Assembly: GCA_946544705.1 (NCBI GenBank)
Contig: CAMNMN010000011.1
Location: 2,408 to 66,407, forward strand
DNA length: 64,000 bases
From: an uncultured Bacteroidales bacterium
GTDB lineage: Bacteria; Bacteroidota; Bacteroidia; Bacteroidales; Paludibacteraceae
Direction: 5' to 3'
Of the stretch, positions 1 to 64,000 are shown piece by piece; position 1 is the stretch's first letter, and every line of letters starts with the position of its first letter. The notes beneath the pieces were generated by a model, which worked only from the letters and a program-made list of their open reading frames with translations, had not been told where the DNA came from and ran no database searches. A program made the position numbers and the translations under genes.

Positions 1-1
1 A

Positions 2-3000
2 TTGGCACAGGCTCAGGCAGCATCTCAAGTAGCCTTGACGCTTGAGACACCGCTTGCACTCGCTGAATATGGCAATGCATTTGTGCTTGCCGCCGATATC
101 AAAGCCGGTGCCCTGGTAGAGACCGATGTCGATGCCGCTCTGAAAAGCGTCACCCTGAGCGGCGAGACGCAGACTATCACAGCCGGTGACCCAGAAGGTG
201 CTCGCACCGTGAAGAACGTGCGTTACCTCCAAGCCGGCGATAACGGCACCGTTACCATCGGAGAGAACAGTCTGATGTTCTATGACGATGGGGGTGCAGA
301 CGAGAACTACAGTTCTAATTTCGAGGGCTATATCACCTTCGTGCCGGCTACCGAAGGCTATGCCGTAGAGTTGGTATTCAAGGACTTCGATATCGCTTAT
401 CTCTCCGGCGATCCGTTCCATATCTACTATGCCAACGCCTACGACGCTGAGGCTGCCTCGGATAAGAAATATGGTATGTACTCCAAACCGGCAGCGGACG
501 AGAGTGTCATCTCCCGTGCCGCAGACGGTTCGCTGACTGTGTATGTCAAGATGCCGTCCAGCCGGATGAGAGGCTTTGAGGTAGAGGTGCGCCAGCATCT
601 GTTGACCAATCTTGAGGTGGACTCGGTACTCGTTACCCCGATGGCGCCGGCTGAGGCTACCAAAGGAACGGGTGACCTCCGCCTGATGCAAGCGGCTGTA
701 TATGTCTCCGGTGACCGCACTCCGCTTACCATCACCGCCTTTGAACAGACCGCTTCGGACCTGCTCATCGACCGCCATATATACGCTACCGGTCATTCAA
801 CCACGTTCTCTACCGCAAATGAGTTTACCGGCTCTTATGTCATGGACGAGAAAGGCGTTTATTACTTCTGGTTCGTAGGCTCTGTGGATGCCGCTGCAGA
901 GGTAGGTAATGTAGTGTCCCTTTCGCTGGATAACGTGGCGCTGGGTGAGCAGAAGATTGCTCCGCAAAGTGCTGCCGCTGTCTCTATCAACGTGGTCAGC
1001 GGTGCGCACGGCTTCTACCGTGTCGGCGCAAGTGCTCTGGCGGATTACGCAACGCTTACCGCAGCGCTCCAAGCCATCAGTACGATTGGCATGGACGGCG
1101 CGGTGGAGATAGCCGTCGAACCGGGTACGTACACCGAGCAAGTCACATTGCCTGAAATTAGCGGAGCCGGCGCAGCGAACACCATTACGATTCGTTCGCT
1201 TTCCGGCAACTACAACGATGTGACCTACCAATACAACAACACCCTCACGGCCGAGAAGGGCGTCTTCACCATTGACGGTGCGGACTATGTGACCCTCAAA
1301 GGGCTCTCTTTCACCTCTACCTATACCTCCAACCAGAACCCGGCGGTGGTCATCGTCCGCAACGCCGCTACGCATGTCACCATCGACAGCTGCCGCATCT
1401 ACGCCGAGCGGATGACGGAATATACGGTGCGTCTGGACCTGCTTTTCGTGGACGCAGGCGAGAACTATTATAACAATGATTTTGCGCTCACCAACAGCGT
1501 GCTCGAGGGTGGGTACATGGGGCTCCGCGTAACCGGACACAAAGCGGCTGCGGATCCTTTGCAGCAGAACATGCTCATCAGCCGCAACACCTTCCGCAAC
1601 CAGGGTAACCAGATGCTCTATGGCGATGCGGTCAGCAGACTGCAGGTGCTCAACAACACTTTCCGTGCGGAGGTGAAAAAGAGCAACTGCGCAGCGATTG
1701 ACTGGCTCCTGATTGGCGACACGGCTGTCATTGCCGGCAATGATATTTACATGACTGCCGAGGCTTCGGACAACCTGAACTACCAGGCGCTCTATTTCCG
1801 TCCAAACAGCTATCAGGACAAGGAGAACGCTGTGCTGTATATCGTTAACAATGCAATCTATGCCGCCAACGGTTCTACCTACGCGTCATACGCCGTCAAT
1901 CTCAATTCCAACCTGCCAAAACTGCTGGTTGCGCACAACACGATTGTGCTCAATGCGGAAGGTACAGCCGCTTCGCCGGTCTATATCCAGTCGGCGCCGG
2001 TTGCAGGTTCGCTCTTTGTGAACAACATTATTCAAGCCTCAGGCAAGGGGTACGCAATCCGCTATAAGAACGTCGGCTCGATTGCCAATACCGCCTTCCG
2101 CCATAATATCCTCTATACGCCGGAAGCAACCTTCGGTATGCCGACTGCGAATGTCAGTACGTTTGCGGATTGGAAAACCGCAGTGGGAGCTACGGACGAA
2201 GATGGTAACCTCAACGAAGCCGTTACGTTCGCTTCCTCAACGCTGCTTATCCCGCGTGAGACCAACGACGGACATCTGCTCACCGCCGAAGTGATGGCAT
2301 CTGTTCCAGCTGATATCACCGGCAAGACGCGTGCAGCTACACCGTCCATCGGTGCGTATGAGTATGATGCCGACCTCTTCCGTGTGCCGGTAATAGCTGA
2401 AGGCTATCCGACCGCCAATACGCAGGACACCAAAGCCGATATCGTCATTAAAGCGGATAATTACGGAACCGCCAAAGTGATTGTGCTACCGGCAGAGAGT
2501 GATGCTCCTGCTATCGAGGCGCTGGCAGCTGCTACGACGGAGATTTCGCTTGTCAAGGACGGCGAAGTGACCTTTACTGCTACCGGTCTGAGTGAAGAAA
2601 CCGGCTACAAGGCATATGTCCTCTTGTTCTCGCCGCTGGGAGAAGCCGCTGCTGCTTATCATGAACTGGCCTTCACAACCGCCTGGACGCTTCGTCCGGT
2701 AGTGCTGAACCCGATTGCCAAACAGACTGTGGCAGCCGGGGCGGCAGTCACGCTCACCGCTGTTCTTGCTACCGAATACGAGCAAGCCAAACCCTACACT
2801 TACGCTTGGCGTACCGCTTTCAGCGATGCAGTCATCGGCACCGAAGCCTTTCTCGCACTCACGGCGGACAAGGCAACCGAGTATGTCTGCACCGTCACCG
2901 ACCGCTTTGGTCAGCAAGCCGTCGTTTCTGCCCACGTCTGGGTGGAGAAAGCAGCCGCTGCGGCTACCTTCGAGGAATACACCCTCGCCGCCAACGGTCA

Positions 3001-3763
3001 CAAGGAGGTGGACGAGGCTTGGGTAGATAACACCGAGACGCATCTCTATAGCGGCACCTATGCCTTCGGCAACACGCCGAACAAGGCATACAAGGCTTAT
3101 ACGGGTTATGCCATCTGCTCCGACCAATCGACAGAGGCTACCGGCAATTATAACATTGACCAGTTCCGCTCGGCTGCGGGAGGCGCGTACGAAGGCAATA
3201 ACTACGCCGTAGCGTATTATTCCGCCCCGTCCGTTTGGTTCGCCGGTTATATGGATCCGATTCTGCTCACCAATAGTGCAGAGCCGCAAACGATCACCGG
3301 ATTCTATATCACCAACACCGTCTATACCCTTGACGCTATTCTCAACGGCGACTATGCCAGCGACGCTTTTGCGCAAGGCGACTATATGTCTGTTACCGCG
3401 AAGGGATACAACGGATCGGAGAAAACAGGTGAGGTGGTCTTCTATCTCGCGGACTACCGCTCCGAGAATGCCGACGAGCATTTCGCTCTCAATACCTGGA
3501 GATGGTTCGACCTCTCTTCGCTGGGCGCTATCACGCGGCTGGAGTTTGAACTCTTTACTACCAAGTCGGACGCTTATGGATTTACTACGCCGACCTATTT
3601 CTGTCTCGATAACTTCGGTGGTACCAGACCGTCCCCTGCGACGGACTTGGAGCAAGTCGCCAATGACCATTCACCAATCACCACTAAACTCCTCCTTGAC
3701 GGACAGATCTTCATCCTCCGTGGAGAACGGATGTTTGACCTCAACGGCCGCGTAATACGATAA
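2..3763 (+). CDS. Giant secreted surface protein (5' end outside window): parallel beta-helix repeat region, then a DUF4465-like module, then a short conserved C-terminal tail
   Basis: Open from the window edge. Repeated beta-helix rung motifs (VLNNTFRAE, IVNNAIYAANG, VAHNTIVLNAEG, FVNNIIQASGKG, FRHNILY). The C-terminal FEEYTL..YAVAYY..ITGFYITNTVYT..VVFYLADYR..WRWFDLSSLG..PTYFCLDNFGG resembles DUF4465 from memory. Ends KLLLDGQIFILRGERMFDLNGRVIR. Confidence 0.7.
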   Translation: MAQAQAASQVALTLETPLALAEYGNAFVLAADIKAGALVETDVDAALKSVTLSGETQTITAGDPEGARTVKNVRYLQAGDNGTVTIGENSLMFYDDGGADENYSSNFEGYITFVPATEGYAVELVFKDFDIAYLSGDPFHIYYANAYDAEAASDKKYGMYSKPAADESVISRAADGSLTVYVKMPSSRMRGFEVEVRQHLLTNLEVDSVLVTPMAPAEATKGTGDLRLMQAAVYVSGDRTPLTITAFEQTASDLLIDRHIYATGHSTTFSTANEFTGSYVMDEKGVYYFWFVGSVDAAAEVGNVVSLSLDNVALGEQKIAPQSAAAVSINVVSGAHGFYRVGASALADYATLTAALQAISTIGMDGAVEIAVEPGTYTEQVTLPEISGAGAANTITIRSLSGNYNDVTYQYNNTLTAEKGVFTIDGADYVTLKGLSFTSTYTSNQNPAVVIVRNAATHVTIDSCRIYAERMTEYTVRLDLLFVDAGENYYNNDFALTNSVLEGGYMGLRVTGHKAAADPLQQNMLISRNTFRNQGNQMLYGDAVSRLQVLNNTFRAEVKKSNCAAIDWLLIGDTAVIAGNDIYMTAEASDNLNYQALYFRPNSYQDKENAVLYIVNNAIYAANGSTYASYAVNLNSNLPKLLVAHNTIVLNAEGTAASPVYIQSAPVAGSLFVNNIIQASGKGYAIRYKNVGSIANTAFRHNILYTPEATFGMPTANVSTFADWKTAVGATDEDGNLNEAVTFASSTLLIPRETNDGHLLTAEVMASVPADITGKTRAATPSIGAYEYDADLFRVPVIAEGYPTANTQDTKADIVIKADNYGTAKVIVLPAESDAPAIEALAAATTEISLVKDGEVTFTATGLSEETGYKAYVLLFSPLGEAAAAYHELAFTTAWTLRPVVLNPIAKQTVAAGAAVTLTAVLATEYEQAKPYTYAWRTAFSDAVIGTEAFLALTADKATEYVCTVTDRFGQQAVVSAHVWVEKAAAAATFEEYTLAANGHKEVDEAWVDNTETHLYSGTYAFGNTPNKAYKAYTGYAICSDQSTEATGNYNIDQFRSAAGGAYEGNNYAVAYYSAPSVWFAGYMDPILLTNSAEPQTITGFYITNTVYTLDAILNGDYASDAFAQGDYMSVTAKGYNGSEKTGEVVFYLADYRSENADEHFALNTWRWFDLSSLGAITRLEFELFTTKSDAYGFTTPTYFCLDNFGGTRPSPATDLEQVANDHSPITTKLLLDGQIFILRGERMFDLNGRVIR

Positions 3764-3766
3764 GCC

Positions 3767-4750
3767 ATGCATGTGTTACTAACTATCTTATTGGCCGTTT
3801 CGCCCTATTTGGCGCGGGTGTATGAATATATGCCCGCGCCTGGGCAGTTCACCAACGCGATGCCGGCTGCTACAACGGACGATACGCCCGAGACGATGGC
3901 TGCTAAAGCCGAAGCCGCTATCGCTGACAACGCCGGAAAAACGGTCTGCCTTGGCGCGTGGGGCGGATATATTGTCTTCGGCTTTGACCATCCCGTTATC
4001 AATAGCGGTTCCGGATATGATTTCCGTATCACCGGCAATGCCTCTTATGCCTCCTATGCCAAAGATACTTCCCGCAAAGGAGGATCCGCCGAACCGGGCA
4101 TCGTCATGGTCAGCTATGATACCAACGGTAACGGCCTGCCGGACGACCCGTGGTACGAACTGGCTGGAAGCGAATATAACTCGCCTTCTACCGTCCGCCG
4201 GTATGCCGTCACTTATACCCGCCCTGACGGACTTGCAGATATACCTTGGACCGACAATCGGGGCGGCTCCGGGGTAGTACCGCGCAATAGTTTTCACCAA
4301 CAGGACTATTTCCCCCTTTGGGCACCCGACCAACTGACTTTCACCGGCTCGCTCTTGGCACCAAATGCCGTGGACGAGGGTGAGAACGGACAACACTCCT
4401 TCATTCTCTATTCCTACGACTACGGCTATGCCGACAACCATCCCAACAAAACCGACGGATGCAAGTTCTGCATCCGATGGGCGGTGGATAACAACGGCAA
4501 TCCCGTGAACCTGCCGGCTATCCATTTTGTCAAGGTCTATACGGCGCTCCAGCAGGTCTGCGGATGGATAGGCGAGACCAGTACGGAGATCACCGGAGCG
4601 GAGGACCTGCATCCCGACATGCTGCCTACGGGCCTGGACCCGTCACCCATGCCGACCCCAACGCATGCCAAGATCCTCCGGGACGGACAACTCTATTTGA
4701 AGTACGAAGGAAAGATGTATGATGTACGAGGTACCCGCATAAACCCGTAA
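3767..4750 (+). CDS. Secreted protein of unknown function, tightly coupled to the upstream DUF4465-like gene; carries the shared C-terminal tail
   Basis: ATG lies 4 nt after the upstream stop. Hydrophobic N-terminus MHVLLTILLAVSPYLA. Ends KILRDGQLYLKYEGKMYDVRGTRINP. Followed by a terminator hairpin. Confidence 0.65.
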   Translation: MHVLLTILLAVSPYLARVYEYMPAPGQFTNAMPAATTDDTPETMAAKAEAAIADNAGKTVCLGAWGGYIVFGFDHPVINSGSGYDFRITGNASYASYAKDTSRKGGSAEPGIVMVSYDTNGNGLPDDPWYELAGSEYNSPSTVRRYAVTYTRPDGLADIPWTDNRGGSGVVPRNSFHQQDYFPLWAPDQLTFTGSLLAPNAVDEGENGQHSFILYSYDYGYADNHPNKTDGCKFCIRWAVDNNGNPVNLPAIHFVKVYTALQQVCGWIGETSTEITGAEDLHPDMLPTGLDPSPMPTPTHAKILRDGQLYLKYEGKMYDVRGTRINP

Positions 4751-4760
4751 AGAATAAAAG

Positions 4761-4787
4761 AAAAAACGTCCCTCGGGGCGTTTTTTT
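4761..4787. terminator. Rho-independent-type hairpin flanked by an A-run and a T-run (bidirectional)
   Basis: aaaaaACGTCC-ctcg-GGGCGTttttttt, immediately after the stop at 4750. Confidence 0.7.
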
Positions 4788-4871
4788 ATCCTTTTGGGCT
4801 TATTTTGAAATAATCGTTCCCTTGGGATAAGAATTTTGAATTTTTTGTTTGCATGTATGCAAAAAAAGTTG

Positions 4872-4879
4872 TACCTTTG
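4872..4879 (+). promoter_or_regulatory. Bacteroides-type -7 promoter box TAnnTTTG
   Basis: TACCTTTG, 24 nt upstream of the ATG at 4903. Confidence 0.6.
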
Positions 4880-4902
4880 CACGCAATTTTATATTTTGAG
4901 AT

Positions 4903-6909
4903 ATGAAAAAAATATTAATTAATCATTATTCATTATTCATTCTGCTGGCTGTAGCGCTTTGCGCATGCCAAAAGAAAGAAACAACCTCCTTCCAATACAA
5001 CGTGGATAAGTTTTATGACCTTGAGATACTCCGCTACGACGTGCCGGAGTTCGATTCGCTGAGCCTGCAGCAGAAGCAGCTCGTCTATTGTCTGAGTGAG
5101 GCGGCTCTCTGGGGACGCGACATTCTCTACGACCAGAACGGCCGTTACAACCTGCGTATCCGCCGCACGCTGGAGGACCTCTATAACAACTACCCTTACG
5201 ACAAGAAGGGAGAGGAGTTCGCCGCTTTCGAGCGGTACCTCAAGCGCGTGTGGTTCTCCAACGGTATTCACCATCATTATTCCGAGGATAAGTTCCTGCC
5301 GGAGTTCAGCCGGGAGTGGTTCGTTAACGCTTGCGAGAAAGCGGGTGTGACGTACGACGAAGCGATCCTGCCTGTCATGTTCGATCCGGCGGTCATGCCC
5401 AAACGTACGACCGCACAGGACGGCGTGGATTTAGTGGCTTGCTCTGCCGGCAACTACTACGGCGAGGGGGTGACGCAAGCGGAGGCGGAGGCATGGTACG
5501 CCGCCCACAAGGACAACAGCCCCGAACCGATGTGGATCGGTCTGAACAGCCAGCTGGTGAAGAACGAGAAGGGGGAGATAGAGGAGCGCGTCTATAAGGT
5601 AGGCGGGCTCTACGGCGAAGCGCTGGAGCATGTCGTTTACTGGCTCAAAGAGGCACTCAAATACGCCGAGAACGACGCACAGAAGTTAGCTATCGAGAAG
5701 ATGATCGAGTTCAACGAGACAGGTGACCTGAAGACCTTCAATGAATACTGTATCGCGTGGGTGCGCGACCTCGACAGCCGCGTGGACTACGTCAACGGTT
5801 TTACGGAGACGTACACCGACCCGCTCGGAATCACCGGGACCTGGGAGAGTATGGTGAACTTCAAAGACCTGGCTGCTACCAAACGTACGCAGTTGATCTC
5901 GGAGAATGCGCAGTGGTTTGAGGACCACTCGACGACCGATCCCAAATACAAGAAAGAGGAAGTGAAGGGAGTGACGGCGAAGGTGATCACGGCGGCTATT
6001 CTGGCGGGCGACTGCTATCCCGCTACGCCGATCGGTATCAACCTGCCGAACGCTAACTGGATTCGCAAAGAGTACGGTTCCAAGTCTGTGACGATCGACA
6101 ACCTGATGCATGCGTATAACGAGGCAGCGAAGGGAAACGGATTCAACGAGGAGTTCATGATCGACGACGAGATCCGCGCTATCTACGAGCAATACGGCGC
6201 TATGTGCGGCGACCTGCATACCGACCTGCACGAGTGCGTCGGTCACGGTAGCGGTAAGTTAATGCCGGGTGTGAGCAAAGATGCGCTGAAGGAGCACGCT
6301 TCGACGATCGAGGAAGCGCGTGCCGACCTGTTCGGACTCTATTATCTGGCGGACCCGAAACTGGTGGAGTTAGGCTTGCTGCCGAACGAGGAAGCATTCA
6401 AGGCGGGTTACTACCAGCAGATGATGAACGGCGCAATGACGCAGTTGGTTCGTATCGAGCCGGGTAAGGACATCGAGGAAGCGCATATGCGCAACCGCCA
6501 GCTGATTGCCAATTGGGTCTATGAGCACGCCGCCAACAAAGAGGTGGAGATTGTGGAGCGCGACGGCAAACACTACCTGAGGATCAATGATTACCAGGGT
6601 CTGCGTCGTCTGTATGGCGAGCTGCTGGCAGAGATCCAGCGCATCACTTCCGAAGGCGACTACGCTGCCGCGAAAGAGATAGTGGAGCAATATGCGGTGA
6701 AGGTGAATCCGGAACTGCATCAAGAGATTCTGGAGCGCTACAAGAAACTCAACCTGGCGCCGTACAAAGGTTTTGTCAACCCGGTTTATACCGCGGTGCG
6801 CGATGAGGCAGGTGAGATCACGGATGTGAAGATTGACTTCACCGAAGGTTACATCGAGCAGCACCTGCGTTACAGCCGCGACTACAGTCCGCTGCCGGAC
6901 ATCAATTAA
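4903..6909 (+). CDS. Dipeptidyl-peptidase III-like zinc metallopeptidase (M49 family), lipoprotein
   Basis: HECVGHGSGK (HExxGH) and EEARADL zinc-binding motifs typical of M49. Lipoprotein signal LLAVALCAC. Confidence 0.85.
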   Translation: MKKILINHYSLFILLAVALCACQKKETTSFQYNVDKFYDLEILRYDVPEFDSLSLQQKQLVYCLSEAALWGRDILYDQNGRYNLRIRRTLEDLYNNYPYDKKGEEFAAFERYLKRVWFSNGIHHHYSEDKFLPEFSREWFVNACEKAGVTYDEAILPVMFDPAVMPKRTTAQDGVDLVACSAGNYYGEGVTQAEAEAWYAAHKDNSPEPMWIGLNSQLVKNEKGEIEERVYKVGGLYGEALEHVVYWLKEALKYAENDAQKLAIEKMIEFNETGDLKTFNEYCIAWVRDLDSRVDYVNGFTETYTDPLGITGTWESMVNFKDLAATKRTQLISENAQWFEDHSTTDPKYKKEEVKGVTAKVITAAILAGDCYPATPIGINLPNANWIRKEYGSKSVTIDNLMHAYNEAAKGNGFNEEFMIDDEIRAIYEQYGAMCGDLHTDLHECVGHGSGKLMPGVSKDALKEHASTIEEARADLFGLYYLADPKLVELGLLPNEEAFKAGYYQQMMNGAMTQLVRIEPGKDIEEAHMRNRQLIANWVYEHAANKEVEIVERDGKHYLRINDYQGLRRLYGELLAEIQRITSEGDYAAAKEIVEQYAVKVNPELHQEILERYKKLNLAPYKGFVNPVYTAVRDEAGEITDVKIDFTEGYIEQHLRYSRDYSPLPDIN

Positions 6910-6929
6910 TGAATAATGATTAATGAATA
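6904..6929. repeat. AT-rich word array at a gene boundary
   Basis: attaatgaataatgattaatgaatat (units ATTAATGA/ATAATG), overlapping the stop of the M49 gene. Confidence 0.6.
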
Positions 6930-8786
6930 TTGCAACGCATAACCCTTCCGATATCGAAGAGTATAGCGAATAGAATCCTTCTATTACAGGCTATCCATGG
7001 AGATCCGCTGATGCGGGTCTCTTCGAATATGCCCGATGATGTGATTGTCCTACATGATGCATTGGAGAAGCTTCGAGAGGTTTATGGCGTTCCGGGCTCC
7101 CCTTCTTGCAGGAAGGGGTCGGGGGTAGGTCTCTCCCTATACCTCAAGAACTGTGGTACGGCATTGCGGTTCTTGCAGGTGCATATAGCGAAGTGTTATC
7201 CGGGCGAACCGATTACGTTGACGGGTGATGCGCGGCTGATGGAGCGGGACGGCAAACCGACCTCGCAGACTGTTTCCGCCCGCATCCTGCACGGTGAGGA
7301 TATCCCGGTAGAGGAGAACGAGAGTCCCTATATCACCATGAGCCGCCGAATCAAAGAAAGGTACGAAGGAACGATGTACGATGTACGAAGGATTTACGAA
7401 GGGGGAGAGGTGCAAGGAGTTGAAGCCTGCTGGTCTTCCGCTGCTTTCTGGTACGAGTATGTGGCGATCCACGGGGGAGAGTTGCTGTTGGAGGGACTGA
7501 AAGAGGAGAGTCTGCAGGGCGACAGCATCGTTGCCGACATCTATGCTGGATATTTTGGCGTAAAGACGGAGTTTGAAGAAGAAGGCGCGGTGATAAGTAC
7601 AAGGGACCAAGTGACAAAGTACCAAGTGACAAGGGACAAGGGACGAGCGGTCTCTATTGACTTCACCGGATGTCCGGATCTCTATCCGGCGATAGCGCTG
7701 ACGTGCGAGCGGTTAGGGATCGTATTGGAAGCCACAGGCACCGAGCGTCTGCGGTACAAGGAGTCCGACCGGATAGAGGCGGTTCGGGAGCATGAGGTGC
7801 GGGGTGACCACCGCATGGCGATGGCGCTGATGGCGGCGGACGCCTACCCTCTGCCTGAAGGGGAGGACGAGGAGTTGCAGCGAATCATTGCCAAGAGTTA
7901 TCCTACATTTTTGGAGCAATGGAGGAGGGTACATTGTACTTTGTCCCTTTGTACTTGCTCTCATATCACCCCCCGAAAGGGCATCAACGACGATAACAGG
8001 GGTAAGAAACATGCGTTGAGCAAACTCATCCATGCGGCTACAAGCGAATATGTATGGCTCCATGACGATGACGTTGTGCTGCCAAAGGCAGCAGTTAGGG
8101 GACAAAGTGACCAAGTACAAGGTACAAAGGACGAGGGACAAGGTACAAAGGAGTTGTTCGGCGAAGCCGGTCTTGTAATTTTGCCTCTCAGAATGGAAAG
8201 CGGCAACGCCACGCCTTCATTGTTAGAGAAATTGCAGATAGCGGAGTACGCGGCGATACAGGAGTTGACGATGCGTACGGCGAAGCGGGGTAGAGCCGTG
8301 ATGTGTTCGGGCGCGAATCTGATTGTTCGCAGGGAAGTATGGCTGGCGTGCGAGAGCGAATTACATCCGGAGATACCGAGCGGCGACGACATGTTTCTGT
8401 TGGAGGCGGTGAAGCGCAAAGGCTATCAGATCGCCGTCATTGACGAACCGGAGTACACGGCGGTAGTGCGTCCTGCGCCGACCTGGCGGGCATTCTTCCG
8501 TCAGCGGATGCGATGGGCAGGCAAGGCACCCAAATACACAGACAAAGATATTATCCGTTGCGGTGCGGCAGTAGCGGTAGCGAATATATTGCAGTTGCTC
8601 TGTCCGTTGGTCATCTTAATCAAGTTCCCGATTGAATATAGTTTGATAAAGAAACGCATCTCCCCTTCCTTTAGGAAGGGGTCGGGGGTAGGTCTTTTCT
8701 TTATAGCTCTCCTCTTGGAGATACTCTATCCGTTCTACTTGTTGATTTGTCTTGTTGGCGGTCTATTCCGCAGCAAAGAGTGGTAA
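6930..8786 (+). CDS. Composite ORF: a shortened EPSP-synthase (AroA)-like N-terminal part fused in frame to a GT2-like glycosyltransferase with C-terminal TM helices; contains five in-frame repeat insertions
   Basis: AroA-like motifs SKSIANRILLL, LKNCGTALRFL, GDARLMER, LRYKESDR, GDHRMAMA. These are followed by GT2-like GKKHAL, LHDDDVV, CSGANL, GDDMFL, QRMRWAGK. Only a TTG start is available at 6930. The junction at 7928-7958 is a repeat array. Confidence 0.5.
   Translation: MQRITLPISKSIANRILLLQAIHGDPLMRVSSNMPDDVIVLHDALEKLREVYGVPGSPSCRKGSGVGLSLYLKNCGTALRFLQVHIAKCYPGEPITLTGDARLMERDGKPTSQTVSARILHGEDIPVEENESPYITMSRRIKERYEGTMYDVRRIYEGGEVQGVEACWSSAAFWYEYVAIHGGELLLEGLKEESLQGDSIVADIYAGYFGVKTEFEEEGAVISTRDQVTKYQVTRDKGRAVSIDFTGCPDLYPAIALTCERLGIVLEATGTERLRYKESDRIEAVREHEVRGDHRMAMALMAADAYPLPEGEDEELQRIIAKSYPTFLEQWRRVHCTLSLCTCSHITPRKGINDDNRGKKHALSKLIHAATSEYVWLHDDDVVLPKAAVRGQSDQVQGTKDEGQGTKELFGEAGLVILPLRMESGNATPSLLEKLQIAEYAAIQELTMRTAKRGRAVMCSGANLIVRREVWLACESELHPEIPSGDDMFLLEAVKRKGYQIAVIDEPEYTAVVRPAPTWRAFFRQRMRWAGKAPKYTDKDIIRCGAAVAVANILQLLCPLVILIKFPIEYSLIKKRISPSFRKGSGVGLFFIALLLEILYPFYLLICLVGGLFRSKEW
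7097..7132 (+). repeat. G-rich hairpin element, copy 1 (in frame, encodes SPSCRKGSGVGL)
   Basis: ctCCCCTTCttgcagGAAGGGGtcgggggtaggtct. The 23-nt core aggaaggggtcgggggtaggtct is identical to the copy at 8661-8695. Confidence 0.8.
7595..7647 (+). repeat. GTAC-word array (imperfect tandem 7-8-mers AAGTAC/AAGGGAC/AAGTGAC), in frame
   Basis: aagtacaagggaccaagtgacaaagtaccaagtgacaagggacaagggacgag, encoding QVTKYQVTRDKGR. Confidence 0.8.
7928..7958 (-). repeat. GTAC-word array in inverted orientation at the AroA-like/GT2 junction
   Basis: ggtacattgtactttgtccctttgtacttgc is the reverse complement of gcaagtacaaagggacaaagtacaatgtacc. Encodes CTLSLCTCS. Confidence 0.8.
8098..8153 (+). repeat. GTAC-word array, in frame inside the GT2-like part
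   Basis: ggggacaaagtgaccaagtacaaggtacaaaggacgagggacaaggtacaaaggag, encoding GQSDQVQGTKDEGQGTKE. Confidence 0.8.
8661..8695 (+). repeat. G-rich hairpin element, copy 2 (in frame, encodes SPSFRKGSGVGL)
   Basis: tCCCCTTCCtttaGGAAGGGGtcgggggtaggtct: 8-bp perfect stem with a 4-nt loop. Confidence 0.85.
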
Positions 8787-9692
8787 TTAATCTCTCAGAT
8801 ACTTTGGCAGAACGGGCATAGCACCGTTTTGCGTGCAGACGAAAGCAGATACTTGTACTGCTTTCTGATGCGCTTCGCGAATAGACTTGCCGAGCAGCAG
8901 TTGCGCTACAAAGGTAGCGGTGAAACTATCCCCTGCGCCAACGGTGTCAGCTACTTGTACTTTAGGTGTAGCGACATACGACTCCTGGCTCTCCGTGAAG
9001 ACGTACGATCCAATGGCTCCACAGGTAAGGATGAGCATATCAAGGTTGTAGCGTACAATGAGTTCACGGCATACTCGTCGTGTGCGTTCGGCATCTTCTG
9101 CGATCAGCTTGTCCGGTAAGGTCGGTTCGCCCAGCAACATCGTAGCTACCACGTCCAGTTCTTCATCATTAATCTTCAGAATATTGGCTCTGGAGAGCGA
9201 CTCGGCAATCACTTCGGCGGTGTACCATGACTGACGGAGATTGATATCAAATACCCGGAGCGCATCAGCGGGCATAGCATCGAGGAAAGCCTGGATGGTC
9301 TCGCGGCTACGCTCGGAGCGTTGCGCCAAAGAACCGAAGCATGCTGCTTGAGCCTGATGTGCAATCTCTAACATCTCGTTGGTCAGAGGTATATTATCCC
9401 ATGCTACGCCGAGACAGATCTCATATTGCGGTACCCCTTTGTTGTCCAGGGTCACCTTGACGGTGCCGGTAGGTTGTTCTACTACGGGTAAAATATGTTT
9501 GAGCTGTACCGCGTTGAATTTGTCTATTATCTCTCGTCCGAGTTCGTCATCTCCGATAGCTGAGACAGCACATCCGTTGAGTCCAAACTGGGAGACATGA
9601 TAAGCGAAGTTCGCGGGCGCGCCACCGAGTTTGCGTCCTTCCGGGAGGCAGTCAAAGAGCGCCTCACCGATACCAATAACGTATTTTTTCAT
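8787..9692 (-). CDS. PfkB-family sugar kinase, probable fructokinase of the fructan locus
   Basis: N-terminal IGIGEALFDCLPEGRKLGGAPANFA and C-terminal DTVGAGDSFTA motifs of ribokinase/PfkB kinases. Last gene of the GH32-MFS-kinase unit. Confidence 0.85.
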   Translation of the reverse strand: MKKYVIGIGEALFDCLPEGRKLGGAPANFAYHVSQFGLNGCAVSAIGDDELGREIIDKFNAVQLKHILPVVEQPTGTVKVTLDNKGVPQYEICLGVAWDNIPLTNEMLEIAHQAQAACFGSLAQRSERSRETIQAFLDAMPADALRVFDINLRQSWYTAEVIAESLSRANILKINDEELDVVATMLLGEPTLPDKLIAEDAERTRRVCRELIVRYNLDMLILTCGAIGSYVFTESQESYVATPKVQVADTVGAGDSFTATFVAQLLLGKSIREAHQKAVQVSAFVCTQNGAMPVLPKYLRD

Positions 9693-10852
9693 TATTTCTT
9701 GATTTTAAGGGTGAAGAAGGTCAAATATGCAGCACCAATAGTCATGACGAGTACAGCACCGAGGGAGCCCATGAGATCAGACATATAACCCATACAAAGA
9801 GGGAAAATAGTTCCGCCAAAGAGACCCATGATCATCAGACCGGAGATCTCGTTCTTGTGCTCCGGATCATGGTTGAGTGCCTGTGCAAAGCAGATAGAGA
9901 AGATATTCGAGTTACCGAATCCGACAAGCGCGATACCGGTATAGAGGGCTACTTTTGAGTCGCCAACAGCCATTAGAATCATCGCAGCAATGATCATGCA
10001 TACGGAGATGGCGAAGAATACTTTCTCCGGTATGAGACGCAGGATAGCGGAACCGGAGAGGCATCCGATGGTACGGAAGATGAAATAGAGGGAGGTGGCG
10101 AAACCGGCAGCCGCCAGGTCCATACCGAGACGCTCCATGAGAATCTTCGGTGCGGTGGTATTCGTGCCCACATCAATACCGACATGGCACATGATACCGA
10201 GGAAGCAGAGGAGGATAAACGGTTTACCCAGGAGTTTAAAACAATCCACGAAGGACGAACCTTTGGCTACCGGCTCCTCATGAATGGACGTGAATGAGAG
10301 CGCGAGGATGGCGACAATACCGACAATAGCATATATCGGGAAGAGCACTTTCCATCCCAAGCCCATATGGGGTATAGCCGCCGTAGCTCCCCACATAGCG
10401 ATATACGGCGCCAGGAAAGAGGCGATGGCTTTGACGAACTGGCCGAAGGTCAGGGTTGACGAGAGGTTTCCCGTCACGATATTGGACACCAGCGGGTTGA
10501 GAGAGGTCTGCATGAGGGCGTTACCTATACCGAGGAGCGAGAACGCGCAGAGCATCATCGCATAACTCTCTCCGCAAAGCGGCAGAATCAGCGACAGAAC
10601 GGTTACGAGGATAGAAAGAAGGACGGTCTTCTTACGACCGATCTTATTCATCAGCATGCCGGTAGGCACGGAGAAAATCAGGAACCAGAAGAAGACGAGC
10701 GAAGGCATGATATTCGCCTGTGCATGCGTGAGGCCCAAGTCTTGCTGCACGTAGTTGGAAGCGATACCCACAAGGTCCACAAAGCCCATGGTGAAGAAAC
10801 AGAGCATCACCGAAAGAAGGGCGAATTTAGAAGTTTTTGGTGTATTAGACAT
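9692..10852 (-). CDS. MFS sugar transporter (FucP / glucose-galactose transporter type), probable fructose importer
   Basis: Polytopic membrane protein of 386 aa, positioned between GH32 and the fructokinase as in Bacteroides fructan loci. Confidence 0.8.
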   Translation of the reverse strand: MSNTPKTSKFALLSVMLCFFTMGFVDLVGIASNYVQQDLGLTHAQANIMPSLVFFWFLIFSVPTGMLMNKIGRKKTVLLSILVTVLSLILPLCGESYAMMLCAFSLLGIGNALMQTSLNPLVSNIVTGNLSSTLTFGQFVKAIASFLAPYIAMWGATAAIPHMGLGWKVLFPIYAIVGIVAILALSFTSIHEEPVAKGSSFVDCFKLLGKPFILLCFLGIMCHVGIDVGTNTTAPKILMERLGMDLAAAGFATSLYFIFRTIGCLSGSAILRLIPEKVFFAISVCMIIAAMILMAVGDSKVALYTGIALVGFGNSNIFSICFAQALNHDPEHKNEISGLMIMGLFGGTIFPLCMGYMSDLMGSLGAVLVMTIGAAYLTFFTLKIKK

Positions 10853-10885
10853 ATTATAACGAATTAACGATTAACGAATGAATGT
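10853..10885. repeat. AT-rich word array spacer
   Basis: attataacgaattaacgattaacgaatgaatgt fills the whole GH32/MFS intergenic gap. Confidence 0.6.
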
Positions 10886-12343
10886 TTAACGGATATTATA
10901 TATCTTCGCTTCGCCACCTTGAACATCCAGATGGTTATATGGTTCAGAGGGGAATACGAGGTTGGTCATCGCCCAAGCGCCTTCGGCATCAAACGCCTCG
11001 ATCGAGCAATGGTCGATAAAGAGAAGGACATGGTACGTATCGCGTTTGACGAAGAGCGGAGCGACCGTGCGTGCTGCAAAATCATGTGAGAAAGAGCAAT
11101 CGCCCGAAGCAGTACGATCCATGGAGAACGTGCGGCGGTGCACATCCAGGTTCATGACCACTTTCTCCCCTTTGTCGTTGGAGAGAGTGATGAGTGCATC
11201 CTGTTTGCCGTCCAACTCCAACTCAACGATACCGGCATCCGGCAGGTAGCGGGTCTCTTCTCCACGAAGCGCCAGAGACTCCGGAGAAGGTACAGAACCC
11301 AGATGATACTCGCCTTCGTCATCCGTAAAGAGGAAGAGATCGCGGGCGATAGTATTCTGCGAACGGAAAGCAACGGTAGGAACGACTTCTGCGTACTGCC
11401 AGTTAGACATCCATCCCATGGCTACCAAACGGCCATCAGGGGAGTTATGGAAAGTGAAAGTGGAGTAATTGTCCTTGCCGTAGTCGAGCCAAAGGGAAGC
11501 CCCTTCCCTACCTTCCCCTTGAGGGGCAGGAGTAAAGACTTTTCCGTCCCAATCGCCTATGAAATACTGGGTAGCAGAGCCACCGAACGGTCCACCGGGG
11601 TTGATGGAAACCAACAAAACATATTTATCCTCGGTCATTGTGCATTGTGAATTGTGCATTGTGAATTTCAACAACTCGGGACACTCCCAGACACCGCCGT
11701 GTGCACCGAGATCTTTTCCAAAGGACGAGAGATAAGTCCACTCCTTGAGGTTCGACGAGCCATAGAAACGGATCTCCTGCTGGCATGCAAGTGCCATCGT
11801 CCATTGGTTCGATTGCTCATCCCAGAACACTTTCGGATCCCGGAAGTCTGCGATGTCGCCCATGAGTACGGGGTTGCCTTCGTACTTGGTGAAGGTATAA
11901 CCACCGTCGGTGCTATACGCGATAGACTGATGTTGCCCGATACGCTCGGACTGGGTGAAGATAGCTACGATAGCGTTCTCTCCAAAGCCGGCGGTGTTGT
12001 TTTTGTCAATGACTGCCGAACCGGAGAAGATCGTTCCGATAGAATCCGGATATAGTACAATGGGGTGTTCCTCCCAAGTGAGGAGGTCGGTTGAAGTGAC
12101 ATGTCCCCAGTGCATCGGGCCCCAGGTACACCCGAAGGGATTGTGCTGGTAGTAGAGGTGCCATACGCCGTTCGCCTCGTCGTAGAACATACCATTCGGG
12201 TCATTCATCCAGTTCGCCTCAGGCGTATGGTGATAGACCGACCGGAAAGGCTCGTCGGTAGGATGAGAAACCGGAGTTCTATCGGTACATCCGGCAACAA
12301 AAAGAAGCATGATAGCGCAAAACGCAAGAGAAAGATGTCTCAT
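10886..12343 (-). CDS. GH32 beta-fructofuranosidase / exo-fructanase, lipoprotein
   Basis: WMNDPNGMFY, FRDPKVFW and WECPEL (the three GH32 signature blocks). I start at MRHLSLAFCAIMLLFVAGC (ATG 12343), not the track's 12466. Confidence 0.9.
   Translation of the reverse strand: MRHLSLAFCAIMLLFVAGCTDRTPVSHPTDEPFRSVYHHTPEANWMNDPNGMFYDEANGVWHLYYQHNPFGCTWGPMHWGHVTSTDLLTWEEHPIVLYPDSIGTIFSGSAVIDKNNTAGFGENAIVAIFTQSERIGQHQSIAYSTDGGYTFTKYEGNPVLMGDIADFRDPKVFWDEQSNQWTMALACQQEIRFYGSSNLKEWTYLSSFGKDLGAHGGVWECPELLKFTMHNSQCTMTEDKYVLLVSINPGGPFGGSATQYFIGDWDGKVFTPAPQGEGREGASLWLDYGKDNYSTFTFHNSPDGRLVAMGWMSNWQYAEVVPTVAFRSQNTIARDLFLFTDDEGEYHLGSVPSPESLALRGEETRYLPDAGIVELELDGKQDALITLSNDKGEKVVMNLDVHRRTFSMDRTASGDCSFSHDFAARTVAPLFVKRDTYHVLLFIDHCSIEAFDAEGAWAMTNLVFPSEPYNHLDVQGGEAKIYNIR
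11494..11533 (-). repeat. Degenerate G-rich hairpin-type element, in frame in GH32 (encodes PQGEGREGAS)
   Basis: Coding strand reads gCCCCTcaAGGGGaaggtagggaaggggcttccc. It shares the CCCCT/AGGGG palindrome and GGTAGG core with the 7097, 8661 and 32498 copies. Confidence 0.4.
11636..11667. repeat. Tandem heptamer array CATTGTG x4, in frame inside GH32
   Basis: cattgtg cattgtg aattgtg cattgtg aatt, encoding (minus strand) KFTMHNSQCTM right after the WECPEL catalytic block. Confidence 0.8.
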
Positions 12344-12369
12344 TGTATTAAGATTTTGTAATTCGAGTG

Positions 12370-12377
12370 CAAAGATA
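12370..12377 (-). promoter_or_regulatory. -7 promoter box TATCTTTG for the GH32-MFS-fructokinase unit
   Basis: Plus-strand caaagata. 26 nt upstream of the ATG at 12343. Confidence 0.6.
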
Positions 12378-12408
12378 CACATTTTCATGCAAACAGGCAA
12401 ATAGAATT

Positions 12409-12465
12409 GTTGCAAAAAATAGCACGAATGTTGTAGCGCAACATATATTCCATTTTTTTGCAACA
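12409..12465 (-). promoter_or_regulatory. Candidate operator: three TTGCAA/GCAAC boxes upstream of the GH32 promoter
   Basis: gttgcaa-N22-gcaac-N17-gcaaca. The outer boxes form the inverted repeat TTGCAAAAAA/TTTTTTGCAA. The layout matches 21481-21536. Confidence 0.5.
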
Positions 12466-12511
12466 AAATGGTCAGTACAGGCGGTAATCATCCGCCTATA
12501 CCGAATAAGGA

Positions 12512-13366
12512 TTAAAGTTTAGCACCAAGCGCGTTGTATTTGACGCCGTTTTTGAGGATGACGAGTTGTCCGTTCTCAAAGAACTTAACAGCCTTGTTCT
12601 CTACAGCAGTGTTGCTGATAGCAGTTGGGAAATCGCCAACAAGCACGATGTCGGTTACGTTGAAAGCAGCACCTGCCTCTTTGTTGAACTGGATCATCCA
12701 GTGACCTGCGTTCGCCAAACGGTTACGGAGGTCATCGTTCAGCGGGAGCTCCATGTAGCCCTCACCTGCGGTCATGGCGTTTTGGTCAGCGATCTGGCCT
12801 TCCGGATCCCAGTTCTCTTTGATATTGATCACAAAATCCGAGCGGTTGGCCTCCGAATAGATACGCAGAGCAGTAGCCAGAGAGAAATCAACACCGGCGT
12901 ATCCGTTGTAATAGAGTTCGAGTGTGCTCCAATCATCAGCCCAGAAGAAACCGGTCCACACGGTAAAACCCTCTTTGAGCGCGTCCTTGCCGCTCTCCAA
13001 TGCCACTTGTGTGCAGTTGAAGTTGGCACCTATGATTTCCAGACCATAGGCCTTGAGACTATCGACAGCGGAGGAAGTAAGGAACTGCTCGAAAGAGCCG
13101 TCACCATTGATCCAAGCTGCCTCCCGACTACCTGCCAGGTGGTCGAAGTTAGCATTCATTACCTTGAACTCAATACCGTCGGAAGCGCCATTGAAATTGA
13201 CAATGATCTTCTGTCCGGGCTGTGCTTCTGCAAAGGACGCTGCAGGAATTTGAATACCGCCATCCGCCCAGGATACGTGCTTCGATCCTGTCCAAAGATC
13301 GTCTGCTTGGACATTCAATACGAGCGCTGCGAAGAGCGCAACAAGAGAAATTTTCTTCATAATCAA
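12512..13366 (-). CDS. Secreted two-module CBM-like protein of unknown function within the fructan locus; carries the shared C-terminal tail
   Basis: Signal peptide MIMKKISLVALFAALVLNVQA. Two internally similar segments (LWTGSKHVSWADGG.. and VWTGFFWADDW..). Ends KFFENGQLVILKNGVKYNALGAKL. Confidence 0.6.
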   Translation of the reverse strand: MIMKKISLVALFAALVLNVQADDLWTGSKHVSWADGGIQIPAASFAEAQPGQKIIVNFNGASDGIEFKVMNANFDHLAGSREAAWINGDGSFEQFLTSSAVDSLKAYGLEIIGANFNCTQVALESGKDALKEGFTVWTGFFWADDWSTLELYYNGYAGVDFSLATALRIYSEANRSDFVINIKENWDPEGQIADQNAMTAGEGYMELPLNDDLRNRLANAGHWMIQFNKEAGAAFNVTDIVLVGDFPTAISNTAVENKAVKFFENGQLVILKNGVKYNALGAKL

Positions 13367-13380
13367 TAAATTTTAAAGGA

Positions 13381-15003
13381 TTAATATTGTTTAACTTGGA
13401 TATCTTTGACGGTCATGGCGCCCTCGTAGCAGTTGACAGACCAGCAGTTGCGCTGGATGCCGTAGATGCGCTGGGTATAAGTGAGCACGTCGTTGATATA
13501 CATTACAAGCACGGAGTTGTCGGTATAGATGTTGATATTATACGTTCTGTCCGCAGGAATTGGGAAAGGATAGCTGCCGCCACCTTTGAGTTCCCATTTG
13601 CCCTGCTCCTCTTCGAAACGGATATAGTTATTATTGCCGTCTGGGCAGACCATGATGCTGTAGTATTTCTCGTAGGTCTTGTCGCCGTCTTTGCGGTCGC
13701 CGCGTACGAAAGAGATGCCGAAACGGTCGGTTTTGTCGGCGGTGGTGACGGTCATGGATATATGGTTGTGGTAGCCGAGGGTGTTGAACATGACGGAGCT
13801 ATAAGCCTTCATGGAGTAAACCCCGTCCGCAATGGTGAGATTACCCTCTTCCTCCCCCCATTTCTTCACGGGTTTGAGAGTAGCCGTTAGGTTGTATTTG
13901 GTACGGATAGCAGGCACTTCGGCGGTATAGAGCGTACCGTCCTCGCGCTGCATGAGCCGATGCACAACCATGGTACCTCCCCACTTAGGCTCGGCATCCG
14001 GACTGATATCAGTATTGTCCTTACCGCGACGCTCGGGACACCAACCCCATATATAGCGGTCGGTACCGTCGGAGGCAGTATTGCCGGCATAGAAAGCACG
14101 ACCGTCCAATGCGCCCTCTTTGCTGTCCGGCCAATGGGGAGCAGTAGCGGATTTGAGTTCGCTGATCGTACGCCCTTTGAGATAGTGGACACGGCGCTCG
14201 AAGGCACTCATATCGCTGTAGGTCAGATACCACCAGTCACCCATTTTGAACACATTGGGACACTCCAAGAAACGATCCCACACCATTTTGGAGAAGACAC
14301 CTTTGTGTTCCCAGGTCTGCAGGTCGGTGGAGAAGAACTCTGCGAAGCAACCATCTTTGTCTTCGGCACGCGAACCCGCAGGCATTGGTTTGGTAGCGAC
14401 AATCATATGATAGCCGTCCTCCATTTTCCAAATAAACGGATCGCGGAAATTGAGCGTGCTATAGCCGTAGTCCCCTCCGCGCAGACGGAAGAGCGGATCT
14501 TTGGTCCAAGTCTTGAAATCCGGGCTGGTGGCACGCATGACGACCTGTCTGTCCTCGTCGGCGGCGGGTTTGTACCGCTCACCGGTGTAATAGATATAGT
14601 ACAGTTTCTGCGCTTCGTCATAGACGACACATCCGGTACCGAGCGCCGCGTCCTGTTCGCCTGCGCGTCCGGTCGGCAGCACTTCGCCCATCGGAGTGTA
14701 GGTGGCGCAGTCAGTGGTACGAATACCCCACAAGGGGTGGAAGGTCTCCTCCAGGTTCTGCTCGAAATTATGGAGATAGAGGATCTTGTACTCCTTCTCC
14801 ACCGGGTCGTAGAACGGCAGCGGGTCGCCTACCGATCCGGCAGAAGGGATATAATAGGTGTTAGTGCCCGGCTCATCCGTTGCGTTGAAATAGGCGGTGA
14901 TGTTCTCCCAGTCCTTTTGCTCCTGCGGAATATTCTCCTGACAGGAAGTCAGCAAGGTACAAAGGGACAAAGTACCAAGTACTATTTTATTTAGTGTTTT
15001 CAT
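13381..15003 (-). CDS. GH32-family glycoside hydrolase (divergent; candidate endo-fructanase), lipoprotein
   Basis: FRDPFIW (RDP block) and ECPNVF (EC block). The first block is SVGDPLPFYD rather than WMNDPNG. Lipoprotein signal LGTLSLCTLLTSC. Confidence 0.75.
   Translation of the reverse strand: MKTLNKIVLGTLSLCTLLTSCQENIPQEQKDWENITAYFNATDEPGTNTYYIPSAGSVGDPLPFYDPVEKEYKILYLHNFEQNLEETFHPLWGIRTTDCATYTPMGEVLPTGRAGEQDAALGTGCVVYDEAQKLYYIYYTGERYKPAADEDRQVVMRATSPDFKTWTKDPLFRLRGGDYGYSTLNFRDPFIWKMEDGYHMIVATKPMPAGSRAEDKDGCFAEFFSTDLQTWEHKGVFSKMVWDRFLECPNVFKMGDWWYLTYSDMSAFERRVHYLKGRTISELKSATAPHWPDSKEGALDGRAFYAGNTASDGTDRYIWGWCPERRGKDNTDISPDAEPKWGGTMVVHRLMQREDGTLYTAEVPAIRTKYNLTATLKPVKKWGEEEGNLTIADGVYSMKAYSSVMFNTLGYHNHISMTVTTADKTDRFGISFVRGDRKDGDKTYEKYYSIMVCPDGNNNYIRFEEEQGKWELKGGGSYPFPIPADRTYNINIYTDNSVLVMYINDVLTYTQRIYGIQRNCWSVNCYEGAMTVKDIQVKQY
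14953..14982 (+). repeat. GTAC-word array whose reverse complement encodes the lipoprotein signal peptide of the GH32 gene
   Basis: caaggtacaaagggacaaagtaccaagtac. The minus-strand translation is VLGTLSLCTL. Confidence 0.8.
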
Positions 15004-15009
15004 AAGACA

Positions 15010-16407
15010 TTATTGTTTCAGATAGTTAAACGCATTTTCGGTTATCTTGGCGATATTCTCGTGATAGTACGAGGTGTACTCGCTGGGGTCAGCGGCGGTG
15101 TACCAGTCGTAACATCCGGACCCGATACAGATGATAGCACCGTGTTCAGCAGTCTTGCGGAACTCCCAAGCCACTACAGCGTCGGGTCCTCCGGCGATGT
15201 CGTAAGCGCCGGTCTTCTCATGGAAGACGTCGCGATCCGCGTAGCCACCCCAGTCAGAACCGATATGGTATTGTGCGGTGGAGTTGGTGATCTTGTACCC
15301 TTCGTCACAAGTATAGACGTGATCCAATGCCGAGGGGTTCATCGTCAGGTTCTGCCACAGGGCATGGTCGGTATGACCGGTGATAGCGAACTCCCACGGA
15401 CCGCCAACGCGCTCTGCTTCGGACTCCTTGCCGCCCCATGCATTATTCGGGAAGCACTCGGCTTCGCCTAAATAGTACGGCAGGTTCACCGCATAACGGG
15501 TCAGCAGGAACGATCCACCGGCATGGTAGAACTCTTTGAGTTTGTCGAGCACGGTATAATCGACTGCTTCGGGAGCGTTAGCCTCGAAAGCACCCTTGCC
15601 TTCCAGACCTCCGTCCTTATGGAAATGCCACCAGATTACCTTACAATCCGTCATCACCACCCTTCCGGCAGCCAGATCAGCGAAGGAAGCATAGTCTGAG
15701 TTCTCCACATTGGCAAGCATCCAGTTAACCGCCTCTTGCTCCTCGGGGTTGAGTTGCGCAGCCGTCTGAGCCAGACCGAGATAGAGCACAACCGGATTAC
15801 CTTTTTCCCGGACGGTTACCTTGTAGGTAGTAGAAGCAGTGTTGTAAGTCACGGTGAAGTCCACCGGATTGGTGAAATCACAAGGCAGCCCGGAGCGCGG
15901 CGATACGATTGCGCCGTCGGTGGTCTTGATATTTGGGATCATGGTCTTGAGATCCGTTCCGATAGGTACAGAGACGGTGATGGTATGGGCCACTTGGTCG
16001 ATGATACCCACGTAGAGTTCATTAAGCATGAAAGAGAGGATACGCGCCTCGTCGTGTTTAACACGCACTTTGTAATCACGATAGACATTGCCGTTCTCCA
16101 CATGAATCACTATCGGTGAGGTCATATTCACCTGAGCGCCTTGAGCGGGCGTAGCCTTTGCTCCCGCAGAGAGACGGAGCGTAGTGAGGGTCATCAGATG
16201 GTCGTCGTGTACTTCAGGGACAGCTACTGTGACCGTAGCCGACGCATGATCCACTACACCCGGATAAATCTCATTGAGAACCAACGAATCTATGCGGCAG
16301 TCACCATCAACATTGAACGGGTTGTCCTGTTTCTGGCAGGAGAGGGACAAGGCGCAAAAGGCCAAAACCCCTACCCAACCTAAGATATTGTTATGTAGCT
16401 TTTTCAT
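15010..16407 (-). CDS. PUL-encoded surface lipoprotein, probable surface glycan-binding protein (SGBP position)
   Basis: Lipoprotein signal VLAFCALSLSC. Two tandem Ig-like repeats (IDSLVLNEIYPGVVDHASATVTVAVP and ILSFMLNELYVGIIDQVAHTITVSVP). Sits directly downstream of SusD. Confidence 0.65.
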   Translation of the reverse strand: MKKLHNNILGWVGVLAFCALSLSCQKQDNPFNVDGDCRIDSLVLNEIYPGVVDHASATVTVAVPEVHDDHLMTLTTLRLSAGAKATPAQGAQVNMTSPIVIHVENGNVYRDYKVRVKHDEARILSFMLNELYVGIIDQVAHTITVSVPIGTDLKTMIPNIKTTDGAIVSPRSGLPCDFTNPVDFTVTYNTASTTYKVTVREKGNPVVLYLGLAQTAAQLNPEEQEAVNWMLANVENSDYASFADLAAGRVVMTDCKVIWWHFHKDGGLEGKGAFEANAPEAVDYTVLDKLKEFYHAGGSFLLTRYAVNLPYYLGEAECFPNNAWGGKESEAERVGGPWEFAITGHTDHALWQNLTMNPSALDHVYTCDEGYKITNSTAQYHIGSDWGGYADRDVFHEKTGAYDIAGGPDAVVAWEFRKTAEHGAIICIGSGCYDWYTAADPSEYTSYYHENIAKITENAFNYLKQ

Positions 16408-16463
16408 AATGATTATTTTTTCGATATTTCAATATTCCGAAAAGTCGGGATTTTCAAATACAA

Positions 16464-18212
16464 TTACCATCCTCCTATGTTTTGTTTATAATGGCCGTTG
16501 GAGGCGGATACCTGCTCGTGAGGGATAGGCAGATACTCGTTTTTATTGGCGGTGAAAGAAGCAGAGGTATAGATACGGCAGTCGTTTGCTTCCTCTACGT
16601 AATACTTGTTGATCACCTGCGCCGCTTCGCCCCAACGTACGAGGTCGAAGAAACGCTCGCTCTCCATCGCCAGTTCCAGACGACGCTCCATTTTGACTTT
16701 GGCAAGTGCATTCGAATAGTCGGTATAGGGTTTGACGCGGATCTTGGCGCCGTAGTTGGTGTCGTATCCGGCGAGCATGCCTATACTGCGCGATGCACGG
16801 TTACGGAGCTGGTTAACCAGTTCGATTGCCTCTGCGTCGCGTCCCAGCTGTGCCATGGCTTCCGCACGCATCAACAGCACGTCGGCATAGCGGACGACGA
16901 TACGGTTCATCGGAGTGCCGAACCACAGGGCGGAACGGATCAGATAGCCGCTCTCCGGGTCCACGTTGTGTTTGAGGGTCACGTGGTATCCGTACAGACC
17001 GTTGGAACGGCTCCAGTTATGGGTACGGCTCATGATGAGGTTCGGGTTGAACTCATAGGGGAATCCGGCGATACCTACCGTCAGCCACAAACGCGGGTCG
17101 GCATTGTCGGTAGAAGCATCGAAATCTTTGTCATTGAAATTGTCGATGAACGGCAGTCCTTCGGCATTGGTACGGAAAGCGTTTACGAGGTTCTGGCTCG
17201 GCTTGTAGAAATCGCAACCTCCGTCCGTTACCCCTTCGATACCCGGTACCATCAGACCGTACGACCAGTTGCAGTTACCTAAGTTGGTACCGTCGTTGGT
17301 GGAGTATTGGAGCGCCCAAAGGCTCTCTTTGCCGTTCTCATACTGCGGCTCGGGACGGAAGTTATTATGGAAATCATCCTCCAGACCATATCCGCCGGCG
17401 GTGTAGATACCTTCCTCGGTGTATTGGAGCACTTTCGCCAGGTCGTCACGGTTGATCTCGGTCACCTGATGGGAAGCGGGATCGTCCTGACGGTACGCTT
17501 TGTACAGATACACTTTCGCCAGCAAAGCGGCGGCTGAGGCTTGTGTCGGACGGCCTTTGTCCGCCTGCATCGCGGGCAGCACGCTGTACGCATACTCCAG
17601 GTCATTGGCGATCAGTTGCCATCCCTCGTCGTTGGAGTACTGGGTGTTGCTCAGTTCGTTATAGTCCGCCTGCTTCATCAGCGGGTCCATGACAAAGGGG
17701 ATATTCTTGTACAACCGTTTGAGCAGGAAATGTCCATAGGCACGCAGGAACTTCATCTCGCCCAGTCTCTGCGCTTTGAGCTTATAACTATTATCCATAG
17801 CGTCCAACGCAGCGATGGCGGCGTTCACACGGCTCAGGCAGTTATACAGACGCACCCACATGTCGTTGATATTCCAGTTGGTCGTCAATATACCCTGGCT
17901 CACCTCTAACTGGTGAAAGACATCACCGTCGTTCTCCGAGATACCGCCTTTGTAAGCATCGTCGGAGCGGACATCAAAGTTCCACATCGAGAAAGACGAG
18001 TTGATATCCTCCGCAGAGATAAAGATAGCATATGCGGAAATACAGATATTATCGATATACAACGGGTCATTTACCTGATCCTCGCTCAGCGTTGCCTGCG
18101 GTACATCCTGGTTAAGAAAACTGTCGCAGCTGCTCAAGAGCAAGGAGCAAGGAATAAGGAATAAGGACAAATATGCCTTAATAATATTCTTCGTTTTCAT
18201 GTTGCTTTTCAT
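16464..18212 (-). CDS. SusD/RagB-family nutrient-binding outer-membrane lipoprotein
   Basis: Lipoprotein signal LLLSSC. 582 aa, with a typical SusD-like TPR-rich core (LRAYGHFLLKRLY, RRLELAMESERFFDLVRWG). Follows SusC. Confidence 0.9.
   Translation of the reverse strand: MKSNMKTKNIIKAYLSLFLIPCSLLLSSCDSFLNQDVPQATLSEDQVNDPLYIDNICISAYAIFISAEDINSSFSMWNFDVRSDDAYKGGISENDGDVFHQLEVSQGILTTNWNINDMWVRLYNCLSRVNAAIAALDAMDNSYKLKAQRLGEMKFLRAYGHFLLKRLYKNIPFVMDPLMKQADYNELSNTQYSNDEGWQLIANDLEYAYSVLPAMQADKGRPTQASAAALLAKVYLYKAYRQDDPASHQVTEINRDDLAKVLQYTEEGIYTAGGYGLEDDFHNNFRPEPQYENGKESLWALQYSTNDGTNLGNCNWSYGLMVPGIEGVTDGGCDFYKPSQNLVNAFRTNAEGLPFIDNFNDKDFDASTDNADPRLWLTVGIAGFPYEFNPNLIMSRTHNWSRSNGLYGYHVTLKHNVDPESGYLIRSALWFGTPMNRIVVRYADVLLMRAEAMAQLGRDAEAIELVNQLRNRASRSIGMLAGYDTNYGAKIRVKPYTDYSNALAKVKMERRLELAMESERFFDLVRWGEAAQVINKYYVEEANDCRIYTSASFTANKNEYLPIPHEQVSASNGHYKQNIGGW
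18135..18168 (+). repeat. AAGGA-word array whose reverse complement encodes the SusD signal peptide
   Basis: caagagcaaggagcaaggaataaggaataaggac. The minus-strand translation is SLFLIPCSLLL. Confidence 0.65.
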
Positions 18213-18258
18213 TTTTAGTCTTTTATCTTGATTCTTTTAGCGAAGCGATCATTGCTCC

Positions 18259-21200
18259 TTAGAACGTTACTTTGGTACCTAAGGTTACAGTTAACGGGAT
18301 AGGATATCCGAACGTAGGCACCTCTGGATCGACACCAGTGAACTTAGCCGAGTGAATGGTAAATACGTTCTGCGCCGAAACGAACCAACGCCAGTTTTGC
18401 ATTTTCATCTTGTCGCACGCGTTTTTAGGCAGGTTATAACCCAGCTGCAGGTTACGCAGTTTAAGGAACGAACCGTCCTCTACGAAATAGGTGCTGACAC
18501 GGGTTTCGTTATTATTGTTATTGGTTGACAAAGCAGGTATGTCACTATTGGGATTAGAGGGACTCCATGCGTCTAACACGCGCGTACCTTTATTAAGATT
18601 CGCTACATTCACGCCGGACCAAAGATCCGTCTGCTGCTTGAAGTCCTTCGTGATGACCTGCTGGCCGCCTACGCCTTGGAAGAAGAGCGTCAAGTCGAAA
18701 CCTTTATACTCAAAGTAGAAGTTCGCACCGAATGCGACTGCGGGTATCGGCGAATAGATCCAAGTCTGGTCTGCCTCGCTGACCACACCATCGCCGTTGA
18801 TATCACGATAGCGGATACGGCCCAAGCCTGCACCCTCCTGATAAGCATGGTTATCGATCTCCTCCTGGCTCTTGAAAATACCATCGGCGATGTATCCTAC
18901 CTGCGATCCGATAGCGTGACCAACTACGGACTGTACGCCGTTGCCGCCAAAGGCACCGCTGGCTGCTACTGTTGCAGGCATATCGATTACCTTATTGTTA
19001 TAATGAGAGATGTTGGCGGAGATATCGTATTTGAAGCCTCCTTTGGTTTGGTTGCGGTAACCTAACTGGAACTCAACACCCATATTATCCACCGCGCCGG
19101 CGTTCACCCACTGCGATGCGCCTTCACCCATTACTCCGATACCGGTCATGAGCACGAGGATGTCTTTCGTTTGTTTATAGAACCAGTCGAACGAACCGTA
19201 GAACGTCTGTTTGAAGAAAGAGAAATCGAGACCGACGTTAGTCTGGGTCGTAGTCTCCCATTTGATATCGTCATTACCGATCTGCGTGCGGCGGAAACCC
19301 GAAGGAAGAATACCGCCACCGTTGGTGCCGGCGATGTCGTACGACGTACCGTAACTCTGACCACCGTTCTCGTTCACACCATAGTTGGAGTCGTAGATAG
19401 TATAACGCGCGGTAGCATTGATATCCTGGTTACCCGTCTGACCCCACGAAACACGCAGTTTCAGATCGTCCAACCACGAATTGGCTCCTGCCATGAACTT
19501 CTCCTGGCTGATACGCCAACCGGCGGAAACAGAGGGGAAGAAAGCAAAGCGGTTGTTTTTACCGAAACGACTTGAACCATCATAGCGCATCGTCAGAGAT
19601 ACAAGGTAGCGGTTGTCGTAACTATAGTTCGCCTTTCCAAAGAAAGAGATCAGCGAGAAACTGCCGCCGCCTCCATAAGCCTGGGCTATACCCGTTCCTG
19701 CTGACGGCCACATATAGGTAGGATTGAGCACGATGAAGTCCTCTTTATAAGCAGAGAACCACTCATCTATCTGTCTGTTAAGCTCCGTTCCCAACAAGAA
19801 GTCTGCACGGTGCTTGCCAATCTCCAGATTATAGGTAATAATGGCGTTCCACATCCATTTTGTCCAATGCTCTTGTTTTGCTTCTACGGCATTCTTATCA
19901 TTAGCCACCACACCTTCGGTGATGGGATACGTGAAGAAACGCTGCTTCTTCTGCGCATAGTCGAGACCTGCCGTAGTACGAATATTCAAGCCCTTAATCG
20001 GGTTGATATTGATGAACACGTTTCCGAACAAACGCCAATAGGTGTATCGGTTGTCTTTGTTGCGCTCCAGAATGGAGAGAGGATTCTCACGTTGCGGGAA
20101 GCCGCTGGACGAAGGAGCCTGCGCCAGATCGCCGTTGGTCGTATAGACCGGCAGCAAGGGGTTGTATTGGAGCACGCTCTCAATGTAACCGCCGGGAGCG
20201 CCTACCTCAGAAGTGCGGTTAAGCGTGAAGTTCTCACCGATAGTCACAATATCGTTCAGCATCTTATAGTCGCTGTTAACACGTGCCGAAAAACGGTCGA
20301 AGTTAGTCGTCTTGATAATACCGTCGTTTTTGTAGTAGCCCAGAGAGAAGAACGCACTACCCTTCTTACCACCGTTGCTGACAGAGATATTGTAGTTCTG
20401 TATCACGCCGGGACGGGTGGTCTGAGCAAACCAGTCAGTATTGCTTACCGGTACTGTTCCGGCAGCATCGAGGTACTTGTTGAGCATGATGTTATTCAAA
20501 ACCGGCTGGCCTTGCTCGTTATAACCCCAGTCGTAATGATACCCCAATACGTTGGTGTTCGGATCAGCCGTACCATCGTTGACATATGCCTGCCACATAG
20601 CTCGACCGAACTGCTCGGAATTGAGGACGTGCATACGGTTTACGTAGTTCTGCACAGCTACGGATGCATCCAAAGAGACACTTAACTTACCCTCCGAGCC
20701 TTTCTTGGTGGTGATGATGATAACACCGTTAGCAGCGCGCGAACCATATATACTCGCGGACGCGGCGTCTTTGAGCACCTGGATGGACTCAATATCATTC
20801 GGGTTGAGCTCATGCATGCCCGAGGTCGTAGGTACACCATCTATGACGTAAAGAGGATCGTTGGAGGAATTCAAAGAACCTGTGCCTCGGATACGTACCG
20901 TTGCTGTTCCTGAAGGGTTACCATCCGCAGAGATATTCATGCCCGGTACTTTTCCCTGAAGGGCCTTCATCGGGTTATTCTCCTGCTGTTTCTCCAGATC
21001 TTTCGCCGAGATAGCAGAAACAGCACCGGTCAGGTCGGCTTTACGCTGCGTCGTATAACCGGTTACTACCACTTCCTCCAGCACCTCGCTGTCCTCCGCA
21101 AGGGAGACTTTCATGTTCGCTTTCGGGAATAACTGCTGGGTCTTATAACCCACATACGAAATCACTACCATGGCATCTTTGCCTACAGGAAGTGAGAAAT

Positions 21201-21378
21201 TACCATCGAAATCGGTAATCGTACCATTCGATGTACCTTCCTCCAGTACAGACGCTCCAATGATCGGCTCACCCGTAGCAGCATCCACCACGACACCCGT
21301 AGCGGTCACCTGCGCGTACGAAGCCATCGTGCAGCATACCATCAGGAGAAAGGCTAAGAACACACTTTTTTGTTTCAT
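18259..21378 (-). CDS. SusC-family TonB-dependent outer-membrane transporter
   Basis: Carboxypeptidase-regulatory-like N-domain (GVVVDAATGEPIIGASVLEEGTSNGTITDFDGNFSL), plug, and a C-terminal barrel ending in F. I start at MKQKSVFLAFLLMV (ATG 21378), not 21480. Confidence 0.92.
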   Translation of the reverse strand: MKQKSVFLAFLLMVCCTMASYAQVTATGVVVDAATGEPIIGASVLEEGTSNGTITDFDGNFSLPVGKDAMVVISYVGYKTQQLFPKANMKVSLAEDSEVLEEVVVTGYTTQRKADLTGAVSAISAKDLEKQQENNPMKALQGKVPGMNISADGNPSGTATVRIRGTGSLNSSNDPLYVIDGVPTTSGMHELNPNDIESIQVLKDAASASIYGSRAANGVIIITTKKGSEGKLSVSLDASVAVQNYVNRMHVLNSEQFGRAMWQAYVNDGTADPNTNVLGYHYDWGYNEQGQPVLNNIMLNKYLDAAGTVPVSNTDWFAQTTRPGVIQNYNISVSNGGKKGSAFFSLGYYKNDGIIKTTNFDRFSARVNSDYKMLNDIVTIGENFTLNRTSEVGAPGGYIESVLQYNPLLPVYTTNGDLAQAPSSSGFPQRENPLSILERNKDNRYTYWRLFGNVFININPIKGLNIRTTAGLDYAQKKQRFFTYPITEGVVANDKNAVEAKQEHWTKWMWNAIITYNLEIGKHRADFLLGTELNRQIDEWFSAYKEDFIVLNPTYMWPSAGTGIAQAYGGGGSFSLISFFGKANYSYDNRYLVSLTMRYDGSSRFGKNNRFAFFPSVSAGWRISQEKFMAGANSWLDDLKLRVSWGQTGNQDINATARYTIYDSNYGVNENGGQSYGTSYDIAGTNGGGILPSGFRRTQIGNDDIKWETTTQTNVGLDFSFFKQTFYGSFDWFYKQTKDILVLMTGIGVMGEGASQWVNAGAVDNMGVEFQLGYRNQTKGGFKYDISANISHYNNKVIDMPATVAASGAFGGNGVQSVVGHAIGSQVGYIADGIFKSQEEIDNHAYQEGAGLGRIRYRDINGDGVVSEADQTWIYSPIPAVAFGANFYFEYKGFDLTLFFQGVGGQQVITKDFKQQTDLWSGVNVANLNKGTRVLDAWSPSNPNSDIPALSTNNNNNETRVSTYFVEDGSFLKLRNLQLGYNLPKNACDKMKMQNWRWFVSAQNVFTIHSAKFTGVDPEVPTFGYPIPLTVTLGTKVTF

Positions 21379-21441
21379 GATATTGTTAATTTTGATTGTA
21401 AAAAAGCAATGTAGCGAAATCCGATTGCTCAAATTCCGCTG

Positions 21442-21449
21442 CAAAGATA
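21442..21449 (-). promoter_or_regulatory. -7 promoter box TATCTTTG for the susC operon
   Basis: Plus-strand caaagata, about 63 nt upstream of the susC ATG. Confidence 0.55.
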
Positions 21450-21480
21450 CGCGCATTTTGACACACACGCAAAAAATCAT

Positions 21481-21536
21481 GTTGCAAAATATGCCACTAA
21501 TGTTTCACTGCAACAAATGTGACATATTTTGCAACA
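21481..21536 (-). promoter_or_regulatory. Candidate operator: three TTGCAA/GCAAC boxes upstream of the susC promoter
   Basis: gttgcaa-N22-gcaac-N16-gcaaca. The outer boxes form a perfect 12-bp inverted repeat, TTGCAAAATATG/CATATTTTGCAA. The first box lies 39 nt from the -7 box, exactly as at 12409. Confidence 0.5.
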
Positions 21537-21563
21537 ATTATGCTATCCTACGCATGTTGTGTA

Positions 21564-23033
21564 TTAGCGCACGCTGGGGAGATGACCGAAGTACTCTTTA
21601 TAGCATTTGGTAAAATAGCCCGGGGAAGAAAAACAGAACTCTAACGATACTTGCTGGATTGTCATGTCGGTCGTGCGTAGCAGTTCGTCAGCGCGAATGA
21701 GGCGTCTCTCGCGGATATAGTCCAGCGGGCCTTTCCCTATTGCTGTCTTAGCGCGGCGGAAGAGCTGGGTGCGGCTCAACTGAAGCATTGTACCTAAATA
21801 TTCCACGCTCAGATTCGGGTCAGTCAGGTGCTCCTCTACTATCTGTTTCAGCCGTTCAGCAAACGCTTCGTCTTTGCGGCTCAACTGGATCGCCTCCTGC
21901 ATGTTCTCTAATTGAGGAAGAATTTCATGTTTGATCTCCGTCTGGATTTTTCGTTGCTTAAAGAGAATATATCCCAAGGTAATCAAAAATAGAGTGAAGA
22001 AAAACACCACAAACAGAATTAGGATAAATCGGTCCAGTTGTTGTTGCTTCCATTTGTTTTCTGTTTGAGTCTGCACGATGTGCAGGGTTTCTAGGTCACG
22101 CGTGATAGCTTCGTCCTGTTTTAACATCGGATATGCAGCGGTGACATCTACCAGCGCGGTCTCAAGCACCGTATCACGCACAAACGGCTCTTTATGCAAT
22201 ATATGCGCAGCTGCTTCAATGACCATATCCCCACGGGAGGAATAGGTTGCGGTACATTCTATTTTGCCATCTACAATAGCTTGCAATCCCGGTTTAATGC
22301 CATCGACTCCCATAATGGGGATATTCTTTTTGGTCGATAGTTCGCTGTCTTTTACCGCCTCAGACGCTCCTATCGCCATGAGGTCATTATGAGCTACAAT
22401 AAGATCAATATTATGATGCTTAGCCAGAAATTCAGAGACGACTGCATAGGCCTCTTCGCGATACCAGCTTCCCATAACCGAATGAACCTCTATTCGGGGA
22501 TTTATACCATCCATCATGCCTTGATGCCGGAGCGTAGCGGGAGTTGAACCCGGTAGACCGGCTACTTCAAGGATAGCCAAGGTGCGGCGTGTGGCAGGCG
22601 ATGGGAGATGGGAGTTGACCCATTGTGCCATAAGCGATCCTACTTTGTAGTTGTCTCCTCCGATGAAAGCGGTCCATTCGTCACCGGTGACGCGTCTGTC
22701 TGCTACAATTACGGGGATACCGGCTCTATAGGCACGTGTAACGGCGGGTTTGACCTGTTCTGCTTCATTCGGGCTGACAATCAGTAGATCCACCCGTTCG
22801 CTGATAAAACTGTCGATCTGGGCACATTGGAGTTCGTTACTGCCATAAGCAATACGGCGCGAGAGCGTCATCTCAGGATGCAGCAGCAGTTCGCGCTCCA
22901 TCTCATAGTTCATCTTCTGCCGCCACGCGTCGTCCAGACACTGGCTCACACCAATACGGTACTGAGGCTGCCGCGCAGTACACCCGACAAAAATGAAGGA
23001 CAGAAAAAGGATACCGATATAGAAGTTTTTCAT
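21564..23033 (-). CDS. Membrane-anchored one-component regulator: periplasmic sugar-binding (PBP type I) domain, TM helix, AraC-type HTH
   Basis: The N-terminal RIGVSQCLDDAWRQKMN..VDLLIVSPNEA..IPVIVADR..AHNDLMAIGA resembles the fructose-binding sensor domain of B. thetaiotaomicron BT1754. TM helix FILILFVVFFFTLFLITLGYILF. C-terminal AraC HTH. No HisKA, HATPase or REC module. Confidence 0.8.
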   Translation of the reverse strand: MKNFYIGILFLSFIFVGCTARQPQYRIGVSQCLDDAWRQKMNYEMERELLLHPEMTLSRRIAYGSNELQCAQIDSFISERVDLLIVSPNEAEQVKPAVTRAYRAGIPVIVADRRVTGDEWTAFIGGDNYKVGSLMAQWVNSHLPSPATRRTLAILEVAGLPGSTPATLRHQGMMDGINPRIEVHSVMGSWYREEAYAVVSEFLAKHHNIDLIVAHNDLMAIGASEAVKDSELSTKKNIPIMGVDGIKPGLQAIVDGKIECTATYSSRGDMVIEAAAHILHKEPFVRDTVLETALVDVTAAYPMLKQDEAITRDLETLHIVQTQTENKWKQQQLDRFILILFVVFFFTLFLITLGYILFKQRKIQTEIKHEILPQLENMQEAIQLSRKDEAFAERLKQIVEEHLTDPNLSVEYLGTMLQLSRTQLFRRAKTAIGKGPLDYIRERRLIRADELLRTTDMTIQQVSLEFCFSSPGYFTKCYKEYFGHLPSVR

Positions 23034-23054
23034 GATGCAATAATCTCTTTACAC

Positions 23055-23095
23055 ATACGCGCGCACTTAATTAATGAAAATAGGTGCGCGCGTAT
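23055..23095 (-). terminator. Strong GC hairpin between the rnfA end and the regulator gene
   Basis: ATACGCGCGCAC-N17-GTGCGCGCGTAT, a perfect 12-bp stem. There is no clear U-tract. Confidence 0.5.
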
Positions 23096-23128
23096 ATAGA
23101 GGAAAGCATTCAGCTTTCAGGATTCAGA

Positions 23129-23731
23129 TTATACAACACCGCTGAAGCCCATGAAAGCCATAGCGAGGAGGCCGGCCGTGAGGAGGGCGATAGGTGTTCC
23201 CTTCATAGCCTCCGGCACTTTATTCATAGCCAGCTGCTCTCGGATACCGGCGAAGAGGATGAGCGCGAGGCTGAATCCGATTGCGGTAGCGAAGGCATAG
23301 ACGGTGCCGGAGAGGAGTCCGTAGTCGGCTCCGAGCGGCAGTTTAGCCAGCAGTTTATTCTGGTCCGCCACGATCAGGGCGACACCGAGGATACAGCAGT
23401 TGGTAGTGATAAGGGGGAGGAATACACCGAGCGCCTGATAGAGCGCCGGAGACACCTTCTTGAGCATGATCTCGATCATCTGCACGAGGGCAGCGATAAC
23501 GAGGATGAAGAGGATAGTCTGGAGGAACTCCACATGCCATAAGGTCAGCAGTTTCTGGAGAAGATAGGTAACAACGGTAGCGAGGGTGAGGACAAACGTC
23601 ACAGCAGCACTCATACCCAGCGCAGTATCGATCTTCTTACTTACACCCAGGAACGGGCAGATGCCCAGGAACTGGCTCAATACAATATTATTAACAAATA
23701 TTGCAGAGATGAATATCAGAAAGTAAACCAT
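23129..23731 (-). CDS. rnfA: Rnf electron-transport complex subunit A
   Basis: FVNNIVLSQFLGICPFLGVSKK and overall RnfA/RsxA similarity. Last gene of the rnf operon. Confidence 0.93.
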   Translation of the reverse strand: MVYFLIFISAIFVNNIVLSQFLGICPFLGVSKKIDTALGMSAAVTFVLTLATVVTYLLQKLLTLWHVEFLQTILFILVIAALVQMIEIMLKKVSPALYQALGVFLPLITTNCCILGVALIVADQNKLLAKLPLGADYGLLSGTVYAFATAIGFSLALILFAGIREQLAMNKVPEAMKGTPIALLTAGLLAMAFMGFSGVV

Positions 23732-23764
23732 TTCAATTAAAAATTTAAAATTAAAAATTACGAA
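23732..23764. repeat. AT-rich heptamer-word spacer (rnfE/rnfA)
   Basis: ttcaattaaaaatttaaaattaaaaattacgaa fills the whole intergenic gap. It shares attaaaaattacgaatta with the spacers at 25986 and 27366. Confidence 0.75.
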
Positions 23765-24352
23765 TTACTTCTTCTGCAGTTTGTTGACGATAGCCATCAT
23801 GTAAGCGAGGGCGATGAAGGCACCCGGCGCGAGGACGAAGATGAGCGATGCGAACTGGCTGCTATAGATCTGGAATCCGAAGGCTGTGCCGGCTCCGAGG
23901 AACTCGCGTATCACGCCGAGTACGGTAAGCGAGAGGGTGAATCCGAGTCCCATGCCGATACCGTCCAGCGCGGAGAGGCCGACGCTATTCTTAGCGGCAA
24001 AAGCCTCTGCACGTCCGAGGACGATACAGTTCACCACGATCAGCGGGATGAAGAGGCCGAGGACATCATAGATAGCGGGCAGGTACGCCTGCATGATGAG
24101 CTGGACCATCGTCACGAAAGTAGCGATCACGACGATGAAAGCCGGAATACGCACTTTATCCGGGATGAGGTTTTTGAGGAGCGAGATCACCACATTCGAG
24201 CATACGAGCACGAAGAGGGTAGCCAAGCCCATGGACATACCGTTGATAGCGCTGGTGGTAGTAGCCAGAGTAGGACACATACCGAGCACGAGCGCAAAAG
24301 TAGGATTCTCCTTGAGAATACCATTGGTGAGAGTTTTCATTGCATTATTCAT
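23765..24352 (-). CDS. rnfE: Rnf complex subunit E
   Basis: NPTFALVLGMCPTLATTTS motif; polytopic, 195 aa. Confidence 0.92.
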   Translation of the reverse strand: MNNAMKTLTNGILKENPTFALVLGMCPTLATTTSAINGMSMGLATLFVLVCSNVVISLLKNLIPDKVRIPAFIVVIATFVTMVQLIMQAYLPAIYDVLGLFIPLIVVNCIVLGRAEAFAAKNSVGLSALDGIGMGLGFTLSLTVLGVIREFLGAGTAFGFQIYSSQFASLIFVLAPGAFIALAYMMAIVNKLQKK

Positions 24353-24968
24353 GACCTACCTCCGTTTCTTCATTTTGTTCTTTATTCAATTGGCTGGCTC
24401 CGGTAGCGGCTTCTACCTCTTGGGCAGCGATAGCGGCATAGGCTTTGTTGATAGCCTTGAGGAAGGCCCGCGAAGAGATCGTAGCGGCCGTGATAGCATC
24501 CACTTCTCCTCCGTCTTTGGACACCGCGAGCGCACCGGCCTGGCGTCCGATAATATTTTGCGCCGGTTTATCGGCATGTTTGAACCAATGGTCGATATGC
24601 GCCCCCAGACCCGGAGTCTCGGTTTGCTTGAGGACCACATAGTCGAGCACTTTGCCTTCGGCATCGAGACCGACCATGATGACCTGCGGTCCGTCGAAAC
24701 CCACTTCGCTGGTCTCGACCGCGGTAGCAATCCATTGGTCGTCGATGAAGGCTTTGTAGATCGTCACCTCCTCCAGTTGCTCGGGTTCGGCAACGGTGCA
24801 TCCCTCAGGCAGGACAGCGAGGATAGCCGCCTGCTGTTTCTGCGCCTCCTGGAGGGCGATATTCTTCTCCGTAAGGATATAGACGCCGGCAAGCGCGCCT
24901 GCAGCAACCATAGCAATGATCACCAGGCTAAGAACCATGTTCTTAAATGTACTTTCCAATTTAGCCAT
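24345..24968 (-). CDS. rnfG: Rnf complex subunit G (FMN-binding)
   Basis: N-terminal TM helix plus the FMN-attachment motif VDAITAATISSRA. Confidence 0.9.
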   Translation of the reverse strand: MAKLESTFKNMVLSLVIIAMVAAGALAGVYILTEKNIALQEAQKQQAAILAVLPEGCTVAEPEQLEEVTIYKAFIDDQWIATAVETSEVGFDGPQVIMVGLDAEGKVLDYVVLKQTETPGLGAHIDHWFKHADKPAQNIIGRQAGALAVSKDGGEVDAITAATISSRAFLKAINKAYAAIAAQEVEAATGASQLNKEQNEETEVGHE

Positions 24969-24980
24969 AGCAGTACCTCC

Positions 24981-25985
24981 TTATGCTTTTTTAGGTTCGC
25001 CGAAACGCGTCGGGCGGAACTTGTTCAACAACGGAACGCAAGCGTTCATGATCAGGATAGCGAAAGACATACCCTCGGGATAATTGCCCCAAGTACGGAT
25101 GACCATAACGATGAATCCGATACCGATACCGAAGAGGATCTTGCCCCATGCGGTCATCGGGGAGGTGACATAGTCGGTAGCCATGAAGAAGGCACCGAGC
25201 ATGAGACCTCCGGAGAGGAGCTGGTAGGCTACATACTGTCCGGTAGTGAGTCCTTCGGGCAGGGCGCCGGCGAGGCCTGTGCAAGCAGCGAAGCAAGCGA
25301 CCGTAGCGATGATAGCTACCGGAATATGCCATGTGATAACGCGGCAGCAGATGAGGATGAGTCCTCCGAGGATCAGCGCAGCGGCGCTGACCTCACCGAG
25401 CGATCCGCCCATGACGCCGAGGAAGGAATCCCAGAGCGAAGGCAGATACTGAATAGCGGAGGCGTCTCCTGCTTCGACGATATGCTTGAGGAAATAGAGA
25501 GGCGTAGCGCCGGTCTCTGCATCGACATACGATCCTGCGAATCCCTGCGCGAGCGGCCAGGTGGTCATCTGGGCGGGGAAAGAGATGAGGAGGAACACAC
25601 GTCCCACGAGGGCGGGGTTGAAGGGGTTCTGACCCAGACCGCCGAAAGTCATCTTGCCTACACCGATAGCCACAACGGCACCGATGAGGACGATCCACCA
25701 ATCGAGATTGGATGGTAAGTTAAAAGCCAAGAGCAGACCGGTGAGCACCGCCGAGAGGTCGCCGACAGTCTGTTTTTTCTCCTTAAGCAGATAGCGGCCG
25801 ATGAGATACTCGGTAGCTACACATGCGCAGACCGAAATAGCCGCAGTGATCAATGCTCCCCATCCGAACTCAATCACCGACACCACATAGGCGGGCATGA
25901 GCGCGAGGATCACCAGAAGCATATTCCGGCGCACGCTGTCACCACTATGGGCGTGAGGAGCGGGAGCAACTATAAGATTTTTCAT
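24981..25985 (-). CDS. rnfD: Rnf complex subunit D
   Basis: GGLGQNPFNPALVGRVFLLISFP and the ETGATPL flavinylation motif. Confidence 0.92.
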   Translation of the reverse strand: MKNLIVAPAPHAHSGDSVRRNMLLVILALMPAYVVSVIEFGWGALITAAISVCACVATEYLIGRYLLKEKKQTVGDLSAVLTGLLLAFNLPSNLDWWIVLIGAVVAIGVGKMTFGGLGQNPFNPALVGRVFLLISFPAQMTTWPLAQGFAGSYVDAETGATPLYFLKHIVEAGDASAIQYLPSLWDSFLGVMGGSLGEVSAAALILGGLILICCRVITWHIPVAIIATVACFAACTGLAGALPEGLTTGQYVAYQLLSGGLMLGAFFMATDYVTSPMTAWGKILFGIGIGFIVMVIRTWGNYPEGMSFAILIMNACVPLLNKFRPTRFGEPKKA

Positions 25986-26021
25986 AATTAAAAATTAAAA
26001 ATTACGAATTAAAAATTTAAA
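25986..26021. repeat. AT-rich heptamer-word spacer (rnfC/rnfD)
   Basis: aattaaaaattaaaaattacgaattaaaaatttaaa. Confidence 0.75.
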
Positions 26022-27365
26022 TTACTTTTTCGCAGCAGCGCGCTCCCGGAGGATAGCGCCCACTTTGGCCTTGCCCGGGCGAATGCCGTCGAGCAGGCGT
26101 CGATGCGCAGGACAAGTGAAGACGCAGCAACCGCAGTCGATACAGTCCATGATATCATGTTTCTCGAGTTCTTCCCACATCTCGAGCTGCGCCATGCGCT
26201 GTAGCAGATAGGGCTCGAGTCCCATCGGGCAAGCCTGAACGCACTTACCGCAGCGGATACAGTTCTCTTCCTCCGGACGGATACTCTCCGCCTCGGTCAT
26301 GAAGAGCAGGCCGGAGAGACGTTTATTAGCCGGCATGCCTTCTATATGATCCATGGCGCGCCCCATCATAGGACCTCCGCCGATGATCTTGCCGGTATCC
26401 ACAGGCACGCCTCCGGCGAGGGTGATCACGTCCTCTATCGGCGTACCGAAGCGGACGGAGTAGTTGCCCGGTTTGGCAACATTCTTGCCGGTGACGGTCA
26501 TGACGCGGGAGATCAGCGGTTTATTCTTCTGCACCGCCTCATAGACGGCATAGACAGTAGCCACATTGTCCACGACGGCCCCTACCTCGATAGGGAGAGC
26601 TCCGGAGGGCACCTGGCGACCGATACAAGCGTCGATGAGCTGTTTCTCACCGCCCTGCGGGTAGCGCAGTTTGAGCGGCATGACCTCGATACCCAGCGAA
26701 GCATTCGCCAGTTTGGTCATATGCTCAATTGCGTCGGGTTTGTTATTCTCGATACCGATGATAGCTCTCTCGACACCGAGCGCTTTCTTGAGGATCTGGA
26801 TACCGATGATCAGTTCCTCTCCATGCTCGAGCATGAGCTGGTGGTCGCAGGTGAGATAGGGTTCGCACTCCACACCGTTGACGATGAGGACCTCCGCTTT
26901 CTTGCCCGGAGGCGGGAGCAGTTTGACATGGGTAGGGAAGCAAGCGCCTCCGAGACCTACGATACCTGCCGCTGCGATCTTGTCAATGATCGCTTTGGGC
27001 TCGAGGGTGCACTGGCGCGCTATATCGGGCGTGCGGTCGATCTCGGGCAGCCATTCGTCTCCCTCCACATCGATGAAGATCGCCTGTCCGGGTGCGCCCC
27101 AGGCGTCGGTCCATTCCCCTATCTTGGTGACTGTACCGCTTACCGGCGAGCAGATATTAGCACTAACGAACCCGCCGGCTTTGGCCAGCAGTTCGCCTAC
27201 TTTTACTTTCGCTCCGACAGCGACGACAGCCTGTGCGGGTGCGCCGATATGCTGGACAAGCGGGATGATAGCCTGCTTGGGCAGCGGGCACTCGGTGATA
27301 GGCCGGTGTGCGGAGAATTGTTTGTTGTCATGCGGATGAACTCCGCCTATTTTAAATGTACGCAT
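26022..27365 (-). CDS. rnfC: Rnf complex subunit C
   Basis: GLGGACFPTHVKL nucleotide-binding block and two 4Fe-4S motifs, CIRCGKCVQACP and CIDCGCCVFTCP. Confidence 0.93.
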   Translation of the reverse strand: MRTFKIGGVHPHDNKQFSAHRPITECPLPKQAIIPLVQHIGAPAQAVVAVGAKVKVGELLAKAGGFVSANICSPVSGTVTKIGEWTDAWGAPGQAIFIDVEGDEWLPEIDRTPDIARQCTLEPKAIIDKIAAAGIVGLGGACFPTHVKLLPPPGKKAEVLIVNGVECEPYLTCDHQLMLEHGEELIIGIQILKKALGVERAIIGIENNKPDAIEHMTKLANASLGIEVMPLKLRYPQGGEKQLIDACIGRQVPSGALPIEVGAVVDNVATVYAVYEAVQKNKPLISRVMTVTGKNVAKPGNYSVRFGTPIEDVITLAGGVPVDTGKIIGGGPMMGRAMDHIEGMPANKRLSGLLFMTEAESIRPEEENCIRCGKCVQACPMGLEPYLLQRMAQLEMWEELEKHDIMDCIDCGCCVFTCPAHRRLLDGIRPGKAKVGAILRERAAAKK

Positions 27366-27406
27366 TCTAAATTAAAAATTAAAAATTAAGAATTACGAAT
27401 TGTGAA
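27366..27406. repeat. AT-rich heptamer-word spacer (rnfB/rnfC)
   Basis: tctaaattaaaaattaaaaattaagaattacgaattgtgaa. Confidence 0.75.
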
Positions 27407-27823
27407 TTAGGATTTTTGCGCCATGGCGATGTTGAGCGGGAACGCGGCTCTCGGTGTAGCGAGCGCTTTGATTTTCTCTGCGATAACAGGATCGAAACCT
27501 TTCTTGTCTCCGTTTTGCTCAGCGGGCGCTTGCTCCTGTGCGTCGGCAGGGGTTAAGATCAGTTTCACTTGTTCCATGGTGGGTTCGCCTCCTACGGGGC
27601 ACGCCAATCCATCGATACCACCGGCTTTGACGCATGCCTCCGCAAAATTGCGGCATCCGGCAAAACCGCATCCGCCGCAGTTGGCACCCGGCAGCGCAGC
27701 CGCCACGAGGTCAATGCGCGGATCTTCTTCCACTTTGAAGAACAGGCTGACAACATACAGCAGGATAGCTGCGAGTAAGGCTGTCACGCCCAGAACTCCC
27801 ATTGAAATCAGGATTAAATTCAT
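27407..27823 (-). CDS. rnfB: Short RnfB-like subunit: TM helix plus N-terminal Fe-S cluster domain only
   Basis: LPGANCGGCGFAGCRNFAEACV..ACPVGGEPTMEQV matches the N-terminal part of RnfB/RsxB. The ORF stops at 138 aa, and no CxxCxxCxxxCP ferredoxin motifs follow. Confidence 0.75.
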   Translation of the reverse strand: MNLILISMGVLGVTALLAAILLYVVSLFFKVEEDPRIDLVAAALPGANCGGCGFAGCRNFAEACVKAGGIDGLACPVGGEPTMEQVKLILTPADAQEQAPAEQNGDKKGFDPVIAEKIKALATPRAAFPLNIAMAQKS

Positions 27824-27853
27824 GTTTTTGGATTTTAGTTTGTTTGTTATTGA

Positions 27854-28273
27854 TTAGATTTTTCTTGCCGTGAATGAAAACTGGGTTTGCAATCGGTGCT
27901 TAAAGACGCTGAGTCCGATATAATACAGGGCGATCCCGCAGAGGGAAATAGTGCCGACGACGGCTTCAGGCCATGAGGTAAGCACATCGAGGATAGCGAT
28001 AAGGGCGATCATGACGATGAAGGGGAGTATATAGGCGAGGAGGACGGCTTTCCAAGCGAGCCGCTCTCGCACCAGCACCTCCACTTTGTCGCCGGGCTGC
28101 ATGGGCTCGAGCATGACGGCGTCCATCTCTTTCTCCCGGCTCTCGGCGGACATGCACATGCTCTTGGCCTTGCACGCCGAGCAGGCACTCGTCTGCACGA
28201 TCCGGATATGCGCCAGCTCTCCGCCGACGCTCATCACGATGCCCTCATGTCGTATCATTTCGTCCATGTCCAT
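27854..28273 (-). CDS. RseC/MucC-family small membrane protein (first gene of the rnf operon)
   Basis: GIVMSVGGELAHIRIVQTSACSACKAKSMC plus two C-terminal TM helices, which is the typical RseC architecture. Confidence 0.75.
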   Translation of the reverse strand: MDMDEMIRHEGIVMSVGGELAHIRIVQTSACSACKAKSMCMSAESREKEMDAVMLEPMQPGDKVEVLVRERLAWKAVLLAYILPFIVMIALIAILDVLTSWPEAVVGTISLCGIALYYIGLSVFKHRLQTQFSFTARKI

Positions 28274-28287
28274 ACTTAAAGCGGCTG

Positions 28288-28295
28288 CAAAGATA
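28288..28295 (-). promoter_or_regulatory. -7 promoter box TATCTTTG for the rseC-rnf operon
   Basis: Plus-strand caaagata, 14 nt upstream of the ATG at 28273. Confidence 0.55.
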
Positions 28296-28410
28296 GCAAT
28301 TATTTTTTATTTACGCAAGCGCACGCGAACTTTATTTTCTAAAAAGCGTTTTTTTTGACGAAAAATCAAGTACTTTGTACTTTTTGCTTTTTTATATCAA
28401 TTATTTTTTG

Positions 28411-28418
28411 TACTTTTG
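28411..28418 (+). promoter_or_regulatory. -7 promoter box TACTTTTG for ftsK
   Basis: 19 nt upstream of the ATG at 28438. Confidence 0.55.
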
Positions 28419-28437
28419 CGCACTAAATTGAGTTACT

Positions 28438-31035
28438 ATGCCCCGAACTACATCCAAACTAAGCAATATGCAGGCAGATGCCCCCCGTCGCGCCATCAAG
28501 GTGGAGAAGCCGAGCGTGTGGGAATCGGTGCGTTTGTTTCTGAACGCCCGGGAGACCCGTATGGTGTGCGGGATCGTGCTGCTGACCTTTTCCGTGATCG
28601 CCCTGCTGGCGTATGTGAGTTATCTTTTCACCGGTCCGTCCGATCAGTCGATACTGTCCCTTTCCCGTCCGGAGCGCATCGCTAACCGCGAGGCGATACG
28701 GAATCTGTTAGGTTTGCCGGGCGCCGTGCTGGCGCGGTTTATGATCGACGGCAGTTTCGGATTTATGTCCGTGCTGCTGGCGTTGATGATCGGTGCATAC
28801 GCTTTGCGTATCATGCATGTTTTCCGGGATATACCGGCGCTGAAGATATTCCTCTGCGGTACCTTTGTGGTGCTATGGGGTTCTGTGACGCTGGGTTTTG
28901 CGCACAACATGGTGCACCAGACGGGTGTGTTCCTCTGGGGCGGCGCTTTCGGCGAAGCTTCGGCACGATGGATGGTCAGTTATCTGAACGAATTGGGGAC
29001 GGGCATTATTCTGGTAGTGGCGCTGACGATATTTCTGGTAGTGAGCGATGAGAGGTTTATCGACCGATGCAAGTCTTTCGGGATCTGGTTCGCGGGTTTA
29101 TTCAAGAAGAAGGCGCCGAAAGAGCCGGACGAGGATACGGAGGTGACGATCGATCTGCCGATAGACGGCGGAGAGCCTACCCCAGGAAGTTCTCTGAAAG
29201 GAGGGGAGATGAGCAGTGAGGGTGACGAAGTGACCTTCACGATAGAGCCGATAGGGGGCGAAGGCGACGAGCCGGAGATAGCGATCGAGGAGCCTACCGA
29301 GCCGGAGGCGCCGGAGTTGCCGGACGACGGAGGTCCTGCGGACGGTACGCTGACGGATCTGCTGAAGGAAGAAAGCAAGAGACCCGAAGAGGAAAAGCCC
29401 AAGGATCCGGATCTGGAGATAGAGGATGTGGCGGAGGATGAGTTATACACCAAGGACCCGGACAAGCTATTAGAGAAACTCGGTCCGTACGACCCGCGCA
29501 AAGATCTGGAGTTCTACAAGTTCCCGAGTCTGGGGTTGCTGAAAGTATATGACAACGAGGCCGCTCCGGTGATCGACGAAGAGGAGCAGCGGGCGAACGG
29601 CGCACGTATCGTGACGACGCTTCGCAACTATGGCATAGAAATTGATAGCATCAAAGCGACGGTCGGACCGACCGTGACGCTCTATGAGATAGTGCCGAAA
29701 GCCGGTATCCGCGTAGCGAAGATCCAGGCGCTGGAGAACGATATCATGATGAGTCTGAGCGCTACCGGTATCCGTATTATTGCTCCGATGCCGGGAAAGG
29801 GAACAATCGGTATCGAGGTGCCGAACGAGAAGCCGCAGGTGGTAAGCATGCACTCGGTGATCGCTTCCAAGAGGTTTCAGGAAGAGACGAAGATGAAGCT
29901 GCCGATCGCCTACGGACGGACGATCACGAACGAGGTGTTCATGTTCGACTTAGCGAAGACGCCGCACTTGCTGGTAGCCGGTGCGACAGGAACAGGTAAG
30001 TCCGTAGCCATCAACGCGATCATCACTTCGCTGCTGTACAAGAAACATCCGGCGGAGCTGAAGCTGGTGATGGTCGATCCGAAGATGGTAGAGTTCGCTC
30101 CGTACAAGCCGCTGCTGAAACATTTCTTAGCGGCGATGCCGGACACCGATCCGGAGCAGATCGTCATCACCGACTGCGACAAGGTGGTGAACACATTGAA
30201 TTCGCTGGTGATCGAGATGGAGAACCGGTACAAACTGCTGATGGATGCGGGCGTGCGCAATCTGGAGGACTACAACGACAAGTTCGTCCGCAGACGGCTG
30301 AATCCCAACAAGTTGGTGGGCGACAGTCTGCATCACCAATACCTGCCCTATATCGTCATCATCATCGACGAGTACGGCGATTTCATCATGCAGGCGGGCA
30401 AGCAGGTGGAGACGCCTATCGCCCGTATCACGCAGAAAGCGCGCGCCGTAGGAATGCACATGATCCTGGCAACCCAGCGTCCGAGTGTCAATATTGTGAC
30501 GGGTGTGATCAAGGCGAATATCCCTACGCGTATTGCGCTTCGCACGCAGAGTGTGATTGACAGCCGTACGGTGCTGGATGCGAAGGGAGCGGAGCAGTTG
30601 ATCGGCCGCGGCGACAGCCTCTATGCCGGCAACGCCAGCATCACCCGTGTACAGTGCGCGTTCGTCGATACACCGGAGGTGGACGAGATAGTGAAGCATA
30701 TCTCCAAACAGCAACGCTATACCGAACCGTATCAGTTGCCGGAGTATGTAGGCGAAGGCGGCGAAGGGGAAGCTTTGGCTCCTGGCAGCGTGGATATGAA
30801 ACGGCTCGATCCGATGTTCGCGGACGTAGCGAGGTACGTGGTGACCAAACAGGAAGGTTCGACGAGCCGTCTGCAGCGTGCGTTCGAGATCGGTTATAAC
30901 CGCGCCGGCAAACTGTCCGACCAACTGGAGGCTGCCGGCATCGTGGGCCCGAACAAAGGTCCGAAGGGAAGGGACGTGCTGATACAAGATTTGGACCAAC
31001 TGGAGAAACTGCTGGAGGAACTGGGAGTCAGGTAA
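28438..31035 (+). CDS. ftsK: DNA translocase FtsK/SpoIIIE
   Basis: N-terminal TM helices, an acidic/Pro-rich linker, Walker A GATGTGKS, Walker B IIIDEYGD, and a gamma winged-helix domain (STSRLQRAFEIGYNRAGKLSDQLE). Confidence 0.95.
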   Translation: MPRTTSKLSNMQADAPRRAIKVEKPSVWESVRLFLNARETRMVCGIVLLTFSVIALLAYVSYLFTGPSDQSILSLSRPERIANREAIRNLLGLPGAVLARFMIDGSFGFMSVLLALMIGAYALRIMHVFRDIPALKIFLCGTFVVLWGSVTLGFAHNMVHQTGVFLWGGAFGEASARWMVSYLNELGTGIILVVALTIFLVVSDERFIDRCKSFGIWFAGLFKKKAPKEPDEDTEVTIDLPIDGGEPTPGSSLKGGEMSSEGDEVTFTIEPIGGEGDEPEIAIEEPTEPEAPELPDDGGPADGTLTDLLKEESKRPEEEKPKDPDLEIEDVAEDELYTKDPDKLLEKLGPYDPRKDLEFYKFPSLGLLKVYDNEAAPVIDEEEQRANGARIVTTLRNYGIEIDSIKATVGPTVTLYEIVPKAGIRVAKIQALENDIMMSLSATGIRIIAPMPGKGTIGIEVPNEKPQVVSMHSVIASKRFQEETKMKLPIAYGRTITNEVFMFDLAKTPHLLVAGATGTGKSVAINAIITSLLYKKHPAELKLVMVDPKMVEFAPYKPLLKHFLAAMPDTDPEQIVITDCDKVVNTLNSLVIEMENRYKLLMDAGVRNLEDYNDKFVRRRLNPNKLVGDSLHHQYLPYIVIIIDEYGDFIMQAGKQVETPIARITQKARAVGMHMILATQRPSVNIVTGVIKANIPTRIALRTQSVIDSRTVLDAKGAEQLIGRGDSLYAGNASITRVQCAFVDTPEVDEIVKHISKQQRYTEPYQLPEYVGEGGEGEALAPGSVDMKRLDPMFADVARYVVTKQEGSTSRLQRAFEIGYNRAGKLSDQLEAAGIVGPNKGPKGRDVLIQDLDQLEKLLEELGVR

Positions 31036-31089
31036 GGTACTAAGGGACTAAGTACCAAGTACAAAGTACAAGGGACGAGGTACAAAGAC
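31033..31089 (+). repeat. GTAC-word array filling the ftsK/lolA-like spacer
   Basis: taaggtactaagggactaagtaccaagtacaaagtacaagggacgaggtacaaagac, starting at the ftsK stop codon. Confidence 0.85.
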
Positions 31090-31094
31090 TAAAT

Positions 31095-31682
31095 ATGAAA
31101 GGGTTATTAATTATATTATCGGTTTTGACGAGTTTCTTAACGAATCTCGAGCAGAAGACTTTGAAGTCGCAGTTTACCGTCACGGTGAGTGAAGAGGTGA
31201 ATGCACCGATGAATTTTCCCGGCGAGATCATCATGCAGGGGAGTAAGTTCCGTCTGGAGATGTTCGACCTCGAGGCGGCGTACGACGGCAAGACGATGTA
31301 TATGTACTCCGCCCAGACCGATGAGTTGACGCTCTCGAACCCTACGGAGCAGGAGTTGGTGGAAGCGAATCCGCTGCTGTACGCCAAGGCGCTGGTAGGA
31401 GTTTGTAACATAACGGAGCGGGCGACGCAGGACGGTTCGCAGACGATAGTGACGCTGACGCCGAAGGACCAGAGTATCGGTATCAACCGCTTTGTGCTGA
31501 AGGTGCGAAACAGCGACCTGATGCCGCTGTCGGTGGAGATCAAAGAGGGCAAAAAGACTTCGACACTGAAGATGAAAGAGCCGAAATTTATACAAAGTGA
31601 CAAAGTACAAAGTACGAAGGATGATTCAATTTTCAGCCTTCAAGCCGATAAGAATACATACATTAACGATATGAGATTTTAG
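31095..31682 (+). CDS. lolA: LolA-like outer-membrane lipoprotein carrier protein
   Basis: Signal peptide, about 195 aa, sits immediately after ftsK (conserved ftsK-lolA synteny). Typical block GSKFRLEMFDLEAAYDGKTMYMYS. Confidence 0.65.
   Translation: MKGLLIILSVLTSFLTNLEQKTLKSQFTVTVSEEVNAPMNFPGEIIMQGSKFRLEMFDLEAAYDGKTMYMYSAQTDELTLSNPTEQELVEANPLLYAKALVGVCNITERATQDGSQTIVTLTPKDQSIGINRFVLKVRNSDLMPLSVEIKEGKKTSTLKMKEPKFIQSDKVQSTKDDSIFSLQADKNTYINDMRF
31592..31620 (+). repeat. GTAC-word array in frame near the C-terminus of the LolA-like protein
   Basis: acaaagtgacaaagtacaaagtacgaagg, encoding SDKVQSTKD. Confidence 0.75.
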
Positions 31683-31686
31683 CAAT

Positions 31687-32652
31687 ATGAATAGAGTAAA
31701 ATGTTTGATAATAGGTTCCGGTCCTGCGGGATACACGGCTGCTATCTATGCGAGCCGTGCTAATCTGGAGCCGGTGCTGATAGAAGGTCCGCAGCTTGGC
31801 GGGCAGTTGACGACCACGACGGAGGTGGAGAATTTTCCGGGTTATCCGGACGGCGTAGAGCCGTTCACGATGATGGACGACATGCGCCGTCAGGCAGAAC
31901 GCTTCGGCACAAAATTCGTGTCGGGTATTGTGACCAAGGTAGATTTCTCTGTCAGTCCGAAGAAAGTATGGGTGGAAGATACGGAGGAATATGAAGCGGA
32001 TGCAGTGATCATTGCTACGGGCGCGAGTGCCAAATACCTCGGCATTGAGAGCGAGCGGACGTACAAAGGCCGCGGCGTGAGTGCTTGCGCCACCTGCGAC
32101 GGTTTCTTCTATCGCAAGAAAACGGTAGCGGTAGTAGGCGGCGGAGACACCGCCTGCGAAGAGGCCAATTATCTGGCGGGGCTCTGCGAGAAGGTCTATA
32201 TGATTGTTCGCAAACCCTATCTTCGTGCTTCGGAGATCATGCAGCAACGCGTGCTGAACAACCCGAAGATAGAGGTGCTTTTTGAGCATAATACGCTGCA
32301 GTTGACGGGTGAAGGCAAGGTACAGGGAGCAGACCTGGTGTACCGCAAAGGCGAGCCGGACGAAGCGATGCGGCATATAGCCATCGACGGTTTCTTCCTG
32401 GCTATCGGTCATCATCCGAACACAGAGTTATTCAAGGACTATGTAGCCCGCGACGCTGAGGGGTACATCATCGTAGATGGAGCCTCTACGCAATGTTTCT
32501 CCCTTCCCTTTAGGGAGGGGCAAGGGGTAGGCCTTCCCGGTGTCTTTGCCGCCGGAGACTGCGCCGATCCGCATTATCGCCAGGCTATCGTCGCTGCCGG
32601 AAGCGGTGCCAAAGCGGCTATCGAAGCAGACAAATATATCAAGAGTTTGTAA
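31687..32652 (+). CDS. trxB: Thioredoxin-disulfide reductase
   Basis: GSGPAGYTAAIYASRA (FAD), redox-active CATCDG, GGGDTACEEA (NADPH), GVFAAGD. Confidence 0.95.
   Translation: MNRVKCLIIGSGPAGYTAAIYASRANLEPVLIEGPQLGGQLTTTTEVENFPGYPDGVEPFTMMDDMRRQAERFGTKFVSGIVTKVDFSVSPKKVWVEDTEEYEADAVIIATGASAKYLGIESERTYKGRGVSACATCDGFFYRKKTVAVVGGGDTACEEANYLAGLCEKVYMIVRKPYLRASEIMQQRVLNNPKIEVLFEHNTLQLTGEGKVQGADLVYRKGEPDEAMRHIAIDGFFLAIGHHPNTELFKDYVARDAEGYIIVDGASTQCFSLPFREGQGVGLPGVFAAGDCADPHYRQAIVAAGSGAKAAIEADKYIKSL
32498..32534 (+). repeat. G-rich hairpin element, copy 3, inserted in frame in trxB
   Basis: tctCCCTTCCCtttaGGGAGGGGcaaggggtaggcct. About 28 of 35 positions match the 8661 copy by hand alignment, with stem-preserving changes. 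Encodes SLPFREGQGVGL just before GVFAAGD. Confidence 0.8.
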
Positions 32653-32667
32653 GAAATAAAACAAAAT

Positions 32668-33033
32668 ATGAAAGAAATAACCACCAAAAAACTATTAGAC
32701 ACTATTATTGAGGGTGTACGCAACCGCAAAGGGCAGCGGATTGTGACTATTGACTTGCGCAAGATCAAAGAAGCGCCCGTAGAGATGATGCTGATCTGCG
32801 AGGGTCAGAGTAATACCCAGGTATCCGCTATCGCAGACGAGATAGATGATTTTGTCAGGACGAAGACGCATGTTCACCCTTTGAGTGTGGCGGGTCAGGA
32901 AAACGCAGAGTGGATAGCGATGGATTACGGCACAATCTTCGTGCATGTGATGCAGCGTGAGCCGCGGGCATTCTATGACATCGAGCACCTCTGGGCAGAC
33001 GGAAAAATTACGGAACTGCCGGAGATGCTATGA
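32668..33033 (+). CDS. rsfS: Ribosome silencing factor RsfS
   Basis: 121 aa, with MLICEGQSNTQVSAIAD..EWIAMDYGTIFVHVM typical of RsfS/YbeB. Confidence 0.88.
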   Translation: MKEITTKKLLDTIIEGVRNRKGQRIVTIDLRKIKEAPVEMMLICEGQSNTQVSAIADEIDDFVRTKTHVHPLSVAGQENAEWIAMDYGTIFVHVMQREPRAFYDIEHLWADGKITELPEML

Positions 33034-33074
33034 GCGTTAAATTGTTAAATTGTTAAACCGTTAAACTATTATCA
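33034..33074. repeat. Octamer-word array spacer
   Basis: gcGTTAAATTGTTAAATTGTTAAACCGTTAAACtattatca between rsfS and ftsH. Confidence 0.7.
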
Positions 33075-35126
33075 ATGGCAGAAAAGAGAAATAACAAGCC
33101 GCAAAGAAAAGGCCCGCAACCCTCCGGAGGACGCCGGTGGATCAGTCTGGTGCTCTATACCCTCGCTTTTGCGTTGATGGGTTTCTATTTCTTTGGGGAC
33201 AAAGAAGGTGCCGGTGCGAGCAAAGAGTTGAGTTACACCAAACTCACCGCATATATCGAAGCCGGAGCGATAGAGAAGATAGAGGTGTCGGACGACTTGC
33301 AGGCGAAAGCAACCGTGAAGCCGCAGAGTTACACGCTCGTTTTCGGGACGCAAGGCGACGGGGAGAAAGCCAAAGGTGTGCTGAGAACCCAGGTGCCTGC
33401 AGTAGATGAGTTTTCCAAATATATGGATGCGGTCAATACTGCCCGCAAGGAAGCCGGTCAGGCCGCTATCGATGTGACTTACACCAAGTCGCGCGACTAC
33501 TGGTATCTCATCCTCGTGAATATCCTTCCGTTCGTACTGATCGTTTTATTCTTCGTCTATATGAGCCGCGGCATAGGCAGCGCCGGCGGAGCAGGAGGTA
33601 TATTCGGTGTAGGGAAAGCGCAGGCGCAGCTATTCGACAGCAATAAAAAAGACAAAGTGACCTTCCAGGATGTGGCGGGTCTCTACGGCGCGAAACAGGA
33701 GGTACAAGAGATCGTAGAGTTTCTCAAGAATCCGAAGAAATACACGGAGATAGGAGCCAAGATCCCCAAAGGAGCACTTCTCGTAGGTCCTCCGGGAACA
33801 GGTAAGACCTTGCTGGCCAAAGCGGTAGCGGGTGAAGCGAACGTGCCGTTCTTCTCGATGAGCGGTTCGGATTTCGTGGAGATGTTCGTCGGTGTAGGCG
33901 CCAGTCGCGTACGCGATCTATTCCGTCAGGCGAAAGAGAAAGCTCCAGCTATCATCTTCATCGATGAGATAGACGCTATCGGTCGTGCGCGAGGCAAGAA
34001 CACGTTCACGGGCGGCAATGACGAAAGGGAGAGTACGCTTAACCAGCTGCTGACAGAGATGGACGGGTTCGGCACCAACAGCGGTGTGATCATTCTGGCT
34101 GCCACTAACCGCGCCGATGTGCTGGACGCAGCTCTGCTGCGTGCGGGACGTTTCGACAGGCAGATACATGTCGAGTTGCCGGATTTGCAGGAGCGTAAGG
34201 AGATATTCATGGTGCATCTGCGTCCGCTGAAGTTAGACGAGAGTGTGGATATCGATTTTCTGAGCAAACAGACGCCCGGATTCTCGGGAGCGGATATAGC
34301 GAATGTATGTAACGAGGCGGCCTTGATCGCTGCCCGCGGCGGACGCAAGAAAGTGACCAAACAGGACTTCATGGATGCGGTAGATCGTATCGTAGGCGGT
34401 CTGGAGCGCAAGAACAAGATCATGACTGAGGAGGAGAAGCGCTCTATTGCTTATCACGAAGCGGGTCATGCGACCATCAGTTGGATGCTGCGATGGGCTA
34501 ATCCTCTGGTGAAAGTGACCATTGTGCCGCGCGGCATGGCACTCGGAGCAGCTTGGTATTTGCCGGAAGAGCGTCAGTTAACCAACGAAGAGCATATACT
34601 GGACGAACTCTGTTCGCTGCTCGGCGGCCGCGCCGCAGAACAACTATTCCTAGAGCAGACGTCGACGGGTGCTCTCAATGACTTGGAGCGCGCTACCAAA
34701 CAGGCGTATGCCATGGTGGCTTATTATGGCATGAGCGAGAAACTGAAGGATGTCAGCTTCTACGACTCGACAGGCAAGTACGACTACGGGTTCACCAAAC
34801 CCTACTCGGACAGCACGGCAGAGTTGATAGACAAAGAGACCCAGCGTATCATCGCCGACCAGATGAAGCGTGCAAAGCAGATCCTGACGGAGCATGCGGA
34901 AGGGCATCATCAGATAGCGCAATTGCTGATAGAGCGGGAGGTGATCACCTCCGAAGATGTGGAGCGTATCCTGGGCCCGCGGCCTTGGAAGAGCAGAGGC
35001 GATGAGTTATTGGAAGCCAATGCCGCTTTAGCCGAAGCAGAACAGCCCCAGCCCAAGAAGCGTGCTCCCCGTAAAAAGAAATCTCAAACAACAGACGATA
35101 ATGAAGAACCAAAAACTACTGTTTAG
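33075..35126 (+). CDS. ftsH: ATP-dependent zinc metalloprotease FtsH
   Basis: Two TM helices, Walker A GPPGTGKT, second region of homology, and the HEAGH zinc motif. Confidence 0.96.
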
Positions 35127-37914
35127 CGTATTGCTGCTATGTGCAGCGACTATGGTGTCTGCCCAAGAGGCACCGGAGAAACTGCCGATGGACCCGGAGG
35201 TTCGTTACGGCAAGTTGGAAAACGGACTGACCTATTATATCCGTCATAACGAGCAGCCCAAACAACGTGCGGAGTTCCATATCGCGCAGGCTGTAGGTGC
35301 TATCCTGGAAGAGGATCATCAGAACGGTCTGGCGCATTTTTTGGAGCATATGGCGTTCAACGGCACCCAGCATTTTCCGGGCAAGGGTATCATCAATTAT
35401 TTTGAGTCGGTAGGTGTCAATTTCGGCGGAAATATCAATGCCTACACTTCGATCGACGAGACCGTTTACCGTCTGTCGGATGTGCCTACTTACCGCGAGG
35501 GTATAGTGGACAGCGCGTTGCTGGTGATGCATGACTGGAGTTGCGGCTTGCTGCTTTTGCCGGAAGAGATAGACGCCGAGCGCGGTGTCATCCTCGAGGA
35601 GTGGCGCACCGGTCGTACGGCCCGTCGTCGCATATGGAAAGAGATGAACGCGAAGATGTACCCCGGTACGCAATATGCCAAACGCGACGTGATCGGAGAC
35701 ACTGCCGTTATCAATAATTTCGCCTATCAGGCATTGCGCGACTACTATCACAAATGGTACGGTCCGGACAACCAGGCAATTATTGTGGTAGGCGACATCA
35801 ATGTGGATACGATAGAGGCGAAGATCAAAGCCCTGTGGGCGGATGTTCCCCGTCGCGCCAACTATGGCGAACGTCCTATTTATACCGTTAATCACAATGA
35901 CAAACCGCTGGTGGCTATTGTGACCGATCCGGAGGCGGAAGGCAGCCGCATAACGATGGAGTATAAGTTCGACGAACTGCCGGACGCATTGCAAAATACA
36001 GCGCAGGAATACATGTTAAACCTCGTGCGCGGATTAGTGTGCGATATGCTGGACAACCGTTTCACGGAGTTGGCTCTTGACCCGAAGGCGTCGTTCACAG
36101 GAGCGGGTTGCTATTACGGCTCGGTGGCAAAGAAGATGGATGCTTTCTACGGCGTTTCTATTCCGAAAGAAGGCCGCGAGACGGAGGCTTACAATGACTT
36201 GCTGTTCCAGCTCGAGAAGATGCATCGCTATGGCTTCACCCAGAGTGAACTGGACCGCGTTAAGACCGAGAAGCTGAACGCGATGGAGAAATACTACAAC
36301 GAGCGTAATACGCGTAAGAATATCACGCTGGCCCGCGAATGTATCCGTCATTTCGAGGATCAAGCGAGCATGCCCGGTGCCCAGTGGGAGTATGAGTTCG
36401 TGCAGGCTGTACTACCGATGGTCAGTTTGGAAACCGTCAATAATATCGCCAAATCGCTGATCCATGCTAATCCGACAGTGGCTATCTCCGGTCCGGCAAA
36501 AGAGGGTGTGAACATCCCGTCGGAAGAGACAGTACTGGCTTCACTCGCCGGTCAGAGTGAACTGGCTATCGAGGCTCCGGTAGAGGAAACAATTGATACC
36601 GAGTTGGTCAAGAAAGCGCCGCGCAAAGGTAAGATTAAATCATTCCGCTACAATGAGGATATAGAGACGACAGAGTGGATGCTTTCGAACGGTATCAAGG
36701 TAGTATTCCATCCGACTGAATACAAAGCGGATGAGATCCTGATGCAGGCCTTCTCGAAAGGCGGCTACAGCCAGGTGAAGACGGCAGACCTGCCTTCGGC
36801 ACAAGTGGCAACTTATGTGATAGAGATGTCCGGTATAGGTCGTTTCAATGCTACGGAGTTGCAGAAAGCGCTGGCCGGCAAAACGGTATCGGTAAGTCCT
36901 GAGATCTCCGAGAATGTAGAGCGGATGCAGGGTTCTTCTTCCGTCAAGGATCTGGAGACGATGCTGCAGCTGACGTATCTGTATTTCACCTCTCCACGTC
37001 GCGATGAGCAAGCCTATGAGACCTTGATGGGTCTTCTGAAAAACCAACTGGTCAACCGCGACAAGAATCCCAAGACGGCTTTCTCCGATTCAATCCAGGT
37101 GATGAGTTCTAATCATTCCGACCGTGCTCCGCTTTACAACATGGAGTTGCTGGAGAAAGTGACGTTGGACAAAGCGCTGGAGGTTTATCAGGCGCGTTTC
37201 GCCAATCCTGCGGATTTCACCTTTGTATTCGTAGGAAACATCGATCCGAAAGACCAGAAAGTGAAAGATTTGATTTGCCAGTGGCTCGGAGGGTTGAAAA
37301 CCAAAAAATGCCAGCATGAGGAAGTTATTGACCACCACGTGACGGTTGCATTGGGCCAGCAGAAGAACTATTTCACCCGTCAGATGGAGACCACAACGGC
37401 CTCGAACCGTATTCAATATACGTCCTATGACATGCCTTATACGATGGTCAACGACCTGAATATGGAGATGATCGGACGCATCCTCTCAACCCGCTATCTG
37501 GAGTCCATCCGCGAGCGCGAAGGAGGTTCGTACGGCGTAGGAACGTACGGCTATATGGTAGCTCTCCCGTCCCCGCGAGCCGGGTTGATCATGCAGTTTG
37601 ATACCGATCCCAAGAAACAGGCACGGCTGATGGAGATCATTCACGAAGAGGTAGATACGATCATAGCCAACGGTCCGCTCGCAACTGACCTGCAGAAAGA
37701 AAAAGAGTCGATGCTCAAGGATTATCAGGAGGATCTGGAGAAGAATACCTATTGGCGTCAGTCGCTCTATATGTACTATATGTACGGAGAAAACAATATC
37801 CGCGACTACAAGGCTGCGGTTGAGGCTATCACAGCCGAAACAGTACAGGCCACTCTCAAGGAACTGGTGAAAGCCGGTAATATGTTTGAGGTAGTCATGT
37901 TCCCCGAGAAATAA
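35101..37914 (+). CDS. M16-family (pitrilysin/insulinase-like) zinc peptidase, secreted
   Basis: Inverted zinc motif HFLEHMAFNG. Signal peptide [23 protein letters not shown] start at ATG 35101 (26-nt overlap with ftsH), not the track's 35062. Confidence 0.88.
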   Translation: MKNQKLLFSVLLLCAATMVSAQEAPEKLPMDPEVRYGKLENGLTYYIRHNEQPKQRAEFHIAQAVGAILEEDHQNGLAHFLEHMAFNGTQHFPGKGIINYFESVGVNFGGNINAYTSIDETVYRLSDVPTYREGIVDSALLVMHDWSCGLLLLPEEIDAERGVILEEWRTGRTARRRIWKEMNAKMYPGTQYAKRDVIGDTAVINNFAYQALRDYYHKWYGPDNQAIIVVGDINVDTIEAKIKALWADVPRRANYGERPIYTVNHNDKPLVAIVTDPEAEGSRITMEYKFDELPDALQNTAQEYMLNLVRGLVCDMLDNRFTELALDPKASFTGAGCYYGSVAKKMDAFYGVSIPKEGRETEAYNDLLFQLEKMHRYGFTQSELDRVKTEKLNAMEKYYNERNTRKNITLARECIRHFEDQASMPGAQWEYEFVQAVLPMVSLETVNNIAKSLIHANPTVAISGPAKEGVNIPSEETVLASLAGQSELAIEAPVEETIDTELVKKAPRKGKIKSFRYNEDIETTEWMLSNGIKVVFHPTEYKADEILMQAFSKGGYSQVKTADLPSAQVATYVIEMSGIGRFNATELQKALAGKTVSVSPEISENVERMQGSSSVKDLETMLQLTYLYFTSPRRDEQAYETLMGLLKNQLVNRDKNPKTAFSDSIQVMSSNHSDRAPLYNMELLEKVTLDKALEVYQARFANPADFTFVFVGNIDPKDQKVKDLICQWLGGLKTKKCQHEEVIDHHVTVALGQQKNYFTRQMETTTASNRIQYTSYDMPYTMVNDLNMEMIGRILSTRYLESIREREGGSYGVGTYGYMVALPSPRAGLIMQFDTDPKKQARLMEIIHEEVDTIIANGPLATDLQKEKESMLKDYQEDLEKNTYWRQSLYMYYMYGENNIRDYKAAVEAITAETVQATLKELVKAGNMFEVVMFPEK

Positions 37915-37915
37915 T

Positions 37916-38656
37916 ATGAATATAGTAGTAGTCAACGATGACGGCTGGGGTACGGCGGGTATCCGCTTGCTGGCCAAGGAGATGACACGTTTAGGCCAAG
38001 TGACGGTCATCTGTCCGGACGGTGCACGAAGCGGCAAGGCGGCTTCCATCAGTGTAGAGACACCGATGTACGTGCGGCGGATCGAGGAGCATGACCTCAA
38101 CGGAGCAGAAGTTTACGTGACGAACGGTACGCCGGCCGACTGCATCAAGATAGCCCGGGAATACCTCTTTCCCGAGATGCCGATAGATCTGGTGGTATCC
38201 GGCATCAATCATGGCTCCAACGCAGCGATCAATGCGATGTATTCCGGAACGATAGGTGCTTGTTTTGTAGCGGCAGAGAAGGGTATACCGGCTATCGGAT
38301 GGTCTATCGACAGCCATGCGATGGATGTAGATCTGCACTGGTTGCAGCCTTTTCTGGTGGATGTGACCCAGCATTTGCTGGAAGAAGGCATCGCTCCGCG
38401 GACCGTCTTTAATATCAATGCTCCGGTGGGCGAGATAGAAGGCATTCGGTGGACGAGGCAATGCGTCGGCCACTGGGCGAATGAGTTAGTGCCTCTGGCT
38501 GAACTGCCGGACGGCGTGCTGAAAGGATGGAAGTTAGGAGGTGAGTTTGTGAATGAAGAACCCTCTGCTACCGATACAGATATCTGGGCTATGCAGCACC
38601 AGTTGCTATCCATCACACCGCTTACTTTGGACTGGACTGACTATGGATCGCTTTGA
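37916..38656 (+). CDS. surE: 5'/3'-nucleotidase SurE
   Basis: N-terminal VVNDDGWGTAGI, GINHGSN and SGTIGA blocks. Confidence 0.9.
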   Translation: MNIVVVNDDGWGTAGIRLLAKEMTRLGQVTVICPDGARSGKAASISVETPMYVRRIEEHDLNGAEVYVTNGTPADCIKIAREYLFPEMPIDLVVSGINHGSNAAINAMYSGTIGACFVAAEKGIPAIGWSIDSHAMDVDLHWLQPFLVDVTQHLLEEGIAPRTVFNINAPVGEIEGIRWTRQCVGHWANELVPLAELPDGVLKGWKLGGEFVNEEPSATDTDIWAMQHQLLSITPLTLDWTDYGSL

Positions 38657-38921
38657 TCGATACTGGATAGGAATACTGATCGGGTTAGTGTTGCCGGCGG
38701 CTTTCGGGCTGACCTATATAGAGGTGATGAACCTCTGGTACCCGCTACAGACCTTGCAGTTTCAAGCGGGAGGCGTATTGAGCAAACTGCTGTTAGTCAG
38801 CGTATTCCCCGATCTGGCGCTAATCTTTGTCTTTTACACAACAGACACCTGGCGTCTCAGCAAAGGAGTGCTGGCGGGAGCTATGCCGTATATATTGGCG
38901 GCACTTATCGTCTCGATGTGA
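38643..38921 (+). CDS. Small membrane protein (3 predicted TM helices), unknown function
   Basis: Start chosen at MDRFDRYWIGILIGLVLPAAF. Overlaps the surE end by 14 nt. Hydrophobic throughout. Confidence 0.5.
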   Translation: MDRFDRYWIGILIGLVLPAAFGLTYIEVMNLWYPLQTLQFQAGGVLSKLLLVSVFPDLALIFVFYTTDTWRLSKGVLAGAMPYILAALIVSM

Positions 38922-40011
38922 TGATTTCGGCGGCAGTAGCCGAAGCGGGTTGAGTCCCCAGAAGAGAAGAGAGATGTTCGTACGAAGCGAGCATCTCTTT
39001 TTTGTAGGCTTCGTCGTTGAGCAGGCTGTTCAGTTCGGTCGCTATTTTGTCCGGCGTGAAGTCGTCTGCGATGCATTCTTTAATGACTTCCCGTCCTGCG
39101 ATAATATTGACGAGTGTGAAATGGCGGATGGAGAAAAGGAGCGGCTGTGCCCACCGACGGATGAACCCGATGAGTCGCGAGCAGGCCAGATGATAAACGG
39201 CTACTTGCGGGCATCCTAACAGAGCCGTTTCGAGTGTCGCTGTGCCGGAGTTGACAATAGCCGCAGAGGCGCACCGCACGGTTCGGTATGCCTCGCGCGC
39301 GAGCGTAACGCCTGCGTTTAAATAAGGTGTATAAAACTCATCCTCTATCCCGGGAGCTGCGCAAACAACTGTTTGGTATGCCGGAAATCTCCGCGCAGCC
39401 TCTATCATACGTGGCAGGCAGTGGGTGATTTCCGAAGGTCGAGAACCTGGAAGAATGGCGATGAGTTTTGAGTTCTCCGATGGAATAATGGTGGTATCAT
39501 GTCGTACGGCTTCCGCCGTCGGGTTTCCGACGTACGTGCAGCGATAGCCGTATTTAGCGTAGAAAGCGGGTTCAAATGGGAATATGCCTAATACCTCATC
39601 GCAAAGGCGGGCTATCCGGTGAATCCGTCTGCGTTTCCAGGCCCATACTTTAGGTGGGATATAATAGACGATTTTGGTGGCCGGCAAGTACTTGCGGCAG
39701 AAAGCAGCCATTCGGAGGTTGAAAGAAGGGTAGTCAATGAGTATCAACACGTCCGGCTGCTCAGCCATAATAGCCTTGCGGGCGATTCGGAAGTTCGCTT
39801 GTACGTCCCGCCAATGACTGATGACAGCAGCGATCCCCATAAAGGCCATATGGCGTATATGGCGGTACAGGTGACATCCGGCTGCAGCCATCTTGTCTCC
39901 GCCTAAACCGGCGAACACGGCTTGTTCGTCACGCTCGGCTATCTGCGCTATCAGCGCTGCAGCGTGCATGTCTCCGGACGCTTCGCCTGCTATGAGGAAA
40001 TACTTAGCCAC
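38905..40011 (-). CDS. lpxB: Lipid-A-disaccharide synthase
   Basis: N-terminal IAGEASGDMHAA and overall GT19 similarity; 368 aa. Confidence 0.9.
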   Translation of the reverse strand: MAKYFLIAGEASGDMHAAALIAQIAERDEQAVFAGLGGDKMAAAGCHLYRHIRHMAFMGIAAVISHWRDVQANFRIARKAIMAEQPDVLILIDYPSFNLRMAAFCRKYLPATKIVYYIPPKVWAWKRRRIHRIARLCDEVLGIFPFEPAFYAKYGYRCTYVGNPTAEAVRHDTTIIPSENSKLIAILPGSRPSEITHCLPRMIEAARRFPAYQTVVCAAPGIEDEFYTPYLNAGVTLAREAYRTVRCASAAIVNSGTATLETALLGCPQVAVYHLACSRLIGFIRRWAQPLLFSIRHFTLVNIIAGREVIKECIADDFTPDKIATELNSLLNDEAYKKEMLASYEHLSSLLGTQPASATAAEIITSRR

Positions 40012-41384
40012 TATGCTTTTACTACGTCTATCACTTGTTGCGCCAGCGCATTCGCCTCATCCATAGTAGCCGCCTCTGAATAGACACGGATGATAGGCTC
40101 GGTGTTGGATTTGCGCAGGTGAACCCATCCGTCTGCAAAATCAATCTTCACTCCGTCGCGGTCGTTGACACGTTCGTTTTGGTAGAGTGCTTTGACCTTG
40201 GCGAGAATAGCATCTACATCCGTCTCGGGTGTTAAGTCAATGCGGTTTTTGCTGATACAATAGTCAGGTAGAGTCCGGCGCAGTTCGCTTACTTTCATGT
40301 CCAGATGTGCCAGATGGCTTAGGAAGAGCGCAATACCAACGAGAGCGTCTCGACCGTAGTGGCATTCGGGATAGATCACGCCTCCGTTTCCTTCGCCGCC
40401 GATGACAGCTCCTACGCGTTTCATCTCTGCCACTACATTCACTTCGCCTACGGCGCTCGCACTATATTCTCCGCCATGCGCTTTCGTAACATCGCTTAGC
40501 GCGCGGGTGGAAGACATGTTGCTGACGGTATTGCCGGGTGTATGCTGTAGGATATAATCCGCCACGCTGACCAGTGTATATTCTTCACCGAACATCTCTC
40601 CGTTCTCGCAGATGATAGCCAGACGATCCACATCGGGATCCACAACAAACCCTACATCCGCTTTGCCGGACTTGAGCAGGTCGCTGATTTGAGTCAAGTG
40701 TTGCGGCAGCGGTTCGGGGTTGTGGGGGAAATGTCCGTCCGGCGTGCAGTTCAGTTCGATAATATCCTCTACACCCACAGCGCGCAGGATAGCCGGAATA
40801 GCCAGGCCTCCTACGGAGTTGACACAGTCAATAGCTACCGTGAAATGCCGTTTTCGGATGGCCTCTACATCCACCAGTTTCAATTTGAGAACTTGCTCTA
40901 CATGGTAGGGCAAATAGTCTTTGGTCGTCATATGCCCCAACTCATCTACTTCGGCGAAAGAGAAGTCTTCCGCCTCTGCAATAGCCAATACTCCCTTCCC
41001 TTCGGCGTCATTCAGGAACTCACCTTTTTCGTTCAGCAGTTTGAGCGCATTCCACTGTTTGGGGTTGTGGCTGGCGGTAAGGATGATACCTCCTGCGGCT
41101 TTTTCGCCGGTGACGGCGATTTCGGTAGTAGGGGTTGTAGCCAAACCGATATTCACTACATCATAGCCCATTCCCATGAGCGTACCGCATACAATCTGCT
41201 CTACCATATGACCGCTCAAGCGTGCATCGCGGCCTACCACAATCTTGTTGTTACCCGGCAGCGCAGCACGGCGTTGGGTGGCATAAGCAGCGGTGAAACG
41301 AACGATATCCACCGGGTTCAATCCTTCTCCTACGCGTCCTCCGATAGTCCCGCGGATACCGGAAATACTTTTAACCAGACTCAT
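40011..41384 (-). CDS. glmM: Phosphoglucosamine mutase (alpha-D-phosphohexomutase family)
   Basis: SISGIRGTIGG N-terminus, active-site TASHNP, metal loop DPDVDR. Confidence 0.88.
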   Translation of the reverse strand: MSLVKSISGIRGTIGGRVGEGLNPVDIVRFTAAYATQRRAALPGNNKIVVGRDARLSGHMVEQIVCGTLMGMGYDVVNIGLATTPTTEIAVTGEKAAGGIILTASHNPKQWNALKLLNEKGEFLNDAEGKGVLAIAEAEDFSFAEVDELGHMTTKDYLPYHVEQVLKLKLVDVEAIRKRHFTVAIDCVNSVGGLAIPAILRAVGVEDIIELNCTPDGHFPHNPEPLPQHLTQISDLLKSGKADVGFVVDPDVDRLAIICENGEMFGEEYTLVSVADYILQHTPGNTVSNMSSTRALSDVTKAHGGEYSASAVGEVNVVAEMKRVGAVIGGEGNGGVIYPECHYGRDALVGIALFLSHLAHLDMKVSELRRTLPDYCISKNRIDLTPETDVDAILAKVKALYQNERVNDRDGVKIDFADGWVHLRKSNTEPIIRVYSEAATMDEANALAQQVIDVVKA

Positions 41385-41385
41385 A

Positions 41386-41964
41386 TTATTGTTTTACTTT
41401 GATTTTCAAGATATATACATAGGGTGTTACAGACGACTGTTCGGCAGAAAAGCCCAACTTGCTGGGTACAATAATCTCGCATTGCGACTCCGGGTATTTC
41501 ATCAGCCGAATAGCCAAGTGCCATGCCGTTGCTTCGCACTCGCTTAAATTCATATAATGAAACTCGTACGGAAAGGCTTGATCCAATGTCGTCCAATAAC
41601 TGACAGTATCGGCGTTTTCTGTTAGCCCGAACCGTTTGTATCGCGCTACGATCAGGTCGTTCGCTATGATTTTTTGGTCGATGGTGTCTATGCGCGATGC
41701 GCTGACAGTGTCGTAGCGAACGGAGTCGCCGCGGGAAATCAGGTGGAAATAGCAATTGTCCACTCCTGTGATCTTGTAGAATTCTTTCTCGCCCCACACG
41801 TGATCACTACTCGGCTCTTCTTTGACAATTTGCAGGTTATTGCGACTGATATAGTTAGCTATCAGTCTGTCTTCTTGATCCCGCAGCCTTGAATACGTAT
41901 TACTGCTGCATCCGCTTGCCAGGAAGGCCATGCCTATGAGGCCTATTAAAAAAATTTTTTTCAT
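41386..41964 (-). CDS. Lipoprotein of unknown function
   Basis: Start chosen at MKKIFLIGLIGMAFLASGC (ATG 41964) rather than the track's 42081. Confidence 0.6.
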   Translation of the reverse strand: MKKIFLIGLIGMAFLASGCSSNTYSRLRDQEDRLIANYISRNNLQIVKEEPSSDHVWGEKEFYKITGVDNCYFHLISRGDSVRYDTVSASRIDTIDQKIIANDLIVARYKRFGLTENADTVSYWTTLDQAFPYEFHYMNLSECEATAWHLAIRLMKYPESQCEIIVPSKLGFSAEQSSVTPYVYILKIKVKQ

Positions 41965-42485
41965 TATTTCAGTTCTAACTCTATAATTACATTTTCGTAG
42001 GGAGGAATTTTGTCCGTTCCCTGCATGCCATACGCGGTGTACCATGGTACATACATCCTTACTCGGCAACCTTGGTGCCATTCTTTGATATGTACGTCTA
42101 CGGCCAGCGGCAGTTCGTGTTTGCCGATACGGTAGGTGCCTTCAATATCCTCGAGCAGTTGTTCCTCCAAGTTGAATATCCGCATGTGCACCACCCATTC
42201 GTCATCCACCTTTGGAGTCGGGCTGTCTATATCTCCTCTCTCCAAGATAGTAACCCATATGTTACCTTCGTATAAAGCATAAGGCTCCTTTTGTTCCAAT
42301 GCCTTTTGCATCAGCATTTTGTCGGCAGCTTCCGCCAATTCCTTATTCAGTTGCATTAGGGCCAATGCAGCGCTATCGACCTGAGGAGTCTCTCCTTTTC
42401 GTTGGCTTGGGCGTTGCGGGGCTTGATGGCTACAACCGGCTGTTATCAGTACCGCGCAGAGCCATATGAACCATTTTTTACTCAC
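41964..42485 (-). CDS. FKBP-like lipoprotein (putative peptidyl-prolyl isomerase fold)
   Basis: Lipoprotein signal LCAVLITAGC. The C-terminal block VRMYVPWYTAYGMQGTDKIPPYENVIIELEL resembles the FKBP C-terminus (P..AYG......IP.n..l.f.veL). Confidence 0.5.
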   Translation of the reverse strand: MSKKWFIWLCAVLITAGCSHQAPQRPSQRKGETPQVDSAALALMQLNKELAEAADKMLMQKALEQKEPYALYEGNIWVTILERGDIDSPTPKVDDEWVVHMRIFNLEEQLLEDIEGTYRIGKHELPLAVDVHIKEWHQGCRVRMYVPWYTAYGMQGTDKIPPYENVIIELELK

Positions 42486-45400
42486 TGTTACCTTTCCTTT
42501 CTAATGCAGCGCGGCGATATTCGCTTGGTGTAATACCGTAGGTGTTCTTGAAGCATTTAGCGAAATAGCGGCTATCGTTCATGCCTACCATATAGGTCAC
42601 CTCTGTGATATTATATTGCCGCTCTTCCAATAATTGTGCGGCGCGTTTGATACGCATTTCGCGGATGAACTCTACCGGACTGAGACCTGTCAGACTCTTC
42701 AGTTTGTTGAAGAATACGGTTCGTCCCATGCCCATCTCTTCCACCAGTTCGTCAACTGTCAGGGTGTTATTGTCCATCTGCTTTTCCATCACATCCAGCA
42801 GTTTGGCCAGGAAGGCATCGCCCGGAATAGGCTCGTCTGCCTTCTGCGGCTCTAATCGCATTAAGCGCTGACGATAACTCTGCTCCAGCTGATCGCGTTG
42901 CACCAAAATATTATGCACTCTCGCCCGTAAATATTCGGGTTCAAATGGTTTTGTGACGTAGTCATCCGCTCCGAAGTCCAATGCTTGCAACCGGCTCTCG
43001 ATGGCGGTCTTGGCGGTCAGCAGAATGACAGGGATAAAATCAAAATCCCTGTTCTGTTTGATCCATTGCGTCAACTGCAGACCATCAATCTTCGGCATCA
43101 TCAGATCGGTCACAACCAGATCTATCTGTTTGGTACGGATGATCTCTTCTGCCTCCTCTCCGTCCGCTGCAGACTCGATATGATAATCATGGCTCAATAT
43201 CTTGGTCAGGAAATTGCGCATGTCCGTATTGTCGTCCACTACCAGTATAGTCCGAGGCATGTCTTGTTGCTCTTGCTCCAACTGCTCCATTTTGTCTTCG
43301 AAGGTAGGCGCAACAGCAGCTTGAGCCGAAGAGATATCATCGGCAATAAACTCTACACTCTCGTCAAAATGCTCCTTCCCGGTATGGAGTAGGATAGTGA
43401 TCTTGGTACCTTTCCCTACCTCGCTCTCTACCTCTATATAGCCATGATGCAAGTCCACTAATTCTTTGGTAAGGTTCATTCCGATACCTGTGCCTGTGAT
43501 GCCGGAATTATTCAGTTCGTTATTGCTGGAGAATCGCTCAAAGAGCACGTTTCGTTTCTCGGGCGCGATGCCTACTCCTTCGTCTTCTACCGCCAGCGTC
43601 ACGAATCCCGGTTTGGAATCAATGATGACTCGGATGGATTTACCGGCCGGAGTGAATTTGAATGCATTACTCAGCAGATTCCACAAGACGGTATCCATAC
43701 GCTCGCGGTCCACCCAGACGGTCGAATCCTCCGTCCGGTTTTCAATCTCAAAATGGATATGTTTCTCGTAGGCTTCTTTGCGGAAATTGGCGCTGGTCTC
43801 TTCTACCAAACTGCTCAGCATCGTCTGCTGCAGTTTCAGTTTCATCTTCTGGTTCTGTACCTTGCGGAATTCCAGCAGTTGGTTTACCATCCGCAGCATT
43901 CGTTGGCCATTACTCTGTACAATCTCCAACTGGCTGCGCACACTTTGGCTGATGCGCTCGTTCTGAAGGATGTTTTCAATAGGTGCGACGATCAGAGTCA
44001 GCGGAGTACGTAACTCGTGGCTGATATTGGTGAAGAACCGGAGTTTGATATCCGTCACTTGTTGCTCCACTATTACTTTTTGTCTCAGTCCGTTATACAC
44101 CGATACCGCATAAGCTACAAGTCCGATAAATAATATAATTCCTATGATGTATAACAGGATAGCCCACCATGACAGCCATTCGGGGGTCTTCACATGAATT
44201 ACCAATTGTTGCTCATTCTCTACCTCGATTCCTTCCCTATTGGTAGAACGGACATGAAAGACATAAGTGCCGTGATGCAGGTTGTTGTACGTCACATGTC
44301 GTATATCTTGCGCTTGTCGCCATTCTTTGTCAATGCCGTCCATCTTGTAATAATATACTATCTGGCTGGCACCTACAAAGTCCATAGCTGAATATTCGAT
44401 CTCAATATTGCTCTTATGGGGAATAGAAATCGTATCATCATAGAGTAGCGAGTCGGCTACTTCTATCCTGGTGATTCGCAGCGGAGGAACAGATTCGGAC
44501 CGATGGATTCGGCTGGGATCAAAAGAACAATAGCCGTTCGAGTAACCAAATAAAATCTGTCCGTCGGGAATGAGCAACGCTTCCGCTTCCGTGAAATAGA
44601 TATTTGCTTCTCCGTCCAATGCATCGTAATAGTAGAGGTCGCCTGTCTCCAAGTTCAGCTGGGTGATATTACTCTCCGAGGTAAACCAAAGGTTCTCTTT
44701 GTCACATGTCATACTGAGGATAATATCCTGGTAGGTCTCTACATGTGTAATCTCATGCGTCGTCTCTTTGGGATCCAGCGTCAGCAATCCGCCGCCGAAG
44801 GAGCCGAGCCACAGCCGCCCGTGGCTGTAACATAGCGCGCGAATATCATAGCTGGGAATAACGGTGCATTCCATATTCTGCAGATTGACCTTTAGAATAC
44901 CGGTTGTGGTACCGCACCATAGGCAATCGTCTACCATCTCGATATCACGCACTTTCATGCCGTTGCCTACCACTTGAGGCGCACTCCATCGATGGCCTTC
45001 ATGCCGCAGGATATTCACTCCTCCGCCGTATGTGGCGATATACAATGTGCTGTCTTCGCCTTCTTCGATATCATAGATATCGGGATGAGTTGTCGGGATC
45101 CGTTGCCCTTTCGCGCTGAGCAGACCTTTGCCTTTCGTGCCGTACAGCATTCCGAACGAACTCTCTAAAGCGCAATAGACGTTCGTCTCGGATTTAATCA
45201 TCTTGAGCACTTCTCCCTGATGCGTAATAGCAAATGCACGTACTTCGCCATTGTCATTCGGGCTGCGTCGCATGTCGTGCAGTTGGTAAGGAGTAGGTTC
45301 CATGTTGATGCAATCAACACCGCCGTCGTAGGTGGATATCCACATCAACCCGTCACGGTCAACGTAGGCGGTGTGGATCATGTTGGTCAACCCTTCTATC

Positions 45401-46038
45401 GGATAGACCAGTTCGTCTTTCTCGTAGTCATAGTAGCTCCATCCTCCGCCTGTCGGGTTTACCCACGTGCGTCCCTGCGCATCTTCCAGTAAGAAGAAAT
45501 GCTGCCTCAGCAATCCCGCGTAGCGGCTGTCCAATGGAGGAGTGAAGCGCTTCCATTGGCCGAAGCGGTAACGTAATATACCGTATTGGTCATCTGATTG
45601 CCATATCACGCCGCGGGAGTCCACTTTGGTGTGCTGCTCCGCATCGCTTATCTTTACCAGCATTCCCTCCGGCAGACTGTCGTATGGCTCCTCTATCGTT
45701 TCTTTGCGCGAAGCATCCAGACGATAGTAATGACCATCATAGGTAGCCCACCAAATCCGCTCTTGCTCATCCTCATAAATCATGTCCACGCGGTTGTTTA
45801 CCTGTGCTTCCTGGCCATTATGCATCGCTTTGAAGGTAACGAACTCATATCCGTCAAACCGGTTAAGGCCGTCCCATGTGCCAAACCACATGAAACCTTG
45901 CTTGTCCTGCATGATGGCCATCACAGTATTCTGGCTCATGCCGTCCTTGATGGAGTAATGCTGAACCACATAATGCTCATTCGCGCTGAGGCTTAGGGCG
46001 CATATTAGCACGCAGAGCGAAAGAATGAAACGCTTCAT
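42478..46038 (-). CDS. Hybrid two-component system regulator (periplasmic beta-propeller/Y_Y_Y sensor, HisKA, HATPase, REC, AraC HTH)
   Basis: H-box FTNISHELRTPLTLI, G-box GTGIGMNLTKELVDLHHG, receiver ILVVDDNTDM..DLVVTDLMMPKIDG, C-terminal AraC HTH. Confidence 0.93.
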   Translation of the reverse strand: MKRFILSLCVLICALSLSANEHYVVQHYSIKDGMSQNTVMAIMQDKQGFMWFGTWDGLNRFDGYEFVTFKAMHNGQEAQVNNRVDMIYEDEQERIWWATYDGHYYRLDASRKETIEEPYDSLPEGMLVKISDAEQHTKVDSRGVIWQSDDQYGILRYRFGQWKRFTPPLDSRYAGLLRQHFFLLEDAQGRTWVNPTGGGWSYYDYEKDELVYPIEGLTNMIHTAYVDRDGLMWISTYDGGVDCINMEPTPYQLHDMRRSPNDNGEVRAFAITHQGEVLKMIKSETNVYCALESSFGMLYGTKGKGLLSAKGQRIPTTHPDIYDIEEGEDSTLYIATYGGGVNILRHEGHRWSAPQVVGNGMKVRDIEMVDDCLWCGTTTGILKVNLQNMECTVIPSYDIRALCYSHGRLWLGSFGGGLLTLDPKETTHEITHVETYQDIILSMTCDKENLWFTSESNITQLNLETGDLYYYDALDGEANIYFTEAEALLIPDGQILFGYSNGYCSFDPSRIHRSESVPPLRITRIEVADSLLYDDTISIPHKSNIEIEYSAMDFVGASQIVYYYKMDGIDKEWRQAQDIRHVTYNNLHHGTYVFHVRSTNREGIEVENEQQLVIHVKTPEWLSWWAILLYIIGIILFIGLVAYAVSVYNGLRQKVIVEQQVTDIKLRFFTNISHELRTPLTLIVAPIENILQNERISQSVRSQLEIVQSNGQRMLRMVNQLLEFRKVQNQKMKLKLQQTMLSSLVEETSANFRKEAYEKHIHFEIENRTEDSTVWVDRERMDTVLWNLLSNAFKFTPAGKSIRVIIDSKPGFVTLAVEDEGVGIAPEKRNVLFERFSSNNELNNSGITGTGIGMNLTKELVDLHHGYIEVESEVGKGTKITILLHTGKEHFDESVEFIADDISSAQAAVAPTFEDKMEQLEQEQQDMPRTILVVDDNTDMRNFLTKILSHDYHIESAADGEEAEEIIRTKQIDLVVTDLMMPKIDGLQLTQWIKQNRDFDFIPVILLTAKTAIESRLQALDFGADDYVTKPFEPEYLRARVHNILVQRDQLEQSYRQRLMRLEPQKADEPIPGDAFLAKLLDVMEKQMDNNTLTVDELVEEMGMGRTVFFNKLKSLTGLSPVEFIREMRIKRAAQLLEERQYNITEVTYMVGMNDSRYFAKCFKNTYGITPSEYRRAALERKGNSE

Positions 46039-46070
46039 CGTTGTTATCTTTTGTCTGTTCCTTTTTTGAC

Positions 46071-46946
46071 TTAAAATCCTTTAGCGGCAATACGCTCCAG
46101 ATAGCGTCCGTAGGCGGTCTTCATCTCCTTGCCCAGCGCGGCTAACTGATCCGTGCTGATCCATCCGTTGCGCCAGGCTATCTCTTCTATACAACTGACA
46201 TAGAATCCCTGCCTGTTCTGGATGGTGGCAATAAAATTGCCGGCCTCCAGCAGACTGTCGCAGTTACCGGTGTCCAGCCATGCGAAACCGCGGCTGAAGA
46301 GTTTGACTTTCAGGGTCCCTTCTTTCAAATACAGTTTGTTCAAATCCGTGATTTCGTATTCGCCGCGCGCACTCGGTTGCAATCCGGCGGCTTTCTCGCA
46401 AACTGTCTTGTCATAGAAATACAGACCCGGTACGGCATAATTGCTCTTAGGTTCTGCCGGTTTCTCTTCCAGACTCAGTACTTTGCCTTCTTCGTTGAAC
46501 TCAACCACGCCATACGCACGCGGATCGGCTACTTCGTATCCGAAAATAACGGCTCCGCCATTCTGGGCGCTTTCTACAGCGTCTTTCAACATATGCCCGA
46601 AATGCTGGCCGTAGAACATATTGTCGCCTAATATCAAGCAACCCGCTTCGCCATTCAGAAACTCTTTTCCGAGAACGAAGGCTTGCGCCAGACCGTTGGG
46701 CACCATTTGAACTTTATAATGCAACTGCATACCGATACGGCTGCCGTCACCCAATAATTCTTCGAACATGGGCAAGTCTCTCGGGGTGCTGATAATTAAT
46801 ACCTCACGAATGCCTGCTAACATTAAGGTACTCAATGGGTAATAAATCATCGGTTTGTCATATACCGGCATGATTTGCTTGCTGATTGCTTTGCTCAATG
46901 GGTACAAACGCGTCGCGCTGCCTCCCGCTAAAATGATACCTTTCAT
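46071..46946 (-). CDS. rmlA: Glucose-1-phosphate thymidylyltransferase
   Basis: MKGIILAGGSATRLYPLSKAISKQIMPVYDKPMIYYPLS. I start at ATG 46946, not the track's 47012. Confidence 0.95.
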   Translation of the reverse strand: MKGIILAGGSATRLYPLSKAISKQIMPVYDKPMIYYPLSTLMLAGIREVLIISTPRDLPMFEELLGDGSRIGMQLHYKVQMVPNGLAQAFVLGKEFLNGEAGCLILGDNMFYGQHFGHMLKDAVESAQNGGAVIFGYEVADPRAYGVVEFNEEGKVLSLEEKPAEPKSNYAVPGLYFYDKTVCEKAAGLQPSARGEYEITDLNKLYLKEGTLKVKLFSRGFAWLDTGNCDSLLEAGNFIATIQNRQGFYVSCIEEIAWRNGWISTDQLAALGKEMKTAYGRYLERIAAKGF

Positions 46947-47039
46947 ATATACTAGATTATTTTGGCTGCAAATATACAATAAAAAATTGACACTCGCAAA
47001 TAAAAGTGTCAATTTTTACACATTTATGTGTATTTTCTG

Positions 47040-47945
47040 TTAAATCAGAGCTAAAACGGCGACGATGAGGGTGGTGAACATCAAAACCGGCATCTGTTTG
47101 TCCAACCTTTCGGTTTGGGTCCAAATATACCATAGATGCCATGCCCAGACGGGTATGATGCACAAAGTCCACCAGTGGCCGTAGAGGGCGAACAATACCA
47201 GCGAACCGACAATCAGGAAGGTCTGGTAAAATCGTGCACCCGTTTGACCAAGAAATCCGGCAAAAGTGCGTTTGCCGTGCTTGCGGTCGTTCTCCATATC
47301 GCGGATGTTATTCAGGTTTAAAACGCCGATGCATGGCAGACCGATGGCTACGCCCAGCCAGAAAATCTCCCAACTCATCGTCTGGACCTCGAGATAATAG
47401 GCTCCCATCGTACTTAGCAGACCGAAGAACAAAAACACGCCCAAATCACCCAGACCGATATAGCCGTAACTATGCTTTCCGAGCGTGTAAGTAATGGCTC
47501 CGATAATCGCAAGCAGACCGAGCATGAGGAATATAATCGTAGGAATGAGTCTCTCTCCATTGAATAATTCATATAAGTCCGCTTGCCACCAGAATGCGCT
47601 GTAAATCAACGAAATGCCGAATAATACACAGAGTCCTAAAAACAGCCGGATCATACCTTTCATTTGCCGTTTCGTGATCTTGCCGCTCTGCAATCCATAT
47701 GCTGCCCGGCCGTGCTGCTCGGCGTCTGTACCTTTCTCTGCATCGCCCAGTTCGTTGCTGAGGTTACTGAGAATCTGAAGACTAAGAGTTGTGCAGATAG
47801 CCAAGAAGAAAATGATCCAGAACCGGCTATCCGTATTGTGCATAGCGGCTTGTACGTCGTGAGCGGCCATACCTGCGCCAAGAATAATTCCGGACATGGA
47901 GAGGGGAAGCGTTCGAAGTCTCAATGATTGAATGTACGGATTCAT
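47040..47945 (-). CDS. menA: 1,4-dihydroxy-2-naphthoate polyprenyltransferase (UbiA family)
   Basis: Polytopic, 301 aa. N-terminal SLRLRTLPLSMSGIILG and NLSNELGDAEKGTD, NNIRDMENDRKHGKRT Asp-rich motifs. Confidence 0.85.
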   Translation of the reverse strand: MNPYIQSLRLRTLPLSMSGIILGAGMAAHDVQAAMHNTDSRFWIIFFLAICTTLSLQILSNLSNELGDAEKGTDAEQHGRAAYGLQSGKITKRQMKGMIRLFLGLCVLFGISLIYSAFWWQADLYELFNGERLIPTIIFLMLGLLAIIGAITYTLGKHSYGYIGLGDLGVFLFFGLLSTMGAYYLEVQTMSWEIFWLGVAIGLPCIGVLNLNNIRDMENDRKHGKRTFAGFLGQTGARFYQTFLIVGSLVLFALYGHWWTLCIIPVWAWHLWYIWTQTERLDKQMPVLMFTTLIVAVLALI

Positions 47946-48028
47946 ATTTTTTTGATATTTTGTAGTGGTTTCCTACTGTTATTATAGGGTGATTATTGTG
48001 TGATTCCACCATATGTCCATATAATCGC

Positions 48029-48056
48029 AAAAGAACGGCCGAGAGGTCGTTCTTTT
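48029..48056 (-). terminator. Hairpin terminator downstream of tRNA-Phe
   Basis: aaAAGAACGGCC-gaga-GGTCGTTCTTtt: 10-bp stem with one G-U pair, and a T-run on the minus strand. Confidence 0.65.
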
Positions 48057-48059
48057 GTG

Positions 48060-48132
48060 TGGTGCCAACGGGAATCGAACCAGTGACACAAGGATTTTCA
48101 GTCCTTTGCTCTACCAACTGAGCTATGGCACC
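48060..48132 (-). tRNA. tRNA-Phe (anticodon GAA)
   Basis: Reverse complement GGTGCCATAGCTCAGTTGGTAGAGCAAAGGACTGAAAATCCTTGTGTCACTGGTTCGATTCCCGTTGGCACCA. It has a 7-bp acceptor stem, a canonical D-arm and anticodon loop CTGAAAA. CCA is not encoded. Confidence 0.95.
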
Positions 48133-48212
48133 CGGGGGTGTTCCCGTTAATCGGGAAAACCGGCCTCCGCCGGAAAGGGCAAAAAAATATGCTCCTCGGA
48201 CGAAAGCGGGTG

Positions 48213-48220
48213 CAAAAGTA
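48213..48220 (-). promoter_or_regulatory. -7 promoter box TACTTTTG upstream of tRNA-Phe
   Basis: Plus-strand caaaagta, about 80 nt upstream of the mature 5' end. The leader contains hairpins CCGGCGGAGGCCGG and CCCGATTAACGGG. Confidence 0.4.
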
Positions 48221-48304
48221 CTGCTTTTTTTTGAATTGACCAAATTTTTCTGCATTTTTTTTACAAAAGCGGGTGTTTTTCTTGCATTTTTGACAGAAAA
48301 GTAG

Positions 48305-48312
48305 TAATTTTG
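48305..48312 (+). promoter_or_regulatory. -7 promoter box TAATTTTG for trmO
   Basis: 16 nt upstream of the ATG at 48329. Confidence 0.5.
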
Positions 48313-48328
48313 CGGTCAAAATAGATCG

Positions 48329-49072
48329 ATGATGAAGTTAAAAGTGATCGCATATGCCCGCAACGGGCACACGGATAAGTTCGGCATCCCGCGCCAGAGC
48401 AGGGAGGAAAGTCCGATATTGACGCGTATCGTTTTTGAATCGGAATATAACGTGCGCGAAGCACTGAGAGGAATAGAAGGATATAGCTATCTATGGCTCA
48501 TATGGGGATTTAGCGAGGCGCATAGCGGCTTGCTGACTGCTGATGCAGTAGAATCGCAGACAGAGCCTGCTGCAGGACTTACTTGGTCTCCGACGGTGCG
48601 GCCGCCGCGTTTAGGCGGAAACAAGAGAATGGGTGTTTTTGCGACGAGAAGTCCGTTCAGGCCGAACCCGATAGGATTGAGTAGTGTGAGATTGTTGAAA
48701 ATTGACGAAGGAGAGTTGATTGTAAGCGGGGCGGATGTGTTGGACGGAACGCCGATCTACGATATCAAGCCGTATTTGAGTTTCAGCGACAGCCATCCGG
48801 AGGCGAAGAACGGTTTTGCAGAGGAGACGAAGGATTATCAATTGGAAGTGCTGAGTGTCAAAGAATCTCTGTCGAAGGAGTGGAACGTGCCGGAGCGGGT
48901 GGCGGAAGATATATTATATATCTTGCGGCAAGATCCGAGACCCGGATATCAGGATGATCCCGAGCGGGTATATAAGATGGATTACGGAGGCTGGAGAGTG
49001 GAATTTAAGGTAAATTTAAAATCACAGATATATATACAAAGTATATATAAGGTGAACAGGGATACGATATAA
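48329..49072 (+). CDS. trmO: tRNA (N6-threonylcarbamoyladenosine37-N6)-methyltransferase TrmO/TsaA family
   Basis: KFGIPRQS, YSYLWLIW and GVFATRSPFRPNPIGLS blocks typical of the YaeB/TrmO fold, plus a C-terminal extension. Confidence 0.8.
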   Translation: MMKLKVIAYARNGHTDKFGIPRQSREESPILTRIVFESEYNVREALRGIEGYSYLWLIWGFSEAHSGLLTADAVESQTEPAAGLTWSPTVRPPRLGGNKRMGVFATRSPFRPNPIGLSSVRLLKIDEGELIVSGADVLDGTPIYDIKPYLSFSDSHPEAKNGFAEETKDYQLEVLSVKESLSKEWNVPERVAEDILYILRQDPRPGYQDDPERVYKMDYGGWRVEFKVNLKSQIYIQSIYKVNRDTI

Positions 49073-49158
49073 CCCCGATATAACCCCTATAAAGTGGCAG
49101 AAAAATGCCTTGTTATAAAATTTTTATAGAAAAATTTGTTCATATCAAAAAAATGTAG

Positions 49159-49166
49159 TACCTTTG
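49159..49166 (+). promoter_or_regulatory. -7 promoter box TACCTTTG for the amylase cluster
   Basis: 25 nt upstream of the ATG at 49192. The context gtagtaCCTTTGCAcg resembles that at 61099. Confidence 0.6.
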
Positions 49167-49191
49167 CACGAATTTTTAGCAAAGTTAAACC

Positions 49192-50697
49192 ATGAAAAAG
49201 ACGATTCTTTTAGTATTTTCCATATTTTTGCTCGCGGGTGCGAGTGCGTTGAACGCGGATAACAGAAGCGCTGCCAAAGCGGATGGAGTATCGTCCAAGG
49301 CCGGTGTGCCTGCGGAATGCGAAGATGTCATGTTGCAGGCATTCTATTGGGACAGTTACAAGGCTAAGACGAGCACGGACAGCAAGTTCGGTCGTACGAA
49401 ATGGATTGATTTGCTCAAAGACACGGCGGCCATCAATGCCAATTTTGACGTCGTATGGTTTCCGCCAAGTGCCGGTCCGACGGGTTGCGGCGTGGGTTAC
49501 TCCGCCAAGCAGTATAGCAATCAGGAGAGCGACTGGGGTACCAAAACGGCGTTGAGCAACCTGATTAACGCGCTGCATAAAGGCAATACCAAGGTGCTGG
49601 CGGATGTAGTGCTGAACCATCGCGGTAACCTGTCGAATTGGTGCAATTTCTGGACGGATAACTTCGGCAGTTACGGTACGTTTACCTTGACGCAGAAAGA
49701 GATCTGCCGTAACGACGAGGGCTTTACGAATACGAAATCCTCTTGTTACGGCGCGGACTATACAGACCGCGGAGCGAACGATACGGGCGATAATTTTGAT
49801 GGTGCACGCGATTTGGATCATCAGAGCGAGGTGGTACAAAACTGGTCGAAGGCTTATACGCAATGGTTGTTGAACACGATGAAATACGACGGATTCCGGT
49901 ACGATATGACCTTGGGTTTCCATGGTCGGTATCTGAAGATGTACAACGAAGCGGCTCAGCCGTATATGTCCGTTTCGGAGTTGTGGCAAAGTATAAATCG
50001 TCAGAAACAGCATTTGGAAGAGTGCGAATATAATACGATGGTGTTTGATTTCCAGGCGAAATACTCGATGAAGGGGATCGTAACCGGTTCGTACGGCAAG
50101 TTGAATGCAAACAAGGCGTTTGAGGGGCTGCGCAAGCATGGTCTGGAGCGTTATTCGGTGACGTTCATCGACAACCATGATACGTTTGACCGCGGGACGG
50201 CGTACGGCGATAACCAGTTTACCCCGACTACTGATCTGACGACAACGACGAACAAAGATTACGTTTTGCAGGCGAGTGCGTATATGCTGATGATGCCCGG
50301 TGTACCGTGTGTGTTCTATCCGCATTGGGCGAGTTACAAGGAGGAAATCAATGAGTTGATTGCCGTTCGCAAGCGTGTAGGAATTCATAGTGAGTCGGAC
50401 GTGCTGGAGGAGACGAGCGGACAGTATCAATATAGCGCAACGGTTCAGGGACATCGCGGCAAGGTGATCGTGCGTGTAGGCAAATACCGCAGTAAGACGC
50501 AGCCGGAAGGGTATGAGTTGGCGGTAGAAGGCGGAGACAGAGGTAATTACACCGTATATGTTAGCATGGATCAGCAGGGCGTGGAGGAAGTTGATCTTCC
50601 GGAGACCGGTGTTCGAAAGATTATTTACAACGGGCAGGTGTATTTCCTCCGCGAAGGCAAGACGTATACCTTAACCGGAAGTGAAATAAAAGAATGA
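49192..50697 (+). CDS. Secreted GH13 alpha-amylase with the shared C-terminal tail
   Basis: Signal peptide. GH13 regions DVVLNHRG, DGFRYDMTLG, VSELWQ, FIDNHDT, and an MLQAFYWDSY N-terminus. Ends KIIYNGQVYFLREGKTYTLTGSEIKE. Confidence 0.9.
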   Translation: MKKTILLVFSIFLLAGASALNADNRSAAKADGVSSKAGVPAECEDVMLQAFYWDSYKAKTSTDSKFGRTKWIDLLKDTAAINANFDVVWFPPSAGPTGCGVGYSAKQYSNQESDWGTKTALSNLINALHKGNTKVLADVVLNHRGNLSNWCNFWTDNFGSYGTFTLTQKEICRNDEGFTNTKSSCYGADYTDRGANDTGDNFDGARDLDHQSEVVQNWSKAYTQWLLNTMKYDGFRYDMTLGFHGRYLKMYNEAAQPYMSVSELWQSINRQKQHLEECEYNTMVFDFQAKYSMKGIVTGSYGKLNANKAFEGLRKHGLERYSVTFIDNHDTFDRGTAYGDNQFTPTTDLTTTTNKDYVLQASAYMLMMPGVPCVFYPHWASYKEEINELIAVRKRVGIHSESDVLEETSGQYQYSATVQGHRGKVIVRVGKYRSKTQPEGYELAVEGGDRGNYTVYVSMDQQGVEEVDLPETGVRKIIYNGQVYFLREGKTYTLTGSEIKE

Positions 50698-50708
50698 AAG
50701 GGAGGACG

Positions 50709-52544
50709 ATGAAGAGGTTTTTAAATTTAATAGTGTTAGCGTGCGCTTGCGCGAGTGTGTGGGCGAGCAACTATGGTATTTTGGTGAACGGCAATACCTA
50801 TTTTGCCGGAGAACCGGCGGGTGAGTATGAGGGATTTCAGCAGTACTTGGCGCATGTGCAGGTGTCTAATGGCGACCAGTTCCAGTTGTATGACGCGGAA
50901 AATCAAGCGGCATGGGCTGTAGATCTGAATACTTATTCTGTAGCAGGATTCACGCGTTCGGGCGATCATTATGTATCGAGCGTGAGTGGCTGCTATGATT
51001 TTTATATCAAACTGAAATGGGAACAAGATGAGTTGTATATAGGCAATGGTTCGAATTGCGGAGCCGGCGAAGATATACATGATATCTATACGGGCGCCGT
51101 TCCTCGCCAGTGTGAAGCGGTGATGATGCAGGCTTTTTATAACGAGTCGTATAGTGCTACTTCGCCGGGTGTGAGCGAGTATGGCGATACCAAATGGACT
51201 ACTTTGACGCCTCAAGCAACCGAGTTGGGCCGGTATTTCGACTATATATGGTTGCCGCCGAGTGCGTACGGAGACGGTGCAGGGTACCATCCGAAACAAT
51301 ACAGCAACCAGAACTCCAACTGGGGCACGCGCGCAGAACTGGATGCGCTGATAAGTGCGTTGCATAACGCGGGAACCAAAGTGGTGGCGGACATCGTGAT
51401 CAACCACTGCGCGAACAAGAGTACTTGGTGCGATTTCTACGAGATGGATTTCGGCGAATACGGCGTGTTCCATCCGGATGAGACGTATATCTGTTCGAAT
51501 GACGAGGTGAATGCCGAATGGAACCGACCGACGGCAACGAGCGATGGTTCAGGCGCTTGTTGGGGAACGGCTTCCGGTAGTCCGGATGACGGAGATAACT
51601 GGGACGGCGCACGCGACTGGAGTCATGACAAAGTGTATGTGCAGCAGATGTTCATCGCTTATCTGCAATGGATGCGCAATGTGATGCACTATGACGGCTT
51701 CCGCTATGACAAAGGCGACGGTTTCAATAACTGGCATCATTATAACTATAACAAACATGCGAAGCCGGAGATCGCTTTCATGGAGAGTTATAACGGTACC
51801 GATGCTATCCAGGGACAGATTAACGGCGCGCAGGGTGATCTGATGGCTCTTGATTTTGATCTCAAATGGCATGTGTTCAATTCGTTTGCCGGCTGGGATT
51901 ACAGCCGCGGTCGCGGAGACTGTTTGATGAGTCGCGGTGACGGAAAACATTCGGTTACGTTCATTGAGAGTCACGACTGGTTCCTTCGGCCGGATAACGA
52001 GAATGAGTTCGGCGGACGCGGCAATTCCATGACTCCGGCGCTGAAAGGTCGTCTGATGCAGGCGAACGCTTTTCTGCTGTCCATGCCGGGTGTGCCGTGT
52101 GTGTTCTATCCGCATTGGGCGAAATACAAAGCCGATCTGAAACCGATGATTATTGCTCGCAAATGGGCAGGCGTACACAGCGAAAGCGAAGTGCGGGATG
52201 AGTATTCGACCGCTACGGGTTATCAGGCTACGGTAGTAGGAAAGAACGGATGGCTCATCCTGTGTCTGGGAGATAGAGCGAACGGGCAAGGTTTCGGTCC
52301 GGACTATCAGTTGGCGGCAAGTAACTACAACACGCAAGACGGACATAATGAGAGTTTCGAGATTTGGGTGAATAGTTCGAAGGAGAAACCGAATCCCGAA
52401 CTCAATACGGGTATAGAACAGCCTACCTCCGACTCCTCTATACAGGGAAGAGGGGAGAAATTCGTCAAGGACGGCCAACTCTATATTCGCTGTGGCGAAC
52501 AGGTGTATGATATAATGGGACAACAAATAAATAAAATACGATGA
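50709..52544 (+). CDS. Secreted GH13 alpha-amylase with the unassigned ~100-aa N-terminal module and the shared C-terminal tail
   Basis: Signal peptide MKRFLNLIVLACACASVWA (an alternative ATG at 50694 overlaps the upstream stop). DIVINHCA, DGFRYDKGDG, FMESYNG, FIESHDW. Ends KFVKDGQLYIRCGEQVYDIMGQQINKIR. Confidence 0.88.
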   Translation: MKRFLNLIVLACACASVWASNYGILVNGNTYFAGEPAGEYEGFQQYLAHVQVSNGDQFQLYDAENQAAWAVDLNTYSVAGFTRSGDHYVSSVSGCYDFYIKLKWEQDELYIGNGSNCGAGEDIHDIYTGAVPRQCEAVMMQAFYNESYSATSPGVSEYGDTKWTTLTPQATELGRYFDYIWLPPSAYGDGAGYHPKQYSNQNSNWGTRAELDALISALHNAGTKVVADIVINHCANKSTWCDFYEMDFGEYGVFHPDETYICSNDEVNAEWNRPTATSDGSGACWGTASGSPDDGDNWDGARDWSHDKVYVQQMFIAYLQWMRNVMHYDGFRYDKGDGFNNWHHYNYNKHAKPEIAFMESYNGTDAIQGQINGAQGDLMALDFDLKWHVFNSFAGWDYSRGRGDCLMSRGDGKHSVTFIESHDWFLRPDNENEFGGRGNSMTPALKGRLMQANAFLLSMPGVPCVFYPHWAKYKADLKPMIIARKWAGVHSESEVRDEYSTATGYQATVVGKNGWLILCLGDRANGQGFGPDYQLAASNYNTQDGHNESFEIWVNSSKEKPNPELNTGIEQPTSDSSIQGRGEKFVKDGQLYIRCGEQVYDIMGQQINKIR

Positions 52545-54379
52545 AAAAAACAGGATTGATTTTAGTGGCCATGTTGTGCTGTGCGATGGGATGGGCAGCA
52601 AGTTATGGCATTTTGGTGAACGGGAAGATGTATTTCGCCGGAAGTTTAGTGGATGAGTTTGAGGGTTTTACCCAGTATCTGGCACATGTACAGGTGTCGA
52701 AGGGAGATTACTGCCAGCTCTATGACGCGGATAACAAAGCGGCTTGGGCAGTGGCGTTGAATACCTATTCGGTACCCGGATTTACGTATGATGCCTCGGC
52801 GAACCGCTATACGGTTTCGGTGGATGGTTGCTATGATTTCTACATCAAGTTGAAGTACGAGCAGGATGAGTTGTATATCGGTGACGGCTCTAATTGCGGT
52901 GAAGGTCAGGACATCAGTGGCGGCGGAGAGATAGACCCGGGTTATTCGGGTTCGGCTCCGGCACAATGTCCGGATGTGATGCTGCAGGCATTCTATTGGG
53001 ACAGTTATAACGGATCGCTGCCGACGACCAAATACGGTCGTACCAAATGGATAGACCTGGTCAACGGTAACAGCGGTTCGAGTGCTGAAGAAATGGGGCA
53101 ATGGTTCGATATGGTATGGTTACCGCCTATGTCGGCCGGTAGCGGTACGGGATATCACCCGACCAACTACGGAAGACTGGAAAGCGATCGTGGAACAAAA
53201 TCCAAGTTGGTGGAACTGATAGAGATCCTGCATAAGAACGGTGCACGCGTGATAGCGGATATTGTGATCAACCATGCGGATGCGCAAGAGGGATGGTGTA
53301 ACTTCAAGTCGTATGACTTTGGTTCGTACGGTAAGTTTACACCCGACGGGTCGTATATCTGCAGCACGGACGAGATGAATACATCTGCTCCTACGACGGC
53401 CTGTCGCGGTTATGCTACGGGGGCCGCGGACGACGGTTACGGCGACGAGGCGAACTATGCCGCGTCACGCGACTGGGATCATACGAATGCTGAGGTGCGC
53501 GATATGTTCAAGGCATATCTCAAATGGATGCGTAATGAAGTCAAAGTGGACGGTTTCCGCTATGACTACTGCAAGGGATATCACAACAGCCATATCAATG
53601 AGTATAACCGCGCGGCTGAGGCTTATTTCAGTGTCATGGAATACTGGGACGGTAATGTGAATACGCTCCAGAGCCGTCTGAGCGATGCCGGATGGAATAC
53701 CGCTACCTTCGATTTTGCCACCAAATATACGGCGTTCAATGACGGTATAGCAGCTGACAACTATTGGAAACTGCAGGGCGCCGGTCTGCCGGGTGCAGGC
53801 AAGGCACGTTACGCCGTGACGTTTATCGACAGCCATGACGGTTTCCAGCGCAATGACAATGAGTTCTGCGGCAACGGCAACTCCATGACGATTTGTAAGG
53901 ACAAGGTGCTCATCTGCAATGCTTATATGCTGTCGATGCCGGGTGTGCCGTGTGTGTTCTGGCCGCACTGGGTGACCTTCAAGGACCAAATAAAGAAGAT
54001 GATCAACGCCCGCTATAAAACAGGCGTACACAGCGAGAGCAGTGTGACCGACGAATCGGTAGGAGACGGCTACTACAAGGCTACTATCAACGGTACGAAC
54101 GGTTCGATCCGTCTGTTGTTAGGTCCCAACTCGGGGTATAACTCGACACCGTCGGGTTACACGTTAGCAGTAAAAGGAACCAACTACGGCGTATATTACA
54201 AGTCGGACGGAACGCGCGGAGACAAGAACACCGAGCGCAAAGACCGCACGCAGGGCATCGAAGAGATCACCTCCGGATCTTCCCTCCAAGGGAAAGGGGA
54301 GAAGTTCATCCAGGATGGTCAGTTGCTGATCCGGGTGGGTGAACAGGTGTTTGATGCGTTCGGACGCAGAGTGAAGTAA
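52541..54379 (+). CDS. Secreted GH13 alpha-amylase, paralog with the same N-terminal module and C-terminal tail
   Basis: ATGA start/stop overlap with the upstream gene. DIVINHAD, DGFRYDYCKG, VMEYWDG, FIDSHDG. Ends KFIQDGQLLIRVGEQVFDAFGRRVK. Confidence 0.9.
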   Translation: MKKTGLILVAMLCCAMGWAASYGILVNGKMYFAGSLVDEFEGFTQYLAHVQVSKGDYCQLYDADNKAAWAVALNTYSVPGFTYDASANRYTVSVDGCYDFYIKLKYEQDELYIGDGSNCGEGQDISGGGEIDPGYSGSAPAQCPDVMLQAFYWDSYNGSLPTTKYGRTKWIDLVNGNSGSSAEEMGQWFDMVWLPPMSAGSGTGYHPTNYGRLESDRGTKSKLVELIEILHKNGARVIADIVINHADAQEGWCNFKSYDFGSYGKFTPDGSYICSTDEMNTSAPTTACRGYATGAADDGYGDEANYAASRDWDHTNAEVRDMFKAYLKWMRNEVKVDGFRYDYCKGYHNSHINEYNRAAEAYFSVMEYWDGNVNTLQSRLSDAGWNTATFDFATKYTAFNDGIAADNYWKLQGAGLPGAGKARYAVTFIDSHDGFQRNDNEFCGNGNSMTICKDKVLICNAYMLSMPGVPCVFWPHWVTFKDQIKKMINARYKTGVHSESSVTDESVGDGYYKATINGTNGSIRLLLGPNSGYNSTPSGYTLAVKGTNYGVYYKSDGTRGDKNTERKDRTQGIEEITSGSSLQGKGEKFIQDGQLLIRVGEQVFDAFGRRVK

Positions 54380-54419
54380 ATTATAATTACAAGTTGTTAA
54401 ATAACAAAATAACACTATT

Positions 54420-55295
54420 ATGAAAAAGATTTTTACATTATTGGCTGCGGTTGCAGTTGCAGCTTGTGCGATGGCCGGCAGTTACGGCATCTTAGTGAAC
54501 GGAACCACCTATTTCGCAGGTGAGCCTGCCGGTGAGTTCGAGGGTTTTCAACAGTATTTGGCGCATGTGCAGGTGAAGTCCGGTGACTTCTGCCAGCTCT
54601 GCGACGCGGAGAACAGGGCCGTATGGGCGGTAGATCTCAACACGGCTTCGGTAGAGGGATTCACCCGTAACGGAAACCAGTACAGTGTGGCGGTGGACGG
54701 TTGCTATGACTTCTACATCAAGTTGAAGTACGAGCAGGACGAGTTGTATATCGGTCCGGGTTCCGACTGCGGTGAAGGTATTGATATCAGCGGTGGCGGC
54801 CAAGGCGGTCAAGGCGGAGATGAGGATGTGGACTTCTACGCTATCGGTTGGATCAACGGAGCCGACCACGGAGAGGCTGCGTACGACACGTACGAGGATG
54901 AGTACCTGTTTGTGGATGGTAAGTTAACAATCGACTGCAAGATGGGTAGCTATATCGCTATCAAGGACCATCTGGGTAATTTCTATTACTCCAAGACCGA
55001 GACAACGATTGCCAACGAGTCGGTCACGATGGACTGGGCAAACGGATGGACTCCTTGCCAGAAATGGGCTATCCCGGAGGGTGTGAACTATATCATTATC
55101 CGCGAAGCGGCATGCAAGGGACAGATCAAGTTGGAGCGCGTGGACAAGGCTACCTATGATGCGTATCATTTCGGCGGCGACCAAGCTATCGAGAACACGA
55201 CCGTTAATGAGAAAGCACACAAAGTGGTAATTAACGGTCAGTTGCGTATCGTCCGCGGCGATAAGATATTTGACGCTACCGGACGTGAGTTATAA
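54420..55295 (+). CDS. Secreted non-catalytic protein: shared N-terminal module, Gly-rich linker, second beta-rich module, shared C-terminal tail
   Basis: Signal peptide. The N-terminal 99 aa are homologous to the two upstream amylases. No GH13 regions. Linker GGGQGGQGGDED. Ends KVVINGQLRIVRGDKIFDATGREL. Confidence 0.8.
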   Translation: MKKIFTLLAAVAVAACAMAGSYGILVNGTTYFAGEPAGEFEGFQQYLAHVQVKSGDFCQLCDAENRAVWAVDLNTASVEGFTRNGNQYSVAVDGCYDFYIKLKYEQDELYIGPGSDCGEGIDISGGGQGGQGGDEDVDFYAIGWINGADHGEAAYDTYEDEYLFVDGKLTIDCKMGSYIAIKDHLGNFYYSKTETTIANESVTMDWANGWTPCQKWAIPEGVNYIIIREAACKGQIKLERVDKATYDAYHFGGDQAIENTTVNEKAHKVVINGQLRIVRGDKIFDATGREL

Positions 55296-55341
55296 GAAGA
55301 CCGTAAGCAAAAAAAGGACGTAATCCAGAAAAAATATCACA

Positions 55342-57363
55342 ATGAAAAAGATTTATATACTGATAGCAGTCCTCGTTTATGCGGCGGGGGTGTTGGCTGC
55401 TAACTGGAATGATGTGGCAGGTGTTGAGCCGGTAGAGCGTACCCGTCCTGCAGGTGTGACGAATGGTATTTACTATGGTGCGGATGGCACTTCCGTGACC
55501 CTATGTACCTATGCCGCCAGCAAAACGCAATCCGCCAAGCGCGTGTTCCTGTTGGGCGATATGACCAACTGGAAACTCAGCGCGGACTATCAGTTGTTCA
55601 AAGACGGTAATTATTTCTGGATTACGTTAACCGGTTTAACTCCCGGACAGGAGTATCGTTTCCAGTACGCGGTAGAGCGTGCGGATGGTTTGAAAAAACA
55701 GATCTCGGATCTGTATTCGGAGAAAGTGCTGCACCCGGACGATCAGTATGAACCGAAGAAAGTGGATCCCAATTTATTGGATTATCCTGCAGGCAAAGGC
55801 GCAGACGGCTATGTGACGGTTATCCAGCCGGGCAAGCCGAAGTACCAATGGTCGGATGCTACGCTCCATTTTCAGCGTCCGAACAAGAACAACCTCGTTA
55901 TCTACGAGTTGTGGATCTATGATTATACCGAAGGACGCTCGTTGAAGGGATTGATGAAGCGTCTGGATTATATCCAAAACTTGGGTGTGAATGCGGTGGA
56001 GTTGATGCCGATTTGCGAGTTTGACGGAAACTATAACTGGGGTTATTCGCCGAACCATTATTTTGCGCCGGATAAAGCGTACGGCACGGAGGAGATGTAC
56101 AAGACGTTCATCGATGAGTGTCATAAACGCGGCATGGCGGTGATCCTTGATATGGTTTTCAACCATGCTACGGGACTCAATCCGATGAACAAACTCTATC
56201 CGTATGGTTCGGATTTGGCGAATAACCCGTGGTTTAACGTCAACGCGCCGCATAGCGATAATGTCTATGAGGACTGGAATCACGGTTTCGAGCCGGCGCA
56301 TGAGATGTTTATCCGGGCGTTGAAGTATTGGTTAACGGAGTACAAGGTGGATGGTTTCCGTTTGGATCTCAGTCATGGTCTTTGTTCGGACAAACCGAAT
56401 ACCTCGGTGGGCAACCTCAAGGACTATTACGACAAAGGCGTCAAGGCCGTTTCTCCCGATGCGTATATGATCTGTGAGCACTGGGGCAGTAATATGGGGA
56501 CGGAGCGTCCTCAGTTGGTCAGCTACGGTATGCAGTGCTGGTCGAATACGTCTAATGCGTATTGCCAGACAGCGATGGGATGGCTCAAGGATGGTGACGG
56601 TTTTGGAGAAGCCAATAAAGACGGCTATGTATCTTATTGCGAGAGCCACGATGAAGAGCGAATGCAGTACAAAGTGAAGCAGTACGGAAACGGAGACCTG
56701 AAGACCAATACCGCTGCTCGTCTGGCGCGTGTGCCGGAGAACGTAGCGTTCAATGTGCTGCTGAACGGATCGCATATGCTTTGGATGTGGGAGGAGGTCG
56801 GTTATGACTTCTCAATCAACTGTGATATCGACCATCCCAATGCGTACAACGAGAGCTATCGATGCAGCAAGAAACCCCGTCCGGAGATTCGCTCCTATTT
56901 CACCAATAAGGACCGTGTGGCGGCGTTTACCAAGTGCGCGCAAGTGATAACCCTGCGTACGCAGTTGATGCCGGGGGTCTTCGAGGGTAACCCGACGAGT
57001 CAAAATATCAGTTCCGGGGACAAACTGCGTAAGATCCAATGGGGCAGCAATGTGTTTGCTGCGGCGAATTTCGATGTGACGAGCAATCAAGCCGTCACGC
57101 TGCCTTCCGGTACATGGTACGACTATCTGAACGGCGCTACGCGCGCTAACGGCACTTATACCCTTGCTCCGGGTGAGTTGAAGGTCTTTACCGGTACGCC
57201 GGTTATTGCGCCGACATTTGAGGATATCAACAAACGTGAAACGCAGGGTTTTGAAGAAGTACAAATGGATCAAGTACCAAGTACCAAGTTCTTCCACGAC
57301 GGGCAGATTCTCATTCGCCGCGGAGACAATATCTATACGATTACGGGCGAGCGCGTAAAATAA
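55342..57363 (+). CDS. Secreted GH13 enzyme (pullulanase/neopullulanase-like, with an N-terminal Ig-like/CBM48-like domain) carrying the shared C-terminal tail
   Basis: DMVFNHAT, VDGFRLDLSHG, MICEHWG, YCESHDEE. Ends KFFHDGQILIRRGDNIYTITGERVK. Confidence 0.88.
   Translation: MKKIYILIAVLVYAAGVLAANWNDVAGVEPVERTRPAGVTNGIYYGADGTSVTLCTYAASKTQSAKRVFLLGDMTNWKLSADYQLFKDGNYFWITLTGLTPGQEYRFQYAVERADGLKKQISDLYSEKVLHPDDQYEPKKVDPNLLDYPAGKGADGYVTVIQPGKPKYQWSDATLHFQRPNKNNLVIYELWIYDYTEGRSLKGLMKRLDYIQNLGVNAVELMPICEFDGNYNWGYSPNHYFAPDKAYGTEEMYKTFIDECHKRGMAVILDMVFNHATGLNPMNKLYPYGSDLANNPWFNVNAPHSDNVYEDWNHGFEPAHEMFIRALKYWLTEYKVDGFRLDLSHGLCSDKPNTSVGNLKDYYDKGVKAVSPDAYMICEHWGSNMGTERPQLVSYGMQCWSNTSNAYCQTAMGWLKDGDGFGEANKDGYVSYCESHDEERMQYKVKQYGNGDLKTNTAARLARVPENVAFNVLLNGSHMLWMWEEVGYDFSINCDIDHPNAYNESYRCSKKPRPEIRSYFTNKDRVAAFTKCAQVITLRTQLMPGVFEGNPTSQNISSGDKLRKIQWGSNVFAAANFDVTSNQAVTLPSGTWYDYLNGATRANGTYTLAPGELKVFTGTPVIAPTFEDINKRETQGFEEVQMDQVPSTKFFHDGQILIRRGDNIYTITGERVK
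57271..57290 (+). repeat. Short GTAC-word array in frame just before the C-terminal tail
   Basis: caagtaccaagtaccaagtt, encoding QVPSTKF. Confidence 0.6.
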
Positions 57364-57364
57364 A

Positions 57365-58006
57365 ATGTATATAGCAATCGCAGGAAATATCGGTGCAGGC
57401 AAGACGACGCTGACGAAGATGTTAGCGAAGTATTACGGATGGGAGCCGCGGTTTGAGTCCGTGAATTTCAATCCGTACCTGGAGGACTATTATGGTGACA
57501 TCCAGCGGTGGGCGTTTTGCCTGGAGACATATTTCCTCAAGGAGCGATACAAAGACATGCAAGCCGTTCAGCGTGCGGGACATACGATTGTGCAGGACCG
57601 CTCGATTTACGAGGGTGTGTATGTCTTCGTGCGCAATAACTACGAGCGAGGAGATCTCAGTCAGCGGGATTTTGAGACGTTTATGGAACTCTTTGACCTC
57701 ATGAAGTCGCAGATGAAGATGCCCGATCTGATGATTTATCTTCGTAAGTCCGTACCGGCGCTCATCGCGCAGATACAGAAACGCGGAAGGGATTATGAGC
57801 AGACCATGCAGATCGACTACCTCAAGGACCTGAACGACAAATACGAGGATTTCATCTATCATAAGTACGAAGGCCGCGTACTGGTGATCGATTCGGACGG
57901 AATGGATTTTGAGAACAACCCTGCGGACTTCCGCAAAGTGATTGACAAGGTCGATGCGGAACTCTTCGGACTCTTCAGCGAAAATAACTGGAATAATAAC
58001 CAATAA
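57365..58006 (+). CDS. Deoxynucleoside kinase (dAK/dCK/dGK family), paralog 1
   Basis: P-loop IAIAGNIGAGKTTL, VQDRSIYEG, and the arginine-rich lid QIQKRGRDYEQ. Confidence 0.88.
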   Translation: MYIAIAGNIGAGKTTLTKMLAKYYGWEPRFESVNFNPYLEDYYGDIQRWAFCLETYFLKERYKDMQAVQRAGHTIVQDRSIYEGVYVFVRNNYERGDLSQRDFETFMELFDLMKSQMKMPDLMIYLRKSVPALIAQIQKRGRDYEQTMQIDYLKDLNDKYEDFIYHKYEGRVLVIDSDGMDFENNPADFRKVIDKVDAELFGLFSENNWNNNQ

Positions 58007-58138
58007 TCCCCCTCAATCGGCAAAGGGGTCCCCGACGGGCGCTAACGGAGTGCACCCGGTGGGGAGAGCGGAGGCATCGGTTGCCCGTTTATTTAGCGGA
58101 GCGGTATAAACCAATGCACACCGATTGCCGAACGCGAC

Positions 58139-58792
58139 ATGCATATAGCAGTAGCAGGAAATATTGGTTGCGGCAAAACGACGTTAACCAATATGTTAGC
58201 CAAACATTATGGCTGGGAGCCGCGCTTCGAGAGCGTGGAGTATAATCCCTATCTGTCGGATTTCTATGCCGATATGGCGCGATGGTCCTTTAACTTGCAG
58301 GTTTATTTTCTGAACAAACGCTTCAAGGATGTCATCGAGATCGGCAAGCAGGATAAGTACATCATTCAGGACCGTACTATCTATGAGGACGCGCGTATCT
58401 TTGCGCCGAACCTGCACAAGCAAGGATTCATGTCCGACCGGGATTTCGATAACTATACAGATCTCTTTGATCTGATGATGTCCTTGGTAAAGATGCCGGA
58501 TCTGCTGATCTACGTGCGCGCTTCGCTGCCTACTTTAGTCGCGCAGATTCAGAAACGCGGAAGGAACTACGAGCAGTCCATCCAGCTGGACTACCTGCAG
58601 GGTCTGAATGACCTCTATGAGAATTGGATCAAGGAATACAAGGGCAAACTGCTGATCATCGAGGGTGATAAGATTAAGTTCGGCGAGAATCCCGAGGATT
58701 TCCGGTGGGTTACTGACCGCATTGATGCCGAGCTCTTCGGTCTCTTCCCGTTTGAAAGCGAAGCAACCACCGGAAAAGAGATAGCAGGGTGA
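58139..58792 (+). CDS. Deoxynucleoside kinase, paralog 2
   Basis: P-loop IAVAGNIGCGKTTL, IQDRTIYED, QIQKRGRNYEQ. Clearly homologous along its length to the upstream paralog by eye (identity not counted). Confidence 0.88.
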   Translation: MHIAVAGNIGCGKTTLTNMLAKHYGWEPRFESVEYNPYLSDFYADMARWSFNLQVYFLNKRFKDVIEIGKQDKYIIQDRTIYEDARIFAPNLHKQGFMSDRDFDNYTDLFDLMMSLVKMPDLLIYVRASLPTLVAQIQKRGRNYEQSIQLDYLQGLNDLYENWIKEYKGKLLIIEGDKIKFGENPEDFRWVTDRIDAELFGLFPFESEATTGKEIAG

Positions 58793-59955
58793 GTAAGACT
58801 ATTGGAGTAAAAGAGAATTGGCGTCGTCTCTGGCTGGATTATCGGTCTGAGTTTTTCTTTGGCGCCGTGCTCGGTGTACTGGTCGTTTTTAGTTATTGGG
58901 CAGCGGCATTTATACCGGAAGATTTCTTTGAGACATTTATCAACCCCGTGCAGTACGTCGCCATGATCATGGTGTGTCTTTTCGGCGCTTTTCTGATGTA
59001 CCGCCACCATGAGGGGATAGAAATGCGGCGTTCGTGGGGAACGGTGCTACTCATATGGGCATTGACGGAGATAGTCCTGCTGATTCTTCGGTACGGCTAT
59101 GGCTTTATGGCGGTGGGAGGTACGCCTGACGACCCGCTCTATAATGTGTCGCTCACGGTAGGAAATATCTTTGCATGGCTGCTTTTTATCTACCCCTCAC
59201 AGGTCTTGTGGCCGGGATGGCTCACTTGGACCAAGGCGGCTGTAATCGTCCTTCCAATGATTATTGTCGGGGTGATCGATTATTTTGTGCCGGCGAATCT
59301 GATATATATCATCATGCTTTATCCGATGGCGATTTTCTATCTCTTATGCCGTCATGTCGGCAAGTATCGCCGCTGGTGCGAGGATAACTTCTCGTCGATG
59401 GAGAATATCGATGCACAATGGGTAGTGAGGTATCTGATCATGCTGGCGTTGTTGGGGCTGTCTTTCTATTTCATTGTGTTCAGGTATGTGCCGAACCGGA
59501 TGTTCACTCAGCAATGGGTGTTTCTGCTCATTCTTGGGTACAGTACGGAGCAGATACTCTTCCGTAAGGATCCATGGGAGGAGTTGTTGAAAGAGGATGG
59601 AAAATTTGACAATACCTCTTCCTCTGATGAGGCGTCTCCGGCAAACAGACAGTTGTTTGAGCAATGGATGGACGAGAAAAAGCCTTACCTCAATCCCGAT
59701 TTTCAACTCAATGACTTGCGCGCTGTGCTGCCGATGAACAGAACCTACCTCTCGCAGTTCGTCAATAGCGAGTATGGATGCTCGTTCTATATGCTGGTTA
59801 ACCGCTATCGTATCGCCGAAGCGAAGCGCCTTATGACCGAGCAGCCGGATCTCAAGATTCAAGACATCGCCGACCGTTGCGGCTTCTCATCCCGTCGCGT
59901 CTTCTCCCAAATCTTCACACGCGAAACAGGTACCACACCTACCGAGTGGAAGTAA
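58789..59955 (+). CDS. Polytopic membrane protein with a C-terminal AraC-type HTH domain
   Basis: About 7 hydrophobic helices in the first 250 aa, then LNDLRAVLPMNRTYLSQFV..IQDIADRCGFSSRRVFSQIFTRETGTTPTEW. Confidence 0.75.
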   Translation: MSKTIGVKENWRRLWLDYRSEFFFGAVLGVLVVFSYWAAAFIPEDFFETFINPVQYVAMIMVCLFGAFLMYRHHEGIEMRRSWGTVLLIWALTEIVLLILRYGYGFMAVGGTPDDPLYNVSLTVGNIFAWLLFIYPSQVLWPGWLTWTKAAVIVLPMIIVGVIDYFVPANLIYIIMLYPMAIFYLLCRHVGKYRRWCEDNFSSMENIDAQWVVRYLIMLALLGLSFYFIVFRYVPNRMFTQQWVFLLILGYSTEQILFRKDPWEELLKEDGKFDNTSSSDEASPANRQLFEQWMDEKKPYLNPDFQLNDLRAVLPMNRTYLSQFVNSEYGCSFYMLVNRYRIAEAKRLMTEQPDLKIQDIADRCGFSSRRVFSQIFTRETGTTPTEWK

Positions 59956-59958
59956 TAT

Positions 59959-61044
59959 ATGATTCATTTATTAGACAACTATACTTTCTCTCCGGCTCTC
60001 CGCTATGACGCGCATAGGCTGATATATACCTATTCGGAGAAGGAAGAACCGATACAGATCGAGGGCTTTCTGGGGGCCGCGCTGTTATGCGTGCGCTTGA
60101 TCAATTCTGATGAGGGCGAGCGGCGCGAGATACCGCTCGATATTGAGCGTAAGCAGGACTTTCTCTTCTCCCGCTATGAGCAGGAAGTGATTGCGGAAGG
60201 GTGGGGATATCTCGAGGCAGAACTCCGCCAACTCAACGATGCCTATATCCAACTCACGCTCAGTCAAGTTCCCATCGTGGATGTATGCGCGAATATCCGT
60301 CAATTCAGTATAGCGATGTCCTTGCTCTCCGCTTACATGCAGCGGCTGGTGACCGAAGTGTTCGGAGAGCATATATGGGAGAAAGAGACGTGGCACATGC
60401 CCTTCTCACAATGGCTCTTCGATGCCGGATATACCGAGACCGTTCGGCAACGGTTTTTGCACATCGACTGGACCGATCCCATGGCCGTCAATGCACTCGT
60501 TGAGATGCCGGAACAACGATCCGAAGAACCCTCTTTTATCTTTGAGGGCGAGGAGGCGGAAGAGATCATCCGCCGCTACTGGGAGTGGCTGTCGAATACC
60601 GCACAGAAAGAGGCCGCGCTCTTTCCCGATAAAAACGTGATGATGGCGGAATTTAAGGAGAATATCCTTGCGCACGAGACCAATTACGAGGACCTCAAAC
60701 CGGAGATGAAGGAGTTCACGCCGGACCAACTCAACCTCTTCCGTAAATGGATGAACCAATGGATCGATTTCGTGAAAACAAAAATCGAACCGCCTGTTCC
60801 CCCAAAAAAGAAAGACATCCGGCAGGAGTTTTTTCTCGATAATATACTCCCCGTCCCGCCCGAGCATAATTATGTGGAAGTGAAGAAATACATCCTCGAA
60901 CGATGCAGATATGACAAAGAATTCAAAAAATATTTCGAAGCACATAAAAGGACAGATTTCTGCAACCAATTAACACTCCTATTTGGTTGGGTTATAGATC
61001 CTAACGCCCTCGGCAAACGAATGAAAAGTAAAGCGAAAAAGTGA
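59959..61044 (+). CDS. Hypothetical cytoplasmic protein (361 aa), no recognisable domain
   Basis: Long ORF starting 4 nt after the upstream stop and followed by two terminator hairpins. Acidic mid-region and a Lys-rich C-terminus. Confidence 0.55.
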   Translation: MIHLLDNYTFSPALRYDAHRLIYTYSEKEEPIQIEGFLGAALLCVRLINSDEGERREIPLDIERKQDFLFSRYEQEVIAEGWGYLEAELRQLNDAYIQLTLSQVPIVDVCANIRQFSIAMSLLSAYMQRLVTEVFGEHIWEKETWHMPFSQWLFDAGYTETVRQRFLHIDWTDPMAVNALVEMPEQRSEEPSFIFEGEEAEEIIRRYWEWLSNTAQKEAALFPDKNVMMAEFKENILAHETNYEDLKPEMKEFTPDQLNLFRKWMNQWIDFVKTKIEPPVPPKKKDIRQEFFLDNILPVPPEHNYVEVKKYILERCRYDKEFKKYFEAHKRTDFCNQLTLLFGWVIDPNALGKRMKSKAKK

Positions 61045-61095
61045 CGTCACGTGACGTCCTTTTTTTTATGTGTCCTTTCAAAAGGACGTTTTTTG
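61043..61095 (+). terminator. Two consecutive hairpins with T-runs
   Basis: The perfect 16-nt palindrome GACGTCACGTGACGTC followed by T8, then GTCCTTTcaAAAGGAC followed by gtttttt. Confidence 0.7.
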
Positions 61096-61098
61096 TAG

Positions 61099-61106
61099 TA
61101 ACTTTG
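61099..61106 (+). promoter_or_regulatory. -7 promoter box TAACTTTG
   Basis: 31 nt upstream of the ATG at 61138. Confidence 0.5.
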
Positions 61107-61137
61107 CACTCGATTTACCTTTAAACCCTTTAACGTT

Positions 61138-62388
61138 ATGATTGAAAATCTTAACCCTATTCCCGAGGAGCAGGCGAACCTCCACATCGTGGAAAACATG
61201 GATGTAAACAACCTGCCTGAACTAATGAAATCCGTCCTCTCACTCGCTCACACGCCTGCCGAGAAGGACATGTTATTAATGTCCGCACTTACCGCGTGCT
61301 CGGGCGTGCTCCCGAACCTTTATTTCAAGTACGGTATCGGGGCCAAACGCTATTACCCGAACCTGCAACTCTTTATCGTCGGTTCGGCGGCTTGCGGAAA
61401 AGGTATCGCCAACCTTGCCCTCGAACTCGTCAAACCCATTCACGAGGCGAATCCCCTCATCATCCCGGGCGATGCTACCTACCCGGCTTTCTATCAGACG
61501 CTCGCCAAACAGCACGGCCGCGGCTATATCCATGAGTCCGAAGGTTCGGTCATCACCGACATCTGGCGTACCTCTACCGCGAACTACAACACCGCCCTTC
61601 GTAAAGCGGCTGAGCACGAGACTATCTCCCGTGCCCGCTGTCGCGAAGCGTCCGTCATCGAGAACCCCCAACTCTCCATGGTCCTCACCGGTACATTCAG
61701 CCAGTACAAGGCGCTCGTGCCATCTATCGAAAACGGTTACTTCTCGCGCTTGCTCACCCTCATCGTCGATGAACACCAAGCCTTTAACAGCCAGTATGTA
61801 CAACCCTCGGAAAGTTCCGATGAAACCGTGAAGACTTGTGCTGAACAGCTCTATCATCTCTATGAGAAACTGCTCTTCTCCAAACCCCGCGAGTTCTGCC
61901 TCACGCCTGACCAGCGTACCCGTCTCGGCCACCATCTCGAGACCGCCTATCCGACCCTCATCCGCATGTTAGGCGAAGACTTCCACTCCGTGGTACTAAG
62001 AATGGCGGTCCATATCGAACGCATCGCCCTCATCCTCTCCGCTGTAAGAATGACTTCGTTTCTTACGCCGGATAATATCCGGCTCGAGTGCTCCGACATC
62101 GACTACGCTACCGCCGAACTCATCGGCAACAAACTCATCCTACACATGGCACAGGCGTATCAGTTGGTAAAAGGAACTGAGAAGATAGAGGCACCGAAAG
62201 TCAAACCCCTCGACCAGAAAGCCATTCTCCTCTCTCTCCTTCCCGCCGAGTTTGAATCCAAAACCCTCGTCGCCGAAGCACAATCCCAAGGAATCTCTCC
62301 GCGTACTTCTACTCGTTGGAACGAAGAATGGATGGCGCATGGATTAGTACAAAAGATTCGTTATGGAGTGTATAAAAAAATTGCATGA
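61138..62388 (+). CDS. DUF3987-like P-loop protein (VirE/primase-helicase-associated family common in Bacteroidales accessory regions)
   Basis: MLLMSALTACSGVLPNLYFKYG..YYPNLQLFIVGSAACGKGIA resembles the DUF3987 family (recognised from memory, not searched). Confidence 0.6.
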   Translation: MIENLNPIPEEQANLHIVENMDVNNLPELMKSVLSLAHTPAEKDMLLMSALTACSGVLPNLYFKYGIGAKRYYPNLQLFIVGSAACGKGIANLALELVKPIHEANPLIIPGDATYPAFYQTLAKQHGRGYIHESEGSVITDIWRTSTANYNTALRKAAEHETISRARCREASVIENPQLSMVLTGTFSQYKALVPSIENGYFSRLLTLIVDEHQAFNSQYVQPSESSDETVKTCAEQLYHLYEKLLFSKPREFCLTPDQRTRLGHHLETAYPTLIRMLGEDFHSVVLRMAVHIERIALILSAVRMTSFLTPDNIRLECSDIDYATAELIGNKLILHMAQAYQLVKGTEKIEAPKVKPLDQKAILLSLLPAEFESKTLVAEAQSQGISPRTSTRWNEEWMAHGLVQKIRYGVYKKIA

Positions 62389-62452
62389 CAAACTTGACCA
62401 AGTTGACAAAGTTAGCCTGAAGTTGGTCAAGTTTGTCAACTTGGTCATGCAA
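62381..62452. repeat. Array of four TTGAC-containing 9-mers, two direct and two inverted, bracketed by the inverted repeat TTGCATGAC/GTCATGCAA
   Basis: ttgcatgac AAACTTGAC CAAGTTGAC aaagttagcctgaagttg GTCAAGTTT GTCAACTTG gtcatgcaa. It overlaps the stop codon of the DUF3987-like gene. Confidence 0.75.
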
Positions 62453-62662
62453 ATTTTTACAGCGTCTGTTGTCTGGCATATCATGCCGCTTCCGACTTTG
62501 TTCATTCCGTCGGAATTCTATTCCGACATCTCCATCCTTGTTTCTCGCGTCTATGCATCGTGCATTTTTGCAACAGCCAAATAGCAAGCGCCCGTTAGTG
62601 ATAAGTTAATCATAAGTTAAATATTAGTTAATCATTACCCTTATTAAACCCTAAGAAACATT

Positions 62663-63043
62663 ATGGCAATATTTACTACAGCTGCCGGTATCGATGATTT
62701 AACCGGCAAGTTTTCAAAACACTCGCGTCTGGTGATGCGAAAGAAAGAATGGCATTACCCGGACGGCCGGGTTTTCGGATGCGGTCCAAAGGAAGTGTAT
62801 GAACTGGAGAATCGCGATTATAAGCGTAATCCCCGCACGCCTGCCGAACAGACCCAGTACGAACGCTGGAAAGCCGTTTGCCAAGAGGCATCGCGTATCG
62901 CGAAAGATCCGAACCATCCGCGGTACCGGGAGATGGTGGAACGTCATGCTGCCCAACTCCGCGGCAAACCCGATCCCGTCCTCGGCAAGAAACGTATCTG
63001 TCAGTTCGGCAACTTCGTCCGCGCAGTACTGATACACGAGTAA
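62663..63043 (+). CDS. Small basic hypothetical protein (126 aa)
   Basis: ATG-initiated ORF followed directly by a terminator hairpin. No recognisable motif. Confidence 0.5.
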   Translation: MAIFTTAAGIDDLTGKFSKHSRLVMRKKEWHYPDGRVFGCGPKEVYELENRDYKRNPRTPAEQTQYERWKAVCQEASRIAKDPNHPRYREMVERHAAQLRGKPDPVLGKKRICQFGNFVRAVLIHE

Positions 63044-63047
63044 GAAG

Positions 63048-63077
63048 AAACGCATCTTTGAGGTGCGTTTTTTTTAT
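63048..63077 (+). terminator. Rho-independent terminator
   Basis: aaACGCATC-tttga-GGTGCGTtttttttt. Confidence 0.75.
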
Positions 63078-63153
63078 CTTCCAAATGTGGGTTAAAAAGT
63101 ATAGATTTGGACAAAAAACACAAAATTTATTTGGTCAATTCAAAAAATTATTG

Positions 63154-63161
63154 TACCTTTG
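63154..63161 (+). promoter_or_regulatory. -7 promoter box TACCTTTG
   Basis: 45 nt upstream of the ATG at 63207. Confidence 0.5.
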
Positions 63162-63206
63162 CAGCGGATTTGTAAATAGCGATTAACATTAATACATATT
63201 AACATT

Positions 63207-64000
63207 ATGAAATTCTACGACAGGGAAGCAGAATTAGAAGTGCTGCAGTCCATTGAATTGCAGTCTCGTAATAGCGCTACGTTTACCGTATTAATGGGAC
63301 GTCGGCGAGTAGGTAAGACTTCGCTTATTATGCGTGCCATGCAAGATGTTGAGTCAGCCTATCTCTTTGTGTCGAAAGATAGCGAGGCTTTTCTTTGTCA
63401 GAAATTTCAGCGAGCAATAGAGGAGCAGTTGCATATTCAGGTATATGGTACGTTAACGCATTTTCGAGACCTGTTTGAGGTCATTATGCGTGAGTCCGTT
63501 TCGCGGCATTTCACGCTCATCATCGATGAGTTTCAGAACCTATACAAAGTCAATCCTGCTATCTTTAGTGAGATACAAGATATCTGGGATCGATACCATA
63601 CGCAGTCGCATATCAACCTCATCGCTTCCGGCAGTATTCTATCGCTGATGAAACGAATCTTTGAGAGTGAGAACGAGCCCCTCTATGGTCGTCCTACGTC
63701 CAAGATGACCCTGCGACCATTTACGATCGAGACATTTAAACTGATTTTCCGTGACCATTGCCCGAACTATAAAAACGAGGACTTGCTTTGTCTGTATATG
63801 CTGACGGGTGGAGTAGCTAAATACGTCGAACTGCTGATGGATGCAGGGTGTTATACCAAGGAGAAAATGCTCAATTATGTCTGCCGCATGGACTCGTATT
63901 TTTTGTCGGAAGGGCGAGACTTGATCAATAATGAGTTCGGCTCGGATTATAACACCTATTATTCCATTTTGCAGCTCATTGCTTCCGGTCTTAATCACCG
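63207..64000 (+). CDS. AAA-type ATPase (archaeal-ATPase/DUF234 family), 3' end outside window; absent from the supplied ORF track
   Basis: My own translation from ATG 63207 runs to the window end with no stop: MKFYDREAELEVLQSIELQSRNSATFTVLMGRRRVGKTSLIMR..HFTLIIDEFQNLYKVNP..LYGRPTSKMTLRPF. It shows a Walker A GRRRVGKTS and a Walker B LIIDEFQ. Confidence 0.85.
   Translation, partial: MKFYDREAELEVLQSIELQSRNSATFTVLMGRRRVGKTSLIMRAMQDVESAYLFVSKDSEAFLCQKFQRAIEEQLHIQVYGTLTHFRDLFEVIMRESVSRHFTLIIDEFQNLYKVNPAIFSEIQDIWDRYHTQSHINLIASGSILSLMKRIFESENEPLYGRPTSKMTLRPFTIETFKLIFRDHCPNYKNEDLLCLYMLTGGVAKYVELLMDAGCYTKEKMLNYVCRMDSYFLSEGRDLINNEFGSDYNTYYSILQLIASGLNH

Follow-up and report, generated by a model that had tools for sequence, protein, structure and literature searches.

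A module of about 100 residues, encoded directly behind the signal peptide in three consecutive genes of a rumen-type Paludibacteraceae amylase cluster, is probably an alpha-glucan-binding module, X25/SusE-like but very divergent, by which amylases that are secreted and surface proteins that are non-catalytic would be tethered to starch. Two of the genes encode GH13 alpha-amylases and the third a protein of 291 residues. The module is likely to be a new starch-binding family because its fold is SusE/SusF-like and because it is found almost only with starch enzymes or starch-binding modules; it is presented here as a candidate new CBM family. The cluster comprises five genes, is syntenic across many Paludibacteraceae species and lies within a 64,000-nucleotide stretch of DNA, referred to here as the window. 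Its features are as follows.

49192..50697, + strand: AmyA, first gene of the cluster, a secreted GH13 alpha-amylase of 501 aa (Pfam Alpha-amylase, E=3.5e-12)
50694..52544, + strand: AmyB, 616 aa, with signal peptide, module copy 1, GH13 alpha-amylase and C-terminal tail
50766..51062, + strand: module copy 1, AmyB residues 25-123 (from alignments; closest orthologue 87% identical)
52541..54379, + strand: AmyC, 612 aa, with signal peptide, module copy 2, GH13 and C-terminal tail
52598..52900, + strand: module copy 2, AmyC residues 20-120 (closest orthologue 86% identical)
52826..52882, + strand: 57-nt tract GCYDFYIKLKYEQDELYIG, near-identical to 54699-54755, a probable short gene-conversion patch
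54420..55295, + strand: non-catalytic 291-aa protein, with signal peptide, module copy 3, Gly/Gln linker, second beta domain, linker and C-terminal tail
54477..54773, + strand: module copy 3, residues 20-118 of the 291-aa protein (AF2 model pLDDT 96.2)
54834..55169, + strand: second beta domain of the 291-aa protein, residues 139-250 (pLDDT about 90)
55215..55292, + strand: C-terminal three-strand tail of the 291-aa protein, residues 266-291
55342..57363, + strand: last gene of the cluster, 673 aa, a debranching/TreZ-like GH13 with a weak CBM48-like N-terminus

The C-terminal three-strand tail is common to all five proteins, including AmyA (where the tail HMM matches) and the 673-aa protein, both of which lack the module. 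AmyA occupies the same place in the gene order of related loci; the 673-aa protein matches Pfam Alpha-amylase (E=1.3e-23), CBM_48 (E=1e-3) and, over part of its length, NCBIfam TreZ (1.3e-44). Pfam also detects Alpha-amylase in AmyB and AmyC (E=8.8e-10 and 6.2e-15), and all four GH13 catalytic signature regions are readable in their translations. The GH13 domain of AmyC is of the plant/barley-AMY2-like type, its closest solved structure being barley AMY2 (1amy, E=6.8e-33). The 291-aa protein contains no catalytic domain, and each of its 753 homologues is annotated ‘hypothetical’. An earlier sequence-only reading of this DNA had described the module as fused to two GH13 enzymes and to one non-catalytic protein, an arrangement that the Pfam matches and translations bear out.

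Judged by alignment, the likeness of the three modules is far beyond chance. The N-terminal ~150 residues of the three proteins share 64-65% identity (mean column identity 74%), while the modules alone are 72-77% identical in pairwise comparison and their DNA has a mean column identity of 83%. Both the position of the module behind the three signal peptides and the consensus given in the sequence-only reading agree with this alignment. Each span as originally delimited closes at a conserved Cys-Gly, and copy 2 carries a two-residue insertion (TYDASANRY). The signature of the module is YGILVNG...GCYDFYIKLK...LYIG. Across 255 instances the near-invariant residues are, in the numbering of the 291-aa protein, Y22, Y46, W69, Y99, K101 and Y110, with W or F at the tryptophan position in 238 of them; C95 and C117 covary (p=3e-20).

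On the evidence of an exhaustive HMM search the module is a real family, with 410 representative clusters that come mostly from ruminant Paludibacteraceae and extend to Bacilli MAGs, and hence to a second phylum. It had been called unassigned, and at the level of sequence families it is: no significant match was found in Pfam or NCBIfam, nor among PDB sequences with three increasingly diverse profiles, and a whole-protein profile of the 291-aa protein found nothing significant for the module among PDB sequences. No starch-CBM Pfam model (CBM_20, CBM_21, CBM_25, CBM26, CBM_48 and others) falls on the module even at E<=1, and those for CBM20, 21, 25, 26, 41, 48 and 53 are likewise absent at E<=1 from the module region of the three proteins; the same models do match other regions of module relatives, so the search is able to detect them. 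Of the CAZy CBMs that have no Pfam model (e.g. CBM58, 69, 74, 82 and 83), those with solved structures gave no match in the profile searches of PDB sequences. The literature yielded no described domain of this kind and nothing specific on Paludibacteraceae amylases.

At the level of fold the module does have known kin, which the sequence-only reading had not considered when it proposed a fold comparison. The AF2 model is all-beta (pLDDT 96.2), and Foldseek places among its top matches in the PDB the alpha-cyclodextrin complex of SusE (prob 0.97, TMq 0.55), SusF (prob 0.96, TMq 0.57) and a maltohexaose-forming amylase; for the single module the E-values are weak (0.16-0.7) and the TM-scores about 0.55. 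The model of the 291-aa protein (pLDDT 81.8) matches SusE 4fem_A with E=5.3e-5 and prob 1.00 over 243 columns, 4fch_A with 4.9e-4 and SusF 4fe9_A with 9e-3, and the next match after SusE/SusF has E 0.06 and prob 0.09. Residues 22-122 and 139-250 form two confidently modelled beta domains that align to two SusE domains, the latter being the counterpart of the second SusE starch-binding domain in the Foldseek alignment; the TM-score of the match to SusE is low, as the domain orientation differs. By its model, the 291-aa protein is thus SusE-like in fold. An internal duplication as the origin of its two beta domains was rejected, since hhalign shows no sequence relation between them.

The SusE/SusF domains aligned here are X25 starch-binding modules (PMC9112005; PMC4173775). 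X25 modules (PF22058 X25_BaPul_like; PF16411 SusF_SusE; 4FEM, 4FCH, 4FE9) are, like the module, beta-sandwiches of ~100-120 aa, and they are its best and only specific fold matches. They are known from Bacteroides thetaiotaomicron SusE (two) and SusF (three), from Ruminococcus bromii Sas20 and Sca5, and from Bacillus acidopullulyticus pullulanase; X25 and the module alike are carried by GH13 enzymes, and both form tandem arrays in surface proteins that are non-catalytic. In sequence the two are far apart. Identity between the module and SusE is about 12-16%, and PF22058, PF16411 and PF14292 give no match to the three proteins at E<=1. When the X25 profile was iterated on partner proteins, its overlaps with the module were insignificant (iE 2.8-48). 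An hhalign comparison of a module profile (A6) with the partner-protein X25 profile aligns 57 columns with P=4.5e-4, at a probability of only 33%. In X25 two conserved tryptophans form a maltooligosaccharide platform (PMC9112005). The hhalign alignment places the module's near-invariant tryptophan on the second of these, and the loop bearing the first has no counterpart; other conserved aromatics (Y26, Y80 and Y91 in profile numbering) might act as substitutes for it. Unlike X25, the module has its own signature and a covarying cysteine pair that is predicted to form a disulfide.

The host proteins also differ from SusE and SusF, in that they are not SusC/D-locus lipoproteins; they are led by Sec signal peptides, and the short tail at their C-terminus is distinct. 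The consensus of 291-aa orthologues (MKKIF..FAA......M.AASYG) has no conserved cysteine of the kind that a lipobox requires. No SusC/D genes lie beside the 291-aa gene; the window has a single such pair, at 16464-21480, which is part of a GH32 fructan PUL some 28 kb distant, and in syntenic loci only GH13 genes surround the 291-aa gene. In its model the protein nevertheless has the tandem non-catalytic beta-sandwich domains, predicted to bind starch, that characterise SusE and SusF.

The proteins in which the module is found point to the same ligand. Among 93 representative multidomain relatives the partner domains are X25 (34), CBM26 (18), CBM48-type (13), CBM20 (12), GH13 (11), CBM53 (1) and SusF_SusE (1), and none of the 93 carries a CBM or GH for other glycans; many also have LRR_5/BspA and Flg_new repeats. 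The idea that the X25, CBM26 and CBM20 matches are the module itself under another name was discarded, as their coordinates do not overlap it. The module lies N-terminally, internally, C-terminally to GH13 or in tandem arrays; enzymes mostly have single copies, although one relative (P0085) combines GH13 with two copies and a Por_Secre_tail, and non-catalytic relatives have up to five (as in P0066). Such varied placement and tandem arrays are typical of CBMs. Module genes of two distant lineages have alpha-amylase or CBM48 genes as neighbours: a Bacilli MAG encodes a lipoprotein with two copies directly downstream of a 952-aa alpha-amylase, and another member adjoins a CBM_48 protein and a sugar-binding SBP. 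The suggestion, made from three genes, that the module is distributed as a substrate-targeting module would be gains support from the restriction of its glycan-specific partners to alpha-glucan domains in these 93 relatives and from the SusE/SusF fold match.

In the mechanism that we propose, removal of the Sec signal peptide would leave the module at the mature N-terminus, as a beta-sandwich of ~100 residues that a disulfide (GC...C) probably closes. A surface platform around W69, together with further conserved aromatics (Y46, Y99, Y110) and polar residues (K101, D/N), is the putative site at which a helical alpha-1,4-glucan chain would be bound. In AmyB and AmyC the module may serve to keep the enzyme, an endo-amylase, attached to amylopectin or to granules of starch. 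Its pairing with the second SusE-like domain would make the 291-aa protein a non-catalytic starch binder, presumably at the cell surface, in a role like that of SusE/SusF in the Bacteroides Sus system. Relatives that combine two to five copies with X25, CBM26, CBM20 and BspA-type LRR are likely to serve as multivalent starch adhesins.

A different role for the module, improbable but the most credible of the alternatives, would be that of an assembly or anchoring domain which, in the manner of cohesin-dockerin pairs or SH3b domains, binds proteins, the envelope or itself and so brings amylases together with non-catalytic proteins in a complex at the surface. The distribution of copies, single on enzymes and up to five on non-catalytic proteins, is scaffold-like, and the LRR_5/BspA and Flg_new surface repeats would fit a general role in adhesion or assembly equally well. 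There is also a recurrent local SH3-like motif (E 0.013-0.05), and some members have Pfam SH3_10/SH3_2 matches. That similarity, to spectrin SH3, spans only ~35 residues and never reaches significance; no stretch of the module passes with SH3_10 or SH3_2, no significant match covers a whole ~60-residue five-strand barrel, and the fold search yields SusE/SusF, neither SH3 nor cohesin, so that identity with SH3/SH3b was rejected. Furthermore, the same module occurs on the ‘enzyme’ and the ‘scaffold’ sides, unlike in docking between two partners, the glycan-specific partners are all alpha-glucan binders, a kind of clustering typical of CBMs, and the separate conserved C-terminal tail is the likelier sorting or anchoring element.

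Two further readings are each very unlikely. If the module bound some other glycan, for example of the plant cell wall, the host or a microbial capsule, it could place the amylases on feed particles; an enzyme may carry CBMs that are directed at polymers nearby, and with one of the two X25 platform tryptophans missing the specificity could have shifted. Against this, the 93 relatives offer no partner domain specific for anything but alpha-glucans, the nearest folds are those of starch-binding proteins in complex with cyclodextrin or maltoheptaose, and GH13 and CBM48 genes are neighbours in three lineages. Equally, the module might be an inert Ig/FN3-like spacer or folding domain with no ligand of its own, given that beta-sandwich spacers are common in surface enzymes of Bacteroidota. 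Conservation as strong as that of YGILVNG, the tryptophan, GCYDFYIKLK and LYIG over 255 instances in two phyla would be unusual for a spacer, and the module is a principal folded part of the non-catalytic proteins, with five copies in P0066 and one alongside a single further beta domain in the 291-aa protein.

As a putative starch binder, the module shares predicted function, size class, beta-sandwich architecture and attachment to GH13 with CBM20, 21, 25, 26, 41, 48, 53 and 58, and in relatives it shares polypeptides with CBM20, CBM26 and CBM48-type domains; the numbered starch CBMs differ in giving no Pfam or PDB-sequence match to it and in being absent from its top fold matches. CBM69 and the N domain of MalS-type GH13_19 enzymes are likewise N-terminal beta domains on alpha-amylases. 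The MalS N domain, homologous to that of the Klebsiella maltohexaose-forming amylase, has been proposed to be CBM69-like (PMC10223318). The top fold matches of the module include the Klebsiella enzyme (9us3, 9us4, 9us6), albeit with weak scores (TMq 0.38-0.46, E 0.18-1), and neither that enzyme nor the CBM69 type has sequence similarity to the module. In the gut starch specialist R. bromii, Sas20 and Sca5 are non-catalytic, multi-module X25-type starch binders that operate beside many GH13 enzymes (PMC9112005), and the multi-copy module relatives follow the same logic. In R. bromii, a Gram-positive bacterium, assembly is by cohesins and dockerins; the proteins described here have neither, and they end in a T9SS CTD or in a C-terminal tail of another kind.

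Fermentation of starch in the rumen and hindgut drives both animal productivity and acidosis, and the Paludibacteraceae are abundant there and uncultured. Their predicted starch-binding capacity is invisible to current CAZyme annotation because the proteins with the module, present in hundreds of protein clusters, are labelled only ‘hypothetical’ or plain ‘alpha-amylase family’. If the predicted binding is real, there would be grounds for founding a CBM family or for formally extending the X25 group, annotation of rumen metagenomes would improve, a compact (~100 aa) starch-targeting tag would become available, and SusE/F-type binders would be seen to operate outside SusC/D loci. A bolder and decidedly tentative proposal is that the module founds a new CBM family and, with the tail, is the hallmark of a secreted system by which rumen Paludibacteraceae capture starch independently of SusC/D. 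Composed of several module-bearing GH13 amylases, a SusE-like two-domain binder and giant adhesins in which multiple copies of the module are joined with X25, CBM26, CBM20 and BspA-LRR repeats, this system would correspond, in Gram-negative bacteria, to the amylosome of R. bromii, and rumen Bacilli would have related versions of it as lipoproteins.

The triplication of the module is old, because each copy has an orthologue in another species-level genome (92, 87 and 86% identical) that is closer to it than are its paralogues within this genome (72-77%). The order of the module genes is, moreover, conserved across many MAGs. Of the two processes that the sequence-only reading had offered, recent duplication is thus disfavoured, and gene conversion is plausible for a short tract only. 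Copies 2 and 3 do differ at 2 of 57 nt, as counted there by hand, over GCYDFYIKLKYEQDELYIG, which lies at 52826-52882 (placed previously at about 52828-52884) and 54699-54755; most paralogue pairs in other genomes differ at 8-17 positions of this tract. In the 21-codon stretch VDGCYDFYIKLKYEQDELYIG, at about 52820-52882 and so including V94-D95 upstream, synonymous differences number 3/21 as against 26/57 outside it (Fisher p=0.016, for a tract chosen post hoc), and the 57-nt tract is, by this comparison of the copies, probably a short gene-conversion patch.

Five tightly packed genes on one strand make up the amylase cluster in the window, and a C-terminal tail of about 45 residues is common to all five encoded proteins.

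Genes of the amylase cluster, with the tail region of each
49192-50697, +, AmyA, first gene of the cluster; tail 50560-50694
50694-52544, +, AmyB, signal peptide, then module, GH13; tail 52410-52541
52541-54379, +, AmyC, signal peptide, then module, GH13; tail 54250-54376
54420-55295, +, 291-aa protein, signal peptide, then module, without a catalytic domain; tail 55170-55292
55342-57363, +, debranching-type GH13, last gene of the cluster; tail 57225-57360

The sequence-only reading had placed the same module directly after the signal peptide in three consecutive genes, and translations, alignments and GH13 assignment confirm this as written. From its coordinates the module spans residues 25-123 of AmyB, 20-120 of AmyC and 20-118 of the 291-aa protein. 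The N-terminal regions of these proteins share 64–65% pairwise identity, while the module copies alone share 72–77%, with a mean column identity of 83% in the DNA. All four GH13 catalytic signature regions are legible in the AmyB and AmyC translations, and the nearest solved structure to AmyC is barley AMY2 (E=6.8e-33). Across many species-level genomes of Paludibacteraceae the order is kept: AmyA, one to three module-bearing amylases, a module-bearing non-catalytic protein of ~295 aa and a debranching-type GH13.

That the module is unassigned was borne out by profile searches: there was no match to the region in Pfam or NCBIfam at E<=1, and three profiles of rising diversity run against all PDB sequences returned nothing but a sub-threshold local similarity to spectrin SH3 (~35 residues, E 0.013-0.05). 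This recurrent stretch, module residues 22-56 (e.g. window 54540-54644; pattern …GD…L…W.V…), corresponds to the segment of spectrin-type SH3 domains from the RT loop to the distal hairpin and is probably a convergent beta-hairpin motif. Those homologues that have names come from Paludibacteraceae MAGs and are called ‘hypothetical protein’, ‘alpha-amylase family glycosyl hydrolase’ or ‘leucine-rich repeat protein’, and a literature search found no paper describing the module.

Judged by its matches, the module represents a genuine and sizeable family: when 1.84 billion representative proteins were searched exhaustively with its HMM, 410 clusters matched at E<=1e-3, of which 211 also passed E<=1e-10. 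A one-genome-per-species scan gave 148 matching stretches; the best 80 of these fall in 72 distinct loci. By record title they are from MAGs of Paludibacteraceae or of unclassified Bacteroidales, and any host animal named is a ruminant or a horse. One distant member lies in a Bacilli MAG. The module may be N-terminal, internal or C-terminal, and occurs either once or as an array with at most five copies, the number in the relative P0066; another, P0085, combines GH13, two copies and a T9SS Por_Secre_tail. The Cys of the GCYD motif covaries with a Cys ~22 residues later (both present in 112 instances, neither in 51, mixed in 30; p=3e-20). This points to a disulfide closing the domain, in agreement with the C-terminal boundary proposed from sequence. 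A further relative, P0135, has 20 short partial matches to profile positions 3-32.

Structure prediction and fold comparison, both proposed by the sequence-only reading, gave a confident beta model whose nearest folds are SusE and SusF. The single-module AlphaFold2 model, built from a 29-sequence alignment, is ten-stranded and all-beta (pLDDT 96.2, pTM 0.88). Its seven top PDB matches in Foldseek are all starch-active proteins; these include SusE with alpha-cyclodextrin (4fem; prob 0.97, TMq 0.55), SusE with maltoheptaose (4fch; prob 0.84, TMq 0.56), SusF (prob 0.96, TMq 0.57) and a maltohexaose-forming amylase, with weak E-values of 0.16-0.7. In the model of the 291-aa protein, the module (residues 22-122) is joined through a disordered Gly/Gln linker to another beta domain (residues 139-250, pLDDT ~90), after which come a further linker and the tail, a three-strand meander. 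The whole model matches SusE over ~243 columns (E=5.3e-5 and 4.9e-4) and SusF (E=9e-3). As modelled, this match spans both domains and is specific, because the next-ranked match reaches only E=0.06 and probability 0.09. SusE and SusF carry two and three tandem starch-binding modules, respectively (PMC4173775), which are X25 modules (PMC9112005). Although the fold of the 291-aa protein is like that of SusE, the protein is no SusC/D-locus lipoprotein.

By sequence, the module belongs neither to X25 nor to any Pfam starch CBM, although it resembles the X25/SusE-SusF modules in fold and predicted function. Profile-profile alignment with X25 modules from its own partner proteins (57 columns, P=4.5e-4, probability 33%) pairs its invariant Trp with the second of the conserved X25 Trp residues, the loop of the first being missing; this is suggestive of remote homology but short of proof. 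The module qualifies as a candidate for a new CBM family, or else as a distant outlier of the X25 group; a CAZy assignment may conceivably exist already.

Scanning 93 representative multidomain relatives against Pfam gave these partner domains: X25_BaPul_like in 34, CBM26 in 18, AMPK1_CBM (CBM48-type) in 13, CBM_20 in 12, Alpha-amylase in 11, and CBM53, CBM_48 and SusF_SusE in one protein each. The glycan-specific partners are all alpha-glucan-type, which upholds the earlier suggestion that the module is distributed like a substrate-targeting one. None of the 93 carries a domain that is specific for a different polysaccharide, and a CBM for another glycan appears quite improbable. The remaining partners are all generic surface repeats or sorting domains (BspA LRR, Flg_new, Big_2, Fn3_assoc, Por_Secre_tail). 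In ten proteins scanned singly, every known domain had its best-matching stretch outside the module. Independent context comes from a Bacilli MAG, where the gene for a lipoprotein with two module copies immediately follows that of a 952-aa alpha-amylase, and from a second distant lineage, where a member adjoins a CBM_48 protein and a sugar-binding SBP.

The best-supported reading, and a probable one, is that the module binds alpha-glucan and is of the X25/SusE-SusF structural type. Across 255 instances, Y2, G3, N7, G8, Y26, G36-D37, D/N43, W50, Y77-D78, Y80, K82, D88, Y91 and G93 are conserved (profile numbering). Of the rival readings, an assembly or anchoring role of the module is unlikely, and an inert spacer has as little probability as a module for another glycan. 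If the alpha-glucan reading is correct, a platform around the invariant Trp and further conserved aromatic and polar residues would bind helical alpha-1,4-glucan. The module would then tether AmyB and AmyC to granular starch, the 291-aa protein would act as a SusE-like non-catalytic binder, and multi-copy relatives would be multivalent starch adhesins. Candidates for the last are giant relatives of 1,000-3,251 aa outside the window (P0066, P0070, P0076, P0101, P0112), in which 3-5 copies occur together with X25, CBM26 and CBM20 modules and repeats of the Flg_new or BspA-LRR type. In Gram-positive relatives (L073 4276-14505, the Bacilli MAG; L076 2205-9411), the signal peptides of module proteins are of lipoprotein type (…SACDNG, …GACNN). 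Their genes cluster with the 952-aa alpha-amylase, a Flg_new protein and more module-bearing or unannotated lipoproteins; L076 neighbours are the CBM_48 protein and an ABC sugar-binding protein.

The sequence-only reading had offered recent duplication or gene conversion for a near-identical tract in the second and third copies. Recent duplication does not hold: sequence comparison indicates that the triplication is old, since the copies are closer to their nearest orthologues elsewhere (92%, 87% and 86%) than to their paralogues in the window (72–77%), and synteny is conserved. The tract itself is real, 52826-52882 and 54699-54755 differing at 2 of 57 nt against 8–17 nt in most paralogue pairs elsewhere, and is likely due to sporadic short gene conversion. 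Synonymous differences number 3/21 in a 21-codon stretch (the tract plus two codons upstream, about 52820-52882) versus 26/57 beyond it (p=0.016; the tract was selected post hoc). Like patches join adjacent paralogues in two other Paludibacteraceae genomes, L009 (3937-6852; 1/57) and L006 (2262-5916; 2/57); short-tract conversion seems to recur independently. The L009 patch includes a shared amino-acid variant, YGADELYIG.

The shared tail, roughly qGiEe-(7-10 aa)-KfvkdGQlyIrrGdkiYditGreik, has no match to Pfam Por_Secre_tail or NCBIfam T9SS models. It forms the extreme C-terminus of 42/139 representative module proteins, six others having a canonical T9SS CTD instead, and looks like an undescribed lineage-specific sorting or anchoring signal. 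A tail HMM finds it at the C-termini of three more secreted proteins in the window (ORFs 2-3763, +; 3767-4750, +; 12512-13366, -).

Upstream of the cluster by 3 kb lies a hybrid two-component regulator (42478-46038, -; Reg_prop/Y_Y_Y sensor, HisKA, HATPase, receiver, AraC HTH), with rmlA-like, UbiA-like, tRNA-Phe (48059-48132, -) and TrmO genes between. Directly after the cluster, tandem paralogous P-loop proteins of ~215 aa (57365-58006 and 58139-58792, +) have AGNIG.GKTTL as a common motif and both end in ...VDAELFGLF; judged by translation, they look like deoxynucleoside kinases. The window also holds a complete fructan utilisation locus (10886-23033, -).

Genes of the fructan locus
21564-23033, -, periplasmic-binding/AraC regulator
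18259-21480, -, SusC
16464-18212, -, SusD
15010-16407, -, DUF4960
13381-15003, -, GH32 BT1760-like protein
10886-12466, -, GH32

The tail-bearing ORF at 12512-13366, which encodes 284 aa, lies in the middle of this locus.
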